Source: an uncultured Oscillibacter sp. (GTDB lineage: Bacteria; Bacillota; Clostridia; Oscillospirales; Oscillospiraceae). From it: a stretch of 64,000 bases of DNA. Positions within the stretch are counted from its first letter, which is position 1. Each line of letters begins with the position of its first letter. A model generated the notes under the pieces. It worked only from the letters and a program-made list of their open reading frames with translations, did not search any database and was not told where the DNA came from. Shown here piece after piece: positions 1-64,000 of the stretch. The stretch spans positions 962-64,961 of the forward strand of contig CAJUDV010000010.1 in assembly GCA_910585385.1 (NCBI GenBank), given 5' to 3'. Made by a program: the position numbers and the translations under genes.

Positions 1-73
1 GGAAGAGCTGCCCGCGTTGATAACCAAAATGTTCATTGTTCCTCGACTCCCTTTTCTTCTTTTTTGAAAATGC

Positions 74-101
74 TTGCAGGATTTTCCACATTTGGTATAA
101 T
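74..101 (+). promoter_or_regulatory. sigma-70-type promoter candidate upstream of tmcAL
   Basis: TTGCAG (74-79), 16-nt spacer, TGg-TATAAT extended -10 (93-101) in an AT-rich stretch upstream of the first gene. Confidence 0.4.
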
Positions 102-191
102 ACCTATATATCCGACTTCATTATAGCAGGTTTTTTTTTTAAGACAACCTCTATTTTTACCGAACTGTCATTTTTTTGTCATCGTTTTGAG

Positions 192-1412
192 GTGATTTTT
201 CTGCGGGCTGCTGGTATCATTACAGAGTACAATCCCCTGCACACGGGCCACCTCTATCTGCTGGGAGCGGTCCGCCGCCTGCTGGGAGAGGACGCCGCCG
301 TCATCTGCGCCATGAGCGGGGACTTTGTCCAGCGGGGGGACTTCGCCCTTCTCCGGCGGCAGGCCCGGGCCGCCGCCGCCGTCCGCGGCGGGGCGGACCT
401 GGTGCTGGAGCTGCCCCTGCCCTGGGCGGCGGCTCCGGCGGAGCGGTTCGCCGACGGGGGCGTCCAGGTTCTGCTGGGTACCGGCGTGGTGGATGCCCTG
501 GCCTTCGGCAGCGAGTGCGGCGACGGAGCCGCCCTGCGGCGTCTGGCCGCGGCGCTGCTGTCGGCGGAGTTTCCATCCCTTTTGAAAGAGGAGCTGGCCC
601 GGGGGGACAGCTTCGCCGCCGCCCGCCAGCGGGCGGCGGGCCGGCTGACCTCCCCCGGGGAGGCGGCGCTGCTGTCACAGCCCAACAACACCCTGGGGGT
701 GGAGTACTGCAAGGCCCTGCTGGCCCGGAACGCCCCCCTGGAGGTGCTGACCATTCCCCGCCGGGGGGCCCCCCACGACGCGGAGACCCCGGCGCCGGAG
801 CAGAGCGCCTCCGCCGCCGCCATCCGGGCCCTGCTGCGGCAGGGACGGCGGCAGGAGGCCCTGCGCCATATGGCTCCCGCCATGGCGGAGGTCTACCGGG
901 ACGAGGAGGCCGCGGGCCGGGCTCCGGTATTTCTGGAAAAGTGTGAGCGGGCGGTCCTGGCCCGCCTTCGGACCATGGAAGAGGCGGACTTCGCCGCCCT
1001 GGACCAGGGCCGGGAGGGTCTCTACCGCCGGCTGTACCGGGCCAGCCGGGCCGCCGTGTCTGTGGAGGATCTGCTGGCGGCAGCCAAGACGAAGCGGTAC
1101 CCCCACGCCCGCCTGCGGCGGATGGTTCTGTGGGCCTACCTGGGCCTGCGGCCGGGGGACTTCCCCGATGCCGTGCCCTATCTGCGGGTGCTGGCGGCCA
1201 ATGCGCGGGGACAGACCCTGCTGGCCCGGATGCGGAAAACGGCCTCCGTCCCCATTCTGACCAAGCCCGCTGCCGTAAACCGGCTGGGAGCGGAGGCCCG
1301 GGAGCTCTTCGCCCTGGAGGCCCGGGCGGCGGACCTGTACGCTCTGGCGTATCCGAACCTCTCCGCCGCCGTGGGCGGCAGTCTCTGGCGGGAGGGGCCG
1401 GCGATGATCTGA
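192..1412 (+). CDS. tmcAL: tRNA(Met) cytidine acetate ligase (YlbM/TmcAL-family nucleotidyltransferase)
   Basis: ORF 36-1412. The conserved part begins AAGIITEYNPLHTGHLYLL, an HxGH-type motif of this family. The first ~50 codons are AT/Phe-rich and overlap the promoter, so the start is moved to in-frame GTG 192 (uncertain). Confidence 0.8.
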   Translation: MIFLRAAGIITEYNPLHTGHLYLLGAVRRLLGEDAAVICAMSGDFVQRGDFALLRRQARAAAAVRGGADLVLELPLPWAAAPAERFADGGVQVLLGTGVVDALAFGSECGDGAALRRLAAALLSAEFPSLLKEELARGDSFAAARQRAAGRLTSPGEAALLSQPNNTLGVEYCKALLARNAPLEVLTIPRRGAPHDAETPAPEQSASAAAIRALLRQGRRQEALRHMAPAMAEVYRDEEAAGRAPVFLEKCERAVLARLRTMEEADFAALDQGREGLYRRLYRASRAAVSVEDLLAAAKTKRYPHARLRRMVLWAYLGLRPGDFPDAVPYLRVLAANARGQTLLARMRKTASVPILTKPAAVNRLGAEARELFALEARAADLYALAYPNLSAAVGGSLWREGPAMI

Positions 1413-1436
1413 GACCTCGGAAAGGGGAAATGACCC

Positions 1437-2309
1437 ATGAAAAAAACAATTTTGCTGATACTGCTCTGCTGTCTCCTGGCGGGGTGCACCGCCGCCCCGG
1501 CGGACCGGGAACCCGCTGAGAACCCTCCGCCCCCGGCGGCGGAGCCCGCGCCGGAGGAGCCCTGTGTCTGCACCGTTGAGATGATGGACTGGGAGGACAG
1601 CGCCGCGGACGAGGACGGCACCGCTCTGGCAACGTGCCGCGTTCACATGCCGGTGCTGACCGCCCGCCGGGCCGACGGCACCGCCATTGAGACCGCGGAG
1701 ACGGAGGCCGAGGCCCGGGCTCTGGCGGCGGCGGAGACCTTCAACGCCCAGTTCGCGGCCTGGACGCTGGACGAGGAGTTCCAGGAGCTGGCGGCTCTGG
1801 CGCGGGAAGAGCGGGCATGGCGGCAGGAGAGCGGCATTGACTGGGGCCATGCCTTCTTTACGGAGATGACCGGCGAAACCTACCAGACGGACCGGCTGGT
1901 GAGCGTGGCGGGGGAGTATTACAGCTACACCGGCGGCGCCCACCCCAACACGGTGCTGATGGCCTGGAACTTCGATCTGGAGACCGGGGCGTTCTTCGTG
2001 CCGGAGCAGCTGGCGGGAGACGGCGAGGCATTCTCCCAGGCGGTGAGCGCGGAGATTGTCCGCCAGATCGGCGAGACGGCGGCGGAATATGACCTGGCGG
2101 CGGAGGAGGTATTCTGGGAGAATTACGAGGAGATCGCCGCCGGGTGGAGCAGCTACGCCGTCAGCTTTGACGAGACGGGCATGACGGTGGGCTTCTCCCC
2201 CTACGAGCTGGCGGCCTACGCCGCCGGGTCCCAGGTCTTCCGCCTCCCCTATGACCTCCTGGCCCCCCATCTCGGCGATTACGGCCGGGCGGTGCTGGGT
2301 CTGGAATGA
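1437..2309 (+). CDS. lipoprotein with DUF3298/DUF4163-like (RsiV/PdaC-type) domain
   Basis: Lipobox signal peptide MKKTILLILLCCLLAGC. The YYSYTGGAHPNT motif is typical of DUF3298. Acidic, GC3-rich coding frame. Confidence 0.7.
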   Translation: MKKTILLILLCCLLAGCTAAPADREPAENPPPPAAEPAPEEPCVCTVEMMDWEDSAADEDGTALATCRVHMPVLTARRADGTAIETAETEAEARALAAAETFNAQFAAWTLDEEFQELAALAREERAWRQESGIDWGHAFFTEMTGETYQTDRLVSVAGEYYSYTGGAHPNTVLMAWNFDLETGAFFVPEQLAGDGEAFSQAVSAEIVRQIGETAAEYDLAAEEVFWENYEEIAAGWSSYAVSFDETGMTVGFSPYELAAYAAGSQVFRLPYDLLAPHLGDYGRAVLGLE

Positions 2310-2318
2310 CGCGGAGGG

Positions 2319-2346
2319 ACAGCGGGCGAACGCCCGCTGTTTTTCT
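2319..2346 (+). terminator. rho-independent terminator
   Basis: ACAGCGGGCG-aa-CGCCCGCTGT followed by TTTTCT, 10 nt after the stop codon. Confidence 0.55.
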
Positions 2347-2348
2347 AC

Positions 2349-2396
2349 TTGACATACCTTGTGTCTCTATGTATAATAAGCATAGAGACACAAGGT
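2349..2396 (+). promoter_or_regulatory. promoter with perfect 16-bp inverted repeat (putative PadR operator)
   Basis: TTGACA (2349-2354), 17 nt, TATAAT (2372-2377). ACCTTGTGTCTCTATG (2356-2371) and CATAGAGACACAAGGT (2381-2396) bracket the -10 box. Confidence 0.6.
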
Positions 2397-2421
2397 ATTA
2401 TTTTTGAGAGGAGTGAAAAAG

Positions 2422-2760
2422 ATGCCGAAAAAGCAGCAGATCGAGCACACGCCGCTGCTGGTGCTGTCACTGCTGGCGGGGGAGGACATGTACGGCTACC
2501 AGATGATTCTGGAGCTGGCCCGCCGGTCCAACCACACCTTTGACATGAAGGAGGGCACGCTGTACCCAGTGCTCCACGGCCTGGAGCAAAAGGGGTATCT
2601 GGAGGCCTACCGGCAGGAGGCCCCCACGGGCCGGACGCGGAAGTACTACCACCTGACCCGCAAAGGCGGCGAGGCCCTGCGGACGGAGGCGGAGAGCTGG
2701 CGGCAGTACAGCGGGGCCGTGGACGCGGTGCTCCGCTCCTCCGCCCTGGGGATGGCGTGA
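2422..2760 (+). CDS. PadR family transcriptional regulator
   Basis: MYGYQMILEL...GTLYPVLHGLEQKGYLEAY...RKYYHLTRKG winged-helix PadR signature. ATG 2422 follows RBS GAGAGGAG. Confidence 0.85.
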   Translation: MPKKQQIEHTPLLVLSLLAGEDMYGYQMILELARRSNHTFDMKEGTLYPVLHGLEQKGYLEAYRQEAPTGRTRKYYHLTRKGGEALRTEAESWRQYSGAVDAVLRSSALGMA

Positions 2761-3614
2761 TGAATCGCTCGGAGTACTGCGCCCAGGTGCTCTCCCACCT
2801 CCGCCGCCTGTCCCGGCGGGAGCGGGAGGCCGTCCGGGCGGAGCTGGAGGAGCACATGGAGGACCGCGTCTGCGCCCTGCTGGACCTGGGCTACGACCAA
2901 TCGCTTGCGGAGGAGCGGACCATGGCCGCCATGGGGGACCCGGCGCAGGTGGGCCGGGAGATGGCGAAACAGTACCCCCGGGGCTGGAATGTGGTCACCG
3001 GCGTGTCGTTGGTCCTCTGTGTTTTTGTGATGTTCTCGGCCCTCTCCAGCAGTTCCAACAGGAAGATGATCGGGTATGCCTGGGACAGCCTCGTCTACCG
3101 TGTGTTCCCGCCGGGGCCGGAGACGGTGATCGCGGGCACCGTCTCCCCGCGGGGGATCGAGCCCGTCTCCGGCGTCACGGAGGCGGTGGACATCCGGCGG
3201 ACCATCGGAGACAACGTGCTGCGGGTCTACCAGATCACCGTGGGGACTCAGGACAGCCAGACGGCGGCGAAGACCCGGATCTATGAAGACGGTTATCAGG
3301 ACGGCGCGCTGGCGGCGGAGGCGGCGAAATCCCAGGAGGAGGGACAGCTGACGGCGGAGGCGGCGGTGTGCATCTACCACAAAATTCCCGGCGGCCTGGT
3401 GGCGATGCCCTTGTTCAACAATCTCACGGCGGAGAGCCAGCGGGGAGACCAGCAGGTCCCCTTTCGCCGGGGGGCGGTGGCCAATCCGATGATGTGGCAG
3501 GTCTTTCTGCGCTCCCCCGTCCAGCCGGGGGACGACCATATCACCCTGCGCTACGCGTGGCTGGGGGAGCGTGTCACCGTGGACATTCCCCTGCCGGAGG
3601 AGGGTGCGTCATGA
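2757..3614 (+). CDS. PadR-associated membrane protein (DUF1700/HAAS-like N-terminal helical domain)
   Basis: Start overlaps the PadR stop (GTGATG). The N-terminus YCAQVLSHLRRLSRREREAVRAELEEHMEDR resembles DUF1700-type partners of PadR and is followed by a TM helix. Confidence 0.6.
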   Translation: MMNRSEYCAQVLSHLRRLSRREREAVRAELEEHMEDRVCALLDLGYDQSLAEERTMAAMGDPAQVGREMAKQYPRGWNVVTGVSLVLCVFVMFSALSSSSNRKMIGYAWDSLVYRVFPPGPETVIAGTVSPRGIEPVSGVTEAVDIRRTIGDNVLRVYQITVGTQDSQTAAKTRIYEDGYQDGALAAEAAKSQEEGQLTAEAAVCIYHKIPGGLVAMPLFNNLTAESQRGDQQVPFRRGAVANPMMWQVFLRSPVQPGDDHITLRYAWLGERVTVDIPLPEEGAS

Positions 3615-4333
3615 GGAGAAAAAAGAAGCTGTCCACCCGCCGGCGGCGGGGGGTGCGCTGCGCCGCGGCCGCTCTGGTACTCCTCATTCTGGCGCAGAAC
3701 TTTCTGCACACGGCGCTGCTGCTGCCCATCCAGGCCGTCCGGCTGGCGGAGGAACAGAACGGCGTCCAGGATACCCGGGCCGTCCGGCGGCAGTGGGAGC
3801 CGGAGCTCCTCAACGGAACGGCCCTGTTCTATCTAACGGCCAGCGACAACGCCGTGCTTCTCACGGATACGTATTTAACCGCCCGAGGCTGGCAGCCCAG
3901 GTATTCGGGATTGCTGGACTGCACCGAAGACAAGCCTCTCCACGCCGGAGAGCGGATCGTCACGCTGGACGCCGGAGAGGACGCCGAAAACCGCTACTAC
4001 GGCACCCACCTCTTTTTCTACGGGCGGGTGGACGACCCCGCCATTGAGACCGTGGAGATCCGCCTCCAGGCGCCTCCCGATTATGAGACAGCGGAGGGGG
4101 AGACCGTCGACCAGGGTTATCTTCTGCTCACCGCTCCCATCTTCCAAAAGAATGGGCGCCGGTATTTCCTCCTGGATTACCGGGCGCCCTCCCCGGACAG
4201 CGTGAAGAGGGCGGACCGCATTGTCGGAAGAAACGCCGCAGGGAACGGCGTCACGTCGTTTCAGATCCCGGTGACCGGCGTCAACATCGCCCGCCGCACG
4301 CCCAGAGGGGCGGAGGCCGGCGGGAGTACATAG
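3611..4333 (+). CDS. signal-anchored hypothetical protein
   Basis: ATG 3611 (MRRKKKLSTRRRRG then hydrophobic AAAALVLLILAQNF) overlaps the upstream stop (ATGA). In frame with track ORF 3368-4333. No family recognised. Confidence 0.5.
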   Translation: MRRKKKLSTRRRRGVRCAAAALVLLILAQNFLHTALLLPIQAVRLAEEQNGVQDTRAVRRQWEPELLNGTALFYLTASDNAVLLTDTYLTARGWQPRYSGLLDCTEDKPLHAGERIVTLDAGEDAENRYYGTHLFFYGRVDDPAIETVEIRLQAPPDYETAEGETVDQGYLLLTAPIFQKNGRRYFLLDYRAPSPDSVKRADRIVGRNAAGNGVTSFQIPVTGVNIARRTPRGAEAGGST

Positions 4334-4343
4334 AGAACAAACG

Positions 4344-4373
4344 CTCCCCCCGCGCCAATGGGCGCGGGGGGAG
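4344..4373. terminator. bidirectional hairpin terminator between convergent genes
   Basis: CTCCCCCCGCGCC-aatg-GGCGCGGGGGGAG, a 13-bp stem between the stops at 4333 (+) and 4380 (-). Confidence 0.6.
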
Positions 4374-4379
4374 TTCCTG

Positions 4380-5435
4380 TCAGTTTTTCTCCAGCAGCTG
4401 CTCCAGAATGTTCCCGCTGAACGTCTCCAGCCGCTCCCCAATCCCCGGCAGGCGCACCGCCGTGCCGGCGTCGTTGGCGGTCTCCAGCATACAAAAGCCC
4501 GGCGGCAGCCAGAAGCCCTTGTTCATGTTCATGGCGGACACCACCTGGCTGGCCACAATGTCCCCCCCGGAGTACCCGGAGACCACGATGGCGAACACCG
4601 CCGTGTCCTCAAAGGGCGCGGTGCGGTAGAGGGCCGTCAGGCGGTTGATGGCGGCGGTGAGGTTGGCGGGCAGGGCGTCGTTGTAGTTGGGGCACAGCAG
4701 CACCACGCCGTCTGCCGCCCGGATGGCGGGGTACACCTCCTCCACCATGACGCCGCCGTAGAAGCAGTCCTCCCGCTCCCCGAAGTGGAGGCAGGCGGTG
4801 TAAGGGCACCCGGCGCAGTCCGTGAGGGCGCCGTTGCGAAGGCCGATCTCCGTGATGTCACAGCCGGCCTCCAGCCGCCGCCGGCACCGGCTCCACAGGG
4901 CCAGGGTGTTGGAGGTGGGGCGGCTGGAGGCGTGGAGCGCCAGAAGCCGCGGCCTCCGCCTCCGGGGCGGGGCGAAATCCAGCACCCGCCGCGCCAGGTC
5001 CGCCGCCGCCCGGCGGTAGGCCTCCTCCAGGGAACACATCGCGTTTTTGGCCTGGACGGTAAAGTTCCGCAAATCCCCCACGGCCTCCACCAGGGGCCGC
5101 CCTGGGAAGGCGCACCCGGCGAGACTTGCCGCCAGCGCCAGGTCCCGCCCGGCGGATTTGGTGTACAGGTCCCCCTCCCCATCCACCAGAATGCCCCCCA
5201 CGCACCCCCGGAGACACCCGGGGTGGGTGCGGAGGTACGCCAGCAGGGCGCAGAATTCCGGATTCACGCCGCTGCCGTCCAAAGACACGGCAAAGAGGAC
5301 ACGGCAGTCTTTCAGGGCCCCCTCCAGCCGGGGGCGCACCTGGGCCCGGCGGCCCTCCAACGCGGCCTCCAGGGTCCGGGCAAACCGCTCCGGGGCGGTC
5401 TCGCCGGGGCGGATGACGGTCAAAACCTGTGACAT
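4380..5435 (-). CDS. two-lobed flavodoxin-fold protein; C-terminal lobe resembles iron-sulfur flavoprotein / NAD(P)H-dependent FMN reductase
   Basis: ATG 5435 with AGGAGG RBS, 10 nt after the upstream stop. The C-terminal half carries LLALHASSRPTSNT, the Cys cluster DCAGCPYTAC and LLCPNYNDALP. Confidence 0.65.
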   Translation of the reverse strand: MSQVLTVIRPGETAPERFARTLEAALEGRRAQVRPRLEGALKDCRVLFAVSLDGSGVNPEFCALLAYLRTHPGCLRGCVGGILVDGEGDLYTKSAGRDLALAASLAGCAFPGRPLVEAVGDLRNFTVQAKNAMCSLEEAYRRAAADLARRVLDFAPPRRRRPRLLALHASSRPTSNTLALWSRCRRRLEAGCDITEIGLRNGALTDCAGCPYTACLHFGEREDCFYGGVMVEEVYPAIRAADGVVLLCPNYNDALPANLTAAINRLTALYRTAPFEDTAVFAIVVSGYSGGDIVASQVVSAMNMNKGFWLPPGFCMLETANDAGTAVRLPGIGERLETFSGNILEQLLEKN

Positions 5436-5445
5436 GGCGGACCTC

Positions 5446-6678
5446 CTATCCGATCTCCCGCAGGGACGCCTCCGTCTCCTCCAGGCGGGCGAAGAGCGCC
5501 TCCGGCAGGGCCAGGGTCTCCCACTCCAGCCCCCGGGCCGTAAAGCGGTTCTTACAGCCAAACCACACGCCTCCCAGGGGCACGGAGCCGCAGTGCCACT
5601 CCCCCCGCAGGCTCAGCAGCAGCTGCATGGCCCCGGAGGACACGGCGGGGGCCACATAGGGCTTGAACCCCAGCTCCCGGATCCGGAGGTTGGCCTCCAG
5701 GGTGAGTCGGGTCAGCTCCCGGGAGAGCGTGTCGTCATAGCGCTCTATGGAGTTGGCGATCACCAGCCCCGCCCCGTGGGGCCCGAAGCTCCGCCCCTCC
5801 GTGAGGAAGGCGGCAAAGCGGGGGTCCCCCTTGGCGAAGTACGCCGCCCGGGCGTTCATCACCCCCAGGCCGAAGCCCTGGACCTGCTCGGGAAGGAGGC
5901 CCAGGCCGTCCCAATGGCCCTCCCCGTCCAGGTTGGAGGCCCGCCAGGCCGCCTGGCACAGGGGGTCCACCGGGTCGCTGAGGACGATGAAGAGCCCCCG
6001 GAAGTCCGCCGCCCGGGCCTGCCGGGCAAACTGCTCCGCCAGAGGCCGGTTGGCCTCCAGCTGGGCCATGCGCACATCCTCTACGCCGCTGCCCACCGGC
6101 GGAACGGCCCGGGCGGCGGCGAAGATAAAGACGCCGCAGTCAAAGAGCCGCTCCGGCGGAACCGCCTCCACCTCCGGCAGGGCATTATAGTCCCAGGGCC
6201 AGGCGGTCTGACCCATCTCCATAACCCACCGGGCCACGGTGTTCTCGCTGAGGTCGCAGACGCCCACGGCGGAGATCACATCGCCCCCCAGCAGCTTCAG
6301 CGCCGTCAGCAGCGTGCCTCCCACGTCCCCCACCGCCAGCAGGTGGAGTCGCTTCTTCCCCGGCCTGTGGGCGGCGAACTCCAGCGCCCGCCGCCAGCGG
6401 GGGTGCCGGAGGTTCACGGCGGTGAGACGGCCCGCCGCCGCGGCCGCGGAGACGCTCTCCGGCAGCGCCGGCGCCTCCCCCATCCGCCGGGGGTCCAGCC
6501 AGCGGACGTCCGCCGCCTCCGCCGTCAGCTGGCGGGGGTCCGTCACCCGCCAGGCGGCGGGGAGCAAGCCAGGGTCTCCCCGGACCAGAAACAGCTCCGG
6601 CGTCCCCGGCTCCGCGGTCTCATAGGGAAGCTCCAAAAATGAGGCCGCCTGTTTTCCGTGAATGGTATACCAATCCAT
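5446..6678 (-). CDS. lactate/malate dehydrogenase-like 2-hydroxyacid dehydrogenase with ~110-aa N-terminal extension
   Basis: Rossmann LHLLAVGDVGGTL. SDPVDPL matches LDH TNPVD. Arg in VEDVRMAQLEAN and MNARAAY. His in FGPHGAG. Confidence 0.65.
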   Translation of the reverse strand: MDWYTIHGKQAASFLELPYETAEPGTPELFLVRGDPGLLPAAWRVTDPRQLTAEAADVRWLDPRRMGEAPALPESVSAAAAAGRLTAVNLRHPRWRRALEFAAHRPGKKRLHLLAVGDVGGTLLTALKLLGGDVISAVGVCDLSENTVARWVMEMGQTAWPWDYNALPEVEAVPPERLFDCGVFIFAAARAVPPVGSGVEDVRMAQLEANRPLAEQFARQARAADFRGLFIVLSDPVDPLCQAAWRASNLDGEGHWDGLGLLPEQVQGFGLGVMNARAAYFAKGDPRFAAFLTEGRSFGPHGAGLVIANSIERYDDTLSRELTRLTLEANLRIRELGFKPYVAPAVSSGAMQLLLSLRGEWHCGSVPLGGVWFGCKNRFTARGLEWETLALPEALFARLEETEASLREIG

Positions 6679-6723
6679 AAAATCTCCTGTTCTTTGGCAT
6701 CGGGAGGTCCGGCCGCTCCCGGA

Positions 6724-9700
6724 TTACTCCAGAAGCTCCCGCATCCGCAGCAGCATTTTCAGGTCGTTTTCTACGCACATGGAGGCAGGCTGGCTGGCGT
6801 CATAGCGCAGACAGCCGCCTTTGTCCGGGCTGAGGGGCAGAATCACCGCCTCGCTGAGACGGGAGAGGGTCAGATTCCGGGCGTACCGCTCCCGGTAGGC
6901 GGACTCCAGCGCCAAAAGGATGCCGCGGCTGTTCTCCAGGCAGGTCCTGGAGAAGGCAAACACCGCCTCCCGGCCGCATTCCTTGTAAAACTTAGGAAAG
7001 GCGTAGGGCAGGATCAGGTTTACCGCCGGGGTCAGGCCGGGCACGGAGGCCCGGGCCCCGCCTACGGTGTCTCCGCCGATAAAGGGGTACATGGTGGACT
7101 CCACGAACCAGGCCCGCATGTTGGGGATGTAGTAGACGCTGTCCACCTCCCGGCCCCGGGCGGCCATCAGGTCCCGGCCCCGGCCGGAGAGAAGCCCCAC
7201 CACGCAGCGGTCCACGTCCACCCCCTCCCGCCGGAACAGCGGGTCCAGAACCTGAATCCGGTTGCCGGAGTGGAGCAGGTCGTCCACCAGCATCACGGGA
7301 CGGCGGAAGGAGCGGATGGTGCGAATCTGGCTCTCCAGCGGGGCATAGCCGGGAAATGCCTCAATGGTGAAGGAGCGCAGGTCCGGCGCAAATACCTTGT
7401 CGGTGTGGATGGTCTTGGTGACGGTGTTGGGCACGGCGCTGCCCCGCAGGATCTTGCCGAAGGGAACGCACATCTTGGGTCCCAGCACCCGGGGAGACGT
7501 GGGCTCGGCGGGCACGCCGTTGAGAACCGTCAGCTTTCCCACCAGGCGGTGGTAGATGACCCCGGCGTTAAGGGACAACACCAGCGCCCCGGGATACAGC
7601 CCGCAGATGGCCCGCTGGAGCTGGTGGTGGGCCTTTTGGATGGACGCAAGCACCTGGAGATCGGAGGAGAAGGGCTCTTTCAGCGTGGTGGGGATGTTCT
7701 GGAGCAGCACCGCCGGGGAGCGCATGTCCACCAGCAGCAGGGGCCGCTCCTCCGTCCCGGCAATGGAGACAAAGCCCTGCCGGGCCAGCAGGTCCAGCAC
7801 CTCCGCCGCCGGGGCGGCGCCATACCAGGCGGCGTAGCCGCAGTCCTCGCCCATGGCCTGGGACAGCGCCTCCGTCAGAAGAAGCTGGCCGGCGTCGTAA
7901 CCGCCGCCGGGAACGCGGGCCAGGTACAGCCCCGTCAGCAGCCGGATCCGCCCCGCCGCCCGGCAGCGCACCGCGTCGGCCAGGTCTCCGTCGCCCAGGG
8001 CGCCGTACAGCTCCCGGTCGCTGACAGTCCGCAGGGTCAAAAAGCCCAGAATCCGCTCTCCGGACCGGGTGTGACGCAGAATCAGCACGCCGTCCCGGGG
8101 GTCCGGCTCCGGCAGGGGACGTCTCTCCGCGGCGGCCATGGCCCGCAGCTCCTCCCACAGCGCGGCGTCAGGGTGTGGAATCCGCTCAAAGTCCAGGAAG
8201 CCCGCCCGGACCACCTGCTTGTACTGGGGCTCCCGCAGGTACAGGCTGTTGCGGTAGATGTAGTCCTGCACCGAGGGCTCGATGAGGTTGGAGATGTCCC
8301 GCCCCAGATCGATGTTCTCCCGAATGCGGGTGGAGCTGATGTCCTCCAGGTGGGTCGGCAGCTGGAGCTGGAGCACGTCTCCCCGGAGGCAGGAGAGGTC
8401 GGCGTCGATCTCCCGTCCCTCGGCGTCGCTGGAGCGGCGGAAGACGATATGATTGAGGAAATGGACGGAGCCCGGGGCGGGCGGAGCCCTGTAGGACGAG
8501 GCGCCCGCCACCACGTCGGACCCCACGGCCAGATACAGCGCCTGCCCGGCGAACACCTGCCGCAGCCGGTCCAGGTCGGCGGGGGTGGCCAGGTTTACCG
8601 GGATGTCGTGGGGGAAGAGGTACACGTCGAACTCGTCCGCCACGGACATGCTGACGATCTGCCGCCGGATCAATGAGGGCTGGGCCTTCTTGGACCAGGA
8701 GAACTCGTCCACCGCCAGGTAGACCTCGAACCCCAGGTTCCGGATGGCCTGGACAATGCCCTTGTGGCTGAGGGAGAAGGGGTCAAAGGTCCCGGGGAAG
8801 AAGGCGGCCTTCTCCGGGATCTCAAACTGGAAGGGCCCGCTCTGGATCTTGTGGAGGACGATAAAGCGGTAGACGTGGGAGAGAGAGGCAGCGGTGTAAA
8901 AGAACGTCAGCTCCTCCTCCGGCTGCTCACCGATGAGGAACAGCAGCTTTTTGCCGATAAGGGTGAAGAGGGAGGTCTTATCCTCGTAGCCCAGGGCCTT
9001 GGAGGCGAAGAGCCCCCCCAGAATGTGGAGGGCCTCCTGCCGCGCCGCCTCCCGGCGGTCCGCCAGGCCTTTGAGGAGGAGACCCGCCAGGGTCCTGCGG
9101 CGGACGGCGAAGGCGTCCCCCTCGCCGAAGCGGGGGGCGTAAGCGGCGTAGTGCTCCAGCATGGCCCCCAGGGTGGCCAGGGCCGCCGCCACCACGTCAG
9201 TGTTGGGAGAGGAGAGGAGGACGGCCATCTGGACCACCACCTCGTCCAGCTCCCGGGGGGTCAGCCACAGGGCGAACTGGCCCAGGTACTCCGGAATGTA
9301 CTTGGAGATCTCCGCCTGGCCGGTCTCCAGGGCCTTGGCCATCTCCACGGCGATCTCGTTGCGCCGGTCCGGCGTCAGCGCGGGGGCAATGGCCAGCAGC
9401 GCCGCCCCCGCCATCCGGCGCACCACCACGTGCTCGCTGACCTTGATGAGGTTGGAGAAGTGGGTGGCGATGTGGAGGGCGTTGGCTCCTCCGGAGCGCT
9501 CCACCTGGTCCAGCAGATACTCCACGCCGGCGGCCTTCAGAATCCAGGGCGTGGCGGTCTTGAGGTTGTCCAGGGACACGCCGCTGGCGGCCCCCGGGCG
9601 GCCCAGCAGGGTCTTTTTGGCGGATACGTCCAGCCCCAGCCGCTCCCCCAGCTGCACCTGGAGGAACAGCAGCGGCACGCTGGCGGCGCAGTCCGCCGCC

Positions 9701-11529
9701 TCCACGGCTCCGGCGATGACCTGACGCTCCTCCGCCGTCTCCGGCAGGAAGTTCAAAAGGTGCCGGAACAGCCGCAGGGCCGCCGCCTTCTGGGGGGCCT
9801 CCCCCCGGTCCAGCCACCAGGCGGCAAAGGAGGCCAGCAGGCCGCAGCTCCCCGGGTCCGCCCGCTCCAGGGGGGCGTTCATCACGGCGTCCAGCAGGGC
9901 AAAGGCCGCGTCCGGCTCCGCGGCGGCGGGGTCTTCATAGTGGCGCAGGAGCTCCGCGGCAAAGCGGGGGGCGTCCTTGCCGGAGCAGTCCCCCAGCAGA
10001 GCGTCCACCACGGTCTTGGCCTGGTAGCGGATCATACTGGTCTGGCGGGGGGTCAGGCGGCGGTCCGGGTGGATGAGCTTCTCCAGATACTCCGCCCACA
10101 GCTGGAAGGGCCGCTCCTCCAGGGGGTCCGGGGCCGCGCCGGCGGGCAGCTCCTTTTTGTAGCCGGAGAGAAACCCCGCCAGCACCCGGCCGATAAGGGC
10201 GGCGGCGTGGCGCCGGATGTCGCCGTCCGCCGACAGCAGCAGCTCGTAGAGAAAGTCCAGGGTCTGTTCCTTCTGCCCGGCGCTCCAATAGGTGAAGTAC
10301 TCGTCGAAGATGGCGACATACGCCCGCAGCCGCCCGGCGTCCTTCTCACTGCGGGCGGCCTCCAGCGTAGCCAGAAACAGGTGCTCCCGGCCCAGCCGGT
10401 GCATCAGGCGGATGTTGTGGTCCACGGCGGTATAGCGCAGGTAATACACCACCTGGTCCGGGGAGGCCAGGGCCGCGTCCCGCCGGGAGACCGGAGGCAC
10501 GCCGGAAGTCTCCAGGGTGGTGTCCACGCCGAAATAGGTCAGGTACTCCTCAAAGTCCCGGAGCTTGGCGTAGACGAACTGATACCGCCTCCGCTTGGCA
10601 TCGTCCACGTTGTCCAGCTTGCCCAGAATCACGTCAAAGGCGTCTTTCAGGGAGAAGAGCTCCGCAATCTCCCCGCCGTCGGCCCCCCGGGACTGCTTTA
10701 CCCGGAAGTCGGCGTACACCAGCACCAACGACTCCGCGGACAGATTCTCAATCTCCAGATCCCAGACAGAGTGGTTGGCGGCGATATGACCGATGGCGTG
10801 CAGGTTCCGGCGGGAGCACCAGAGGTCGGTGTAGTAGTAGTGGAGATAGGGCACCCGCTCCCCGGGCCTGCATCCGAATTTCCCGATGTCGTGGGCGGCG
10901 GCGGCGCCGCTCATGAGCCCCAGGTCAATGCGCCCGCCCCCGGCCTTGAAGGCCCGGGCCACGGTCATGGCGGCGTGGTGGACGCCGGCGATGTGCTCCA
11001 GGGTCCGGAAGGGCGTCGCCTCCCGGCCCAGGCGCAGCAGCTCGTAGACGTACTCCATCCGCAGCCGCTTTTGAAACAGGCGGTACTCCGCCGCCACGGC
11101 GCTGCCGGAGAGCTCCTCCTCCGTGCAGAAGGCGAAGTCCAGCCAGGGGTCAAAGGGCAGGGACTGCCGCTCGGCGTCAAAGAGCACCTGGAGGAACTGG
11201 AGAAAACACAGGGCCCCGTCCCACTGGGCGGAGGTGTGGGCCCCGTCCGCCCGGGGGTAGAGAAGGGACAGGGCCACCTGGTAGGCGCAGCGGAGCCACC
11301 CCTCCTCCGGCTCCGGGGCCAGGGCGTCCAGCATGGGGCGGAAGGACGCCAGCGCCTGGGCGCAGGTAAGCCGCTCCCGAATGGGGAGCAGGGGCGCCAA
11401 AGCGCCCTTCCAGTCGGCGGCGCCGAAGACCCGCCGGATGTCCTTGCGGCCAAATCCCAGTTTTTTCAAAAACGCCCGGTCGTTGAAGGTCTCCACCAGC
11501 TTGATCCGAAGGGCCTTTTCCTGTTCCAT
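6724..11529 (-). CDS. giant multidomain protein: HD domain + helical (HEAT-like) repeats + NadD/CoaD-type nucleotidyltransferase + GNAT-like segment + type-I phosphoribosyltransferase
   Basis: ORF 6724-11697; ATG 11529 (MEQEKAL) after GAAGAGG. Motifs: HHAAM...AAAHDIGKF (HD), FFPGTFDPFSLSHKG and ISSTRIRENI (class-I NTase), RPVMLVDDLLHSGNR (PRPP loop). Confidence 0.8.
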   Translation of the reverse strand: MEQEKALRIKLVETFNDRAFLKKLGFGRKDIRRVFGAADWKGALAPLLPIRERLTCAQALASFRPMLDALAPEPEEGWLRCAYQVALSLLYPRADGAHTSAQWDGALCFLQFLQVLFDAERQSLPFDPWLDFAFCTEEELSGSAVAAEYRLFQKRLRMEYVYELLRLGREATPFRTLEHIAGVHHAAMTVARAFKAGGGRIDLGLMSGAAAAHDIGKFGCRPGERVPYLHYYYTDLWCSRRNLHAIGHIAANHSVWDLEIENLSAESLVLVYADFRVKQSRGADGGEIAELFSLKDAFDVILGKLDNVDDAKRRRYQFVYAKLRDFEEYLTYFGVDTTLETSGVPPVSRRDAALASPDQVVYYLRYTAVDHNIRLMHRLGREHLFLATLEAARSEKDAGRLRAYVAIFDEYFTYWSAGQKEQTLDFLYELLLSADGDIRRHAAALIGRVLAGFLSGYKKELPAGAAPDPLEERPFQLWAEYLEKLIHPDRRLTPRQTSMIRYQAKTVVDALLGDCSGKDAPRFAAELLRHYEDPAAAEPDAAFALLDAVMNAPLERADPGSCGLLASFAAWWLDRGEAPQKAAALRLFRHLLNFLPETAEERQVIAGAVEAADCAASVPLLFLQVQLGERLGLDVSAKKTLLGRPGAASGVSLDNLKTATPWILKAAGVEYLLDQVERSGGANALHIATHFSNLIKVSEHVVVRRMAGAALLAIAPALTPDRRNEIAVEMAKALETGQAEISKYIPEYLGQFALWLTPRELDEVVVQMAVLLSSPNTDVVAAALATLGAMLEHYAAYAPRFGEGDAFAVRRRTLAGLLLKGLADRREAARQEALHILGGLFASKALGYEDKTSLFTLIGKKLLFLIGEQPEEELTFFYTAASLSHVYRFIVLHKIQSGPFQFEIPEKAAFFPGTFDPFSLSHKGIVQAIRNLGFEVYLAVDEFSWSKKAQPSLIRRQIVSMSVADEFDVYLFPHDIPVNLATPADLDRLRQVFAGQALYLAVGSDVVAGASSYRAPPAPGSVHFLNHIVFRRSSDAEGREIDADLSCLRGDVLQLQLPTHLEDISSTRIRENIDLGRDISNLIEPSVQDYIYRNSLYLREPQYKQVVRAGFLDFERIPHPDAALWEELRAMAAAERRPLPEPDPRDGVLILRHTRSGERILGFLTLRTVSDRELYGALGDGDLADAVRCRAAGRIRLLTGLYLARVPGGGYDAGQLLLTEALSQAMGEDCGYAAWYGAAPAAEVLDLLARQGFVSIAGTEERPLLLVDMRSPAVLLQNIPTTLKEPFSSDLQVLASIQKAHHQLQRAICGLYPGALVLSLNAGVIYHRLVGKLTVLNGVPAEPTSPRVLGPKMCVPFGKILRGSAVPNTVTKTIHTDKVFAPDLRSFTIEAFPGYAPLESQIRTIRSFRRPVMLVDDLLHSGNRIQVLDPLFRREGVDVDRCVVGLLSGRGRDLMAARGREVDSVYYIPNMRAWFVESTMYPFIGGDTVGGARASVPGLTPAVNLILPYAFPKFYKECGREAVFAFSRTCLENSRGILLALESAYRERYARNLTLSRLSEAVILPLSPDKGGCLRYDASQPASMCVENDLKMLLRMRELLE

Positions 11530-11739
11530 CGCGCACCTCTTCTCCGCCCGGTTCGGGCGGGGGATTTTTTTCATCATACCATATCCGGCAGGGGGAGGGA
11601 AGCGGAAATTTCGGCTGCCGGACCTCATGGGAAACGCCGGGCGCATTTCATGCGCCCGCGGTACGGCGGCATGCCGCGTAAGTCCCGCAGAGGGCAAACG
11701 GGCAAAAGCTTCGGCCGGCGGAAGAATTTCCGCCGGCCG

Positions 11740-11826
11740 GGGGATTATTTGAAAAATAACGGAATGCCCGGCGGCGAGAGATCTTTTCGCCGGGAGGGGT
11801 GGAAAAGATCTCTCGCCGGTTTTTGA
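11740..11826. repeat. degenerate copy of the intergenic inverted-repeat element family, containing a + strand terminator-like hairpin
   Basis: TATTTGAAAAATAACGGAATGCCCGG resembles the arm GTTTGAAAATTGGCGGAATGCCGG at 60660. A 16-bp stem pairs 11772-11787 with 11803-11818, then GTTTTTG. GAAAAGATCTCTCGCCG resembles 26328-26345. Confidence 0.45.
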
Positions 11827-12058
11827 GGGGCAAACAGCCCCCGATCAAATTTTCAGCGCAGCACCGTATAGCGGCCATAGGAGACAAACGCCACCGGAGC
11901 TTCCACCGCCTCCAGCAAAGCCTGACCGGGATCAGACAGCGGAGGGGGTTCCTCGGGAACAAAGTTCAGAAATTTGCAGCTGTCGGGGATGCTGAGCGGA
12001 AGCACCGTCCCTCAGTCTTCTGCCGACTCGAATGGAATTTGAATTGTCCGAGCCATGT

Positions 12059-12100
12059 CTAGGCCTTGTTTGAAAAATGTCAAACGGCGATAAAAAAACG
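12059..12100. repeat. single-arm copy of the intergenic inverted-repeat element family
   Basis: CTAGGCCTTGTTTGAAAAATGTCAAACGG nearly matches the arm at 51472 (TTAGGCCTTGTTTGAAAAATGTCAAAACG). Confidence 0.55.
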
Positions 12101-12126
12101 AGCCGCTCCCCTTCAAGGGGGCGGCC
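12092..12126 (-). terminator. rho-independent terminator of the rhomboid-like gene
   Basis: Minus strand reads GCCGCCCC-ttgaa-GGGGAGCGGC then TCGTTTTTTTAT, 15 nt after the stop at 12141. Confidence 0.6.
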
Positions 12127-12140
12127 CGTCGCGGCTTTGC

Positions 12141-13034
12141 TCACTCGGTAAAATGCGTATGGGTGAAGATATGGTCCTGACAGAAGCAATGGTACCCCTG
12201 GCACCGGGAGCAGTACCGGAATTCCAGTTCCGGCCACTCCGTGTCCGTCCGCCCGCAGACGGCGCACTTGTGGCGGTAGCCCCGCTCCTCCTCCCGCTTT
12301 TTCTGCTGCCTGGCGGCGGCCTTAAACTGGATGGTCTGGTGGGAGGTCTGGTGCCGGGCCCGGCCCCGCCGCCAGGCGATCTCATCAGTGATGTTGGTCC
12401 AGAAGAAGACGATGAAATTCAAGATGGCGATGACGGGCAGCAGCGCCCCCAGGAGACTTCCGCTCAGTAGGCTCAGCAGCACCTGGAGGGCGAAGTAGGC
12501 CGCGTCAAACCAGGCCAGCCACTTCACCTTCACCGGGATGAAGAAGAACAGCAGGAACTGGGTGTCCGGGTACAGCATGGCGAAGGCGAAGAACATGGAG
12601 AGGTTGATGTAGTGGGCCCCGGCGATGTGGGCCGTGCCGGCCAGCAGGCCGATAACGGCGCCGGTGACAACCGTCAGAACGACGCCGGAGATATAGTAGA
12701 GGCTGAATTTGGCGGTCCCCCACTCCCGCTCCAATGTGGAGCCGATCATGTAGTAGAGGTGGAGGAAAAACACCATCCAGATGGCGTCCCTCAGGCTGTA
12801 ATAGCCCGGGAAGAAGAGGAAGGTCACCAGCCGCCAGACCTCCCCGTGGGTGATGGCGCGCCAGTCGAAGGTCAGAAAGCTGACGGCTCCGTACCCGGCG
12901 AACACGGTCAGCAGGTATACGACGACATTGCCGGCAACCACGTACATCATCAGGTTCGGAATGCCGAAATTGGGGTGGCTGTACGCGAAGCGGTCCACCG
13001 CGCGGTTGAGCTTTTTCAAAGGGAATCCCTCCAA
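12141..13034 (-). CDS. rhomboid-like polytopic membrane protein with C-terminal Cys/His zinc-ribbon tail
   Basis: Rhomboid-like WRLVTFLFFP...LHLYYMIGSTLEREWG and YYISGVV. The tail is HKCAVCGRTD...YCSRCQGYHCFCQDHIFTHTH. Start is TTG 13034 or TTG 13019 (RBS GGAGGG). Confidence 0.6.
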   Translation of the reverse strand: MEGFPLKKLNRAVDRFAYSHPNFGIPNLMMYVVAGNVVVYLLTVFAGYGAVSFLTFDWRAITHGEVWRLVTFLFFPGYYSLRDAIWMVFFLHLYYMIGSTLEREWGTAKFSLYYISGVVLTVVTGAVIGLLAGTAHIAGAHYINLSMFFAFAMLYPDTQFLLFFFIPVKVKWLAWFDAAYFALQVLLSLLSGSLLGALLPVIAILNFIVFFWTNITDEIAWRRGRARHQTSHQTIQFKAAARQQKKREEERGYRHKCAVCGRTDTEWPELEFRYCSRCQGYHCFCQDHIFTHTHFTE

Positions 13035-13154
13035 AATGTGGAATTGGGCACACAGAGCAATAAATTATTATACCCTCTTTCCCACTAAAAGTCATGTACA
13101 ATTTTTAAACGTTGCAAAAAAGTGAATTTTTGTAAAAAATCCAGAAAAGGGTCC

Positions 13155-13183
13155 TTGACAAATTCCAGAAAGTTGACTAAGAT
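13155..13183 (+). promoter_or_regulatory. promoter of the metK leader
   Basis: TTGACA (13155-13160), 17 nt, TAAGAT (13178-13183). Confidence 0.5.
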
Positions 13184-13199
13184 AATAGAGACAATTTCA

Positions 13200-13300
13200 T
13201 CATCCCTTATCAAGAGTGGCGGAGGGACCGGCCCTGTGAAGCCACGGCAACCTGTTTTTCAAGGTGCCAAATCCGGCGGATACCGACAGATGAGGAGCGG
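13200..13300 (+). promoter_or_regulatory. SAM-I (S-box) riboswitch aptamer
   Basis: CTTATCAAGAGTGGCGGAGGGACCGGCCCTGTGAAGCCACGGCAACC...GGTGCCAAATCCGGCGG...CAGATGAGGAG matches the S-box core and lies directly upstream of metK. Confidence 0.85.
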
Positions 13301-13311
13301 AAAGATCATTT

Positions 13312-13346
13312 CGCGCGTTTCGCCTGTCGAAACGCGTGTTTTTTCT
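13312..13346 (+). terminator. riboswitch expression-platform terminator
   Basis: CGCGTTTCG-cctgt-CGAAACGCG followed by TGTTTTTTCT. Confidence 0.75.
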
Positions 13347-13380
13347 GCCTCCGCGACAAACAAAAAAGGAGACGAATACT

Positions 13381-14568
13381 ATGGCAAGACATTACCTGTT
13401 CACTTCCGAGTCCGTGACCGAGGGTCACCCCGACAAAATCTGCGACCAGATCTCCGACGCCGTGCTGGACGCCATCCTGGCCCAGGACCCCCAGGGCCGC
13501 GTGGCCTGCGAGACCACGGCCTGCACCGGGCTGATTCACGTCATGGGCGAGATCACCACCAAGTGCTATGTGGACATCGACAAGATCGCCCGGGAGGTGG
13601 TCCGGGACATCGGCTATGACCGGGGCAAATACGGCTTTGACTGCGACACCTGCGCCGTCATCACCTCTGTGGACGAACAGTCCCCGGACATCGCCATGGG
13701 CGTGGACAAATCCCTGGAGAGCAAGACCGGCGAGACGGACGAGCTGAGCCACGGCGCCGGCGACCAGGGCATGATGTTCGGCTACGCCTGCGACGAGACG
13801 CCGGAGCTGATGCCCCTGCCCCTGGCCCTCGCCCAGAAGCTCTGCAAGCAGATGACCCTGGTGCGCAAGACCGGCATCCTCCCCTACATGCGGCCCGACG
13901 GCAAGAGCCAGGTGACGGTGGAGTACGACGAGTCCGGCCGCCCCGTCCGGGTGGACACCGTGGTCATCTCCACCCAGCACAACCCCGACGTCACCCTGGA
14001 CCAGATCCGGCAGGATATGATCCAGCAGGTGGTGAAGGTGGTTATCCCCGCCGACATGCTGGATGAGAACACCAAATACTACGTGAACCCCACCGGCCGC
14101 TTCGTCAAGGGCGGTCCCGCGGCGGACGCAGGCCTCACGGGCCGGAAGATCATTGTGGATACATACGGCGGCAGCGCCCCCCACGGCGGCGGCTGCTTCT
14201 CCGGCAAGGACCCCACCAAGGTGGACCGCTCCGCCGCCTACGCCGCCCGGTGGGTGGCCAAAAACATTGTGGCGGCGGGCCTTGCAAGGCGCTGCCAGAT
14301 GGAGCTGGCCTACGCCATCGGCGTGGCCCAGCCGGTGAGCATCCTGGTGGAGACCTTCGGCACCGGCGCCGTGGACGACGGCAAGCTGGAGGAGGCCGTC
14401 CGCAAGGTGTTTGACCTGCGGCCCACCGCCATCATCCGTGACCTGGACCTGCGCAAGCCCATCTACCGCAAGCTGGCGGCTTACGGCCACATGGGCCGGG
14501 AGGACCTGGGCGTGACCTGGGAGAAGACCGACCGGGCGGAGGCTCTGAAGGCCGCCGTGGCGGAGTAA
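13381..14568 (+). CDS. metK: S-adenosylmethionine synthetase
   Basis: [30 protein letters not shown] and [16 protein letters not shown] are canonical MetK motifs. ATG 13381 follows AAAGGAG. Confidence 0.95.
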
Positions 14569-14580
14569 TACCGAGAAAAA

Positions 14581-14615
14581 ACAGGCGGCCCCCGGCGTTC
14601 CGGGGGCCGCCCTGT
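14581..14615. terminator. bidirectional terminator (metK / tetR-family gene)
   Basis: ACAGGCGGCCCCCGG-cgtt-CCGGGGGCCGCCCTGT between convergent stops. Confidence 0.65.
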
Positions 14616-14633
14616 CATATCTCCGGCCGGTGG

Positions 14634-15248
14634 TCAGCCCTCTGCGGTCTCCCCGCTCCGGGCCCGGTAGCTCTCCAGGAACATGGGGGTCACGCTGTCG
14701 GTGTAGGCCACCAGGGAGTACTCCCCGCCGCAGAGGCACCAGTCGTACAGCAGAGCCCGCTCCCACAGGGCGTAGGCCTTTACGATGTCGTTCACCGTCC
14801 GGTCCGTCCGCAGCTGCCCCTCCTGCTGGCCCTGGGCGATGATCCGCCGCAGCAGCTTGAAGTAGGTGCGATTCCGGTCCAGCAGGTGCTTCTCTCCCCG
14901 GGCCAGCAGCTGTGTGGACAGCAGCCGGGCCAAAAGGTCCATGGAGACGCCGCCGTCGATCATGGCGAAGAGCTCGTGGTTCAGGTACGCCAGCTTCTCC
15001 ATGGCGTCCAGCGCGGGGTCCATGACCTTCATCAGCTCCTCGTACTTCTCGTCGAACACGTTGGCCAGGGTTCCCAGCAGCGCGTCCTTGCCGTCAAAAT
15101 AGTGGTAAAAAGAGCCCTTGGAAGTCTCCGACTCAAACACGATGTCCTCCACGGTAGTCTCCTCGTAGCCCTGCTCGTAAAACAGCTTCCAGGCCGCGGA
15201 GATGATCCGCCCCTTGGTGTTGCGGGTGTTTTTCCTGGGCACAGGCAC
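14634..15248 (-). CDS. TetR/AcrR family transcriptional regulator
   Basis: GRIISAAWKLFYEQGYEETTVEDIVFESETSKGSFYHYFDGKDALL is a TetR HTH. Start is GTG 15248 or GTG 15242. Confidence 0.85.
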   Translation of the reverse strand: MPVPRKNTRNTKGRIISAAWKLFYEQGYEETTVEDIVFESETSKGSFYHYFDGKDALLGTLANVFDEKYEELMKVMDPALDAMEKLAYLNHELFAMIDGGVSMDLLARLLSTQLLARGEKHLLDRNRTYFKLLRRIIAQGQQEGQLRTDRTVNDIVKAYALWERALLYDWCLCGGEYSLVAYTDSVTPMFLESYRARSGETAEG

Positions 15249-15305
15249 GCCCCCTCTCTTTTTCCCAGCATATCACATTCCGGGGCGATGCGCAAATCAA
15301 AATAC

Positions 15306-15349
15306 TCTACGGAGCGTAGATTGCTTTTTTAAAAGAGCATCCTGTATAA
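15306..15349 (+). promoter_or_regulatory. divergent promoter region with short palindrome (possible TetR operator)
   Basis: TCTACG-gag-CGTAGA (15306-15320) abuts TTGCTT, followed by TGTATAAT (about 15342-15349). Confidence 0.35.
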
Positions 15350-15457
15350 TGGCCCCAATGGACAACTCCGGCTCCGTGTCTCCGCCGCTTCTGAAAGGCG
15401 GGACGGGAAAAACCGGGGAAAACGCAAATTGGGAAATCACACAAGGAGGCACGGCAC

Positions 15458-16042
15458 ATGGACCACACCAAGATCGGAGGCCTGATCCGCCGTCTGCGGC
15501 AGGAGCGGGGACTGACCCAGCGCCAGCTGGCGGAGCGGATGGGCATCAGCGACAAAACCGTCAGCAAGTGGGAGCGGGGCATGGGCTGTCCCGACCTGTC
15601 CCTCCTGCCGGAGCTGTCCGATATTTTTCGCGTCGATCTGGACCAGCTCCTGACCGGGGAGCTGGACGCCCGAGAGGCGCTAGGAGGAAACATGAAAAAG
15701 ACAGCGTTTTATATCTGCCCGGACTGCGGCAATGTGGTGGCCGCCATGGCAGACGCCGCCGTCTCCTGCTGCGGCAAGCGGCTGGAGGCGTCCCAGCCCC
15801 AAAAGGCGGAGGGAGAGGACCGCCTCACTGTGGAGACGGTGGAAAACGACCTCTTCATCACATCCGGCCACCCCATGTCTAAGGACCACTATATCACCTT
15901 CGCGGCCCTGCTCACCGGGGACAGCCTCATACTCCGCAGGCAGTACCCGGAATGGGGCCTCCAGGTGCGGCTCCCCGCCATCGGCCACGGACGGCTGCTG
16001 TGGTGCTGCTCCCGGCACGGTCTCTTCTATCAGCTGGTATAG
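15458..16042 (+). CDS. XRE-family HTH fused to desulfoferrodoxin-like domains
   Basis: N-terminus LRQERGLTQRQLAERMGISDKTVSKWERG (HTH_3). Then CPDC-x13-CC (desulforedoxin-type). Then GHPMSKDHYI and CSRHGLF (SOR centre II-like). RBS AAGGAGG. Confidence 0.75.
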   Translation: MDHTKIGGLIRRLRQERGLTQRQLAERMGISDKTVSKWERGMGCPDLSLLPELSDIFRVDLDQLLTGELDAREALGGNMKKTAFYICPDCGNVVAAMADAAVSCCGKRLEASQPQKAEGEDRLTVETVENDLFITSGHPMSKDHYITFAALLTGDSLILRRQYPEWGLQVRLPAIGHGRLLWCCSRHGLFYQLV

Positions 16043-16053
16043 CCGCAGGCTGC

Positions 16054-16090
16054 GGCGGCCATCCCGCGGGATGGCCGCCATTTTTATTTG
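16054..16090 (+). terminator. rho-independent terminator
   Basis: GGCGGCCATCCC-gcg-GGATGGCCGCC followed by ATTTTTATTT. Confidence 0.7.
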
Positions 16091-16312
16091 GCGGCAGCAT
16101 TATTTGCATTGTTTTCAGCACGTTTTTGGGTTTTACATGATTCTGAGTGCTGTTATGATAGAGAACAGGGAAAAACTGGTGGAATCCAGGGGGGAATCAA
16201 GGTATCATGAAGGGGCCGGATTCGCCCGCTGCGGCAGCTGCGAATGATGGCGGAGCCCCGCACGGCGGGGGCTCTATCTTGATTTGAGCGCCGCTGGCGC
16301 GCGGAGGCTTTT

Positions 16313-17152
16313 ATGAAATTCTGGAAAATGAACGGCGCGGGCAACGACTTTCTCATTCTGAACAACCTGGAGGAGCGCCTTCCTGCGGAGGCATTTCCCC
16401 GCCTGGCCCGGACGCTGTGCGAGCGGCACCTCTCCATCGGGGCGGACGGCCTCATGGTGGTGGAGGCCCCTGTCCAGGGCGGCGACTACAAAATGCTGTT
16501 CTTCAACTCCGACGGAACCATGGGGGAGATGTGCGGCAACGGCGCCCGGTGCATCTGCCGCTACGGCTGCGAGGCGGGTCTTGCCGGGGAGACCCAGCGG
16601 GTGGAGACCACCGCCGGCATGGTGACAGGACAGCGTATCGACCGCCGCCGCTACCGGGTCCGCCTCAACGACCCCACCGCCATCCGCCTGGACTATCCCG
16701 TGGAGGTTGACGGCGTCACGTATCCCTGCGCCTATGTGGAGCTGGGGAACCCCGGCCTGCCCCACGCGGCGGTGCCCTTCCAGGGCCTGCGGGACACAGA
16801 CGCAGACATGCTGCGGGAGCTGGGCCGCAGGCTCCGCTGGCACCCCGCCTTCCCCAAAGGGGCCAATGTGAACTTCTACGAGCTCACCGGCCAGGACCAG
16901 CTTTACGAGCACACCTTTGAGCGGGGCGTGGAGGATTTCACCTACGCCTGCGGCACCGGCACCGGCTCTGTTGTGACGGTGCTGACCCTCCAGGGCCTGG
17001 TCTCCGGCCGCAACGTCCGGGCCCAAATGCCCGGCGGGGAGCTGGTCATCGACGTGGAGCGGGAGGGGGACCGCGTCACGGACCTCTATCTCACCGGTCC
17101 TACCAACATCGTCTGCAAGGGCGAGATTACCGACGAGGAGCTGTCCCTGTAA
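16313..17152 (+). CDS. dapF: diaminopimelate epimerase
   Basis: MKFWKMNGAGNDFLILNN, GADGLMVV and MCGNGARC are DapF signatures. Confidence 0.9.
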   Translation: MKFWKMNGAGNDFLILNNLEERLPAEAFPRLARTLCERHLSIGADGLMVVEAPVQGGDYKMLFFNSDGTMGEMCGNGARCICRYGCEAGLAGETQRVETTAGMVTGQRIDRRRYRVRLNDPTAIRLDYPVEVDGVTYPCAYVELGNPGLPHAAVPFQGLRDTDADMLRELGRRLRWHPAFPKGANVNFYELTGQDQLYEHTFERGVEDFTYACGTGTGSVVTVLTLQGLVSGRNVRAQMPGGELVIDVEREGDRVTDLYLTGPTNIVCKGEITDEELSL

Positions 17153-17200
17153 CCCAGGGGTCCCCATGTCCTCCTCCGCGGTGGTTCTGGCCCGCCCACC

Positions 17201-17340
17201 GGGCCCTGCTTGATAAACGGCGGAACGCTGGAAGTCAAATCAACGCAGTCCTGGCGGAAAGAGCTGCCCCAATCCGGCATTCCGCCAATTTTCAAACAAG
17301 GCCTAAGCGTTTTGATCTGTTTCAAGCAAGGCCCGCTCTC
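17201..17340. repeat. copy of the intergenic inverted-repeat element family (plus an extra degenerate half-copy)
   Basis: 17267-17306 is the exact reverse complement of 60651-60690 (40/40). 17232-17260 is identical to 60743-60771 (29/29). The left end GGCCCTGCTTGATAAA is degenerate. A further arm, GTTTCAAGCAAGGCCC, lies at about 17320. Confidence 0.7.
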
Positions 17341-17363
17341 AATCAAAAACAGGAGGAACCACT

Positions 17364-18617
17364 ATGGAGAAGAAGACTATCGCGAAAAACTATGTATTTC
17401 TGGCCGTTATGCTGGGGGCCATGGTCCTGGGGGCCCTGGCGGGCTGGATCTGGCCCGCCACGGAGGAGAGCGCCGGAGCCACCGTCCTCAAGCCTTTGGG
17501 CACCGTGTTCATCAACATGATGTTCTGCATCGTGGTGCCTATGGTGTTCGCCTCCATCTCCAGCGCCGTGGCAGGCATGGAGAGCCGGAGGCGGGCCGGG
17601 CGGATCATGGGCGTCACCGTGGGAACCTTTGTGGTCACCGGCGCCATCGCCGCCGTCATCATGTACGTGCTGATGATGATCTATCCCCCGGTGCTCACCG
17701 CCTGGACGGATCTGCCCGCGGAGGAGCTGGGCGAGTACGCCACCCTGGCGGATATGATCGTCAACTTCTTCACCGCCAGCGACTTCGTGGGTCTTCTGAG
17801 CCGCCGGGCCATGCTGCCTCTGATCGTCTTCTCCCTGCTCTTTGGCTTCTCCGTAAACCTCAGCGGCGGGAAGGACTCCCTGGTGGCCCGGTTCCTGGAG
17901 GATTTGACCAGCGTTATGCTGAAATTCGTCAAGATCATCACCTACTACGCCCCCGTGGCCTTCTTCGGCTTCTTCGCCGACCTGGTGGCCACCTACGGCT
18001 CTCAGATCACGGAGAGCTACGCCCGGGCCATGGTAGTGTACTACCCCCTGTGCTTTGTCTACATCTTCACGGCCTGGCCCCTGTTCGCCTGGTTCGGCGG
18101 AGGAAAGGGCGGCGTCAAGACCATGTTCCGCCACATCACCAAGCCCGCCGTGGTGTCTCTTGGCACCTGCTCCTCTGTCGCCACCATCCCCACCAACATG
18201 GAGGAGGCGGCGGACACCGGCATCAGCAAGGACGTGGCCGACATGGTGCTGCCCCTGGGCGCCACCATGCACATGGACGGCTCCTGCTTCTCCTGCGTCC
18301 TGAAAATCGCCTTTGTTCTGGGGGTGTTCGGCCAGCGGCTGACCCCGGGAATGCTGGTGCCGGTGATCTTAGTGGCGGTGCTCAGCTCCGTGGGCATGAG
18401 CGGCGTGCCCGGCGGCGGCTACATCGGCGAGTACATCATCTGCTCCATCTTCTTCCCCACCCAGATGGAGGTGGCCTTCCCCATCCTGGTGGTCATCGGC
18501 AACCTGGTGGATCCCCCCGCCACCATGATCAACGCCGCCGGGGACTATGTGGTGTGCTACATCGTCTCCCGCTTTGTGGACGGGAAGGACTGGCTGCAAA
18601 AGCAGCTGAAGAGGTGA
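17364..18617 (+). CDS. dicarboxylate/amino acid:cation symporter (DAACS family)
   Basis: AGGAGG RBS. Polytopic protein with SSVATIPTNMEEA and VPGGGYIGE, DAACS-like re-entrant loop motifs. Confidence 0.8.
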   Translation: MEKKTIAKNYVFLAVMLGAMVLGALAGWIWPATEESAGATVLKPLGTVFINMMFCIVVPMVFASISSAVAGMESRRRAGRIMGVTVGTFVVTGAIAAVIMYVLMMIYPPVLTAWTDLPAEELGEYATLADMIVNFFTASDFVGLLSRRAMLPLIVFSLLFGFSVNLSGGKDSLVARFLEDLTSVMLKFVKIITYYAPVAFFGFFADLVATYGSQITESYARAMVVYYPLCFVYIFTAWPLFAWFGGGKGGVKTMFRHITKPAVVSLGTCSSVATIPTNMEEAADTGISKDVADMVLPLGATMHMDGSCFSCVLKIAFVLGVFGQRLTPGMLVPVILVAVLSSVGMSGVPGGGYIGEYIICSIFFPTQMEVAFPILVVIGNLVDPPATMINAAGDYVVCYIVSRFVDGKDWLQKQLKR

Positions 18618-18738
18618 GGCTCTCTTTGGCAGCGTCACCGCATTGGAAAATCCGGGGATGCCGGATAGACAATGCCCCGCGGCAGGCCGCCGGTCTCAAG
18701 GAGACCTCCCGGCTCTTTTGAAATGTGTCAACATAGAA

Positions 18739-18773
18739 GCGGCCCCGGAACTGCTGTTCCGGGGCCGCTTTCT
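18739..18773. terminator. bidirectional terminator
   Basis: GCGGCCCCGGAAC-tgctg-TTCCGGGGCCGC then TTTCTT, between convergent genes. Confidence 0.65.
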
Positions 18774-19513
18774 TACGCCCAGAATTTAATCAGGTACAGC
18801 GCCAGCATGTGCAGGGGGTAAAAGGCGTAGGACCCGTACTGAAGGACCCGGCCGCTCCGGCCCCTCTCCCCGCCGTAGAGCCAGATGGGCAGCAGCGCCA
18901 GCAGGGCAAAGCCCTGGGTCTGTACCTCAAGGACATGCCCAAAGACCTCCACCAGGAGATATTCCCCCTGAAAAAACACCATATTCAGCAGAAACAGACA
19001 CGCCGCCTGCCCCAGCCGGGCCAGGGGAACGTCCCGGAACACGTAAAACACCACCACGGTCAAAACGCCCATCCCGCCGTAGTCCACCAGGCCGACGGTC
19101 CCCGCCAGCCAGGTTCCCAGCAGGCCCAGGAGCCCCAGGGCAGCGGCTTTCGCCGTCCGCTCCCGTCTCGCCCGGTCCAGCCCATGGATGGCCAGAAGAC
19201 CCAGCAGCAGGGTGAACATCACATTCTGGTGGAAGGGATTGAACACCGTACTGGCGTACATCAGGTCAAAGGGAATCTCCGAGAGGCACGCGAAGGCCAA
19301 AAGCCGCAATGCGTAGCGCCTGAAATTGGAGGTGTGGAGAAATCCCTCCGCGATCTGAAAGGCGAAGATGGGAAACGCCAGCCGCCCCGCGTAGGTCATC
19401 CACTGATTTCCCGGGACCACCATGGCCCACAGGTGGTCCAGAAGCATGGCCCCCAGGGCGATCCACCGCAGCTGGGCGGCGGTGAGGCGAAATCTCTGTG
19501 CGGGTTTCTCCAT
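18773..19513 (-). CDS. TraX family membrane protein
   Basis: ATG 19513 (MEKPAQRFRLTAAQLRWIALGAMLLDHLW...GRLAFPIFAFQIAEGF) is a typical TraX N-terminus. The upstream part of ORF 18773-19810 is Gly/Arg junk. Confidence 0.75.
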   Translation of the reverse strand: MEKPAQRFRLTAAQLRWIALGAMLLDHLWAMVVPGNQWMTYAGRLAFPIFAFQIAEGFLHTSNFRRYALRLLAFACLSEIPFDLMYASTVFNPFHQNVMFTLLLGLLAIHGLDRARRERTAKAAALGLLGLLGTWLAGTVGLVDYGGMGVLTVVVFYVFRDVPLARLGQAACLFLLNMVFFQGEYLLVEVFGHVLEVQTQGFALLALLPIWLYGGERGRSGRVLQYGSYAFYPLHMLALYLIKFWA

Positions 19514-19530
19514 ACGCTCCCCCTCCCCTC

Positions 19531-20151
19531 TCAAAACTCCACCGGCTCCTGGTGGAGAGACCGCAGGTGGGCGATCTCCCGCTCCCACATCGCCGTCAGC
19601 TCCGGCGCGGCCGCCTTTCCGCGGCTCCTCAGGGCCGCCGCCCGCTCCTCCACGGAGCGGATATGCCCCAGGGGTTTGCTGGCGCATTGGGCCGTAAAGT
19701 CCGAAAAATCCCCCGTCAGCGGGAGGAACTCCCTGGGACGGTCGTGATAGAGAAAGTACACGCCTCCCGCGCCCTCGCCGGAGATTTTCAGCACCACCGC
19801 ATCCCCCCACGCGTTCTCCCCAACAGGCAGCATTCCATCCTTTAGGAAGCCGGACAGCCGCCGGCCCAGCTTATCAAAGTGCCAGCGGGCCCCCGCGCCG
19901 CCCAGGCCGTACAGCGCCCGCAGGTCCGAGGAGACCTCCCCAATAGAGAAAACGGTGTTGGGCGTCTCCCCGCCGTTGTATTTCAGCAAAAACCGGCGGT
20001 ACGAATCCGGCAGCCGGATCTTGTGCCTGCGCTCAAAGGCGGCCGTCAGCGTCTCAACGTCCGCGGTGTCAAATTTGGAGATCATCATCGGTCCTCGCTC
20101 CGGCTCCTGGGGCTCCTCTTCCTTTTGTTGAAACAGTTTCTTGAAAAGCAC
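19531..20151 (-). CDS. SMI1/KNR4 (SUKH superfamily) protein
   Basis: LPDSYRRFLLKYNGGE...LYGLGG...VGENAWGDAVVL is the SUKH-1 pattern. Start is GTG 20151 (GGGAGG RBS) or ATG 20088. Confidence 0.7.
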   Translation of the reverse strand: MLFKKLFQQKEEEPQEPERGPMMISKFDTADVETLTAAFERRHKIRLPDSYRRFLLKYNGGETPNTVFSIGEVSSDLRALYGLGGAGARWHFDKLGRRLSGFLKDGMLPVGENAWGDAVVLKISGEGAGGVYFLYHDRPREFLPLTGDFSDFTAQCASKPLGHIRSVEERAAALRSRGKAAAPELTAMWEREIAHLRSLHQEPVEF

Positions 20152-20167
20152 GCTCCCGCCTCCCGCC

Positions 20168-21046
20168 TCAGATCTCTCCCCGCTCCATCCGCTCCTTCAC
20201 GCTCTTCCCGAAGGGCGTGGCGGCCAGGCCTCCCAGGGCCGTCTCCCGCAGCTCCGCCGGGAGCCGCCGGCCCACGTCGCCCATGCAGTCGATCACCTCG
20301 TCCGCCGGCACCCGGCTGGTGACGCCCGCCAGGGCCATGTCCGCACAGCTGACGGCATTCACCGCCCCGATGACGTTCCGCTTCACACAGGGCACCTCCA
20401 CCAGCCCCGCGATGGGGTCGCAGACCAGGCCCATGAGATTTTTCAGCGCCATGGCCGCGGCGTGGCCGATCTGCTCCCCGTCCCCGCCCCGCAGGGCCGT
20501 CAGGGCCCCCGCCGCCATGGCGGAGGCGGAGCCGATCTCCGCCTGACATCCTCCGGAGGCCCCGGCGATGGACGCCCGGAACCCAATCACCGCGCCGATG
20601 CCGGCGGCCACGTACAGCCCCCGCACCACCTCGTCCTCCTCCGTCCGGCCCGTCCGCCAAAGGGGCACCAGCACCGCCGGCAGCACACCGCAGGCCCCCG
20701 CCGTGGGGGCCGCCACAATCCTGCGCATGCAGGCGTTGGACTCCCCCACGCACAGCGCCGTGGCGATGACCTCCCGGAGATAGGGCCCGCAGAGGGTGTC
20801 CCCGGCGGCGGCGTAGTCCCGCATCCGCGCTCCGTCGCCCCCCACCAGGCCGCTGAGGGAGCGCCGGTCTCCCCGATACTCCTCCACGGACTCCACCATG
20901 GCCCGCCAGGTCATCCGCATCTTCTCAAAGGAGGCCTCCGCCGTCGTCTCCCGCTCCTCCAGATCCGCCTCCAGCACCACCCGCCAAAAGGGCTTGCGCT
21001 CCGCCCTGGCGGTCTCCAGGATCTCCGCTATGGAATCCAAGGCCAT
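20168..21046 (-). CDS. sdaAA: L-serine ammonia-lyase (Fe-S dependent), alpha subunit
   Basis: AAPTAGACGVLPAV, GASGGCQAEIG and LVCDPIAGLVEVPCVKRN are SdaAA motifs. Confidence 0.9.
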   Translation of the reverse strand: MALDSIAEILETARAERKPFWRVVLEADLEERETTAEASFEKMRMTWRAMVESVEEYRGDRRSLSGLVGGDGARMRDYAAAGDTLCGPYLREVIATALCVGESNACMRRIVAAPTAGACGVLPAVLVPLWRTGRTEEDEVVRGLYVAAGIGAVIGFRASIAGASGGCQAEIGSASAMAAGALTALRGGDGEQIGHAAAMALKNLMGLVCDPIAGLVEVPCVKRNVIGAVNAVSCADMALAGVTSRVPADEVIDCMGDVGRRLPAELRETALGGLAATPFGKSVKERMERGEI

Positions 21047-21047
21047 G

Positions 21048-21716
21048 TCAGTCCGCCTCCCTCTCGTAATAGGTCACCCGCTCCACGCCGGAGATCTCCG
21101 CCACCATCTCCCGGGTCACGGCGGAGACCCGCTGGTCCGTCTCCAGCACCATCAGGGCGCCGCCGCCCCGCCGGTCCCGGCACAGGCTCATGTTGGCCAC
21201 GTTCACCCGGAACTTGCTGAGCTCCCGGGCGATGGAGGCCAGGGTGCCGGGGATGTCCCGGTGGCGGACAATGAGGGTGTTAAAGTCCCCGGTGAAGTCC
21301 ACCTTCACGCCGTTGACCTCCTCCACCCGGATGCGCCCGCCGCCGGTGGAGGCCGCCCGCAGCACCAGCCGGCGCCCGTCCTCCGCCGTCACGTCCAGCA
21401 CCGCCGTGTTGGGGTGGGCGCCGCGGAGCTGGACGGTCCGGAATGTAAACGCCAGCCCCTGTTCCGCCGCCGCGGCAAAGCTTCCGGGCACGCCCAAGTC
21501 GTCCGGCGGCATGCCCAGGAGGCCCGCCACCAGGGCCCGGTCCGTACCGTGGCCCCGCCCGGTCTCTGCGAAGGAGCCGTACAGGCCGATGTCCGCCCGG
21601 ACGGGCCTGCCGTCCAGCAGTGTCCGGGCCATCCGGCCGATGCGCACGGCCCCTGCCGTGTGGGAGCTGGAGGGGCCCACCATTACCGGACCCAGAATAT
21701 CAAAAATGTCCGTCAT
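21048..21716 (-). CDS. sdaAB: L-serine ammonia-lyase (Fe-S dependent), beta subunit
   Basis: MTDIFDILGPVMVGPSSSHTAGAVRIG at ATG 21716, with a C-terminal ACT-like domain. The stop abuts the sdaAA start. Confidence 0.88.
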   Translation of the reverse strand: MTDIFDILGPVMVGPSSSHTAGAVRIGRMARTLLDGRPVRADIGLYGSFAETGRGHGTDRALVAGLLGMPPDDLGVPGSFAAAAEQGLAFTFRTVQLRGAHPNTAVLDVTAEDGRRLVLRAASTGGGRIRVEEVNGVKVDFTGDFNTLIVRHRDIPGTLASIARELSKFRVNVANMSLCRDRRGGGALMVLETDQRVSAVTREMVAEISGVERVTYYEREAD

Positions 21717-21902
21717 CGCAAGCATTCCTTTCATCACCGCCGTCTCTTCCCGCCTTAATACACCGGCGCTGCCTGAACATATCAAAGGCGCCGCCCCGGA
21801 AACCGCTGCGACCGCTAATAGCGCCGTTCCGGTTTCCGCAAGTCCGCGCTTCGACCCGCCGGGATAAAAAAGGACGCCCGAAAGCGTCCTTGCGGCATGT
21901 TC

Positions 21903-22769
21903 TCAGTCCAATACCTGTACGGCGGCTCCCAGCACGCCGTCGCCGATGTAGACGCTCAGCGTGCCGTCGATCTCGCCCTCCCAGATGTGGTCGTAGTCCG
22001 GCAGGGCGGTTATCAGCTTCTGACGCACAAGCTCCATCTCCGCCGGCGCGCCGCCGTTGGCCACCGCCAGGTTGTACCGTCTGTGCTCGCCGCAGGCCTT
22101 TACCGCCATGGCAACCAGCTTGTCCATCACCTGGCCGCGGCCCCGCACCTTGGCCACAGACTGCAGCTGCCCGTCGGAAGCGAAGGTGATGATGGGCTTG
22201 ATCTGCAAGAGCGTCCCCGCCGTGGCGGTGACCTTGCCGATGCGCCCCCCCTTCACCAGGTACTCCAGGGTATCCACGGAAAAGAAGGGGTGGCTCCCCG
22301 CCAGCAGCTGGGGTACCCGGCGCTCCGTCAGTTCCTCCCACTCCATTCCCCTCCGGATGTCCTCCGCCAGCTGGAGAAGCGTCATCCCCATGCCCAGGGA
22401 CCCGCTGAGAGAGTCGTACACCCTCACCGGCAGCATCCCCCGGCACTCCTCGCCGATGAGCCGCACAAGGTTGTAGGTGCCGGAGAGGCCGCTGGAGAGC
22501 ATCACGGCGACAACGCCGTCGTACCCGTCCACGACGATTTGGCGCAGGGTTTTCTCAATGTCCTCGCCGGAGGGCAGGGAGGTCTGGGGCAGCTCCCCGG
22601 CGCGCAGGCGGGCATAGATGTCCCCGCCGAAGATGTCCACGCCGTCGGAGTACTCCCCGTCGGCGCACAGAATCCGCAGCGGCACCCGGTAGATATGGTT
22701 CTCCTCTGCCAGACGGGGAGACAGGTCGGCACAGGAATCCGTCAGCAGAGCGATCTTTTGTGGAATCAT
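21903..22769 (-). CDS. DegV family fatty-acid-binding protein
   Basis: IALLTDSCADL...YRVPL...GEYSDGVDI...SSGLSGTYN is the DegV pattern. Confidence 0.85.
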   Translation of the reverse strand: MIPQKIALLTDSCADLSPRLAEENHIYRVPLRILCADGEYSDGVDIFGGDIYARLRAGELPQTSLPSGEDIEKTLRQIVVDGYDGVVAVMLSSGLSGTYNLVRLIGEECRGMLPVRVYDSLSGSLGMGMTLLQLAEDIRRGMEWEELTERRVPQLLAGSHPFFSVDTLEYLVKGGRIGKVTATAGTLLQIKPIITFASDGQLQSVAKVRGRGQVMDKLVAMAVKACGEHRRYNLAVANGGAPAEMELVRQKLITALPDYDHIWEGEIDGTLSVYIGDGVLGAAVQVLD

Positions 22770-22845
22770 AATTCATCTCCAGTTTTCATACAAACAGAAA
22801 ATAGTATTCAAATCATTATCGCACAGATAGCCGGAAACTGCAAGA

Positions 22846-22878
22846 GGAAAAAGGCCGGGCGCCGTATTGGCGCCTGCC
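22846..22878 (-). terminator. terminator candidate downstream of the GNAT gene pair
   Basis: Minus strand reads GGCGCC-aatac-GGCGCC then CGGCCTTTTTCC. Confidence 0.4.
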
Positions 22879-22991
22879 CCCGGCGAGAAATGGGGAAGCG
22901 CGCCGCCGGAAACCCTCAGTCCCTCCGGCAGCGCGGTTTCCGGCGCGGCGCGGTCTCAGGGGGCCCCTGGTCTTTCACGCCGCAGAGGGGG

Positions 22992-23525
22992 TCATCCCTC
23001 CAGCCTCTTCTCCAGACACACCAGCCGCACGCCGGGGATGCTGTTGAATTCGCAGGGGACAATCCCCGCCTCCCGGTAACCCAGGCGGGCGTACAGGGCC
23101 CGGGCGGCGGCGTTTTTCTCGTTGGTGTCCATGCGCAGATAGGGGCATCCCCGCTCCCAGGCGTACCGCTCGTAGAAGTCCACAAAGGCGGCGCCGTGGC
23201 CCCGGCCCTTGCGGAGCGGGTCCACCGCCAGCGTGTGCAGAACCATCACCTGTTCCGCCGGGGCCTCCGGCCACGCCCAGGGGGCCTGGCTGTACACCGG
23301 CATCTGGGTCTGGTTGATCCTGGCGGCGGCGGCGAGGACGCCGTCCTCCGTCAGCACAAACAGCTCTCCCGCCTCCAGGGCCTCCAGAGCATCAGATTCC
23401 GTGGGGTACACGCCCCGAATCCATCCCACGCTTGCCCGCCCGGCCTCCTCCTCCGTCAAAATGCGGCCGTAGATGGCCGCGATCCCCGGAATGTCCGCCG
23501 GGACTCCTCTTCGAATCTCTGTCAT
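22992..23525 (-). CDS. GNAT family N-acetyltransferase
   Basis: LHTLAVDPLRKGRGHGAAFVDFYE is an acetyl-CoA-binding Q/RxxGxG/A motif. The ATG overlaps the upstream stop (ATGA). Confidence 0.8.
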   Translation of the reverse strand: MTEIRRGVPADIPGIAAIYGRILTEEEAGRASVGWIRGVYPTESDALEALEAGELFVLTEDGVLAAAARINQTQMPVYSQAPWAWPEAPAEQVMVLHTLAVDPLRKGRGHGAAFVDFYERYAWERGCPYLRMDTNEKNAAARALYARLGYREAGIVPCEFNSIPGVRLVCLEKRLEG

Positions 23526-24049
23526 CGTCTCCCCCTCCCATCACAGCGGACCACATACCGGTCGTGGGGCATATCCACGCCCCGATAGTGCTTTATCCAG
23601 CTGTCTTTCTTCCTCATTCCGTTCCGCAGCGCCACCTTTTGTGAGGCCGTGTTGGTATCTCGGATGATGGAGCACACCTCTTTTGCCCCAAGCGTCTCAA
23701 AGGCGTATTTTTTGCAGGCCCTGGCGGCCTCCGCGGCGTACCCTTGGTGCCAGTACGCGCGGCAAAAGAGGTAGCCGATCTCCAGGACCTCAGTGTCCTT
23801 CCAGGGCTGCACCGTCAGTCCGCACTGGCCAATCAGCATATCTGTCCCGCTGTGAACGGCGGCCCACAGGCCGAATCCCCAGGTCTGATAGCGCAGAATC
23901 TGCCTGTCCAGCCAGGCGTGGGACTCCTCGTCGCTGAACGCCCCCTCGTAGGCGTACATGACCTCCGGGTCTTTCAGCATGGCGCACAGGGCGTCAAAAT
24001 CTCCCTGGCGCAGTTCCCGCAGATACATCCGCTCCGTCTTCAAAATCAT
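23522..24049 (-). CDS. GNAT family N-acetyltransferase (RimJ/RimL-like)
   Basis: MILKTERMYLRELRQGDFDAL...IGYLFCRAYWHQGYAAEAARA. Start taken at Met21 of ORF 23522-24109. My base count near the start disagrees with the track by 1 nt. Confidence 0.75.
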   Translation of the reverse strand: MILKTERMYLRELRQGDFDALCAMLKDPEVMYAYEGAFSDEESHAWLDRQILRYQTWGFGLWAAVHSGTDMLIGQCGLTVQPWKDTEVLEIGYLFCRAYWHQGYAAEAARACKKYAFETLGAKEVCSIIRDTNTASQKVALRNGMRKKDSWIKHYRGVDMPHDRYVVRCDGRGRR

Positions 24050-24200
24050 GATCCGCCTCCTATCCCGTAGCGCCGTCCTTATTCTACCACCCAATTCCTC
24101 CCAGCGCAAGAGCCCTGCACAGCCGGAGCCGCCGCGGCATAAAATGGCTCAGCACCATCTGAAAGGAGGATACTGGAACCTCAGTTCCGGTTGATCGCAT

Positions 24201-25211
24201 ATGGAACAAAACACCCGCAGCTATGTCTCCTCCCCCGCCCGGCAGGGCGGCCGGAGGACGGACCCCGGCCAGATCCCCGTCATTCCCCTGCCCAACCCCG
24301 GCGAGGGCGGCCCCGTCTATCCCGGCGACATGGACCCCGGCTTCAACGACCCCGGCCAGATCCCCGTCATCCCCCTGCCCAATCCCGGCGAGGGCGGCCC
24401 CGTCTACCCCGGCAACGACGGCCCGGTGGTAGAGCCTGTCATCCCCCTGCCCAACCCCGGCGAGGGCGGCCCCGTTTATCCCGGCAACGGCGGCGGCAGC
24501 TGGGTCTGCCCCGGCGGCTTCTGCGGCGGGGTGACCATCCTGCCGGGCATCATCGGCACCATATGGCCCAGCGCCTCCAAGGTCCGGTTTCTCAACGCCG
24601 CCTTCGGCTACCAGGCATTCCGGGTCTTTGTGGGCAACACCCGGGCCGTGAATCTCTTGAACTACGCCTCCGCCACCAATTACGGCCGGGTGGGCTCCGG
24701 CTATCAGACGGTGACCGTCACCGGCACCGACGGCTACATCTACATTCAGAAGACCATGCCCTTCCAGGCCAACGGCATCTCCACCATCGCCATCATCAAC
24801 ACCGCCGGCGGCCTGGACCTGCTCCAGATCACCGACAGCTGCTGCCCGCCCACCAACGGCTTCGCCAGCTTCCGGGTGGGGAACCTGGCCATCAACACCG
24901 GCCCCCTGGACGTGATCATGAGCGACGGGCGGGTGGTGTACAGCGACCTGCGGTACAAGGAGGTGGGCGTGTTCAAGCGGATCATGCCCGGCACCTATCA
25001 GTTCTTCTACGCGGACACGGATCTGATGCCCATGCCCGCCTCCGCGGACATCGAGACCATGGACTCTGCGTGGCTGGGCGTCTACCCGCCTCACGAGACC
25101 TTCGGCTCCCTGTATCTGAACGTGGTCAGCAACGCCATCTACTCTGTCTACCTGCTCCAGAGCGGCAGCGGACGGAACCAAATCCAAAACCTGATTCTGA
25201 TGGACCGGTAA
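24201..25211 (+). CDS. DUF4397-like protein with N-terminal proline-rich triple repeat
   Basis: Three copies of (Q)IPVIPLPNPGEGGPVYPG, then two beta-rich modules (VRFLNAAFGYQAFRVFVGN..., ASFRVGNLAINTGPLDVIM...) resembling DUF4397. No signal peptide seen. Confidence 0.6.
   Translation: MEQNTRSYVSSPARQGGRRTDPGQIPVIPLPNPGEGGPVYPGDMDPGFNDPGQIPVIPLPNPGEGGPVYPGNDGPVVEPVIPLPNPGEGGPVYPGNGGGSWVCPGGFCGGVTILPGIIGTIWPSASKVRFLNAAFGYQAFRVFVGNTRAVNLLNYASATNYGRVGSGYQTVTVTGTDGYIYIQKTMPFQANGISTIAIINTAGGLDLLQITDSCCPPTNGFASFRVGNLAINTGPLDVIMSDGRVVYSDLRYKEVGVFKRIMPGTYQFFYADTDLMPMPASADIETMDSAWLGVYPPHETFGSLYLNVVSNAIYSVYLLQSGSGRNQIQNLILMDR
24261..24485 (+). repeat. in-frame coding tandem repeat (3 units, 87/87/72 nt spacing)
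   Basis: The near-identical DNA units CCCGTCATCCCCCTGCCCAA(C/T)CCCGGCGAGGGCGGCCCCGT(C/T)TA(T/C)CCCGGC occur three times. Confidence 0.85.
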
Positions 25212-25230
25212 CGCGGTCCTCCGGAGCCCG

Positions 25231-25268
25231 GGAGGGGGAGAGACCGACGTCTCTCCCCCTCCTTTTTT
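25231..25268 (+). terminator. rho-independent terminator
   Basis: GGAGGGGGAGAGAC-cgac-GTCTCTCCCCCTCC followed by TTTTTT. Confidence 0.8.
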
Positions 25269-25278
25269 CAAAAACCCC

Positions 25279-25307
25279 TTTACAAACAAAAACAAATGTT
25301 CTATACT
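25279..25307 (+). promoter_or_regulatory. promoter candidate for the SLOG/DUF3795 gene pair
   Basis: TTTACA (25279-25284), 17 nt, TATACT (25302-25307). Confidence 0.45.
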
Positions 25308-25347
25308 CTATCCTGAAAACAGACGCAACCTGAGAGGAGGCGGTCCC

Positions 25348-25860
25348 ATGCGGTCCAGGCAGATCTCCTGCTGCTTTACGGGGCACCGCCCTGCAAAGCT
25401 CCCCTGGGGCTATCGAGAGTCAGACCCCCGATGCGTATCCCTGAAGCGGCGTATCGCGGACGCGGTGGAGGCCGCCTATCAGGAAAGCTGCCGCCACTTC
25501 CTCTGCGGCATGGCCCAGGGGTGCGACCTCTACTTCTGCGAGAGCGTTCTCCGCCTGCGGGAAGTCCATCCGGAAGTGACATTGGAGGCCGCCATTCCCT
25601 GTCCCGGCCAGGACAGCTCCTGGCCCCCGGCCCAGCGGGAGCGGTACGCCCGGCTGGTGGCCGCCTGCGACTACGAGACCGTGGTCTCCGCACAGTACAC
25701 CCCCGGCTGTATGCACCGGCGGGACCGGTACATGGTGGACCGCGCCTCGCTGCTGATCGCCGCCTTTGACGGCACCCCCGGCGGCACCCGGTATACGGTG
25801 GCCTACGCCATGAGCCGGGGCGTCCCCGTGGTGGATCTGCCCATTTTGCAGGGAGACTAA
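25348..25860 (+). CDS. SLOG-fold protein (DUF1273/YpsA family)
   Basis: CCFTGHRPAKLP...FLCGMAQGCDLYF...PGGTRYTV is the DUF1273 pattern. Confidence 0.75.
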   Translation: MRSRQISCCFTGHRPAKLPWGYRESDPRCVSLKRRIADAVEAAYQESCRHFLCGMAQGCDLYFCESVLRLREVHPEVTLEAAIPCPGQDSSWPPAQRERYARLVAACDYETVVSAQYTPGCMHRRDRYMVDRASLLIAAFDGTPGGTRYTVAYAMSRGVPVVDLPILQGD

Positions 25861-25880
25861 AACGATACGGAGGAAACACT

Positions 25881-26315
25881 ATGGAATCCATCTGCGGAAT
25901 TGACTGCGCGGCGTGCGAGTGGAGGAGCGGCTGTAAGGGCTGCCTGGAGACCGGCGGCCAGCCCTTTGGCGGAAAGTGCGTGGCGGCGGAGTGCCTCCGG
26001 CGGGGAGAGACGGCCCTGGCCCAGCTAAAAGCGGCGCTGATCGCGGCGTTCCGCGCCCTGGACATCCCGGAGATGGAGGAGGTGACGGACCTCAACGCCC
26101 TAAGGGGCTCCTTCATCAACATCCCCTACACCCTGCCCAGCGGACAGGCCGTGAGACTGTGGGACGACAATCAGATCTACCTGGGCAGTCAGCTCCGCAA
26201 ACGGGGCAGCGACCGGTGCTACGGCATCGCCGCCGACGAGACGTATCTGGCGGTGTCCGAATACGGCGAGAACGGCGCCGACGCCCAGCTTGTGGTATTC
26301 AAGCGCTGGAATTAG
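25881..26315 (+). CDS. DUF3795 domain protein (Cys-rich N-terminus)
   Basis: MESICGIDCAACEWRSGCKGCLETGGQPFGGKC is typical of DUF3795. The TAG stop lies inside the terminal TTAGG of the repeat element. Confidence 0.7.
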   Translation: MESICGIDCAACEWRSGCKGCLETGGQPFGGKCVAAECLRRGETALAQLKAALIAAFRALDIPEMEEVTDLNALRGSFINIPYTLPSGQAVRLWDDNQIYLGSQLRKRGSDRCYGIAADETYLAVSEYGENGADAQLVVFKRWN

Positions 26316-26376
26316 GCCTTGATTGACGAAAAAATCTCTCGCCGCTGTGCAGTCCGCCATTTATCAAACAAGGCTG
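26312..26376. repeat. short copy of the intergenic inverted-repeat element family
   Basis: TTAGGCCTTGATTGACGAAAAA...CCGCCATTTATCAAACAAGGCT shows both arms, with a truncated interior. Confidence 0.6.
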
Positions 26377-26443
26377 GAGTCTGTTTTAAAACCGTCAAAA
26401 CGCCGTCTTAGGGCGCTTTTTCCGTCGGTTTTAAAACAGACTC
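26377..26443. repeat. perfect 18-bp inverted repeat (bidirectional terminator-like hairpin)
   Basis: GAGTCTGTTTTAAAACCG (26377-26394) and CGGTTTTAAAACAGACTC (26426-26443), with a 31-nt loop, between convergent genes. Confidence 0.7.
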
Positions 26444-26446
26444 TAG

Positions 26447-27205
26447 TCATTTCTCCGCCACGATGAGATAGCGGTGAATGGTTCCCCGGATCTCTCCCCG
26501 CGCTTCGATCTCCGCCTGCATGTCCAGCAGCTTTTCAAAGCACCGGTCCACGGAAAAGCCTGGAAACTCCCACTGGATGATCCGGGCAAACCAGACAAAG
26601 GCCCCCACGTCGTAGAAGAGAATGGGACGGTAAGCCTCCTCCGCCCGCAGAATCCGGAAGCCCGCCGCCTCGAACGCCGCCCGCTGCTCCGCCAGATTCA
26701 TGTGGGGAAAGGGCTTTTCCGCCTCCGGCAGCACCCGCTCCACCAGGTCCCGGTCATTTTCGCCGCCTACCTGCTCCGTGATGAACACGCCGCCCTTTCG
26801 CAGCAGCCGGAACAGCTCCGGGGCGTGGAAGGCGCCGTGGCGGTTGAGGATGCGGTCAAATGCTCCGTCCGGCCAGGGAATCACCGCGGGACCAGCGCAC
26901 GCCCGGAAGTCGATGCCCAAGGGCAAAAGCCGCTCCGCGCACAGCCGCACGTTGGGGGGATAACCCTCCGTCGCCGCCGTCCGGTCCGCCGGATGACGGA
27001 GGGACAGCAGAAACTCGCCGCCCCCGGTATCGCAGTCCAGCAGGGCGTCCTCCCGCCGCAGGTACTCCCGGACGATCTCTCTGTACGACCAGGGCAGATC
27101 CTGTTCCTCCTCAAACCTCCCGTGGATGTGGGAAAAGTCCCACCCACGGATCTGGGCCTGGTCCTCCTCCTCTCTCCAGGCCGCTCTCAGCCGGGATACA
27201 TCCAT
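26447..27205 (-). CDS. class I SAM-dependent methyltransferase
   Basis: Motif I LLDCDTGGGEF and post-I/II FDRILNRHGAF. Confidence 0.75.
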   Translation of the reverse strand: MDVSRLRAAWREEEDQAQIRGWDFSHIHGRFEEEQDLPWSYREIVREYLRREDALLDCDTGGGEFLLSLRHPADRTAATEGYPPNVRLCAERLLPLGIDFRACAGPAVIPWPDGAFDRILNRHGAFHAPELFRLLRKGGVFITEQVGGENDRDLVERVLPEAEKPFPHMNLAEQRAAFEAAGFRILRAEEAYRPILFYDVGAFVWFARIIQWEFPGFSVDRCFEKLLDMQAEIEARGEIRGTIHRYLIVAEK

Positions 27206-27416
27206 GGCTCCACTCCCCTCTCCCCGCGCCGCGGAGAAACTTTATTTTTTTGATTTTATCACAGAGGACACCGCGCCGTCAACGCGCGGCTCCGGGCCGA
27301 TTCTTTTTGCTGATGAAGCGGGACAGGGGCGCTGTTCGCCGCCCGGCGGGACTGGTCCCAGGGGCCTTACGCCCTCCCCGGCCCACTCCCTCCACCGCAG
27401 TTTCAGATGCGAAATC

Positions 27417-27752
27417 CTACGGAAACACGACCTGGACCAGCAGCATATACAAAACCGTTCCTCCGGCGATGGACAGCAGCACGTTCTCCCTCCAGCGGTG
27501 GAGCAGTCCCACCGCCAGTACCGCCAGCGCCTCCGGCGCGCCGTGAGTCGGCGCCGTCCAGCTCACATCTTTCAGGCAGTAGACCACCAGCAACCCCATC
27601 ATCGCCGCCGGCAGCAGGCGGCCCAAATCCGTCACCGCCTGCGGGGGCTTCCGGCTCTCCGGAAACAGCAAAAACGGCAGCCAGCGGGTCAGCTGGGTTC
27701 CGGCAGCCACCGCCAGAATCATGCACAAGGTCTCCAACGGCGTCAGGTACAC
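27417..27752 (-). CDS. azlD: branched-chain amino acid exporter small subunit AzlD
   Basis: GTG 27752 after GGGAGGGAGGAGG, overlapping the azlC stop. About 110 aa and hydrophobic (ILAVAAGTQLTRWLPFLLF). Lies in frame within ORF 27417-28307. Confidence 0.7.
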   Translation of the reverse strand: MYLTPLETLCMILAVAAGTQLTRWLPFLLFPESRKPPQAVTDLGRLLPAAMMGLLVVYCLKDVSWTAPTHGAPEALAVLAVGLLHRWRENVLLSIAGGTVLYMLLVQVVFP

Positions 27753-28438
27753 AGCCGCCTCCTCCCTCCCAGCAGCACGGCCAGCACCAAGGCCATGGCG
27801 GGAATCACCATATTCTCCGCCCCGCACACCGCCAGACTCACAGCGGCGCAGATGATACCGGCGGCTCCGGCAGGACGGTTCTCCCGCTTTTTCCACTGTT
27901 CCAGAAACAGCACCACAAAGAGCGCCGTCAGGGCGAAATCCATGCCCCGGGTGTTCACCGTGATGAAACCGCCCAGCAGCCCTCCGGCGGCGGTACCCAT
28001 CACCCAGTAAGCGTAGTCCAGCAGGGAGATATAGAGATAGTACCGCCTCTGATCGGTCCCCGGAGGCGGCTCCAGCGAGGATACCAGAGAGAAGGTCTCG
28101 TCGCACAGGGTATAGATCAAGACGGCCCGGACCCTTCCCAGGCCCCTGTACTTGTCCAACAGGGCCAATCCATAGAACATGTGCCGGGCGTTGACCATAA
28201 CGGACAGCAAAAACGCCTGGATGGGGTCGAAGGCGGCCGTCAGCAGCGTGATGGCCACAAACTGCATACTGCCGCCAAAGGCCACGGCGCTCATCAGTGT
28301 GGACCACAGAGGGCCGTAGCCCTTGGACCGCATGAGAACGCCATAGGCCAGGCCCAGGCAGAGAAAGCCCGTCATCACGGGGACAGTGGCCGGAAAAGCC
28401 GCCCGCAGGGCGGCGCGGCGGGGGGTGAGTTCCTTCAT
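27743..28438 (-). CDS. azlC: branched-chain amino acid exporter AzlC
   Basis: ATG 28438. AFPATVPVMTGFLCLGLAYGVL...GGSMQFV...MVNARHMFYG is the AzlC pattern. Confidence 0.8.
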   Translation of the reverse strand: MKELTPRRAALRAAFPATVPVMTGFLCLGLAYGVLMRSKGYGPLWSTLMSAVAFGGSMQFVAITLLTAAFDPIQAFLLSVMVNARHMFYGLALLDKYRGLGRVRAVLIYTLCDETFSLVSSLEPPPGTDQRRYYLYISLLDYAYWVMGTAAGGLLGGFITVNTRGMDFALTALFVVLFLEQWKKRENRPAGAAGIICAAVSLAVCGAENMVIPAMALVLAVLLGGRRRLCT

Positions 28439-28517
28439 GGCAGCTCCTGATATGTAAAGATTCCGCTTTTGATTTCCGGCGGAGGCGGTTCCACTCCTGT
28501 GGCCGTCCGTCCTCTCG

Positions 28518-28552
28518 GAAAAGGCGCTTTCCCCGCCCTGGGGCGGGGAAAG
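28518..28552 (-). terminator. rho-independent terminator of argS
   Basis: Minus strand reads CTTTCCCCGCC-ccag-GGCGGGGAAAG then CGCCTTTTCC. Confidence 0.6.
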
Positions 28553-28612
28553 CCGTCTTGCGCTTCCGGCCGCCCTCTTCACAAAAGGGCGGGGGAATTT
28601 CTCAGATGGTTC

Positions 28613-30358
28613 TTACATTTTTTCGGGAGCCTCTACGCCGATGAGCTTCAACCCGTTGCGCAGCACGATCCGGGCGCCGTCCGCCAGCTTCAGCCGGGCC
28701 GCCTGGAGTTTCGGCTCCTCCCCCTTAATGCGGCAGGCGGTGTAGAACCGGTGGAAACACCCCGCCAAGTCCTGGAGGCAGCGGTTGATGTGGCTGGGGT
28801 CGTAGCTCCGGGCGGAGAGCTTGATCTCCTCGCAGAACTGGGCCATCTGCTTGATGAGGGCCTTCTCCGTCTCCCCGGACAGCAGGGACATGTCCACGTC
28901 CGCCTGGGCGGGGACCGCCACCCCCTCCTCCGCCATGGCCCGCAGCAGCGAGCAGATCCGGGCGTGGGCGTACTCCACATAGTAAATGGGGTTCTCGCTG
29001 TCCTCCCGGACGGCCAGCCCCAGGTCAAACTCCATCTGGGTGTCCGGCTTGGCGTTGAAGAACCACCGGGCGGCGTCCACGGGGATCTCGTCCAGCAGGT
29101 CCGAGAGGCTGATGGCCTTGCCGGTGCGCTTGCTCATGCGCACCACGTCGCCATCCCGCAGCAGCTTCACCAGCTGCATGAGGACGATGTCCAGCCGCTC
29201 CGTGCCGTTGAGGCCCAGAGCGTCCAGAGCGCCTTTCAGCCGGGCCACGTGGCCGTGGTGGTCCGCGCCCCAGATGTTGATCACCCGGTCAAAGCCCCGG
29301 ACGGCGAACTTGTTGCGGTGGTAGGCGATGTCGGCGGCGAAGTAGGTGTAGAAGCCGTTGGCCCGGCGGAGCACGTCGTCCTTCAAATCCAGCTTTTCAA
29401 CGTCCTTCTCCCGCTTCCCCGCTTTGAGCAGGTTCTCCCGGATGATGTCCGCGGTTTTCAGCCACAGGGCCCCCTCTTTTTCATAGGTCCAGCCCCGGTC
29501 CGCCAGCAACTGGACCGTCTCGGCCACATAGCCGCTGTCGTGGAGGGTGGACTCGTAGAACCAGTTGTCGTACTCAATCTTGTACCGCTGGAGATCGCTC
29601 TTCATCTTGGGCAGGTTTACGGAGAGGCCGTACTGGGCCAGGGCCGCCTGCCGCTCCGCCTCCGGGGCCTGGTCCAGCTTCTCCCCGTTTTGCTCGTAGT
29701 AGGTCCGGGCCAGGTCCCGGATGTCCTCTCCCTGATAGCCGTCCTCCGGGAAGGGCACCGCGTCCTCTCCCCGGATGAGCTGGAGGTACCGGGCCTCGAT
29801 GGAGTGGGCGAACTTGTCGATCTGGTGCCCCGCGTCGTTGACGTAGAACTCCCGGGTCACCTCCGCCCCGGAGGCGGAGAGCACCGCCGCCAGGGTGTCC
29901 CCCAGCACGCCGCCCCGGGCGTTGCCCATGTGCATGGGGCCGGTGGGATTGGCGGAGACGAACTCCACCATGATCTTCTGCCCTCTCAGGCTGTCGTTGG
30001 TGCCGTACTCCGGCCCCTCGCTCTCCACGGCGGCGCAGACGCCCTCATACCACCCCTGGCCCAGACGGAAGTTCAAAAAGCCGGGACCGGCGATCTCGGC
30101 GGAGGCAAAGCAGGTGCCCGCCAGGTCCATGTGGTCCAGCAGGGCCTGGGCAATATCCCGGGGGCTCCTGCCCAGGGCTTTGGCCGCCGCCAGGGCGAAG
30201 GTGGTGGAGAAATCGCCGTTGGCGGTGTCCTTGGGAATCTCCACCGGGGCGGTCTTCACCTCCGCCCGGGGCAGCGTCCCGTCCGCCGCCGCGGCCTGGT
30301 AGGCCTCCATGGCCAGCGCCGCGGCCTGGTCTTTCGCGTTTTGAATCATGTTAATCAT
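28613..30358 (-). CDS. argS: arginine--tRNA ligase
   Basis: SANPTGPMHMGNARGG (HIGH region), MSKRTG (KMSK) and DALR-type C-terminus. RBS AAAGAGG. Confidence 0.93.
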   Translation of the reverse strand: MINMIQNAKDQAAALAMEAYQAAAADGTLPRAEVKTAPVEIPKDTANGDFSTTFALAAAKALGRSPRDIAQALLDHMDLAGTCFASAEIAGPGFLNFRLGQGWYEGVCAAVESEGPEYGTNDSLRGQKIMVEFVSANPTGPMHMGNARGGVLGDTLAAVLSASGAEVTREFYVNDAGHQIDKFAHSIEARYLQLIRGEDAVPFPEDGYQGEDIRDLARTYYEQNGEKLDQAPEAERQAALAQYGLSVNLPKMKSDLQRYKIEYDNWFYESTLHDSGYVAETVQLLADRGWTYEKEGALWLKTADIIRENLLKAGKREKDVEKLDLKDDVLRRANGFYTYFAADIAYHRNKFAVRGFDRVINIWGADHHGHVARLKGALDALGLNGTERLDIVLMQLVKLLRDGDVVRMSKRTGKAISLSDLLDEIPVDAARWFFNAKPDTQMEFDLGLAVREDSENPIYYVEYAHARICSLLRAMAEEGVAVPAQADVDMSLLSGETEKALIKQMAQFCEEIKLSARSYDPSHINRCLQDLAGCFHRFYTACRIKGEEPKLQAARLKLADGARIVLRNGLKLIGVEAPEKM

Positions 30359-30512
30359 CGTCCGTGCCTCTTTCGTGTATATTCAAAATTTATCATCTCT
30401 CCTGACAACTCCGGCGTTGGTGCCGGGCCGCCGTGGGCGGCGGCTTCCATCGGTAAAGCAGCGCGCCGGGCACCAGCCCGCCGTCGTCCCGGCCCGCGGC
30501 CGGAAAACTCCC

Positions 30513-30932
30513 CTATCTCCGCCGGACGCGGATCTTAAAACAATTTCGCCCGGTGACGGTGTGCTCCACAGCAATGGAGTATTTAATCTCCATCACCCCG
30601 CCCCGGTCGGTGAGGTTGTGCCGCAGACGGCTGGTCTGAATATCCACCGTCAGCTCCCCCACGGGAGTCTCGTACAGCGACGTGTGCTGCCGTCCCTCCT
30701 CAAAGATCATCTGGGAATTCACTCCGCCGCTGCGGGTCAGAATCACCTGGGGGCCGCGGACCTCAAAGGTGGTGGTGGTCCCCTCCATGCCGGTGAGGGC
30801 GCTCTCCTCGTAGGAGAGGACCATCCCCTCCGGCGTCACCGCCATGGAGCCCTCGGTCATCAGCTCCGTGGCGTCGGGGTCAGCGCCGTCAAAGTACTGC
30901 TCCCCCCGGATGGACAGCAGCACCGGCACCAT
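30513..30932 (-). CDS. DUF1934 (YwiB-like) beta-barrel protein
   Basis: ATG 30932 (MVPVLLSIRGEQYFDG...). About 139 aa. Sits directly upstream of argS, as in many Firmicutes. Confidence 0.7.
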   Translation of the reverse strand: MVPVLLSIRGEQYFDGADPDATELMTEGSMAVTPEGMVLSYEESALTGMEGTTTTFEVRGPQVILTRSGGVNSQMIFEEGRQHTSLYETPVGELTVDIQTSRLRHNLTDRGGVMEIKYSIAVEHTVTGRNCFKIRVRRR

Positions 30933-30939
30933 GTTCTCT

Positions 30940-31755
30940 TCAATATTCGTCAATGTTGATCCTCCGTGCCGCGTGATGCAGGTTCTCCCGCAAAAACAGC
31001 GACGCCATTTCCTCAAAGTTCTCCGGGGTGTCGCTGACATAGAAGGAGGCCTCCCCCCGGCGGTCCTCCGGCCCCCGGAGCCCCTGGGCCTTCAAAAGCC
31101 GCTTGAGCTCAAAGGCGGACTCCTCCCCGGCGGATACCAGCGCCACCTGGGGTCCGCAGATGTCCCCGATGATCTCCTCCAGCAGCGGGTAGTGGGTGCA
31201 GCCCAGAATCAGCGTGTCGATGCCGGTCTCCAGCAGCGGCTCCAGGTACTCCCGGGCCACGGTCTCAATCACCGCGTCCCCCCGGTTTACGCGCCCGTTC
31301 TCCACCAGCGGCACAAACAGGGGGCAGGGCTTTCCGTAGACCTCCACCGCCGGGTCCAGCCGCCGCAGGGCCGCCTCGTAGGCGCCGGAGCGGATGGAGG
31401 CCAGCGTGGCGATGACGCCCACCTTCTTCCGCTTCGTCACCAGCAGCGCCCGGCGGCAGGTGGGCTCCACCACCCCCACGATGGGCAGGGCGTTTTCCGC
31501 CTGGAGGGCCTCCAGGGACGTGGTGGACACCGTGCCGCAGGCGATGAGGATGGCCTTGAGGTCAAAGCTCCGGAGAAACCGGACGTCCTGCCGGGCGTAT
31601 TTCAAAAGGGTCTCCCGGGCCCGCCCGCCGTAGGGCACCCGGGCGGTGTCTCCAAAGTAGATGAGGTTCTCCTCAGGCAGAATCTCCCGCAGGGAGCGCA
31701 CCGCCGTCAGTCCCCCCAGGCCTGAGTCAAACACGCCGATGGGCCGCATATCCAT
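30940..31755 (-). CDS. murI: glutamate racemase
   Basis: IGVFDSGLGGLTAV, YFGDTARVPYG, ACGTVS and LGCTHYPLL. Confidence 0.92.
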   Translation of the reverse strand: MDMRPIGVFDSGLGGLTAVRSLREILPEENLIYFGDTARVPYGGRARETLLKYARQDVRFLRSFDLKAILIACGTVSTTSLEALQAENALPIVGVVEPTCRRALLVTKRKKVGVIATLASIRSGAYEAALRRLDPAVEVYGKPCPLFVPLVENGRVNRGDAVIETVAREYLEPLLETGIDTLILGCTHYPLLEEIIGDICGPQVALVSAGEESAFELKRLLKAQGLRGPEDRRGEASFYVSDTPENFEEMASLFLRENLHHAARRINIDEY

Positions 31756-31951
31756 AAGTAAGCTCCTTACCAACCGTGATTTTCCGCTTTCCGCGCCGGA
31801 CGCACACCGGACGCCAGGATTATATATTATACTATGATAAGGAGGCGGCCGCAAGACAGATTTTAGTCTTTTTTCCCGCTTTTTTATATAGCTTTTCCCA
31901 AAGGGATTTGTTATAATCATACCGGCTATTTTATTGGGGAGGTGTCCGCCC

Positions 31952-32365
31952 GTGAAGATCGAGCTGACAGAGCAGCAGTACCGCTATCTGCTGGATCTCG
32001 TTTACATAGGAAACTGGGTCATCAACTCCACCCGGGAGAACGACCGCATCCGGGAGTACGACGAGGTGGAGAGCCTGGTGTTTTCCCACTGCCTGCGGCA
32101 CAGGATGCCCAAGCTGGTGGAGCTGTACCAGGGGGACCTGATCCCCTCCCGGGCCTACGCCGACGGCGGCATTCACGAGGCCATCGAGCGGTACGAGGAC
32201 ATTGTGTTCTATGAGATTCTGGCGGAGGAGCTGGCCCTGCGGGACATGGACGGCGAGCCCCTGACCCGGGAGAACTACGCCGAGCTGATGGACCGCATCG
32301 ACGTCTACCTCAACGAGTTTGACGAGCACGGCACGGACAACATCTCCGTGGATTTGGATCAATGA
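31952..32365 (+). CDS. acidic hypothetical protein
   Basis: GTG 31952 after GGGGAGG (9-nt spacing). GC3-rich frame. No family recognised. Confidence 0.55.
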   Translation: MKIELTEQQYRYLLDLVYIGNWVINSTRENDRIREYDEVESLVFSHCLRHRMPKLVELYQGDLIPSRAYADGGIHEAIERYEDIVFYEILAEELALRDMDGEPLTRENYAELMDRIDVYLNEFDEHGTDNISVDLDQ

Positions 32366-32372
32366 AAGAGGA

Positions 32373-32396
32373 GGGGCGGCGCGCCGCCCCTTTTTC
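32373..32396 (+). terminator. rho-independent terminator
   Basis: GGGGCGGCGCGCCGCCCC followed by TTTTT. Confidence 0.7.
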
Positions 32397-32522
32397 GCGC
32401 CCGGAATTCCCCAAAAGCGCGCCCGCCGCCTCTCCCCCGGCGGCGGACCGGGCCCCTTCCGCCCCGGGAACCTCAAATTTTCAGAGTTTGCGCGCCGCAC
32501 AGGCGGAAACGCAAAAAAGGAC

Positions 32523-32553
32523 TTGACATGGAGCGGACTCCATGGGATACAAT
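32523..32553 (+). promoter_or_regulatory. promoter candidate with embedded 7-bp palindrome
   Basis: TTGACA (32523-32528), 19 nt, TACAAT (32548-32553). CATGGAG-cgga-CTCCATG (32527-32544) lies in the spacer. Confidence 0.4.
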
Positions 32554-32590
32554 AGACTGGAGAACACCAACAGGAAAAGGAGAACGACAC

Positions 32591-33709
32591 ATGGCTGAAA
32601 AATCCAAGGTCTATTTCGCGGACTTCCGCTGCCCCAGCTGGCGGGAGAACCTGCCCCAGAAGCTGGCCCGGCTGATGATGTCCGCCGGGTTCGGCGAGAT
32701 CGACATGGAGGACAAGTACGTCGCCGTCAAAATGCACTTCGGCGAGCCGGGGAACCTGGCCTACCTGCGGCCCAACTGGGCCAGGGCCGTGGCGGACCTC
32801 ATCAAGAGCCAGGGAGGCAGGCCCTTCCTGACGGACGCCAACACCCTGTACGTAGGCGGGCGGAAAAACGCCCTGGACCACATCGACTCCGCCTATGTCA
32901 ACGGCTTCACCCCCTACTCCACCGGCTGTCACATCATCATCGCCGACGGGCTCAAGGGCACTGACGAGGTCTCCGTCCCCGTGAAGGGGGGCGAGTACGT
33001 CAAAGAGGCCAAGATCGGCCGGGCGGTGATGGACGCGGACGTGTTCGTCAGCCTCACCCACTTCAAGGGCCACGAGCAGGCCGGCATGGGCGGGTGCCTC
33101 AAGAACATCGGCATGGGCTGCGGCTCCCGGGCGGGCAAGATGGAGCAGCACAACTCCGGCAAGCCCTTTGTGAAGGAGAAAAAGTGCATCGGCTGCAAGG
33201 CCTGCGCCAAAATCTGCGCCCACGGCGCGCCCCAGTTCGGCCCCGACGGCAAGGCCAGCATCGACACGGACAAATGCGTGGGCTGCGGCCGGTGCCTGGC
33301 GGTGTGCCCCAAGGACGCCATCGACTGCCTCTACGACGAGGCCCCCGCCATCCTCAACAGGAAGATCGCCGAGTACACCAAGGCCGTGGTGGACGGCCGC
33401 CCCTGCTTCCACGTCTCCCTGGTGCTGGACATCTCCCCCAACTGCGACTGCCACGGTGAGAACGACGTGCCCATCGCCCCGGACGTGGGGATGTTCGCCT
33501 CCTTTGACCCCGTGGCGCTGGACCAGGCCTGCGCCGACGCGGTGCTGGCCCTGCCCGCCGCCCCGGGTTCCGCCCTCTTTGACGAGGGCTGCCCCTGCGA
33601 CAAGGACCACTTCAAGGCCGCCCACCCGGACACGGACTGGGAGACCTGCCTGGAGCACGCCGAGAAGCTGGGCCTGGGGAGCCGGGAGTATGAGCTGGTG
33701 AAAATCTAA
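32591..33709 (+). CDS. DUF362 domain protein with 2x[4Fe-4S] ferredoxin insert
   Basis: RBS AAAAGGAG. VAVKMHFGEPGN...FLTDANTLY...THFKGH (DUF362). CIGCKACAKIC and CVGCGRCLAVCP. Confidence 0.8.
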   Translation: MAEKSKVYFADFRCPSWRENLPQKLARLMMSAGFGEIDMEDKYVAVKMHFGEPGNLAYLRPNWARAVADLIKSQGGRPFLTDANTLYVGGRKNALDHIDSAYVNGFTPYSTGCHIIIADGLKGTDEVSVPVKGGEYVKEAKIGRAVMDADVFVSLTHFKGHEQAGMGGCLKNIGMGCGSRAGKMEQHNSGKPFVKEKKCIGCKACAKICAHGAPQFGPDGKASIDTDKCVGCGRCLAVCPKDAIDCLYDEAPAILNRKIAEYTKAVVDGRPCFHVSLVLDISPNCDCHGENDVPIAPDVGMFASFDPVALDQACADAVLALPAAPGSALFDEGCPCDKDHFKAAHPDTDWETCLEHAEKLGLGSREYELVKI

Positions 33710-33731
33710 CATTTACCCTGAAAATGAAGAC

Positions 33732-33770
33732 GGCGCCCGGAAAGCTCCCTGCTTTCCGGGCGCCGCTTTG
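33732..33770. terminator. bidirectional terminator
   Basis: GGCGCCCGGAAAG-ctccctg-CTTTCCGGGCGCC then GCTTTG. Confidence 0.65.
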
Positions 33771-33781
33771 ACGTTCTCCGG

Positions 33782-34114
33782 TCACTCCGCGTCTTCCAGA
33801 TACGTGAAAATACTGCGCAGGACATTGATCGCCATTTGTTTCCGCTTCAAAGGCTGGCAGTCTATGACCTGCTTGAACTGTGCCATAATGTTGGCGTTGC
33901 TGTTTGTCACAGGGTCAGACAACAAATAGTCCACCGTACCGCCAAGACGGTTGACCAGCCTTACCAGCGTGTCTAAAATCAGGCTCCGCTCTCCCCGCTC
34001 GATAGCACCCATATAGGTATCCGAGATGCCGGCGTTTTCCGCAAGCTGGGTCTGTGTGAGGTTCAGCCGCAGCCGCTCCGTCCGGATTCGCTCTCCTAAC
34101 TTCTTATAGTCCAT
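33782..34114 (-). CDS. XRE family transcriptional regulator
   Basis: LGERIRTERLRLNLTQTQLAENAGISDTYMGAIERGER is an HTH_3 motif. The gene is visibly lower in G+C than its flanks. Confidence 0.8.
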   Translation of the reverse strand: MDYKKLGERIRTERLRLNLTQTQLAENAGISDTYMGAIERGERSLILDTLVRLVNRLGGTVDYLLSDPVTNSNANIMAQFKQVIDCQPLKRKQMAINVLRSIFTYLEDAE

Positions 34115-34280
34115 GCAATCACCCCTGTTATGTATTTTACAAGGGTCGTCCGATCAGCCGGAAATATCTATACGGGGTATTTATATTTACTATACAGGGT
34201 TTTAGCGGAACAATCGCTTGTACCGGAAGCATACCGCCGGAACAAACGTACATAAAACAGGCGAAGGGCGGAAATACGGC

Positions 34281-34478
34281 ATGAAAATTCTGGGCGTCGT
34301 TATCTTCGTTATCGCGCTCGCAGTTTCATCGGCCATCGTCAATGGAGCACAGCGGTTGTTTATGAGGCTGATTGGCGCGGTAACCATGTTCTTTAACGGA
34401 AAAGCCAAGCTGTTTGCAATCGTCTTTATTGCAATGGTCATTGCCGCACCTATTATGAATCTGTTTGGCATCATCTAA
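34281..34478 (+). CDS. 65-aa two-TM hydrophobic peptide
   Basis: ATG 34281 (MKILGVVIFVIALAVSS...FAIVFIAMVIAAPIMNLFGII). Divergent from the XRE gene, in the same low-G+C islet. Weak RBS. Confidence 0.4.
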   Translation: MKILGVVIFVIALAVSSAIVNGAQRLFMRLIGAVTMFFNGKAKLFAIVFIAMVIAAPIMNLFGII

Positions 34479-34542
34479 ACCTGGCACAGCGGAAAAGCGG
34501 CACGGGGAGGCAGACCGGCCCTGCGGCCTGAAATGACAACGC

Positions 34543-34581
34543 AAGGACCTGGGATGGGCTGTGCCCATCCCAGGTCCTTTT
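34543..34581. terminator. bidirectional terminator
   Basis: AAGGACCTGGGATGGG-ctgtg-CCCATCCCAGGTCCTT, a perfect 16-bp stem. Confidence 0.75.
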
Positions 34582-35752
34582 ACGCCTCTTTCTCTCTCTT
34601 TTTCGCGCCCTTTTTCCGCACGGCCCGCCGCTTCTCCGTCTCCTCCTGAATTCCCTCCAGGGTCATCAGCAGGTTGCTCTTAAAGAGCAGCCCCATGAAG
34701 TTCAAAAGGCCGTCCCGGGTCTCCTTGTCCAGGTCCTTCATGGCCTTCACCATGGCCCCCGCCGCCTTGAAGGAGTCCGCCTTCAAATCCTTCAGCGTCA
34801 CCGCGCCGGAGGCGGAGAGCACGTCGAAGAGGGCGGAGACGAATTCCTCCCGCCGCTCCACCGGCATGCCGTGGACCCACTCCCGCAGTGCCATGTCGCT
34901 GAGGCGGGCCTGGCGGGTCACCTGGCGGAGGGTGACAAAATGGTCCCCCATCACCTGCCAGGAGAAGCCGTCGTGCTGCAAAAAGCCCAGCTGGTCGCTG
35001 TCCACCACAGCGTAGTCCTCCTCGTGCTCCAAGAGCATCCCCACCACCGAGGACTTTGGCACGATGGAGTAAATCCGCTCCGCGATTCGCTTGTGCTCCG
35101 GCAGGTCCAAAAGGTCCTCGTGGAACCCGGGGCCGTCGTTGGACCAGACGGCCTCGATCCGCCGCTGCACCGCCGCCGGGCAGAACACCCCGGCGTACAC
35201 CGCCAGGTTCCCCCCCTTGGAGTGGCCCCCCAGCCGGAGGCGCCGCCGGGGATACTGCCCCGCCACATCCCGGACGTAGTCCACCGCCTTCTTCTGGGCG
35301 GGAACCTCCGGCATACAGGCCAGCTCAAAGTCCTCCTTCCACCCCGCCAGGGTGTCGTCCGTCCCCCGGAAGGAGAGGTACAGCAATCCGTCCCCGGTCT
35401 CGATGGTCAGTGCCGCGAACTGCTCTCCCCTGCCCACGTCCAGGTGGTCCACAAAGCAGTTCAGGCCCATGTCCCCGAAGCGGCGGGAGGCGGCCATCTT
35501 CTCCAGCATCTCCGGAATGGCGCCGGGCACCAGCACGCCCATGTCGATCTTCTCCCCCGCCGGAAAACGGGCCAGAAAGGATTCCGCCGCCTTCGCCAGG
35601 GGGACGCTCTCCCCCTCCCCCACGCCGGGGACGATGCCCTGGAAGTCCACGAAGGACAGCTCCGCCAGAATCAGGTTATCCACCTCGTTAAAGGGGGACT
35701 GGGCCAGCGTCAGGTCCCCCCGCCAGTCCAGATAATCCATCAGGTTCGCCAT
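34580..35752 (-). CDS. DUF2974 (Mbeg1-like) alpha/beta hydrolase-fold protein
   Basis: ATG 35752 after AAGGAG. MANLMDYLDWRGDLT...LSFRGTDDTLAGWKEDF...LGGHSKGGNLA (lipase-3-like nucleophile elbow). Confidence 0.75.
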   Translation of the reverse strand: MANLMDYLDWRGDLTLAQSPFNEVDNLILAELSFVDFQGIVPGVGEGESVPLAKAAESFLARFPAGEKIDMGVLVPGAIPEMLEKMAASRRFGDMGLNCFVDHLDVGRGEQFAALTIETGDGLLYLSFRGTDDTLAGWKEDFELACMPEVPAQKKAVDYVRDVAGQYPRRRLRLGGHSKGGNLAVYAGVFCPAAVQRRIEAVWSNDGPGFHEDLLDLPEHKRIAERIYSIVPKSSVVGMLLEHEEDYAVVDSDQLGFLQHDGFSWQVMGDHFVTLRQVTRQARLSDMALREWVHGMPVERREEFVSALFDVLSASGAVTLKDLKADSFKAAGAMVKAMKDLDKETRDGLLNFMGLLFKSNLLMTLEGIQEETEKRRAVRKKGAKKREKEA

Positions 35753-35935
35753 AGTACGCTCCTTCATCCGTGATCTTACCGCTTATTATATCCCGGTTTT
35801 TTCCATCTTACAAGAGGGCGGCGGATTGGAATTTTTTCTCACTCCGCGGAATGATTTCTCATTTTCCGCCGCTTTATGAACTAATTATACAGAAATAAAC
35901 CTCCCTCTATGAAAAAGTTCTAACAAAAACGCCCA

Positions 35936-35964
35936 TTGACTTCCGGCCGGCGCTTCTGTACAAT
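35936..35964 (+). promoter_or_regulatory. strong sigma-70-type promoter
   Basis: TTGACT (35936-35941), 17 nt, TG-TACAAT (35957-35964). Confidence 0.6.
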
Positions 35965-36005
35965 ATGAGAAAATGAAACAGGAGTTTTCGGAAAGGAGCC
36001 GGGCA

Positions 36006-36275
36006 ATGACCGCTATGGGTATGTACAGCGTGGATATGATGTCTCATCGGGCGTCCGCCGGCTCCATGGACGCCTCTGCTTCTCATACGCATTGCGCCTG
36101 CGCGCGCGCCGCTTTCCGCACTGTCATTATGATTCTGGACGCCATGATTCTGGCGTCCATTTTTGTTGTAATTTCCCTGGTAATTCTGGGCGGCCTGGTG
36201 AATTCTCTGGTACTGGCTGTTCTGGTTTTGCTGGCGGTCCTGCTGGTTTTTCCCCCAAATACGCCCAAGAGGTAA
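36006..36275 (+). CDS. small hypothetical membrane protein (89 aa)
   Basis: ATG 36006 after AAAGGAG. C-terminal hydrophobic stretch ILDAMILASIFVVISLVILGGLVNSLVLAVLVLLAVLLVF. No homology recognised. Confidence 0.3.
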   Translation: MTAMGMYSVDMMSHRASAGSMDASASHTHCACARAAFRTVIMILDAMILASIFVVISLVILGGLVNSLVLAVLVLLAVLLVFPPNTPKR

Positions 36276-36302
36276 GTCGCGTTCCATCAGATGGACAGCA
36301 AT

Positions 36303-36336
36303 GCGGCACCGCTCTTGTGGCGGAGCCGCTTTTTTA
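36303..36336 (+). terminator. terminator/attenuator between the small ORF and the liv operon
   Basis: GCGGCACCGC-tcttgtg-GCGGAGCCGC (one A/A mismatch) followed by TTTTTT. Confidence 0.5.
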
Positions 36337-36374
36337 TATATGAATGTCAAACTAACAACGCAAAAGGAGAATGT

Positions 36375-37595
36375 ATGATGAAGAAGTTTTTTGGTATCCT
36401 GCTGACTCTGGCCATGGTACTGAGCCTGGCCGCCTGCGGCGGCAGCGGCGGCAGCGGCCAGGCCGACGGCAGCGGCAATCCCCCCGCCTCCACCGACAAC
36501 AACCAGCCCGGCGGCGACGCCCCCTCCGGCAGCGCCGGCGGCACCTTCAAGCTGGGCGGCGTGGGCCCCCTGACCGGTGACGCCGCCATCTACGGCAACG
36601 CCGCCATGAACGGCGCCAAGATCGCCGTGGACGAGATCAACGCCCTGGGCGGCATCCAGTTTGAGTTCAAGGCCGAGGACGACGTGGCCGACGGCGAGAC
36701 CTCCGTCAACGCCTACAACACCCTGATGGACTGGGGCATGCAGGTCCTGGTGGGCCCCGTCACCACCGGCGCCGCCATCGCCGTGTCCGCTGAGATCTAC
36801 AACGACCGGGTGTTTGCCCTGACCCCCTCCGCCTCCTCCACCGACGTCATCAGCGGCAAGGACAACATGTTCCAGGTCTGCTTCACCGACCCCAACCAGG
36901 GCGTTGGCTCCGCCGACTATATCTCCCAGAACATGCCCGGGGCCAAGGTGGGCATCATCTACCGCAATGACGACGCCTACTCCCAGGGCATCCGGGACAC
37001 CTTCGTGGCCGAGGCCGGCAAGGTGGGCCTGGAGATCGTCAGCGAGGGCACCTTCACCAAGGACACCCAGAGCGACTTCTCCGTGCAGCTGACCGACGCC
37101 AAGAGCAAGGGCGCGGACCTGATCTTCCTGCCCACCTACTACCAGCCCAACGCCGTCATCCTGAACCAGGCCAAGGGCATGGGCTACGCCCCCACCTTCT
37201 TCGGCGTGGACGGCATGGACGGCATCCTGGCAATGCCCGGCTTTGACACCTCCCTGGCCGAGGGCGTCATGCTGCTGACCCCCTTCTCCGCCGACGCCGA
37301 CGATGAACGCACCCAGAGCTTCGTGGCCAAGTACAACGAGCTCCACGGCGAGACCCCCAACCAGTTCGCCGCCGACGGCTATGACGCCGTGTATATCATC
37401 TACGAGGCCCTCCAGGCCGCCGGCTGCACCGGCGACATGTCCGCCGAGGAGATCTGCGAGGCCATCGTGGCCGTGATGCCCACCATCTCTGTGGACGGCC
37501 TCACCGGCCAGGGCATGACCTGGGCCGAGAGCGGCGAGGTCTCCAAGGCCCCCATGGCCGTGGTCATCAAGGACGGCGTGTACGTCACTCCCTGA
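36375..37595 (+). CDS. livJ: branched-chain amino acid ABC transporter substrate-binding lipoprotein
   Basis: MMKKFFGILLTLAMVLSLAACGG lipobox. GPLTGDAAIYG and LVGPVTTG are type-I PBP (LivJ/K family) motifs. Confidence 0.85.
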   Translation: MMKKFFGILLTLAMVLSLAACGGSGGSGQADGSGNPPASTDNNQPGGDAPSGSAGGTFKLGGVGPLTGDAAIYGNAAMNGAKIAVDEINALGGIQFEFKAEDDVADGETSVNAYNTLMDWGMQVLVGPVTTGAAIAVSAEIYNDRVFALTPSASSTDVISGKDNMFQVCFTDPNQGVGSADYISQNMPGAKVGIIYRNDDAYSQGIRDTFVAEAGKVGLEIVSEGTFTKDTQSDFSVQLTDAKSKGADLIFLPTYYQPNAVILNQAKGMGYAPTFFGVDGMDGILAMPGFDTSLAEGVMLLTPFSADADDERTQSFVAKYNELHGETPNQFAADGYDAVYIIYEALQAAGCTGDMSAEEICEAIVAVMPTISVDGLTGQGMTWAESGEVSKAPMAVVIKDGVYVTP

Positions 37596-37753
37596 CCCCA
37601 GCGGTCCCATCTGCTTTAACCACAGGCGATCCGCCGGGAGGCTTGGCCTCCCGGCGGGCGCCGAAGCGCCAGCCATGGCGAAAACGGCGGCAGCGGTCGC
37701 CGCCGTCCCTGTTTTTGCCATGGGTGAAGTATGAGAAAAGGAAGGTTGATACT

Positions 37754-38632
37754 ATGGAATTTCTCTCCTACCTGATCAGCGGGATCAGCCTGGGGAGCAT
37801 CTACGCCATCATCGCCCTGGGCTACACCATGGTCTACGGCATCGCCAAAATGCTGAACTTTGCCCACGGCGACGTCATCATGATCGGCGGCTACATCTCC
37901 CTGATCGCCATGACCTCCCTGGGGGTGGGCGGCGTGACGGCCACGCTTTTGGCCATGGTGGTATGCACCGTGCTGGGCATTCTCATTGAGGGCCTGGCCT
38001 ACAAGCCCCTGCGGGGCGCCCCCTCCCTGGCGGTGCTGATTACCGCCATCGGCGTCAGCTACTTCCTCCAGAACGCCGCCCTCCAGATCTGGGGGGCCAA
38101 TCCCCGGGTCTACCCCTCCGTGGCTCCGGACACCTGGAAGCTCTTTGACGGGCAGCTGTCCATCCCCTACGTGTCTCTTCTCACCGTGGCGGCCTGTATC
38201 GTCATCATGATCGCCCTGACCCTCTTCACCGGCAAGACCAAGATGGGCAAGGCCATGCGGGCCTGCTCCGAGGACAAGGGCGCGGCCCAGCTGATGGGCA
38301 TCGACGTCAACCGCACCATCTCCATGACCTTTGCCATCGGCTCCGCCCTGGCGGCCATCGCCGGCGTGCTGCTGTGCTCCTACAACTCCACCCTCATGCC
38401 CACCACCGGCTCCATGCCCGGCATCAAGGCCTTTACCGCGGCGGTGTTCGGCGGCATCGGGTCCATCCCCGGGGCCTTCCTGGGCGGACTGCTGCTGGGG
38501 ATCATCGAGGCCATGGCCAAGGCCTACATCTCCATGCAGCTGGCCAACTCCATCGTCTTCGCCGTGCTGATTATCGTGCTGCTGGTGCGCCCGGCGGGCC
38601 TTTTGGGCAAATACGTGCCCGAGAAAGTCTGA
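37754..38632 (+). CDS. livH: branched-chain amino acid ABC transporter permease
   Basis: MEFLSYLISGISLGSIYAIIALGYTMVYGIAKMLNFAHGD. Confidence 0.88.
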   Translation: MEFLSYLISGISLGSIYAIIALGYTMVYGIAKMLNFAHGDVIMIGGYISLIAMTSLGVGGVTATLLAMVVCTVLGILIEGLAYKPLRGAPSLAVLITAIGVSYFLQNAALQIWGANPRVYPSVAPDTWKLFDGQLSIPYVSLLTVAACIVIMIALTLFTGKTKMGKAMRACSEDKGAAQLMGIDVNRTISMTFAIGSALAAIAGVLLCSYNSTLMPTTGSMPGIKAFTAAVFGGIGSIPGAFLGGLLLGIIEAMAKAYISMQLANSIVFAVLIIVLLVRPAGLLGKYVPEKV

Positions 38633-38642
38633 GGTGGCCCAC

Positions 38643-39716
38643 ATGAAAAAGCTGAAATCCCTGAAAACCACCACCAAGGTGGACTTCGCCACCTATCTCG
38701 GCGTCATCGCCGCCTTCGCCATCGTCTCCCTGCTGAAAAACGGCGGCTTTTTGAACCGCTCCCTCACCGGCATGCTGGTGCCCATCTGCTGCTACATCGT
38801 CATGGCGGTGTCCCTGAATCTGACGGTGGGCATTCTGGGTGAGCTCTCCCTGGGCCACGCGGGCTTTATGAGCGTGGGCGCCTTCTCCGGCGTCATCGCC
38901 GCCATGAGCCTCCAAAACGCCGTTCCCCTCGGCTGGGCGCGGCTGGTGATCGCCCTCGCCGCGGGCGCGGCCTTCGCCGCCCTGGCGGGCTTCATCGTGG
39001 GCGTGCCGGTGCTGCGGCTCCGGGGCGACTACCTGGCCATCGTCACCCTGGCTTTCGGCGAAATTATCAAGGAGCTCATCAACTGCCTGCTGGTGGGCTG
39101 TGACGAGAACGGCCTCCACATAGCCTTCAACATCAGCGGCACGCTGACCATCGACGACCTGGGCATGAGCCCCGGCGGAACCGCCATCATCAAGGGCGCC
39201 CAGGGCGCCACCGGCACGGAGAAGCTGGCCTCCTTCGGCGCGGGCTTCATCCTGGTGATGCTGACGCTGGTGATCGTGCTGAATCTGGTGCGCAGCCGCG
39301 CCGGCCGGGCGGTCATGGCCATCCGGGACAACCGCATCGCCGCCGAGAGCATCGGCGTCAACATCACGAAGTACAAGATGATCGCCTTCATCACCTCCGC
39401 CGCCCTGGCCGGCGCGGCGGGCGCGCTGTACGGGCTGAATTACAGCAGCCTGGCCGCCAGCAAGTTCGACTTCAACACCTCCATTCTGGTGCTGGTCTAC
39501 GTGGTGCTGGGAGGCCTTGGAAACATCTGGGGCTCCATCATCGCCGCCGCCGTCCTCTACATTCTGCCCGAGGCCCTGCGCCAGTTCTCCGACTACCGGA
39601 TGCTGGTGTACGCTATCGTGCTGATCCTGGTGATGCTGGCCACCAACAACCCCACCATCAAGAATTTCCTGGGCCGTTTCAAGCCCCGCAGATCCCACAG
39701 AAAGGAGGCCGCCTGA
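38643..39716 (+). CDS. livM: branched-chain amino acid ABC transporter permease
   Basis: LNLTVGILGELSLGHAGFMSVGAF...LRLRGDYLAIVTLAFGEI. ATG 38643 follows GAGGTGG. Confidence 0.85.
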   Translation: MKKLKSLKTTTKVDFATYLGVIAAFAIVSLLKNGGFLNRSLTGMLVPICCYIVMAVSLNLTVGILGELSLGHAGFMSVGAFSGVIAAMSLQNAVPLGWARLVIALAAGAAFAALAGFIVGVPVLRLRGDYLAIVTLAFGEIIKELINCLLVGCDENGLHIAFNISGTLTIDDLGMSPGGTAIIKGAQGATGTEKLASFGAGFILVMLTLVIVLNLVRSRAGRAVMAIRDNRIAAESIGVNITKYKMIAFITSAALAGAAGALYGLNYSSLAASKFDFNTSILVLVYVVLGGLGNIWGSIIAAAVLYILPEALRQFSDYRMLVYAIVLILVMLATNNPTIKNFLGRFKPRRSHRKEAA

Positions 39717-39717
39717 C

Positions 39718-40551
39718 ATGCTCTCAAAACTCGTTCCCGTCCCCTCCGGCAGCATGATCCCCGACCGGGACATAGGCAAGCGCCCCATTCTGGAGTGTAT
39801 CAGCCTGGGGATTACCTTCGGCGGCCTAAAGGCCGTGGAGGACTTCAACCTCACCATCGGCCGCACGGAGATCGCCGGTCTCATCGGCCCCAACGGCGCG
39901 GGCAAGACCACGGTCTTCAACCTTCTGACCAAGGTCTACCAGCCCACCAAGGGCACCATCCTGCTGGACGGCACCGACACCCACGGCATGGACACCATGA
40001 AGGTCAACCGGGCGGGCATCGCCCGGACCTTCCAGAATATCCGCCTCTTCCAGGACCTCAGCGTGGAGGACAACGTGAAGGTGGGCATGGACACCCAGAT
40101 GCGCTACGGCATGTGGAGCGGCATCTTCCGCCTGCCGGGCTACTGGAAGGAGGAGCGGGTGGCCCACCAGCGGGCGCTGGAACTCCTCTCCCTTTTCAGC
40201 ATGGAGGACCTGGCGGACGTGAAGGCCGGGTCCCTGCCCTACGGCGCCCAGCGCCGGCTGGAGATCGTCCGGGCCCTGGCCACCAACCCCTCCCTGCTGC
40301 TGCTGGACGAGCCGGCGGCGGGCATGAATCCCTCGGAGACGGCGGAGCTGATGGAAAACATCCGCAAGATCCGGGACACCTTCCAGATCGCCGTTTTGCT
40401 GATTGAGCACGACATGAATCTGGTGATGAACATCTGCGAGGGCATCTGCGTGCTGAACTTCGGCCGGGTCATTGCCAAGGGCAGCCCGGAGGACATCCAA
40501 AAAAATCCGAAGGTCATCGAGGCGTATCTCGGCAAGCAGAAGGAGGCGTGA
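39718..40551 (+). CDS. livG: branched-chain amino acid ABC transporter ATP-binding protein
   Basis: Walker A GPNGAGKTT, signature LPYGAQRRLE and Walker B LLLLDEPAAG. RBS AAAGGAGG. Confidence 0.9.
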   Translation: MLSKLVPVPSGSMIPDRDIGKRPILECISLGITFGGLKAVEDFNLTIGRTEIAGLIGPNGAGKTTVFNLLTKVYQPTKGTILLDGTDTHGMDTMKVNRAGIARTFQNIRLFQDLSVEDNVKVGMDTQMRYGMWSGIFRLPGYWKEERVAHQRALELLSLFSMEDLADVKAGSLPYGAQRRLEIVRALATNPSLLLLDEPAAGMNPSETAELMENIRKIRDTFQIAVLLIEHDMNLVMNICEGICVLNFGRVIAKGSPEDIQKNPKVIEAYLGKQKEA

Positions 40552-40552
40552 C

Positions 40553-41263
40553 ATGGAAGCAATCCTGAAAGTCGACAACATCAATGTCTACTACGGCAGC
40601 ATCCACGCCATCAAGGGCGTGTCCTTCGAGGTGGCCCAGGGGGAGGTCGTCACGCTGATCGGCGCCAACGGCGCGGGCAAATCCACCACCCTGAACACCA
40701 TCTCCGGACTGCTGCGGAGCAAAACCGGCTCCGTCACCTTCCTGGGGGAGGATCTGGGCAAGGTTCCGGCCCACAAGGTGGTCTCCCGCGGCCTGGCCCT
40801 GGTGCCGGAGGGACGGCGGGTCTTTTTGCAGATGACCACCCAGGAAAACCTGGAGATGGGCGCCTACACCCAGAGCGGCAAACCCGATCCGGCGGACCTG
40901 GAGAAGGTCTACGCGCAGTTCCCCCGCCTGAAGGAGCGGCGGAAGCAGGTGGCGGGCACGTTGTCCGGCGGCGAACAGCAGATGCTGGCCATGGGACGGG
41001 CGCTGATGAGCCGCCCCAAGCTCCTGATGCTGGATGAACCCTCCATGGGCCTGGCTCCCATTCTGGTGGAACAGATCTTTGAGATTATCAAGGATCTTCA
41101 CAGCGCGGGCACCACCATTCTGCTGGTGGAGCAGAACGCCCAGGCGGCGCTGTCCGTGGCGGACCGGGGCTATGTGCTGGAGACCGGCAAGGTGGTCACC
41201 TCCGGCACCGGCGCAGAGCTGTTGGCCTCCCCGGCCATCAAGAAGGCCTATCTGGGCGGCTGA
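40553..41263 (+). CDS. livF: branched-chain amino acid ABC transporter ATP-binding protein
   Basis: GANGAGKST, LSGGEQQMLA and LLMLDEPSMGLAP. Confidence 0.9.
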   Translation: MEAILKVDNINVYYGSIHAIKGVSFEVAQGEVVTLIGANGAGKSTTLNTISGLLRSKTGSVTFLGEDLGKVPAHKVVSRGLALVPEGRRVFLQMTTQENLEMGAYTQSGKPDPADLEKVYAQFPRLKERRKQVAGTLSGGEQQMLAMGRALMSRPKLLMLDEPSMGLAPILVEQIFEIIKDLHSAGTTILLVEQNAQAALSVADRGYVLETGKVVTSGTGAELLASPAIKKAYLGG

Positions 41264-41278
41264 GCAGGCGGACTGTTG

Positions 41279-41320
41279 GCGGGCCATTCCCCCTCTTCCG
41301 GGAATGGCCCGCATTTTCTC
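41279..41320 (+). terminator. rho-independent terminator of the liv operon
   Basis: GCGGGCCATTCC-ccctcttcc-GGAATGGCCCGC then ATTTTCTC. Confidence 0.65.
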
Positions 41321-41423
41321 CCGACAGCCCTCGCAGCCGCCGGGAATTTTCTCAATAAGTTATAAAATCCCCTCCCGTTTCCCCTCAAATTTTATCATAT
41401 CTTGAAAACCTGCTCCCAGGGGA

Positions 41424-41452
41424 TTGACAACCGGCTCCTCCGGGTTTATACT
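41424..41452 (+). promoter_or_regulatory. promoter of the T-box leader
   Basis: TTGACA (41424-41429), 17 nt, TATACT (41447-41452). Confidence 0.6.
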
Positions 41453-41464
41453 GCTTACAATCTC

Positions 41465-41770
41465 AAAAGCAAAAACCGATGAGGCAGAGAAGTAGCCAGA
41501 ATGCGTTTCTCCCAGCGAGCCGCCGGCAGTGTGAGGGCGGCAGGAACAACTCCGGTGAATGGACTGCCGAGGGCGGGCCGAACGGGACGGAAGTCCTCAT
41601 TAAGCGCCGACGGGCTTTTCCCCCGTTACCAAGGAAAGGTATGTGATGGCATACCGCCGAGGGGGCGATTTTTCATCGCCAATTTGGGTGGCACCGCAGA
41701 AGTTTCAAGACTTTTGTCCCAATGGAACCTATTTTAGGTTTCTTTTGCTGGGATGAAGGTCTTTTTTTGA
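41465..41770 (+). promoter_or_regulatory. T-box riboswitch, tryptophan specifier (UGG)
   Basis: Stem I GAGGCAGAGAAGTAGCC. Specifier loop GAA-TGG-A (TGG at 41560-41562). T-box sequence AATTTGGGTGGCACCGCAG (41681-41699). Terminator arms at 41706-41721 and 41749-41761, then TTTTTTT. Confidence 0.8.
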
Positions 41771-41814
41771 CGCATCCTCTCAAGAGAGACCGATTATCGA
41801 AAGGAGCAGCCACT

Positions 41815-43191
41815 ATGAAAACCGAAGCTAAAATCCCCTACAAGATCTACCTCACCGAGGACGAGATGCCAAAAACCTGGTACAACGTCCGGGCCGACAT
41901 GAAGAACAAGCCCGCCCCCCTGCTGAATCCCGGCACCGGAGCGCCCATGAGCTACGAGGACCTGCGGGGCGTGTTCTGCGACGAACTGATCCGCCAGGAG
42001 CTGGACGACGATACCCGGGAGATCCCCATCCCTCAGGAGATCCGGGACTTTTACCGGATGTACCGCCCCTCCCCCCTGGTGCGGGCCTACTGCCTGGAGG
42101 AAAAGCTCCAGACCCCGGCCAAGATCTACTACAAGTTTGAGGGCACCAACACCTCCGGCTCCCACAAGCTGAACTCCGCCATCGCTCAGGCCTACTACGC
42201 CAAGAACCAGGGCCTCAAGGGCGTCACCACCGAGACTGGCGCCGGCCAGTGGGGCACGGCTCTCTCCATGGCCTGCGCCTACCTGGGGCTGGACTGCAAG
42301 GTTTACATGGTGAAGGTCAGCTATGAGCAAAAGCCCTTCCGCCGGGAGGTCATGCGGACCTACGGCGCCTCCGTCACCCCCTCCCCCTCCATGGAGACGG
42401 AGATCGGCAAGAAGATTCTCGCCGAGCACCCCGGCACCACCGGCTCTCTGGGCTGCGCCATCTCCGAGGCTGTGGAGGCCGCCACCTCCACCCCCGGCTA
42501 CCGCTATGTGCTGGGCAGCGTCCTGAACCAGGTGCTGCTGCACCAGTCGATTATCGGCATGGAAACCAAGGCCGCCCTGGACAAATACGGCGTGGTGCCC
42601 GACATCATCATCGGCTGCGCCGGCGGCGGCAGCAACCTGGGCGGCCTCATCTCCCCCTTCATGGGTGAGAAGCTGCGGGGGGAGCGGGACTACCGGATCA
42701 TCGCCGTGGAGCCCGCCTCCTGCCCCAGTCTCACCCGGGGCCGCTTCGCCTACGACTTCTGCGACACCGGCATGGTCTGCCCCCTGGCCAAGATGTACAC
42801 CCTGGGCAGCGGCTTCATCCCCTCCGCCAACCACGCCGGGGGCCTCAGATACCACGGCATGAGCCCCGTCCTCTCCCAGCTGTACCACGACGGGTACATG
42901 GAGGCCGTCTCCGTGGAGCAGACCCGCGTCTTTGAGGCGGCAGAGCAGTTCGCCCGGGTGGAGGGCATTCTCCCCGCCCCGGAGTCCAGCCACGCCATCC
43001 GGGCGGCCATTGACGAGGCCATGCGGTGCAGGGAGACCGGAGAGGAGAAGACTATCGTCTTCGGCCTGACGGGCACCGGGTACTTTGACATGGTGGCCTA
43101 TGAGAAGTTCCACAACGGTGAGATGGTGGACTATATCCCCACCGACGAAGAGCTCCAGCAGAGCTTCGCCAAGCTGCCCCAGGTGAACTGA
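41815..43191 (+). CDS. trpB: TrpB2-type tryptophan synthase beta-like PLP enzyme
   Basis: IYYKFEGTNTSGSHKLNSA (PLP lysine), TETGAGQWG, GCAGGGSN. The long N-terminus (KIPYKIYLTEDEMP) is typical of TrpB2. No trpA in the window. Confidence 0.85.
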   Translation: MKTEAKIPYKIYLTEDEMPKTWYNVRADMKNKPAPLLNPGTGAPMSYEDLRGVFCDELIRQELDDDTREIPIPQEIRDFYRMYRPSPLVRAYCLEEKLQTPAKIYYKFEGTNTSGSHKLNSAIAQAYYAKNQGLKGVTTETGAGQWGTALSMACAYLGLDCKVYMVKVSYEQKPFRREVMRTYGASVTPSPSMETEIGKKILAEHPGTTGSLGCAISEAVEAATSTPGYRYVLGSVLNQVLLHQSIIGMETKAALDKYGVVPDIIIGCAGGGSNLGGLISPFMGEKLRGERDYRIIAVEPASCPSLTRGRFAYDFCDTGMVCPLAKMYTLGSGFIPSANHAGGLRYHGMSPVLSQLYHDGYMEAVSVEQTRVFEAAEQFARVEGILPAPESSHAIRAAIDEAMRCRETGEEKTIVFGLTGTGYFDMVAYEKFHNGEMVDYIPTDEELQQSFAKLPQVN

Positions 43192-43192
43192 T

Positions 43193-43513
43193 ATGGACGG
43201 CTTCACACCGGTCCCCTGCCACACGGGCTTCCTGGCAAAGCGGGTCTTTGGAGAGGCGGCGGGACGCGTCCTGGACGTGTCCATCGCCCATCTGGAGCCC
43301 CGGGGCGGCGGACCGGTTCCCGCCCATGCCCATCCGGAACGGAACCACCTCTTCATCGTCACCCAGGGCGTCATGGAGGCCCGCACGCCGGAGGGCGTCC
43401 GCCGCTTCGGCCCAAACGAGGCCCTGCTGGTGCCCGGCGGCCAAACGCACCAGGTCTGGAACGCCGGGGACGGCCCCGCCGTGGTGGTGGGCGTCACCCT
43501 GACGGCAGAATAG
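43193..43513 (+). CDS. cupin domain protein
   Basis: PAHAHPERNHLFIVTQG...LVPGGQTHQVWN are cupin motifs 1 and 2. Starts 1 nt after the trpB2 stop. Confidence 0.7.
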   Translation: MDGFTPVPCHTGFLAKRVFGEAAGRVLDVSIAHLEPRGGGPVPAHAHPERNHLFIVTQGVMEARTPEGVRRFGPNEALLVPGGQTHQVWNAGDGPAVVVGVTLTAE

Positions 43514-43557
43514 AAAAACAAAGAGCGGCCAAGGGGCGCGCTCCTTCAAAGAACACG

Positions 43558-43592
43558 GCAGGACAGACCGCTTTGGTCTGTCCTGCTCTTTT
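43558..43592 (+). terminator. rho-independent terminator
   Basis: GCAGGACAGACC-gctttg-GGTCTGTCCTGC then TCTTTT. Confidence 0.75.
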
Positions 43593-44045
43593 GACCCCCG
43601 ATGCCACCCCCGCCGGCTCCACCCATGAACAGGCCGGCAGGAGCCAAGGGCTGCCTGGATATTTATCAGTCGATGCCCTTCTCCGCAGAACTGGAAAAAC
43701 TCCCCCGCATCTATGCCTGCTTCTTTTCCCCCATGGGGACATTTGTTGAAAAGAGTGTGTGGAACAGGACCGGAAAATACGGCCATAACACCGGCTATCA
43801 ATGGATATAAAGGTTCAAATAAGCAGCCCCACGGCGTAATTGCAGCACCCGCAGCGCAAAGCGTGTCTCTTAATTCTTGAGCCTTCCTCGCCGTCATGCC
43901 GACGCCTCCGCAAATTCCGATTCCCCGGTTCATCCATTATAAAGCGGCGCCGGCTGAACAGCAGCTTTTTCAGCCGGTATTTTCCTCTCTCTCAGCAGGC
44001 TTTCAAGGCCCCTCTCCGTTTTTGAATCCGGATTTTGGGGGATAC

Positions 44046-44076
44046 TCTGTACAAATGACGGGCAAATTGCTATAAT
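44046..44076 (+). promoter_or_regulatory. promoter candidate of the P-type ATPase gene
   Basis: TGc-TATAAT extended -10 (44068-44076), with TGTACA about 18 nt upstream. Confidence 0.45.
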
Positions 44077-44114
44077 AGAACAAATTACCCAAAATTCGAC
44101 AGAGGGGGCGTTCC

Positions 44115-46571
44115 ATGAAAAAGAGAGCCATCCCGCAGCAGGCGAAACCTGCCCGCCGGGACATGCCCCGCCTGGAGCCCGCGGCGGACAGGGGGCTCAC
44201 CTCCGCCCAGGCCCGGGAGCTGGCGGAGGCGGGGTGGGACAATCGCCCGGCGGAGTCCCCCACCAAGTCCGACCGGCAGATCATCCGGGAGAACCTTCTC
44301 ACCTACTTCAACCTCATCTTCGTGGTGCTGGCGGCCTGCCTGCTGCTGGTGGGGGACTGGAAGGACATGACCTTCCTCTTCATCGTGGCGGCCAACGCCG
44401 TCATCGGCATCGTCCAGCAGCTGCGCTCCAAGCGGACCATTGAAAAGCTGTCCCTGCTGTCCTCCGCCAGGGTCCGGGTGGTGCGGGACGGCAAGGTCTC
44501 AGAGCTGCCGGTGGACCAGCTGGTACGGGGGGATGTCGTCGAGCTCACCGCTGGGTGCCAGATCCCCGCCGACGGGCCGGTGCTCACCGGCCAGGCCCAG
44601 GTGAACGAGGCCCTCATCACCGGCGAGGCGGACGCCATCGCCAAGGGGACGGGGGACGGTCTCCGCTCCGGCAGTTTCGTCATCTCCGGCAAGTGCCGGG
44701 CCCGGATGGACCAGGTGGGGGCGGACTCCTACGCCGCCAAGCTGACCCTGGCCGCCAAAAAGGACGCCGGCCCCGGCAAGAGCGAGATGATGCGCTCCCT
44801 GGACCATCTGATCCGCTTCATCGGCGTGGCGCTGATCCCCATCGGCGCCGCCCTGTTTTACACCCAGTTCGTCACCCAGGACCTGGGGCTGCGGCAGTCG
44901 GTGGTGTCCACCGTGGCGGCCCTCATCGGCATGATCCCAGAGGGGCTGTTCCTCCTCACCAGCGTGGCCCTGGCGGTGAGCGTGGTGCGGCTGGCCCGGA
45001 ATCGGACGCTGATCCACGAGATGAACGCCATCGAGACCCTGGCCCGGGTGGACGTGCTGTGCGTGGACAAGACCGGCACCGTCACCTGCCCCCAGATGCA
45101 GGTGCGGGAGGTGGCGCTCCTGGACGCCGCCGCCTGGACGGAGGCGGACATCGCCGACACCCTGGGGGCCTTCTACCGCTGTATGGAGCCGGACAACGAC
45201 ACCGCCCGGGCCATCGCGGAGAAGTTCTCCTACGGTCCCGCCTGGCCCAGCCGGGAGACGGTGCCCTTCTCCTCGGCCGCCAAGTGGAGCGCCGTCAACT
45301 TCGCGGGCCGGGGGGCCTATGTCATCGGCGCGCCGGAGTACGTGCTGGGCAGTGAGCTGGAGCCCCTGAAAGACCGCATCCGGACCTACACGGAGCAGGG
45401 CTGCCGGGTGCTGCTGCTGGCCCAGTGTGACAGGGCGGAGGAGGGCCGTCTCCACGGCCTGGTGCTGCCCATGGCCCTGCTGGTGCTGGAGAACCCCTTG
45501 CGGCCCGGGGCCGCCAGGACCTTCGCCTATTTCCACGACCAGGGGGTGGACGTCAAGGTCATCTCCGGCGACGAGCCGGTGACGGTCTCCGCCATCGCAA
45601 GCCAGGCGGGCATCCAAAATGCGGAGCGCTGGGTGGACGCCCGGGAGCTGAAAACCGACGCCGACATCGCCCAGGCGGTGCGGCAGTACACGGTGTTTGG
45701 CCGGGTGGCGCCCAACCAGAAGCGGAAAATCGTCCGGGCCCTCCAGAGTCAGGGCCACACCGTGGCCATGACCGGCGACGGCGTCAACGACGTGCTGGCC
45801 CTGAAGGACGCGGACTGCGGCGTGGCCATGGCCTCCGGGGCGGACGCCGCCTGCCAGGTGGCCCAGTTGGTGCTGCTGGACAGCGACTTTGCCGCCATGC
45901 CCAAGGTGGTGGCGGAGGGGCGCCGGGTCATCAACAACATCCAGCGGGCCTCGGCGCTGTACCTGGTGAAAAACATCCTCTCCTTTTTTCTGGCCATCAT
46001 CACGCTGTTCGCCGACTTCCCCTATCCCTTCATCCCCATCCAGCTGACGCTGATCTCCTCCCTCACCATCGGCATTCCCTCCTTCTTCCTGGCTCTGGAG
46101 CCCAACCACGATCTGGTCCAGGGGAAGTTCCTCCACAACGTGTTCCGCAAGTCCTTCCCCGGCGGGCTGACGGCTATCTTCGTGGTGCTGTTCGCGGAGC
46201 TGTTTGTCTACGCCCTGGGACTGGAGCTCCAGGAGCTGTCCACCATCTGCGTGGTGATCATGTCCATCAACTGTCTGACGGTGATCTACTACGCCGCCCG
46301 GCCCATGGACCGCAAGCGCACCGTGATGCTCTCAGCCATGAGCGTCGCCATGGTGGCGGCAGTGGTGTTCTTTGGGGACGTGTTCTCCCTGTCCCTCCCG
46401 GGGCTGTCCTTTGCCGGATGGCTGGTGCTGGCCGCCATGGCGCTGCTGGTGGTTCCCGTCCAGATGCTGCTGGAGCGGCTGTTCGACAGGTGCAGCGTCT
46501 TCCTGGCCCGCCGGACCAAGGGAAAAAACAGGCGCAGGGAGAGCCGCCGTGGCCCCTCCCGCGGAAGATAG
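44115..46571 (+). CDS. cation-translocating P-type ATPase (P2/HAD-IC type)
   Basis: ITGEADA, CVDKTGTVT (phospho-Asp), MTGDGVNDVLALKDAD. About 10 TM segments. Confidence 0.9.
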   Translation: MKKRAIPQQAKPARRDMPRLEPAADRGLTSAQARELAEAGWDNRPAESPTKSDRQIIRENLLTYFNLIFVVLAACLLLVGDWKDMTFLFIVAANAVIGIVQQLRSKRTIEKLSLLSSARVRVVRDGKVSELPVDQLVRGDVVELTAGCQIPADGPVLTGQAQVNEALITGEADAIAKGTGDGLRSGSFVISGKCRARMDQVGADSYAAKLTLAAKKDAGPGKSEMMRSLDHLIRFIGVALIPIGAALFYTQFVTQDLGLRQSVVSTVAALIGMIPEGLFLLTSVALAVSVVRLARNRTLIHEMNAIETLARVDVLCVDKTGTVTCPQMQVREVALLDAAAWTEADIADTLGAFYRCMEPDNDTARAIAEKFSYGPAWPSRETVPFSSAAKWSAVNFAGRGAYVIGAPEYVLGSELEPLKDRIRTYTEQGCRVLLLAQCDRAEEGRLHGLVLPMALLVLENPLRPGAARTFAYFHDQGVDVKVISGDEPVTVSAIASQAGIQNAERWVDARELKTDADIAQAVRQYTVFGRVAPNQKRKIVRALQSQGHTVAMTGDGVNDVLALKDADCGVAMASGADAACQVAQLVLLDSDFAAMPKVVAEGRRVINNIQRASALYLVKNILSFFLAIITLFADFPYPFIPIQLTLISSLTIGIPSFFLALEPNHDLVQGKFLHNVFRKSFPGGLTAIFVVLFAELFVYALGLELQELSTICVVIMSINCLTVIYYAARPMDRKRTVMLSAMSVAMVAAVVFFGDVFSLSLPGLSFAGWLVLAAMALLVVPVQMLLERLFDRCSVFLARRTKGKNRRRESRRGPSRGR

Positions 46572-46638
46572 CACGGCCGTGCGTTGAATGAGCGGCCCCA
46601 TCCCAGGCGGGGCCTCCTCTCTCCCTGGAAAAGCAGAA

Positions 46639-46674
46639 GCGCCCGCCGTCCGGTTTTGGACGGCGGGCGCTTTA
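46639..46674. terminator. bidirectional terminator
   Basis: GCGCCCGCCGTCC-ggtttt-GGACGGCGGGCGC then TTTAT. Confidence 0.7.
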
Positions 46675-46838
46675 TACAGCCGCCGCAGGGGCCGCAAAGC
46701 GGCTATGCGGTGGACTTTATAATTGGGAAACACCGGGCGCGTTTCATCCGCCGGCGGGCTCCCACGCCTTGAGAGCCGGTAAGCGGTTTTCAACCGGACA
46801 TATCGGGAGAGACCGCGTGATGATGAGACAAGCGGAAA

Positions 46839-48239
46839 TCAGCCGATGCCGCCCAGCATGGCGCCGGCCACCAGGGCGATGACGCACATGGCGATAAACA
46901 GGTACCCCAAGTACTCAAACCATTTGCCCACAGGTTTCTTTGCGCCGTGGTTGACCTCCTCCAGGGCCTCCTTACGGGGCAGGACGATGAAGAACATGAC
47001 GGCGGCCAAGCCAGCCCCCAGGGGGCAGATGTAGATGGAGACGATGTCCATCCACTGGGAGGTATAGGGCTGAATCAGCAGGGCAACTACAGCGCCAGCC
47101 ACGCCGACAACGCCCACAGCGGGGAGCCGCTTCAGCTTGAATCGCTCCTGCATGGTGGCCACAGGGGCCTCATACAGGTTGATAATGGAGCTGATGCCGG
47201 CGAAAAGAACAGCCACATAGAAGATGATGCCGATGACCCTGCCGCCGGGCATTCCGTTGAGGATGTTGACCAGGTATACAAACATCAGGCCGGGTCCGGG
47301 GTCGATGTTCCCCATGGCAAAGCCGCTGGCCCCAATGGCAGGGATAATGACAAAGGCGGCCAGCAGGGCGGCGATGGTGTCAAACAGGGCCACGCGGCGG
47401 GCGGAGGTGGGGATGTCCTCATCCTTTGGCAGATAGGAGCCGTAGATGACGGAGCCGTTGCCCGCCACAGACAGGGAGAAGAACGCCTGACCAAAGGCGT
47501 AAATCCAGACAGACGGATTCAGCAGGCCTCTGGGGTCCAGCGTGAACAGGAATTGATAGCCCTCGGAAGCGCCGGGCTGGAACCCGATATACACCGCCAG
47601 GATGACAAACAGGCCAAACAGCATGGGCATCATGATTTTGTTGGCCTTCTCAATGCCGTTGGCCACGCCCATGGCCATGATGACCAGAGCCGCCGCCAGA
47701 CCAATCACCAGCCACACGCTGTTGCCCACGCCGAAGATACCGCCCCGGACCATCATGCCCACGGCCTCGCCGATGGTCTCGGCTCCGGGGGCGGCGGCGT
47801 CAAAGGCGGGCCCGATCCGGGACATATCCTGCCCCATCGCGTACAGGCCGCCGGAGAGGGATAAAAAGGTATACTTGAAAATCCAGCTCATAACCACCGT
47901 GTAGCCAATGGCCATCATCAGAGAGCCGACGATGGGGATGACGCCAATGAGCTGCCCCAGCTTCCGATTGCCGTTTCTCGCCGCTGTGGCGTGGCCGAAG
48001 GCGTCCATGGGCCCCGCCTGGGCCCGGCGGCCCAGGGCAAACTCCTCCATGATGCCGGAGTTGCCCACCAGGAGGACAATGATGCAATAGGGGATCAAAA
48101 AAGTCAGGCCGCCCCAGCGGGCCACCATGATGGGAAATCTCCAGATGTTGCCCATGCCCACGGCGGAGCCGATACAGGCCAGCGTAAATCCCCACTGGCC
48201 CCGAAACCCATCCCGGGGCCGCAACGTCTTGTCACTCAT
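46839..48239 (-). CDS. sodium-dependent transporter (neurotransmitter:sodium symporter, NSS/SNF family)
   Basis: RGQWGFTLACIGSAVGMGNIWRFP is the NSS TM1 signature. ATG 48239 follows AGAAGAGGA (the track ORF starts at TTG 48245). Confidence 0.88.
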   Translation of the reverse strand: MSDKTLRPRDGFRGQWGFTLACIGSAVGMGNIWRFPIMVARWGGLTFLIPYCIIVLLVGNSGIMEEFALGRRAQAGPMDAFGHATAARNGNRKLGQLIGVIPIVGSLMMAIGYTVVMSWIFKYTFLSLSGGLYAMGQDMSRIGPAFDAAAPGAETIGEAVGMMVRGGIFGVGNSVWLVIGLAAALVIMAMGVANGIEKANKIMMPMLFGLFVILAVYIGFQPGASEGYQFLFTLDPRGLLNPSVWIYAFGQAFFSLSVAGNGSVIYGSYLPKDEDIPTSARRVALFDTIAALLAAFVIIPAIGASGFAMGNIDPGPGLMFVYLVNILNGMPGGRVIGIIFYVAVLFAGISSIINLYEAPVATMQERFKLKRLPAVGVVGVAGAVVALLIQPYTSQWMDIVSIYICPLGAGLAAVMFFIVLPRKEALEEVNHGAKKPVGKWFEYLGYLFIAMCVIALVAGAMLGGIG

Positions 48240-48620
48240 ACTCAATCCTCTTCTTTCTCAGAACCTGTATTCATAACCGGGGGATGCGGGATGTCCGCGG
48301 ATTTTTGCTGTCAGACCAGGGGATTTTCCCCAGGCATCCTGACGGATGGCAAGAAAAATCGACGCAGTATGACGGCAAAAAGACCGGCCGGACCGTATTC
48401 AACGGTTGTGAATACAGATTCTCAATCGCACTTCGCGGTATTCCCGCCACGCTCCTGGGATCTCCCATCTGGAAGAAATTGGATGCACTCAAAATAGCGC
48501 AGACGGCGCCCGTGAAAAAATTCGATGTTCACGGACGCCGCCTGTCTGTTTCAAGAGGTCCCCTCCAACACCCCGCGCAGCAGTCGCGGCGCTCTCGGAA
48601 CGGAACCGCCTATTCCCGTG

Positions 48621-48998
48621 TCACAGCGCCGCGATGACCTCGATCTCCACCAGGGCGTCCTTGGGCAGGCGGGCCACCTCCACGGCGGAGCGGGCGGGGA
48701 AGCTGCCCTCGGTAAAGAAGGCGGCGTACACCTCGTTCATGGCACCGAAGTTGTTCATGTCGCTGAGGAACACCGTGGTCTTCAGCACATCGTCCATGGT
48801 GAGGCCGGCTTCCTCCAAAATGGCCTTGACATTGGTCAGAGACTGGCGCGTCTGGGCCTGGATGCCCTCAGGAAACGCGCCGGTGGCGGGATCAATGGGC
48901 AGCTGGCCGGAGGTGATGACAAGACCGCTGGTCTTGACGGCCTGTGCGTAGGGGCCGATGGCCGCCGGGGCCTTGTCTGTGCTGATAATGGCTTTCAT
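48621..48998 (-). CDS. ridA: RidA family reactive-intermediate (enamine/imine) deaminase
   Basis: APAAIGPYAQAV...TSGQLPIDPATG...VFLSDMNNF...PARSAVEVARLP. RBS GAGGAGG. Confidence 0.9.
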   Translation of the reverse strand: MKAIISTDKAPAAIGPYAQAVKTSGLVITSGQLPIDPATGAFPEGIQAQTRQSLTNVKAILEEAGLTMDDVLKTTVFLSDMNNFGAMNEVYAAFFTEGSFPARSAVEVARLPKDALVEIEVIAAL

Positions 48999-49471
48999 AA
49001 CGTAGTCCTCCTCATAAAAATACAGTTCACCCGCGATTGCGCCCTTTCAGCCAGCGGCGCCGGCAGGCAAAACACGCGGGTTTCTTAGGGCCTGTTGGCA
49101 TAAGGCAATGCGCGGAGATCCTCGGGGAACCCTTTGCCGGACACCAAGGAAGCATTGGCAAACGCGCTGAGATACACCAAAATTTTTAATGCGGCGGCCG
49201 GTATAATCCGCCGCCCCCTGCGTCCCGGCTTATGTGAACAGGCTCTAAAATAGCTGGCGCATTGGACCGCACGCGGTGCGGAGTTAAGAAAATCGCTTTG
49301 ATTCCCACAATTGTGCCAGCCATAATATGAGATGATTTTATCAGAATTAAAAAATATTGTCAACGGATATGACGGGATCTATACGAACAACTATTTTTAT
49401 CATCAAAATTTTTATCTTCAGCATAAATAAAATCGGGAATTGAAAAATTTTCAAGCTGAGAAAAATTTCTT

Positions 49472-49500
49472 TTGACAGGTCGGGAGCCGGGTAATATAAT
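49472..49500 (+). promoter_or_regulatory. consensus sigma-70 promoter
   Basis: TTGACA (49472-49477), 17 nt, TATAAT (49495-49500), preceded by a long AT-rich tract. Confidence 0.65.
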
Positions 49501-49572
49501 AGTATCAATACACGCCAGCAGGAAAACCGGATGAGAATTGCCCGCGTCCACGCGGGCGGAAGGGGGAGCCGT

Positions 49573-50265
49573 ATGCCCAACGTTCCCAACGCGCTGCTGC
49601 AGCAATATGTAAAGCTGACGGAATTTTTAGGCGTGGCGCTGGGGCCGGACTACGAGGTGGCCCTCCACGACCTGACGGATAAAAACCGCTCCATCATCGC
49701 CATTGCCAATGGCCACATCAGCGGGCGGGAGATCGGCGCGCCGCTGACCAATGTGGCCCTCAGCATCCTCATGGACAGAAGCTATGAGACCCAGGATTAC
49801 CGCCTGCACTACTCCGGCGTCTCCGCCAGCGGCAAGCAGCTGCGCTCGTGCACCATGTTCATCAAGCAGAACGGACGGCTCATCGGCATGCTCTGCATCA
49901 ACTTCGACGACAGCCGCTACCTGACCCTCAGCCGGCAGATTCTGCACCTGTGCCACCCGGACCACTTTGCCCGGCAGCTGGTCCAGTCTGAGGAGTCCGG
50001 CGGCACGCCGCCCCTGTCTTCCCCCCACCGGCCGGAAACCTTCCGCAACTCCACGGAGGCCGTGGCTCTGGACGCCATCCACCACGAATTGAACCGGCTG
50101 GGAATATCGGCGGAGCGGCTGACCTCCGACGAGCGCCTCCAGATCATCAGCGCGCTGGAAGAGAGCGGCATCTTTCTGCTAAAGGGCTCCGTAAAGGACG
50201 TGGCGGCAGGACTGCGCTGTTCTCAGGCCAGTGTGTACCGCTATCTGGCACAGATCAAAAAATGA
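49573..50265 (+). CDS. YheO-like PAS + HTH transcriptional regulator
   Basis: LTEFLGVALGPDYEVALHDL...SIIAIANGHISGR (YheO-like PAS), with C-terminus VAAGLRCSQASVYRYL (HTH). ATG 49573 follows GAAGGGGGAG. Confidence 0.75.
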   Translation: MPNVPNALLQQYVKLTEFLGVALGPDYEVALHDLTDKNRSIIAIANGHISGREIGAPLTNVALSILMDRSYETQDYRLHYSGVSASGKQLRSCTMFIKQNGRLIGMLCINFDDSRYLTLSRQILHLCHPDHFARQLVQSEESGGTPPLSSPHRPETFRNSTEAVALDAIHHELNRLGISAERLTSDERLQIISALEESGIFLLKGSVKDVAAGLRCSQASVYRYLAQIKK

Positions 50266-50350
50266 CCGTCGGGACGCGCCGGCGGCGGCCCTTTCCCGGG
50301 GCACCGGGGCACGGCGGCGGCGGAAAACGGCGTAGGCGCACCAGGACCAT

Positions 50351-50400
50351 AAAAAAGATTCCCCCTTCGGACTGCCCGAAAGAGGGAATCTTCTTTTTTA
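50351..50400. terminator. bidirectional terminator
   Basis: AAAAAAGATTCCC...GGGAATCTTCTTTTTT with an inner CCTTCGG/CCGAAAG stem. Confidence 0.7.
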
Positions 50401-50405
50401 TGAAA

Positions 50406-51173
50406 TTACAGCTGCTTGACGGTGTAGTACACCGCCAGGGCGAAGACCACCACAGCCAGAATCCACATGGCGTAGTAGGCAATATTGAGGCTGACCAGTG
50501 CCGCCGCCACAGCCACGGCAGAAAGGCCGCAGGCGGTGTAGATGGGCAGCAGATCAGCGTCGGCGGGCAGAACGCGGAGCCTGCCCAGCTTCCCGCCATT
50601 GCGGCTGGCCCTGCGGGCCAGAAACGCCGCGGCGGCCAGCAGCACCAGAAAGAGCACGGCAATCACCCGCATCAGGGTTCCGTAGTAAATGTTTGGGAAC
50701 ATCCTGCGGCAGACCCAGAGAAAGATCAGAGACACGCCTAAAACCGTCAAGGCCACGGCGCACTCCCGGTCATAGAGACTCCAGAGGATGGCCAGCAGCA
50801 TCACCACGGGGACCACCACGGACAGCAGCGTCACCACAGGGGCGTTCAGGGCCCGGATCAGCAGGGCGGAGACCATCAGGAAAGCGCCGCCTCCGGCGGC
50901 GTACCAGCCGATCTCCCGCTTTTTTGTGTCGGCTTTCCACATGGCGCTGAGGAAGATCCCCAGGATGAGGATAACCGCACCCAAGCCCGCCAAAATCCAG
51001 AGGTACCGGTCATACCAGTTGATCTGCTGCTGGGCGTTTCCGTTGACATAACAGCGGCGGACCACCAGGAGATACAGTTCGGCCACGCAGCCGGCCAGGA
51101 AAAACTTCATAGAGCCGGTCATGGGCTCGTCCCGCTTGACCGGTTTAGAGCGATGATTGGGATTTTTAGGCAT
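50406..51173 (-). CDS. polytopic hypothetical membrane protein
   Basis: About 7 hydrophobic segments in a GC3-rich frame. No family recognised. Confidence 0.6.
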   Translation of the reverse strand: MPKNPNHRSKPVKRDEPMTGSMKFFLAGCVAELYLLVVRRCYVNGNAQQQINWYDRYLWILAGLGAVILILGIFLSAMWKADTKKREIGWYAAGGGAFLMVSALLIRALNAPVVTLLSVVVPVVMLLAILWSLYDRECAVALTVLGVSLIFLWVCRRMFPNIYYGTLMRVIAVLFLVLLAAAAFLARRASRNGGKLGRLRVLPADADLLPIYTACGLSAVAVAAALVSLNIAYYAMWILAVVVFALAVYYTVKQL

Positions 51174-51329
51174 TTATTAGGACCTCCAGGGAGTTTTTTC
51201 TTTCTGATCATGCCCGCGGGAAGACTCTCCCGCCAACATACCCGAATAGTATAACAGGTTTTTCTTCGATTTGCAAGGGTAAAAGTGTTAAGCCGCGCCA
51301 GATTTTTGCCGCGCCCCGGGAATCAGTGG

Positions 51330-51358
51330 TTGAGAAACGGCGGCGGACGTGCTATAAT
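51330..51358 (+). promoter_or_regulatory. promoter candidate upstream of the apbE cluster
   Basis: TTGAGA (51330-51335), 17 nt, TGc-TATAAT (51350-51358). Confidence 0.5.
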
Positions 51359-51471
51359 GCAATCACATTTTATAGTATGCCAGTTATTTTGTTTATCATG
51401 ATACGATCAACGGGCCTGAAAACGCAGGCCGCGTTTTCAGGCGGCAGAACAGCGGCCCGTCCCGGGCTCTA

Positions 51472-51560
51472 TTAGGCCTTGTTTGAAAAATGTCAAAACG
51501 CCCAAACGACGGACCTTTTTTCGCCGCTGGGCATTCCGCCATTTATCTAACAAGACCTAA
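51472..51560. repeat. 89-bp copy of the intergenic inverted-repeat element family
   Basis: The left arm TTAGGCCTTGTTTGAAAAATGTCAAAA is the reverse complement of 60791-60817 (27/27). The right arm is GGCATTCCGCCATTTATCTAACAAGACCTAA. Confidence 0.7.
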
Positions 51561-51601
51561 AAAAATTCTCCTGAAACGCTAAAAAATTCTCCTGAAACGC
51601 T
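51560..51601 (+). repeat. perfect 2 x 21-nt tandem direct repeat
   Basis: AAAAAATTCTCCTGAAACGCT occurs twice, followed by CGCTTTGAC x2, 40 nt upstream of the apbE ATG. Confidence 0.85.
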
Positions 51602-51640
51602 TTGACCCGCTTTGACTATAAACAAAAATCGAGGGATCAT

Positions 51641-52732
51641 ATGAGACGTTTTATCAGCATCACATTGGGCCTGGCCCTGCTCCTCAGCCTGACGGCCTGC
51701 TTCGGCCCCCCGGTGGACCCGGACACGGTGCAGGAGAGCATCCAGGTCATCGCCATGGACACGGCCATGGTCATCTCCACCTACGGCAGCCGGAGCACCG
51801 CCGCTGCCTACGCCTCGGAGGATCTGATCCGGGAGCTGGAGGCGCAGCTCTCCCGGACGGAGGAAAACAGCGACATCTCCCGGCTTAACGCCGCCGGGGG
51901 AGAGACCGTGGAGGTGGGCTGGGACGCATACTGCCTTCTCGACAAGGCGGCCCTTTTTAACGCCGAGACCGGCGGAGCGTTCAACATCGCCATCGCCCCC
52001 GTGGTCTCCGCCTGGGGCTTCACCACCGACAGCTTCCAGGTCCCCTCCCAAGCGGAGCTGGACCTGCTTCTACCGCTGACAGACCCCAGAGGCGTCTCCC
52101 CGGCGCGGCTGGACGACATGAAATTCACCGCCTCTTTAGAGCCCGGACAGTCCGTGGACCTGGGGGGCATCGCCAAGGGGTACGCCGCCGACAAGCTGGC
52201 GGACCTCTTTGTGGAGTATGAGATTCCCCGGGCCATGGCCCAGCTGGGGGGCAACGTGCTGGCCTGGGGCGACCGGCCCGACGGCACGGCCTGGCGGGTG
52301 GGCGTCCAGGACCCCGCCCGGCCCGACGAGCAGAACGCCTTTGCGGGCATCCTGAACCTGAAAAACGCCTTTGCCGTCACCTCCGGGGGCTATCAGCGGT
52401 ACTTTGAGGAGGGCGGAAAAACCTACCACCACATCATTGATCCCGCCACAGGGTACCCGGCGGACAGCGATTTGACCTCCGTCACCGTGGTGGCGGAGGC
52501 GGACGTCCTCCAGAAAAACGGCGTCATGTGCGACGCCTACTCCACCGGATTGTTTATCATGGGGGAGGAAGAGGCCCTGCGCTTCTGGCGAAACCACCGG
52601 CAGCAGAGCCAGGAAAACGCCTTCGAGCTGGTCCTGGTGACGGAGGACGGCCGGGTGGTGGTCACCCAGGGACTGGCGGAGTCCTTTACACCGGATGAGG
52701 GGAGCGGATATACCCTTGAGATCGTCTCCTAA
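51641..52732 (+). CDS. apbE: FAD:protein FMN transferase (ApbE family) lipoprotein
   Basis: MRRFISITLGLALLLSLTAC lipobox. FNIAIAPVVSAWGF, DLGGIAKGYAAD and YHHIIDPATGYP. Confidence 0.88.
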   Translation: MRRFISITLGLALLLSLTACFGPPVDPDTVQESIQVIAMDTAMVISTYGSRSTAAAYASEDLIRELEAQLSRTEENSDISRLNAAGGETVEVGWDAYCLLDKAALFNAETGGAFNIAIAPVVSAWGFTTDSFQVPSQAELDLLLPLTDPRGVSPARLDDMKFTASLEPGQSVDLGGIAKGYAADKLADLFVEYEIPRAMAQLGGNVLAWGDRPDGTAWRVGVQDPARPDEQNAFAGILNLKNAFAVTSGGYQRYFEEGGKTYHHIIDPATGYPADSDLTSVTVVAEADVLQKNGVMCDAYSTGLFIMGEEEALRFWRNHRQQSQENAFELVLVTEDGRVVVTQGLAESFTPDEGSGYTLEIVS

Positions 52733-53168
52733 GCTGCGTCCCAACGGCTGGGACGCCCTGGTGATCCTGCTGGTGCTGGCCCTGGCCGCGGGCGGCGCCC
52801 TGGCGGTCTGGGGGGGCGGCAGGACAGAGACGGGACCTGAAACAGCGGTGGTCACTATAGACGGCCAGGAGGCGGACCGCTTTCCGCCGGAAGACCTGCT
52901 GGAAAACCCCAGGACCTATACCAGCAACGGCTACACCCTGACTGTGGCGTATGGCATCGACTACGAGGACCCGGCCCTGAACACGCCGTCCCCCTCCGGG
53001 AAGTCCGGTCTCTATGTGACCGCCTCTGACTGCCCCACCCAGGACTGCGTCCGCACCGGGATCATCACCCGGAGCGGACAGAGCATTGTGTGTCTCCCGG
53101 CCCGGATCATCATCCAGCTGACCGGGGCGGAACCAGAGCCCGGCGCCGTGGACGCCGTGGTGGGATAG
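52695..53168 (+). CDS. NusG domain II-containing membrane-anchored protein
   Basis: TM anchor WDALVILLVLALAAGGALAV. C-terminus CPTQDCVRTGIITRSGQSIVCLPARIII is the NusG-II zinc-ribbon-like motif. Start is uncertain (ATG 52695 or TTG about 52716) and overlaps the apbE end. Confidence 0.65.
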   Translation: MRGADIPLRSSPKLRPNGWDALVILLVLALAAGGALAVWGGGRTETGPETAVVTIDGQEADRFPPEDLLENPRTYTSNGYTLTVAYGIDYEDPALNTPSPSGKSGLYVTASDCPTQDCVRTGIITRSGQSIVCLPARIIIQLTGAEPEPGAVDAVVG

Positions 53169-53178
53169 GAGGCAGCGG

Positions 53179-53697
53179 ATGAAACTGACTACAAAGCAGC
53201 TGACCCTCTGCGCCGTGCTGACGGCCCTGGCCCTGGCCCTGAGCTACCTGGAAAATCTCTTCCCCCTGGCCCTGGCCATCCCTATTCCCGGGGTGAAGCT
53301 GGGCCTTGCCAACATCGTGACGGTGTTTGCTTTATACACCCTGGGGCCCTCCCAGGCGCTGATGATTCTCACCGCCCGGTGCCTGCTGGGGGCCATGTTC
53401 GCCGGGAACGTGAACGCGCTGCTGTTCTCCCTGCTGGGGGGATTTGCCGCCATGCTGGCCATGATTGTTCTGGTCCGGCTGGGGAAATTTTCCGTCTACG
53501 GCGTGTCCGTGGGCGGAGCGGCGGCCCACAACTGCGGGCAGATGGCCGCGGCGGTGCTGACCCTGGGAAACACCGCGCCGCTTTTCTATCTGCCCATTCT
53601 GCTGGCGGTGTCCCTGATAACGGGAACCCTGACAGGGCTGGTTGCCGGGTGCCTCTTTCAGGGGCTGGAGCACACAAACCTGCGGAATCTCATATAA
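53179..53697 (+). CDS. Gx transporter family protein (Hpre_diP_synt_I-like)
   Basis: LTLCAVLTALALALSYLENLFPLALAIPIPGVKLGLANIVTVFALY. RBS AGGAGG. Confidence 0.75.
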   Translation: MKLTTKQLTLCAVLTALALALSYLENLFPLALAIPIPGVKLGLANIVTVFALYTLGPSQALMILTARCLLGAMFAGNVNALLFSLLGGFAAMLAMIVLVRLGKFSVYGVSVGGAAAHNCGQMAAAVLTLGNTAPLFYLPILLAVSLITGTLTGLVAGCLFQGLEHTNLRNLI

Positions 53698-53700
53698 GGA

Positions 53701-54807
53701 GTGACAGGATTGGACCGAAAACAGGTGAGCAAAAAGGACGAGATCATCCTCCAGCAGCTGGAGGTGATCCGCACCATGACCGAGAACAGCCTGAACCGCA
53801 TGGGCACGGATTTCTGGGGAACCCCCGCCGCGCCCAAAGAGGACGCGGCCAAAAGGGACGCGCCCAAGGCGGAGAAGCCCCATGAAAAGAACACCGCCGC
53901 CTCCACGGGAAACGACGCCACGGAGCCCCCGGCGGCGGAGGCCCCGCCGCCCCCGGAGAAGATTGAGGACCTCCAGGCGGAGCTGGAGGGCTATATCGGC
54001 CTGGCCTCCGTGAAAAAAGAGGTGAAGAACCTCATCAACATGGTGACGGTCCACAAGATGCGCAAGGAGCAGAACCTGCCCGCGGCGGACCTCTCGCTGC
54101 ACATGGTGTTCTCCGGCAACCCCGGCACCGGCAAAACCACCATCGCCCGGATGATGGCGAGAATCTACCACAGCCTTGGCATTTTGTCCCGGGGGCATTT
54201 GGTAGAGGTGGACCGCAGCGGCCTGGTGGCGGGCTACGTGGGCCAGACGGCCCTAAAGGCCAGGAAGGTTGTCGACTCCGCCCTGGGGGGCGTGCTGTTC
54301 ATCGACGAGGCCTACGCCCTCAACGGCGGAGCGGAGAACGACTTCGGCCGGGAGGCCATCGACACCATCCTCAAGGCCATGGAGGACCACCGGGACGATC
54401 TGGTGGTCATCGCGGCGGGGTATGACGATCTCATGGACCGGTTCATCCACTCCAACCCCGGTCTGGAGTCCCGGTTCAACCGCTTTCTCCACTTCGCCGA
54501 CTACACCGCCGATGAGATGATGAGGATCTTCGAGATGCAGTGTAAAAAGGGCTGCTATACGTTGGAGGCAGAGGCGGCGGGGCTGGTACGGGACTTCATC
54601 AAAGAGGAGAACACCGATCCCGTCTCCTTCGGCAACGCCCGGGGGGTGCGGAATATCTTCGAGCAGATTCTGGTGAACCAGGCCAACCGCCTGGCAGCCA
54701 TGGAGCACGTGACAAGGGAGGACCTGATGTCCATCACCCCCGCGGACGTGCAGGCGGCCCGTGGAGCGGAGGTTCCTGTCCCCGCGCCCGGGAGGCCGGA
54801 GGCGTAG
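53701..54807 (+). CDS. AAA+ ATPase, SpoVK/CbxX-like
   Basis: GLASVKKEVKNLI...MVFSGNPGTGKTTIAR (Walker A), GVLFIDEAYAL (Walker B). The likely start is TTG 53710, 8 nt after AAGGAG. Confidence 0.8.
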   Translation: MTGLDRKQVSKKDEIILQQLEVIRTMTENSLNRMGTDFWGTPAAPKEDAAKRDAPKAEKPHEKNTAASTGNDATEPPAAEAPPPPEKIEDLQAELEGYIGLASVKKEVKNLINMVTVHKMRKEQNLPAADLSLHMVFSGNPGTGKTTIARMMARIYHSLGILSRGHLVEVDRSGLVAGYVGQTALKARKVVDSALGGVLFIDEAYALNGGAENDFGREAIDTILKAMEDHRDDLVVIAAGYDDLMDRFIHSNPGLESRFNRFLHFADYTADEMMRIFEMQCKKGCYTLEAEAAGLVRDFIKEENTDPVSFGNARGVRNIFEQILVNQANRLAAMEHVTREDLMSITPADVQAARGAEVPVPAPGRPEA

Positions 54808-54852
54808 GTAAGGCAACGCTGTGTACGGCGGGAATTCCATCATAAAAAATGA

Positions 54853-54890
54853 GGCAGGGCGGACCTGAAGCAGGCCGCCCCGCCTTTCTT
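54853..54890 (+). terminator. terminator candidate
   Basis: GGCAGGGCGGACC-tgaagc-AGGCCGCCCCGCC (imperfect) then TTTCTT. Confidence 0.45.
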
Positions 54891-55166
54891 ATTCCGCGAA
54901 ACCCACCGCGGTGACTGCCAGCGCCGCGGGCACGCGCCACATCGTCAACGCGGCTGAAAAGCGGTAAGGGGGGCAAGGTGGGGCCCGCCGGCGCGTGAAA
55001 TCCGTCCGGCGTCCCCTATGAAGTCCACTGCATGACCGTTTCGCGGCCCCTGCCGGAAAGCGGCCGCCCCTCGGCGGGGATTGGCTCTTTTAGGGAGTAT
55101 TTTCCAAGCGGCAGGTTACATTTTTATTACTGTAAGAAAATTTTTTCACATCGCCGCAGAAAGTTC

Positions 55167-55195
55167 TTGTATTATTTGTCAAAGTGTGGTATGAT
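55167..55195 (+). promoter_or_regulatory. promoter candidate of the purine permease gene
   Basis: TTGTAT (55167-55172), 17 nt, TATGAT (55190-55195). Confidence 0.4.
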
Positions 55196-55263
55196 GATTC
55201 TGGAGAAACTTGTGTACTTATGCCAATCTCCGCCGCAAAATTTTGAAAGAGAGAGGGAGAGTT

Positions 55264-56688
55264 ATGGAAACCTTTTTTAAACTGAGAGAAAACGGCACCA
55301 CTGTGCGCACCGAAATTCTGGCCGGCCTGACCACCTTTATGACCATGGCGTACATCATCGCCCTGAACCCCAACCTGCTGACCGGTTTCGGCGCGGAGGG
55401 CATGGACCTCTGGAACGGCGTGTTCCTGGCCACCTGCATCGCCTCCGCCGTCGCCATGTTCTGCATGGCCTTCCTGGCCAACAAGCCCTTCGCCCTGGCC
55501 CCCGGCATGGGCCTCAACAGCTTCTTCGCCGTTGTGGCGGCCAACATCGCCGGCCTCACCGGCATGACCTATGTGGAGAGCTTCCAGGCCGCCCTGGTCA
55601 TTATCCTCATCGAGGGCATCGTCTTCATCGTCCTCTCCGTGCTGAACATCCGGGAAAAGATTGTGGACGCCATCCCCCTGGGCGTGCGGCTGGGCATCGC
55701 CCCCGCCATCGGCATCATGCTGATGAACATCGGCCTGGGCTCCAACGCCGGCGTCTACTCCGAGACCGGCGGCCCCTTCTTCGTCATGCGGGACTTTTTC
55801 GGCGCCCTGACCCCCAGCGTGGCGCAGACCTCCATGGGCTCCGGGTACAGCGCCATGATCCTTTCCGCCGTCACCATGTTCATCGGCCTCTTTGTCATCG
55901 TCATCCTTGCGAAGAAGGGCGTCAAGGCCGCGGTGCTGCTGGGAATGCTGGCGGCCTCCGTCATCCACTGGGCCGGTTCCGCCGTGTTCCTGGGGACCAA
56001 CCCCTTCGCCTCCCTGTCCACGGCGTCCTTCGTCCCCCCCTTCGCCGACATGGCCTCCACCACCCTGTTCAAGTTCAATTTCCAGGGCTTCCTGGACATC
56101 GGCTGGTTTACCGCCGTCACCCTGGTCATCACCTTCTGCATGATCGACATGTTCGACACCATCGGCACCCTGGTGGGCACCGCCTCCCGGGCCGGCATGG
56201 TGGACCGGGAGGGCAATATGCCCAACATGAAGGAGGCTCTGCTGTCTGACGCCGTGGGCACCGTGGCCGGCGCCTGCTGCGGCACCTCCACCGTCACCAC
56301 CTTCGTGGAGTCCGCCTCCGGCGTGGAGGCCGGCGGCCGCACAGGCCTCACCGCCCTGACCACCGGCGTGCTGTTCCTGGCCTGTATTTTCATCGCCCCC
56401 ATCGCCGCCGTCATTCCCCCCGCCGCCACCTCCGCCGCGCTGATCTATGTGGGCGTGCTGATGCTCATGGGCCTCAAGAATGTGGACTTCGACGACATGG
56501 ACCAGATGGTTCCCGTGGCGCTGATGCTCATCGGCATGCCCGTCTCCGGCTCCATCGGCCACGCCATCGGATTGGGCCTGATCTCCTTCACCGTCATCAA
56601 GGTGTTCAGCGGCAAGGCCAAGGACGTCTCCGTTCTCACCTATGTGATCTCCGCCCTGTTCCTGGTGAAGTTCTTCCTCATCGTGTGA
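55264..56688 (+). CDS. NCS2 family nucleobase permease (AzgA/PbuG-type, adenine/guanine/hypoxanthine)
   Basis: FFKLRENGTTVRTEILAGLTTFMTMAYIIALNP is the AzgA-type N-terminus. RBS GAGAGGGAG. Confidence 0.88.
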   Translation: METFFKLRENGTTVRTEILAGLTTFMTMAYIIALNPNLLTGFGAEGMDLWNGVFLATCIASAVAMFCMAFLANKPFALAPGMGLNSFFAVVAANIAGLTGMTYVESFQAALVIILIEGIVFIVLSVLNIREKIVDAIPLGVRLGIAPAIGIMLMNIGLGSNAGVYSETGGPFFVMRDFFGALTPSVAQTSMGSGYSAMILSAVTMFIGLFVIVILAKKGVKAAVLLGMLAASVIHWAGSAVFLGTNPFASLSTASFVPPFADMASTTLFKFNFQGFLDIGWFTAVTLVITFCMIDMFDTIGTLVGTASRAGMVDREGNMPNMKEALLSDAVGTVAGACCGTSTVTTFVESASGVEAGGRTGLTALTTGVLFLACIFIAPIAAVIPPAATSAALIYVGVLMLMGLKNVDFDDMDQMVPVALMLIGMPVSGSIGHAIGLGLISFTVIKVFSGKAKDVSVLTYVISALFLVKFFLIV

Positions 56689-56716
56689 GGAACATCCAAC
56701 GCTCTTTAAATTATCA

Positions 56717-56756
56717 AGAGGAGGACCTCCGCATGTGCGGAGGTCCTCCTCTTTCT
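56717..56756. terminator. bidirectional terminator
   Basis: AGAGGAGGACCTCCGC-atgt-GCGGAGGTCCTCCTCT, a perfect 16-bp stem, then TTCT. Confidence 0.75.
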
Positions 56757-56777
56757 ACGAAATTAAGCGCGGTTTCC

Positions 56778-58133
56778 TCAGCGGCTCAAATATGCCTCGG
56801 CACAGCTCCGAGCCTCCCGGACCGCCTTTTCCTCGTCCACGCCGGTGAGGCGGCCATCTTTGACCACAACCCTGCCGTTTACAACCGTGGCGTCCACAGG
56901 GCCCTTGAAGCCCACGGTGCCCAGCATGGATTTAACGTCCAGGTCCGCCCCCACCAGCTCCAGCCGGTCCCGGCGGATCAGGAACAGGTCCCCGGCCTTT
57001 CCGGGGGCCAGGCAGCCGATGTCCTCCCGCCCCAGAACCCGGGCGCTGCCCCGGGTGGCCATTTTCAGCAGATCGTACCCGCTGGGGGCCCGTTCGCTGG
57101 AGTGGAGCCGGTGGAGCAGGTACGCCGTCCGCAGCTCCTCCAGAAGGCTGGAGCCGTCGTTGCTGGCGCTGCCGTCCACCGCCAAGCCCACGGGCACCCC
57201 CAGCTCCAGCATCTCCGGAATCCGGCACACACCGGAGGAGAGCTTCATGTTGGAGATGGGACAGTGGGCCACGCCGGTGCCCGTGTCCGCCAGAAGCCTC
57301 AGCTCCCCGTCGTTGAAGTGGATGCCGTGGGCGTACCACACATCCGGGCCAACCCACCCCAGGTCCTCCATATAGGCCAAGGGGCGTTTGCCGTACTTTT
57401 CCAGAACATAGTGTTCCTCGTCCTTGGTCTCGCAGAGATGGGTGTGGAGCCGGACCCCCAAATCCCGAGCCAGCACCGCGGACTGCCGCAGCAGCTCCGC
57501 CGAGACGCTGAAGGGTGAGCAGGGAGCCAGGGCCACCATTCGCATGGAGTTGAAGGAAGCGTCGTGGTACTTCTCCACCGCCGCCCGGCAATCCCGCAGA
57601 ATTTCGTCCACGGTCTGGACCACGCTGTCCGGCGGCAGGCCGCCGTCCTTGCGGCTCAAATCCATGCTGCCCCGGGAGGCGTACATCCGCACCCCCAGGG
57701 CCTCCGCCGCGGCAAACTGGGCGTCCAGCAGGCTGGCGGAATTTCCGCCGGGGAAGACATAGTGGTGGTCAAAGCAGGTGGTACAGCCGGTTTTCAGCAA
57801 CTCTCCCATGCCCACGACGGAGCTGTGGTAGACGGCCTCGCTGTCCAGGTTTTTCCAAATCTCATAGAGGGCGGTGAGCCAGTCGAAGAGCTCCAGGTTC
57901 TGCACCTGGGGCAGGTTGCGGCTGAAGGTCTGGTAGAGATGGTGGTGGGTGTTGATCAGGCCGGGATAGACGATGCTCCGGCTGGCGTCCAGGGTCTCGT
58001 CCGCCGGCTGGGACTCGGGACCCATGTAGGCGATGACGCCGTCCCGGATCAGAATATTGGCGCATTTCAGCAGGTGGTCCTCATCGTCGCAGGTGACGAC
58101 GGCCCAGGCGTTTTGAATCAAAAGGCTGCTCAT
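56778..58133 (-). CDS. amidohydrolase-superfamily deaminase (8-oxoguanine deaminase/ATZ-TRZ-like)
   Basis: GLINTHHHLYQT (HxH), HTHLCETKDE, AHGIHF, CPISNMKLSSG and AVDGSASND. Confidence 0.8.
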   Translation of the reverse strand: MSSLLIQNAWAVVTCDDEDHLLKCANILIRDGVIAYMGPESQPADETLDASRSIVYPGLINTHHHLYQTFSRNLPQVQNLELFDWLTALYEIWKNLDSEAVYHSSVVGMGELLKTGCTTCFDHHYVFPGGNSASLLDAQFAAAEALGVRMYASRGSMDLSRKDGGLPPDSVVQTVDEILRDCRAAVEKYHDASFNSMRMVALAPCSPFSVSAELLRQSAVLARDLGVRLHTHLCETKDEEHYVLEKYGKRPLAYMEDLGWVGPDVWYAHGIHFNDGELRLLADTGTGVAHCPISNMKLSSGVCRIPEMLELGVPVGLAVDGSASNDGSSLLEELRTAYLLHRLHSSERAPSGYDLLKMATRGSARVLGREDIGCLAPGKAGDLFLIRRDRLELVGADLDVKSMLGTVGFKGPVDATVVNGRVVVKDGRLTGVDEEKAVREARSCAEAYLSR

Positions 58134-58589
58134 ACGGTTCTCCTTCCATATACGCGGTCTCCGCGTGAGATCATCCAGGCCGCCGGAACCTCAAACAAAA
58201 AGACCACAGGTCCCGGGCGGTGCCCAGGACTTGTAGTCAACTGTTCCGGCAGTTGGTAGAAACGCTCATCCGATCATGAGCTTATACAAGCCGATATATT
58301 GTATAGCATACATGGGGGACGCCCGCCCTGTCAAGCGGCGGCGGGAAAAATCCATGAAACAGCACATTCTGAGGGCAGAACTTGTGAAAATCCCCCAATT
58401 TTCCCTCCGCAGATCCCGGCGCCGGCGGGGACAGGGGGCAATCGGCATGATAAACTAGGGTTTTTTGCCGCTTTCCCTTCCCACATCTTCATTTTTATGG
58501 TAAACTGTTTTCAGATCCGAACATCCGCCGCCGCGTTTACGGCAGCGCAGCATCGTATAACAACAACATCTGTGAAGGAGAATCCATCC

Positions 58590-59960
58590 ATGGGTAAATA
58601 CTTTGGAACCGACGGTTTCCGCGGCAAGGCGGGAGAGGGGCTCACCGCCTACCACGCCTACGAGATCGGGCGCTTTTTGGGCTGGTACTACGGCCGGGAG
58701 GGCCGGGCCCGCGTCGTGGTGGGCAAGGACACCCGCCGCTCCAGCTACATGCTGGAGTACGCCCTCAGCGCCGGCCTCACGGCCTCCGGGGCGGACGCGT
58801 ACCTGCTCCACGTCACCACCACGCCCTCTGTGTCCTATGTGGCCCGGACGGAGGGGTTTGACTGCGGCGTGATGATCTCCGCCAGCCACAACCCCTTCTA
58901 CGACAACGGCATCAAACTGCTGAACCGGGACGGAGAAAAAATGGACGAGGCGGTTCTGGCCCTGGCGGAATCGTATCTGGACGGCTGCCTGAAGGTAAAC
59001 GGACAGCCTGTGAAATCCCTCCCCCAGGCCGCGGAGGAGACCGTGGGCGCCGTGGTGGACCACAGCGCCGGACGAAACCGGTATATCGGCTACCTGATCT
59101 CCCTGGCGGTATACTCCTTCAAGGGCAAGAAGATCGCCCTGGACTGCGCCAACGGCAGCTCCTGGGCCATCGCTCCCAGCGTGTTCCGGGCCCTGGGGGC
59201 GGATGTATGCGTCCTCAACGACCGGCCCGACGGCCTGAATATCAACCGGGACGCCGGGTCCACCCACATCGGGGGACTGCAAAAATATGTGGTGGAGCAC
59301 GGCTGTGACGCGGGCTTCGCCTACGACGGCGACGCGGACCGGTGCCTGGCCGTGGACGAGACCGGCGCCCTGGTGGACGGGGACAAGATCATGTATATCT
59401 ACGCCCGCTACATGAAGGAGCGGGGAAAACTGGTGACCAACACGGTGGTCACCACAGTGATGAGCAACTTCGGGCTGTATAAGGCCCTGGAGGAGGCGGG
59501 CATCGGTTACGCCAAAACCGCCGTAGGCGACAAATACGTCTACGAGCACATGGTCCAAAACGGCAACCGCATCGGTGGCGAGCAGTCCGGGCACATTATC
59601 TTCTCCAAGTACGCCCGCACCGGCGACGGCATTCTGACCTCTTTGAAGCTGATGGAGGTAATGCTGGCCATGAAACTGCCCCTGAGCCGTCTGGCGGAGC
59701 CGGTGACCATCTATCCCCAGGTACTGATCAACGTCCGGGTGAAGGACAAAAGGGCCGCCCAGGAGGACCCGGCGGTCCAGGACGCCGTGGCGGCCGTTGC
59801 GGCCGAGCTGGGGGACACGGGCCGCATCCTGGTGCGGGAGTCCGGCACGGAGCCCCTGGTGCGGGTGATGGTGGAGGCCGAGACCCAGGACCGCTGCCAA
59901 ACACTGGCGGAGCGGGTGGTAAAGGTCATCCGGGAGCGGGGCCACGGGGCGGAGAGCTGA
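58590..59960 (+). CDS. glmM: phosphoglucosamine mutase
   Basis: MGKYFGTDGFRGKAGE, ISASHNPFYDNGIK (phospho-Ser), FAYDGDADR, GGEQSGH. RBS GAAGGAG. Confidence 0.93.
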   Translation: MGKYFGTDGFRGKAGEGLTAYHAYEIGRFLGWYYGREGRARVVVGKDTRRSSYMLEYALSAGLTASGADAYLLHVTTTPSVSYVARTEGFDCGVMISASHNPFYDNGIKLLNRDGEKMDEAVLALAESYLDGCLKVNGQPVKSLPQAAEETVGAVVDHSAGRNRYIGYLISLAVYSFKGKKIALDCANGSSWAIAPSVFRALGADVCVLNDRPDGLNINRDAGSTHIGGLQKYVVEHGCDAGFAYDGDADRCLAVDETGALVDGDKIMYIYARYMKERGKLVTNTVVTTVMSNFGLYKALEEAGIGYAKTAVGDKYVYEHMVQNGNRIGGEQSGHIIFSKYARTGDGILTSLKLMEVMLAMKLPLSRLAEPVTIYPQVLINVRVKDKRAAQEDPAVQDAVAAVAAELGDTGRILVRESGTEPLVRVMVEAETQDRCQTLAERVVKVIRERGHGAES

Positions 59961-59991
59961 GCCGCCGCCCCTATTTCAGGAGGCGACGAAC

Positions 59992-60654
59992 ATGAAAAAA
60001 CTCTTTCAGGCAATCCGGCAGGGCAATGACGCTGCGGTCCGAGCGCTGCTGGAGAAAAAGCCGGAGCTGATCTCCTGCACCGCGAAGCAGCCGCCCAAAA
60101 AAGACGACGGCCAGTCCCCCCTCCAGGTGGCGCTGAAAACAGGCCGTCTGGAGATTGCGGAATACCTGCTGGACTTGGGAGCAGACGTCAATTTTATGGA
60201 GGCGGAGGACTGCGCCAGCGGCTGGCAGGCCCCCGTCCTCCACGACGCCATTAACGCCGCCGTCATGAACAGCCGGTGGAACGAAAACCTTCAGCCCACA
60301 GGCGGCGGAGTCAAGGTCTTCCACACCCAGGCCGAGGCGGACCGGGCCTTTCTCATTTTAAAGCGGATGCTGGACCTGGGCGCAGACATCCGCGGGGTGG
60401 ATTCCTATGGAAACACCTGCGTATGGCGGCTCTGTCTGCAAGCACGGCAGGTCCTGCCCCCGTATAATCACAGCACCTGCGCCGTGGGAAGTACCCGCAT
60501 CCTGACCCCTGAATTGAAAGAGGATCTCGCGAGAATCTTTGCTCTCCTGCGCAACCGCGGCATGGATATAGAGTGCATAAAGCCCGGAACGTCCGCAACA
60601 GTGCGTGAACTCTACAAAGATGAAACTATCGCACAGTTCCTGGTCTTTGATTAG
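59992..60654 (+). CDS. ankyrin repeat protein
   Basis: GQSPLQVALKTGRLEIAEYLLDLGADVN and further ANK-like repeats. RBS AGGAGG. The TAG stop lies inside the repeat-element terminus. Confidence 0.7.
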   Translation: MKKLFQAIRQGNDAAVRALLEKKPELISCTAKQPPKKDDGQSPLQVALKTGRLEIAEYLLDLGADVNFMEAEDCASGWQAPVLHDAINAAVMNSRWNENLQPTGGGVKVFHTQAEADRAFLILKRMLDLGADIRGVDSYGNTCVWRLCLQARQVLPPYNHSTCAVGSTRILTPELKEDLARIFALLRNRGMDIECIKPGTSATVRELYKDETIAQFLVFD

Positions 60655-60817
60655 GCCTTGTTTGAAAATTGGCGGAATGCCGGATTGGGGCGGATTTTTT
60701 TGCCAGGCAAGGCGATTTGACGCGGGAATCCTGACGGATTTCAAGTCAAATCAACGCAGTCCTGGCGGAAAAAGATGCTCCAAGACGGCATTTTGACATT
60801 TTTCAAACAAGGCCTAA
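60651..60817. repeat. full-length (167 bp) copy of the intergenic inverted-repeat (MITE/REP-like) element
   Basis: Perfect 18-bp termini TTAGGCCTTGTTTGAAAA (60651-60668) and TTTTCAAACAAGGCCTAA (60800-60817). Its arms and internal 29-mer recur at 17201-17306, 51472-51560, 26312-26376 and 12059. Confidence 0.75.
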
Positions 60818-60879
60818 GCAGTCCTCTTGTCCCCGGAGAGCGAGACGCATCCGGTACGCAGACAGCCGGCTTTGCTCCG

Positions 60880-61028
60880 TAAAAGAGGATCGCTCCAGGA
60901 AAACGAGGCTCGAACCCGCTTCCCGGCATCCCACGAATGGCCTTCGGCCATTCCTGGGAGCCCTGCCGAACCTCTGATTGAAAAGGCGCTCCGCGCCTTG
61001 GGTGGAGGCAGCGAGTTCGCCTCCTATT
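60880..61028 (-). other. hairpin-rich segment with tRNA T-arm-like duplicate (unclassified; possible tRNA remnant or small structured RNA)
   Basis: 60902-60923 matches tRNA-Gly 61080-61101 at 20/22. Tight hairpins on the minus strand: GGAGGC...GCCTCC, AAGGCGC-gga-GCGCCTT, GAATGGCC-gaa-GGCCATTC. A 7-bp closing helix CCAGGAA/TTCCTGG. Confidence 0.3.
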
Positions 61029-61029
61029 C

Positions 61030-61062
61030 AAAAAAACAGGACATCCAATTCGGATGTCCTGT
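61030..61062 (-). terminator. rho-independent terminator after tRNA-Gly
   Basis: Minus strand reads ACAGGACATCC-gaatt-GGATGTCCTGT followed by TTTTTTT. Confidence 0.75.
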
Positions 61063-61069
61063 TTCGCTC

Positions 61070-61145
61070 TGGAGCGGGCAACGAGGCTCGAACTCGCTAC
61101 CTCCACCTTGGCAAGGTGGCGCTCTACCAGATGAGCTATGCCCGC
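61070..61145 (-). tRNA. tRNA-Gly (anticodon GCC), CCA encoded
   Basis: The reverse complement GCGGGCATAGCTCATCTGGTAGAGCGCCACCTTGCCAAGGTGGAGGTAGCGAGTTCGAGCCTCGTTGCCCGCTCCA folds as a 76-nt cloverleaf. Acceptor GCGGGCA/TGCCCGC, anticodon loop TTGCCAA. Confidence 0.93.
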
Positions 61146-61181
61146 GAACAAAAAGTATTCTAGCAGATAGAATCCTCTTTG

Positions 61182-61934
61182 TCAACCCTCTAGCCCAATA
61201 TTTTCTTCATTTTCCAAAATTTCCTCCGGCGGCGCCTCCACCGCCTCTCCCTCCAGCTCCGCCTGACCGTCCACAGGCTCCTCCGGGGGTACTTCCTGAT
61301 CCAGCAAAAACTCGATCAGTCCCACCGGACCGTCCGCCGGGTAGTAGAGCACCGGCCACATAGGCCGCTCCAGCAGCCCCCGTTCCTCCCGGACCTGGGT
61401 CAGGGCCTTCTCCACCTGAGCACGGCCGTTCTCCTGGCTCCAGTAGCCCAAACGCACCGCCAGCTCCGTCCGCCCCTCCGTGAGCGCGGTATCCAGCAGG
61501 GCGTACAGCGCCTCCGGGCTGGTGGCGTTCACCACAGCCTGGATCTGCTCCAGCGTCCGGCGGTAGCTGATCTGGAGCTCCACCTCGTAATAGCCCCGCT
61601 GGGACTGGCTGGAGGAGGTGATATACTCCACGGCATAGGCCCCCATGGGGGTCTCCTGCTGGACCTCCACCGTGGCCCGCTCCAGCAGATCCGCCGCCTG
61701 GAGCTTGTTCTCCACGTTATAGAGCCGCAATGTGGCCGTCTCCGTGTGCTGGCCGATAAGAATCAGAAGGTCGTTGACGATGTCCTGGTAGTTCTCCGCC
61801 CGCAGGGTGCCGGCGGCCTCGCTCTCCCAGAACTTGCTGCTGTGGGGCTCCACGGTGCTGTACTCCCGCTCCAGCAAGGGGGTGCAGCCCGCCAGCAGGC
61901 ACAGCGCCAGCAGCAGTACGCAGCACTTTTTCAC
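61182..61934 (-). CDS. lipoprotein of unknown function with acidic C-terminal tail
   Basis: GTG 61934 after GAGGGGGGA. VKKCCVLLLALCLLAGC lipobox. C-terminus EEPVDGQAELEGEAVEAPPEEILENEE. Confidence 0.65.
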   Translation of the reverse strand: MKKCCVLLLALCLLAGCTPLLEREYSTVEPHSSKFWESEAAGTLRAENYQDIVNDLLILIGQHTETATLRLYNVENKLQAADLLERATVEVQQETPMGAYAVEYITSSSQSQRGYYEVELQISYRRTLEQIQAVVNATSPEALYALLDTALTEGRTELAVRLGYWSQENGRAQVEKALTQVREERGLLERPMWPVLYYPADGPVGLIEFLLDQEVPPEEPVDGQAELEGEAVEAPPEEILENEENIGLEG

Positions 61935-61966
61935 GGACCGGCTCCCCCCTCTCGTTTCCCTTCTGA

Positions 61967-62563
61967 TTACAGACCCAGATCCTCGTCCACCAGCAGGATC
62001 TCCGTCTCCATGCCCATCATGGGGCCCCACAGCGTCACCAGCCCCCGGCAGATGCGGTCCGGGCTCTTGCAGTCATAGCAGCGGTCGCCCTTGACGGCGC
62101 AGGGGGTCTTCTTTCCCAGCCGCTGGGCATTCTTGGGCGAGGCGATGTTCCGGGCCCGCCACAGGGCCTCCTCATAGGTGGGGGCCAGCTTGTTGCGGCC
62201 GATGACGAGATAGACCTTCTCATGGCCGAACAGCGTGGCCGCCACCCGGTTTCCATTGCCGTCGATGTTGATAATCTCCCCGGTCTCCGCAAGGCCGTTG
62301 GCGGAGGAGAGGTAGACGTCCGTGAACATCCCCTCCCGGCGGGCGGGGCCGGCATCCTGCTTCCAGTGCCACACCACGGTGTTGTGCTTTCCCAGGGCGT
62401 CGTACAGCCCCAGCTGGTCCAGCGTCATGGAGCCGCCGAAGCCCACGGACTTGCCGTCAACGGCCCCGTCCAGATAGGCGGCGGCCTCCACCCCGGAGGC
62501 GAACACCTCCACGGCATAGCCCCGGTCCTCCAGATTCTTTTTTACGGTGTCAAAGATTCCCAT
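61967..62563 (-). CDS. LUD (lactate-utilisation/YkgG-like, DUF162) domain protein
   Basis: ATG 62563 after GGGGGAG. SVGFGGSMTLDQLGLYDAL...SSANGLAETGEIINIDGNGNRV...VIGRNKL, with C-terminal CAVKGDRCYDCKSPDRIC. Confidence 0.75.
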   Translation of the reverse strand: MGIFDTVKKNLEDRGYAVEVFASGVEAAAYLDGAVDGKSVGFGGSMTLDQLGLYDALGKHNTVVWHWKQDAGPARREGMFTDVYLSSANGLAETGEIINIDGNGNRVAATLFGHEKVYLVIGRNKLAPTYEEALWRARNIASPKNAQRLGKKTPCAVKGDRCYDCKSPDRICRGLVTLWGPMMGMETEILLVDEDLGL

Positions 62564-62600
62564 GATGATACTCCCCCTAAAACTATGTAGTTTCCAAAAA

Positions 62601-63458
62601 TCAGATCTCGTCCTGCCGGTACTCGCCAAAGCCCTCGCCCAGCACGTCCCGGGCGTCGCATACGATGAGAAAGGCCCCCTCGTCCAGCTCGTGGACCTGG
62701 CGCTTGATGTCCACAATCTCCTTCTGCTTAAAGGCCACCAGCAGCACCCGCTTCTCGTCCCCGGTGTAGCCTCCCTCGCCGTGGAGGATGGTGACGCCCC
62801 GGCCCTGCCGGTCCATCAGAACCCCGGCGATCTCCCGCCACCTGTCGGAGATGATATAGGCCACCTTGGAGCTGTCCAGGCCGTAGAGCACGGTATCCGT
62901 CACCTGGCTGGAGACAAACATGGCCACAGCGCCGTACAGCGCCGCCTCCAGGCGGCCGAAGGCGATGGCCACCAGCACCAGGGCCGCCAGGTCCGGCACC
63001 AGCACCAGCTTACCCAGGGGCAGCCAGGGAAATTTCAGCTTCAAGAGGCGGCCGATGATGTCCGTGCCGCCGGTGGTGGCCCCCTGGGAGAACACCATGC
63101 CCAGCCCCAGACCCATCAGCGCGCCGCCGCAGAGGGAGGCCAGCATGGGGTCCATGGCGGAAAATCCCCCCATCCGCGTAAAGACGTCCATGGCGGCGGA
63201 GGTGACAAACATGGAGAACAGGGACGACGCCAGCAGATGGAATCCCAGCAGCTTCCAGCCCACCAGGAAGATGGGCACGTTCAGCACAAAGACGATCACG
63301 CCCACGGAGATCTGGGGCAGAAACACGTTGATGACCTGCCCCAGGCCGGTCATGCCGGCCATACCCACCTGATTCACCTCAAAAAACGCGCTGAACGCCA
63401 GGGAAAACAGCAGGGACCCCACAAAGACGATCCCATAGGTCCGCAGAAATTTTTTCAT
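62601..63458 (-). CDS. YitT family membrane protein (with C-terminal DUF2179)
   Basis: GSLLFSLAFSAFFEVNQVGMAGMTGLGQVI..., GGTDIIGRLL, C-terminal GVTILHGEGGYTG. RBS GGGAGGG. Confidence 0.8.
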   Translation of the reverse strand: MKKFLRTYGIVFVGSLLFSLAFSAFFEVNQVGMAGMTGLGQVINVFLPQISVGVIVFVLNVPIFLVGWKLLGFHLLASSLFSMFVTSAAMDVFTRMGGFSAMDPMLASLCGGALMGLGLGMVFSQGATTGGTDIIGRLLKLKFPWLPLGKLVLVPDLAALVLVAIAFGRLEAALYGAVAMFVSSQVTDTVLYGLDSSKVAYIISDRWREIAGVLMDRQGRGVTILHGEGGYTGDEKRVLLVAFKQKEIVDIKRQVHELDEGAFLIVCDARDVLGEGFGEYRQDEI

Positions 63459-63593
63459 TCAACCCTCCCGGTCCTTCCCGCCCCCGTTTTCCTGAGAAAA
63501 AACAGATCAAAGAGGACCTCTATTTCGCTCTTTAAAGTTGCCGCAATTCACAGGGCGGCCCTCCCACGCTTCCCGTATCGCCGCGGCAGGCTG

Positions 63594-64000
63594 TCAGCTC
63601 ATCTCCCCGTCCAGCAGGCCCAGCTGCTTCTCCTCGCTGTCCTCCTGCCGCAGCAGCGCCCCGGCGGCGGGGACGGCGCGCACCCGGTAGCGGCTCTGGT
63701 TGGCGATGCCCGTCTCCTCCAGGGGCGTCACCGCCTCCAGGCGGTACTTGGGCTTTAAGGTCATCACCGCCACGCCCTGGGTGGAGCGGGTGGTCTTGGG
63801 CGATAGCAGGGCCGTGTGGAAGATCAGGCACCGGGGCTCCGTGGAGTACACCGCCAGCTCCCGGTCCTCATCAATCCGGCAGATGCAGCACAGGGGGGAT
63901 TTGTCGGAGTAGGCCCCGGTGAGCTTGCGGCGGTTGGAGGTGGTCTTGTAGGCCGTCAGGTCCACCCGGGCGGCCTTGCCGTTTTCAAAGAAGAACAACA
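63594..64000 (-). CDS. DNA gyrase/topoisomerase IV subunit A, C-terminal part (5' end lies beyond the window edge)
   Basis: AYKTTSNRRKLTGAYSDKSPL...LLSPKTTRSTQGVAVMTLK resembles the C-terminal beta-pinwheel blades of clostridial ParC/GyrA. The ORF runs off the window. Confidence 0.6.
   Translation of the reverse strand, partial: LFFFENGKAARVDLTAYKTTSNRRKLTGAYSDKSPLCCICRIDEDRELAVYSTEPRCLIFHTALLSPKTTRSTQGVAVMTLKPKYRLEAVTPLEETGIANQSRYRVRAVPAAGALLRQEDSEEKQLGLLDGEMS

Follow-up and report, generated by a model that had tools for sequence, protein, structure and literature searches.

A conserved three-gene operon of Clostridia and Atribacterota headed by a 1,601-residue protein with HD, HEAT-like, NadD-type nucleotidyltransferase, GNAT-like and PRT-like regions

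The closest described systems to the protein analysed here are fusions of the adenylyltransferase NadD with the HD protein YqeK. In the characterised fusion, the HD domain hydrolyses dinucleotide products of NadD, namely NaAD analogues (PMC9426524). The known fusions (JCVISYN3A_0380; PRK07152) are ~360 aa long, with NadD at the N terminus and HD at the C terminus. Single domains also have relatives of their own. The best sequence match of the nucleotidyltransferase (NT) domain is VPA0413 of Vibrio parahaemolyticus (PDB 3H05), a PRK08887-type NadD-like, single-domain protein of 177 aa that is uncharacterised and on which no paper was found in the literature. The best structural match of the C-terminal domain is the B. 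subtilis XPRT (PDB 1Y0B, 2FXV, 6W1I).

The window is a 64,000-nt stretch of DNA from an uncultured Oscillibacter sp., and its largest gene encodes a protein that, like the NadD–YqeK fusions, joins an adenylyltransferase and an HD domain in one polypeptide. It differs from them in that the HD domain comes first, ~560 aa of helical repeats precede the NT domain, YqeK models fail to recognise the HD domain, and GNAT-like and PRT-like domains as well as two redox partner genes are added (Table 1). PRK07152 matches 10 of 25 family members, and in the window protein it does so via the NadD half only. Sequence and literature searches found no characterised orthologue, and the sole publication retrieved in which four or more of the five domain terms occurred together was a jumbo-phage survey. 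The PDB and literature searches are thus consistent with the first-pass annotation, which knew of no characterised enzyme with this architecture.

Table 1. Features of the large gene and its operon (positions in the window).
Feature	Position	Strand	Extent	Basis
Whole gene	6724..11529	(-)	1,601 aa + stop	single uninterrupted frame
N-terminal helical region	11080..11529	(-)	aa 1-150	AF2 model pLDDT 92, all helical
HD-type phosphohydrolase domain (predicted)	10525..11079	(-)	aa 151-335	invariant ligand-type residues
Leu/Ala-rich HEAT-like helical region	8830..10332	(-)	aa 400-900	HMM and repeat signatures
NadD/NMNAT/PPAT-type nucleotidyltransferase, HIGH-class Rossmann	8218..8817	(-)	aa 905-1104	HMM, profile, motifs
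GNAT-fold domain	7675..8217	(-)	aa 1105-1285	AF2 and Foldseek
Type-I PRT-fold domain and C-terminal helical bundle	6727..7674	(-)	aa 1286-1601	AF2 and Foldseek
Downstream gene 1 (dn1), LDH/MDH-superfamily NAD-dependent dehydrogenase homologue	5446..6678	(-)	410 aa	PDB profile
Downstream gene 2 (dn2), FMN_red flavoprotein domain after an N-terminal domain of no known type	4380..5435	(-)	351 aa	Pfam
Terminator-like hairpin	4344..4373	(-)	13 pairs (12 G-C)	directly 3' of third gene

The gene, its family and its name

Translation of the minus strand confirms the uninterrupted 4.8-kb frame of the first-pass annotation, with zero internal stops over 1,601 residues; a plus-strand reading of the same interval contains a stop. 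That annotation had given neither the strand nor the LDH-like and flavoprotein genes that accompany the large gene as conserved partners. The start is placed at the ATG at 11529, which is preceded by the Shine-Dalgarno-like stretch GGAGAAGAGG and at which the N-termini of homologues align. The GC content is 0.65-0.69 at the gene, against 0.57-0.70 across the window. Its rank as the largest gene holds, since only two other ORFs reach 700 aa: a 1,020-aa antisense shadow of the gene itself at 8764-11826 (+), which is an artefact of the high GC, and one of 818 aa at 44115-46571. The window contains no paralogue of the gene. The protein is identical to WP_293284131.1 / MCI9648759.1 (Oscillibacter sp.).

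Clustering of the homologous proteins at 90% identity gives over 7,000 clusters; at 50% identity and E<1e-30 the clusters number over 300. Full-length relatives with 35-93% identity occur across Clostridia and Atribacterota. Identity follows taxonomy, being 89-93% within Oscillibacter and 35-50% between families. The number of clusters and the full-length conservation across phyla put the ORF beyond chance, even though long ORFs readily arise by chance in DNA of 68% GC. The probability that the frame is an assembly or annotation artefact joining separate genes, for which this high GC and the overlapping antisense shadow could be cited, is negligible: the identical protein is present on at least 19 independent contigs, matches spanning residues 1-1601 occur in 126 species-level genomes and homologue lengths are steady at 1,580-1,670 aa, which refutes this reading and, with the full-length relatives in two phyla, excludes a chimera.

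The RefSeq/UniRef name of the protein is "nicotinate-nicotinamide nucleotide adenylyltransferase", given because the NT domain is the one domain detected by HMMs. This NadD-type name is misleading. A literature search with the annotation names found no paper. Searches of Pfam, NCBIfam and the PDB with the single sequence returned a sub-threshold NT match and a spurious periplasmic-binding-protein match; the family alignment and HMM tests described below used 25 members with 35-65% identity. The fraction of majority residues in this alignment is 0.70 for HD, 0.66 for NT, 0.61-0.67 for PRT and 0.43 for GNAT, so that HD, NT and PRT are the strongly conserved parts of the protein. Further, a shorter paralogue family exists that lacks the HD domain and whose partner is a PPDK_N protein in place of the dehydrogenase and the flavoprotein. 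In some of its members the NT motifs are degenerate, while the PRT motifs are kept.

Domains of the large protein

The motifs quoted in the first-pass annotation were all found, in the order it gave, and its domain assignments prove mostly correct, though the strength of the evidence differs from domain to domain. The N-terminal 150 residues are weakly conserved (mean identity to the window protein 0.25) and precede the HD region, in which HIAGVHHAAM lies at residues 179-188, AAAHDIGKF at 210-218 and HIAANHSVWD at 248-257. Within the HD domain, 38 alignment columns are invariant, and H179, H213-D214 (HDIGK), H230 (LHYYYTDLW), H253 (NHSxWD) and D274 (YADFRVK) are unchanged in all 25 sequences. 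Pfam HD (PF01966) gives no hit in the window protein and matches two of the 25 members (E>=0.003). The C-terminal part of the DVU_1551 model matches 14/25 members and TIGR00295 6/25; no YqeK (COG1713) model of NCBIfam matches the window protein or any of the 25. A PDB profile search retrieved 1xx7 weakly (E=0.04), and Foldseek with the HD model (pLDDT 92) retrieved 1xx7, 2pq7, 2cqz, 6yvc and PgpH with a probability of at most 0.91, E of 0.2-1 and TM of at most 0.48. Weak as these HMM and fold matches are, all lead to HD proteins. The proposed HD region is supported by its invariant metal-ligand residues together with these weak matches, and the full H/HD/H/H/D ligand set points to an HD phosphohydrolase domain whose activity is predicted.

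Between HD and NT, the sequence points to a HEAT-like solenoid of ~500 aa. The Leu/Ala richness described earlier is evident (15.7% Ala and 14.6% Leu over residues 340-900), and D/E-x-V/I-R-x-x-A-x-x-x-L-G signatures recur within the region. The repeats themselves are matched by Pfam HEAT (PF02985) below threshold, at aa 770-794 of the window protein (E=0.003, 18.2 against a cut-off of 23.5 bits) and in 10/25 members overall (best E 5.9e-5).

The NT domain is the best recognised part. Both class-I nucleotidyltransferase signatures claimed by the first-pass annotation are present, FFPGTFDPFSLSHKG at residues 910-924 and ISSTRIRENI at 1064-1073, and the family motifs are GTFDPF(S/T)x(S/G)H with an invariant H922, DEFSWSK, GSD and a conserved ISSTxIR. 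The claim is further supported by Pfam CTP_transf_like (PF01467), which matches 25/25 members (best E 3e-10; the window copy has 18.7 bits against a cut-off of 21), and by NadD models, which also match 25/25 (best E 1.5e-13) and are the best-scoring families for all of them. Against the NadD equivalog TIGR00482, however, the window protein scores 36.1 bits, the cut-off being 112.45, and the best member is likewise below it. A PDB profile search retrieved 3H05 (1e-9), NMNAT (4e-8; full-length alignment to P. falciparum 5llt) and PPAT (2e-7), and NadD was also found. With VPA0413, the protein of 3H05, the domain has in common the W-x-K within DEFSWSK and, as C-terminal motif, (I/R)SST-IR. In NadD, the mononucleotide-site motif after strand 2 is PxxxPPHK; this motif is absent, and an invariant D941-E-F-S-W-S-K947 takes its place. 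Judged by sequence, membership of the NadD/NMNAT/PPAT superfamily with intact nucleotide-binding signatures is solid.

The GNAT and PRT part was modelled with high confidence (AF2 pLDDT 93.7, pTM 0.93). For the GNAT-like stretch, Foldseek retrieved GCN5, NatD, Naa60, RimI and AtaT (E ~1e-4, target TM-score 0.55-0.65). The beta-alpha fold is thus common to this domain and GNAT acyltransferases (GCN5, NatD, RimI, AtaT), but sequence similarity to them is undetectable: GNAT Pfam (PF00583) matches neither the window protein nor any of the 25 members, and the domain profile gives no GNAT sequence match in the PDB at E<=10. The CoA pyrophosphate loop Q/RxxGxG/A (beta4-alpha3) of those enzymes is absent, and residues 1204-1212 vary in sequence and length across the family. 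With 6 invariant columns of 171, the domain is the least conserved part of the protein. The earlier assignment holds at the level of the fold but not by any HMM threshold, and because the CoA-binding loop is lacking and conservation is poor, the domain is probably non-catalytic and unlikely to be an acyltransferase.

The C-terminal part has a type-I PRT fold. Its best Foldseek match is the B. subtilis XPRT 1y0b/6w1i (E=3e-5), followed by UPRT 1i5e and APRT 7y94. XPRT and the PRT-like domain have the strand-DD-loop-Gly-helix geometry in common and their PRPP motifs align, whereas the sequences are 14% identical, the domain has HKGxR as its phosphate loop rather than ANGQA or TGxT, and it adds large insertions (MCVPFG...VPNTVTK) and the helical bundle. 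Family motifs are MCVPFG, VPNTVTK, (I/L)LVDDxLHKGxR and YPFIGGD. In the third, which lies within RPVMLVDDLLHSGNR (residues 1410-1424), the usual TGxT phosphate-binding loop is replaced by KGxR; D1416, G1422 and R1424 are invariant, and D1417 is conserved to at least 90%. K1372, D1416, R1424, E1477 and D1487 are invariant polar residues of the domain. The loop aligns weakly with the HPRT PRPP motif IIEDILETGTT in a PDB profile search (E=0.24), the HGPRT and APRT models of NCBIfam each match 2/25 members (E ~0.004), and type-I PRT Pfam (PF00156) matches neither the window protein nor the 25. Among viral models searched with Foldseek, viral Hpt and UMP-synthase models match the PRT fold; the viral matches are to GNAT or PRT as single domains, and the GNAT-PRT arrangement occurred in no protein. 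Of the type-I PRPP loop described in the first-pass annotation, the fold match, the acidic DD pair and the glycine were upheld; the phosphate loop is a variant and the HMMs stay below threshold. The models argue for an XPRT-like type-I PRT fold with a variant phosphate loop, for which catalysis is predicted. By the first-pass annotation's own criterion of HMM thresholds, HD, GNAT and PRT would formally be refuted, although the AF2 model still matches the GNAT and PRT folds.

The operon and its partner genes

The large gene opens a conserved operon of three genes, newly seen here, that encodes the large protein, an LDH-like dehydrogenase and a flavoprotein, and whose end is marked by the hairpin. 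The dehydrogenase gene dn1 adjoins the large gene in 67 of 72 loci. The flavoprotein gene dn2 is present in 50/63 loci, so that roughly one locus in five lacks it. Neighbouring genes of the operon are separated by a median of 10 and 6 nt, and stop and start codons often overlap. When all ORFs of 77 loci were clustered, nothing was conserved beyond the three genes; the other recurrent neighbours come from one closely related Lachnospiraceae-like group. No riboswitch or leader was found upstream of the large gene, the sole nearby Rfam match being the metK SAM riboswitch, and a sigma-70 promoter scan gave no sites.

In a PDB profile search, dn1 matches L-LDH (E=3e-8). With L-lactate/malate dehydrogenases it shares the Rossmann GxGxxG and Asp, the (S/T)(N/D)PVD segment and the catalytic Arg/Arg/His. 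GxGxxG, the Asp, R203, R277 and H301 are invariant, and the last three presumably occupy the positions of LDH R109, R171 and H195, as mapped by inspection. It differs in a variable N-terminal extension of ~100 aa, in an invariant Met where LDH has Asp168, and in its score, 21 bits where the equivalog cut-off is 303.

dn2 matches Pfam FMN_red (E=2e-22), as do 21/21 members tested; a dn2 profile has no match in the PDB. Four invariant cysteines are arranged as C207-x2-C210-x4-C215-x8-C224. The resemblance is to iron-sulfur flavoproteins (Isf), likewise from anaerobes, with an FMN_red-family flavodoxin-like domain and a compact four-Cys motif just after the FMN phosphate loop. The spacing CX2CX4CX8C of dn2 nevertheless deviates from the published Isf motif CX2CX2CX5-7C (PMC3164229), and dn2 has an additional N-terminal domain of 160 aa.

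Possible functions and significance

The first-pass annotation had proposed that the domains may build and trim a nucleotide-like cofactor or signal. We tentatively favour an enzyme complex in which a pyrophosphate-linked, NAD-like nucleotide is both made and edited by hydrolysis. The large protein would be a scaffolded nucleotide-metabolising enzyme. Its PRT-like domain may bind PRPP or a 5-phosphoribosyl compound, with a mononucleotide as the probable product, and the NT domain would use ATP to adenylylate a phosphate-bearing substrate, giving a pyrophosphate-linked, NAD-like dinucleotide. By analogy with the role of YqeK for NadD, the HD domain could hydrolyse a product of the dinucleotide class in proofreading or turnover. 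The GNAT-like and HEAT parts may have structural or ligand-sensing roles, and the LDH-like and flavoprotein partners could produce the non-nucleotide moiety or change its redox state; to judge from the LDH-like active site, this moiety may be of the 2-oxo/2-hydroxy-carboxylate type. Counting against this explanation are the sub-threshold HD, GNAT and PRT matches, the NadD score far below its cut-off, the replacement of the NaMN-site PPHK by DEFSWSK, the HKGxR loop and the gaps in the distribution of dn2. PRT-like domains can also serve solely as sensors, as that of B. subtilis PurR does. Further, the paralogue pattern, in which NT decays, PRT is kept and the partner is a PPDK_N protein, is unexpected for a simple assembly line from PRT to NT to HD.

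That NT may decay among the paralogues while the PRT-like motifs remain fits instead a regulatory or sensor enzyme, which we consider rather unlikely. Here the PRT-like and GNAT-like domains would sense ligands such as PRPP, (p)ppGpp or acyl-CoA, and NT and HD, with opposing activities, would attach a nucleotidyl group to a target bound on the HEAT scaffold and take it off again, following the logic of GlnD/GlnE; the target might be the LDH-like or the flavoprotein partner. XPRT structures, the ppGpp-bound 6w1i among them, match the PRT-like domain best, and the GNAT-like domain lacks catalytic and CoA signatures. The long HEAT scaffold and the tight translational coupling to two partners would also suit a complex. 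However, the PRT-like domain is conserved like the catalytic domains and has several invariant polar residues. Moreover, we know of no protein modification by HIGH-class NadD/PPAT-type transferases, GlnD and GlnE being of the unrelated pol-beta fold.

The public name and the top rank of the NadD models in all 25 members would agree with a housekeeping NaMN/NMN adenylyltransferase (NadD) carrying a YqeK-like proofreading HD domain and accessory extra domains, and NadD–HD fusions do exist. This is nonetheless unlikely, as scores are 3-4 times below equivalog cut-offs, the mononucleotide-site motif is not conserved, YqeK models match nothing and NT is degenerate in some paralogues. In addition, one Anaeromicrobium MAG carries the full-length gene twice, on different contigs, provided that its bin is clean.

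Quite improbable, in our estimate, is that the operon by itself encodes a complete, non-orthologous pathway whose end product is a pyridine-type NAD-like dinucleotide or else a new redox cofactor. A carboxylated heterocyclic base would be formed or aromatised by the LDH/MDH-like dehydrogenase and an Fe-S flavoprotein, in a pairing that may be likened to NadX/NadB plus NadA or to a dipicolinate synthase of dehydrogenase and flavoprotein. Ribophosphorylation of this base would fall to the PRT domain, adenylylation of the resulting product to the NadD-like domain and proofreading to HD, with a single HEAT scaffold carrying them all. The paralogue family coupled to PPDK_N could then be a second version of the same machine. 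The dipicolinate idea was demoted because the family also occurs in Atribacterota, which to our knowledge are not believed to form spores. As an identity for the partner pair, dipicolinate synthase (bioRxiv 10.1101/803486) survives only within this speculative route.

It is highly improbable that the operon serves in phage defence or conflict by acting on NAD or nucleotide pools. The three genes form a self-contained module in varying genomic neighbourhoods, and HD, NT and PRT domains are common in such systems (cf. PMC7824862). Yet models of PADLOC-DB assign none of the three proteins to a defence family, identity follows taxonomy, the GC content is like that of the host and no recurrent mobile-element genes lie alongside. 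The taxonomic pattern and the PADLOC result bear out the earlier view of a conserved clostridial function rather than mobile cargo.

Oscillibacter and its relatives are abundant gut bacteria, and metabolic reconstructions of gut Clostridia should leave the large gene out of the NadD orthologues. Across Clostridia and Atribacterota, the protein has retained three strongly conserved domains for handling nucleotides, and with them a fixed pair of redox partners. Should the domains act one after another, the operon could lead to a new nucleotide cofactor or signal of anaerobes or to an alternative NAD-type pathway; should it prove regulatory, it would represent a new type of nucleotide-sensing hub.

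The gene and its distribution

Read on the plus strand, positions 6724-11529 contain an internal stop. Translation of the minus strand yields the single uninterrupted frame described in the first-pass annotation (1,601 codons), with a ribosome-binding stretch, GGAGAAGAGG, just 5' of its ATG. All six motifs quoted in that annotation are found in the protein in the order claimed, residues 340-900 are Ala- and Leu-rich as it had stated, and the gene is indeed the largest of the window, the other ORFs of at least 700 aa being an antisense frame and an 818-aa ORF elsewhere. The antisense frame is not a gene, it is a high-GC shadow typical of 68% GC DNA; ORF length by itself is thus weak evidence in this genome.

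The protein is 100% identical to WP_293284131.1 from Oscillibacter sp. (Clostridia, family Oscillospiraceae by taxonomy lookup). Its public names, "nicotinate-nicotinamide nucleotide adenylyltransferase" or "cytidyltransferase-related domain protein", over-interpret one domain. It matches more than 7,000 protein clusters built at 90% identity. Among clusters built at 50% identity, searched exhaustively with the final 1,200 residues, 934 matched with E<1e-3, 308 of them with E<1e-30, and the best 150 of the 934 are mostly 1,550-1,670 aa in length. A genome scan limited to one genome per species gave 126 loci, with matches spanning residues 1-1601 at 35-93% identity. These originate from Oscillospiraceae, Lachnospiraceae-like clostridia, Peptococcaceae, Sedimentibacter, Anaerovorax, Alkaliphilus, Caloramator, Fonticella, Marinisporobacter, Atribacterota and one Fusobacterium-labelled MAG. 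Because full-length homologues occur across species, a chimeric assembly of separate genes is ruled out.

Two occurrences deserve mention. The copy in the Fusobacterium-labelled MAG (48% identity) is nearer than many Clostridia copies, which suggests mis-binning or else horizontal transfer. An Anaeromicrobium MAG holds the complete operon on two contigs, with about 35% identity to the Oscillibacter protein, so that the operon may be duplicated inside one genome, provided the bin is clean.

Coordinates of the operon, its surroundings and selected homologous loci (window positions, or positions in fetched loci L###)
Feature	Position	Strand	Remarks
Giant multi-domain gene	6724-11529	-	ATG at 11529, stop at 6724-6726; 1,601 residues
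LDH-like gene	5446-6678	-	410 aa, 3' of giant gene
FMN_red flavoprotein gene	4380-5435	-	351 aa, 3' of LDH-like gene
Strong terminator-like hairpin	4373-4344	-	3' of flavoprotein gene
Shadow ORF	8764-11826	+	1,020 aa, antisense to giant gene
G+C-rich inverted repeats	11709-11814	both	terminator-like hairpins in 300-nt spacer upstream of giant gene
SAM riboswitch RF00162	13204-13296	+	83.6 bits, E=4.5e-19
S-adenosylmethionine synthetase gene	about 13336-14568	+	
Genes downstream of operon	about 1-4300	opposite to operon	L001 gene calls
Fusobacterium-labelled MAG copy	L075 8001-12902		
Anaeromicrobium MAG copies	L071 7947-12839; L076 7944-12803		
HD-less homologue P0235	L085 129-4299		1,079 aa
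Other HD-less paralogues	L084 5449-11273; L086 3317-9303; L087/L088 3426-9198; L089 3474-9615; L091 3297-9906; L090 3-5377		

Domains of the giant protein

Sequence models are nearly blind to the protein taken singly. Pfam gave only sub-threshold matches to CTP_transf_like (18.7 vs 21 bits) and HEAT, the NadD models of NCBIfam reached 36 bits where the cut-off is 112, and a PDB sequence search returned no useful match. In an alignment of 25 sequences spanning the family, CTP_transf_like and the NadD models each matched 25/25 members (best E 3e-10 and 1.5e-13, respectively), and the PPAT model matched 22/25. The profile of this domain matched the PDB entries 3H05 (1e-9), P. falciparum NMNAT over its full length (4e-8) and PPAT (2e-7), along with many NadD and NMNAT entries, and the predicted nucleotidyltransferase domain is thereby well supported. 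Its signatures GTFDPF(S/T)x(S/G)H, a PPAT-like T/SxGH variant, and ISSTxIR are kept in the alignment. NadD carries a PPHK-type motif after strand 2, whereas this family has an invariant DEFSWSK.

For the proposed HD phosphohydrolase, the putative metal ligands are present and the HMM thresholds were not reached. H179, H213-D214 (HDIGK), H230, H253 and D274 are invariant among the 25 sequences, as would be expected of a binuclear HD hydrolase. Pfam HD matched 2/25 members weakly; the C-terminal part of the DVU_1551 family (14/25) and TIGR00295 (6/25) added weak support, and the profile found 1xx7 in the PDB as a weak match (E=0.04). Foldseek with the structure model (pLDDT 92) retrieved HD proteins with a probability of up to 0.91 but E>0.1. 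Model support is weak, yet it points to HD proteins every time.

The GNAT-like and phosphoribosyltransferase (PRT) calls held at the level of fold, and neither these domains nor the HD domain passed any HMM threshold. The C-terminal 502 residues were modelled with a pLDDT of 93.7 and a pTM of 0.93, and Foldseek against the PDB matched this model to GNAT folds (GCN5, NatD, Naa60, RimI and AtaT, E about 1e-4) and to type-I PRTs (B. subtilis XPRT 1y0b/6w1i, E=3e-5, plus UPRT and APRT). A PDB profile search found no sequence similarity of the GNAT-like domain to solved GNATs. Only 6 of its 171 columns are invariant, and the beta4-alpha3 loop varies in both sequence and length, so that the domain is without the Q/RxxGxG/A motif. 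The PRT-like domain retains the acidic pair and the loop glycine in (I/L)LVDDxLHKGxR, which aligned to the HPRT PRPP motif in the PDB profile search, and carries the family-specific invariant motifs MCVPFG, VPNTVTK and YPFIGGD.

Measured as the majority-residue fraction in the alignment, conservation is 0.70 for HD, 0.66 for the nucleotidyltransferase and 0.61-0.67 for PRT, against 0.43 for the GNAT-like domain, 0.46 for the first half of the HEAT region and 0.40 for the N-terminus. This pattern fits three putative working sites plus structural or regulatory filler.

The operon and an HD-less sister family

A homologue of the LDH-like gene directly adjoins the giant gene in 67 of the 72 fetched loci with enough sequence, and one of the flavoprotein gene is present in 50/63. 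Median intergenic gaps are 10 and 6 nt, with numerous stop/start codon overlaps. In nine loci (L015, L016, L018, L022, L023, L028, L049, L069 and L073) the LDH-like gene is present and the flavoprotein gene was undetected within the available downstream sequence; in four (L007, L009, L013 and L063) neither partner lies downstream. The third gene is therefore not obligatory. Clustering of all flanking ORFs in the fetched loci found no further conserved neighbours.

The first partner is homologous to the LDH/MDH superfamily (PDB profile, E=3e-8) and has GxGxxG with Asp, an SDPVD segment and three invariant residues, R203, R277 and H301, placed by inspection at LDH R109, R171 and H195; at the position of LDH D168 stands an invariant Met. 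The second joins an N-terminal domain of no known type to an FMN_red domain (E=2e-22; 21/21 members). Its invariant CX2CX4CX8C motif resembles the compact CX2CX2CX5-7C of iron-sulfur flavoproteins (PMC3164229), although the spacing is not identical.

No riboswitch was found 5' of the operon. The inverted repeats upstream separate the giant gene from a preceding 292-aa gene without a family match, and the SAM riboswitch immediately precedes the S-adenosylmethionine synthetase gene. Among the genes downstream are a PadR/HAAS pair, a DUF3298/PdaC-like gene, a TmcAL-type HIGH_NTase1 gene and acetate kinase, none of them conserved beside the operon in other taxa.

Some distant homologues, 1,065-1,300 aa in length, are missing HD and a portion of the solenoid, leaving HEAT, nucleotidyltransferase-like, reduced GNAT and PRT-like regions. 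One of them, P0235, has an intact nucleotidyltransferase and is followed by an LDH-like gene; HD is thus dispensable for the dehydrogenase link. Five of the other six (P0254, P0264, P0268, P0240 and P0237) are directly preceded by a gene whose product, about 850-900 aa long, matches Pfam PPDK_N (E=1e-39), the junction being a stop/start overlap in 4/5 and a 4-nt gap in P0237 (L091). For the sixth, P0224 (L090), the overlapping upstream gene is truncated by the contig end and gave no Pfam data. Dehydrogenase and flavoprotein genes are absent beside all six. Three of the six have degenerate nucleotidyltransferase motifs (H922 to D; ISST lost) and a GNAT region reduced in size; they retain the PRT-like motifs.

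Possible functions

Among characterised proteins, the nearest precedent is the NadD-YqeK fusion, whose HD domain hydrolyses the NaAD analogues that NadD produces (PMC9426524). By analogy, a scaffolded enzyme with linked PRT-like, NadD-like and HD activities, whose redox partners would handle the non-nucleotide part, is tentatively favoured, though it falls somewhat short of probable. The PRT-like site would bind PRPP or a phosphoribosyl compound and probably form a mononucleotide; the NadD-like site would adenylylate a phosphate-bearing substrate to a pyrophosphate-linked dinucleotide, and the HD site would hydrolyse products of this kind. The two partners, LDH-like protein and putative Fe-S flavoprotein, may supply or redox-process the non-nucleotide part. 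Counted against three activities are the failed thresholds of HD, GNAT and PRT, the unusual phosphate loop of the PRT-like domain, and the PPDK_N-coupled paralogues, which a simple assembly line does not predict. PRT folds can, moreover, act as pure sensors. A sensor or regulator, with nucleotidyltransferase and HD activities opposed on a bound target, is unlikely.

A plain housekeeping NadD with accessories would agree with the NadD-model matches across the family. However, the scores fall below the cut-off, the substrate-site motif is altered and the paralogues speak against it, making this reading clearly unlikely. A conflict (anti-phage) system is most improbable; defence-system models matched none of the three operon proteins. 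With the frame recovered whole in other species, an assembly or annotation artefact is scarcely conceivable.

Consistent with the earlier statement that no characterised enzyme has this architecture, literature and database searches found no characterised protein or paper matching it or the three-gene operon. Each domain belongs to a known superfamily, and the HD and NadD pairing has precedent. That the operon by itself provides a complete pathway to a dinucleotide cofactor, whether NAD-like or new, is quite improbable. Comparison of the HD-less paralogues indicates that HEAT, nucleotidyltransferase-like and PRT-like regions make up the core shared throughout the wider family. What changes is the partner: in one form HD is fused to the core and two redox proteins accompany it, in the other a PPDK_N protein of the ATP-grasp type takes their place.
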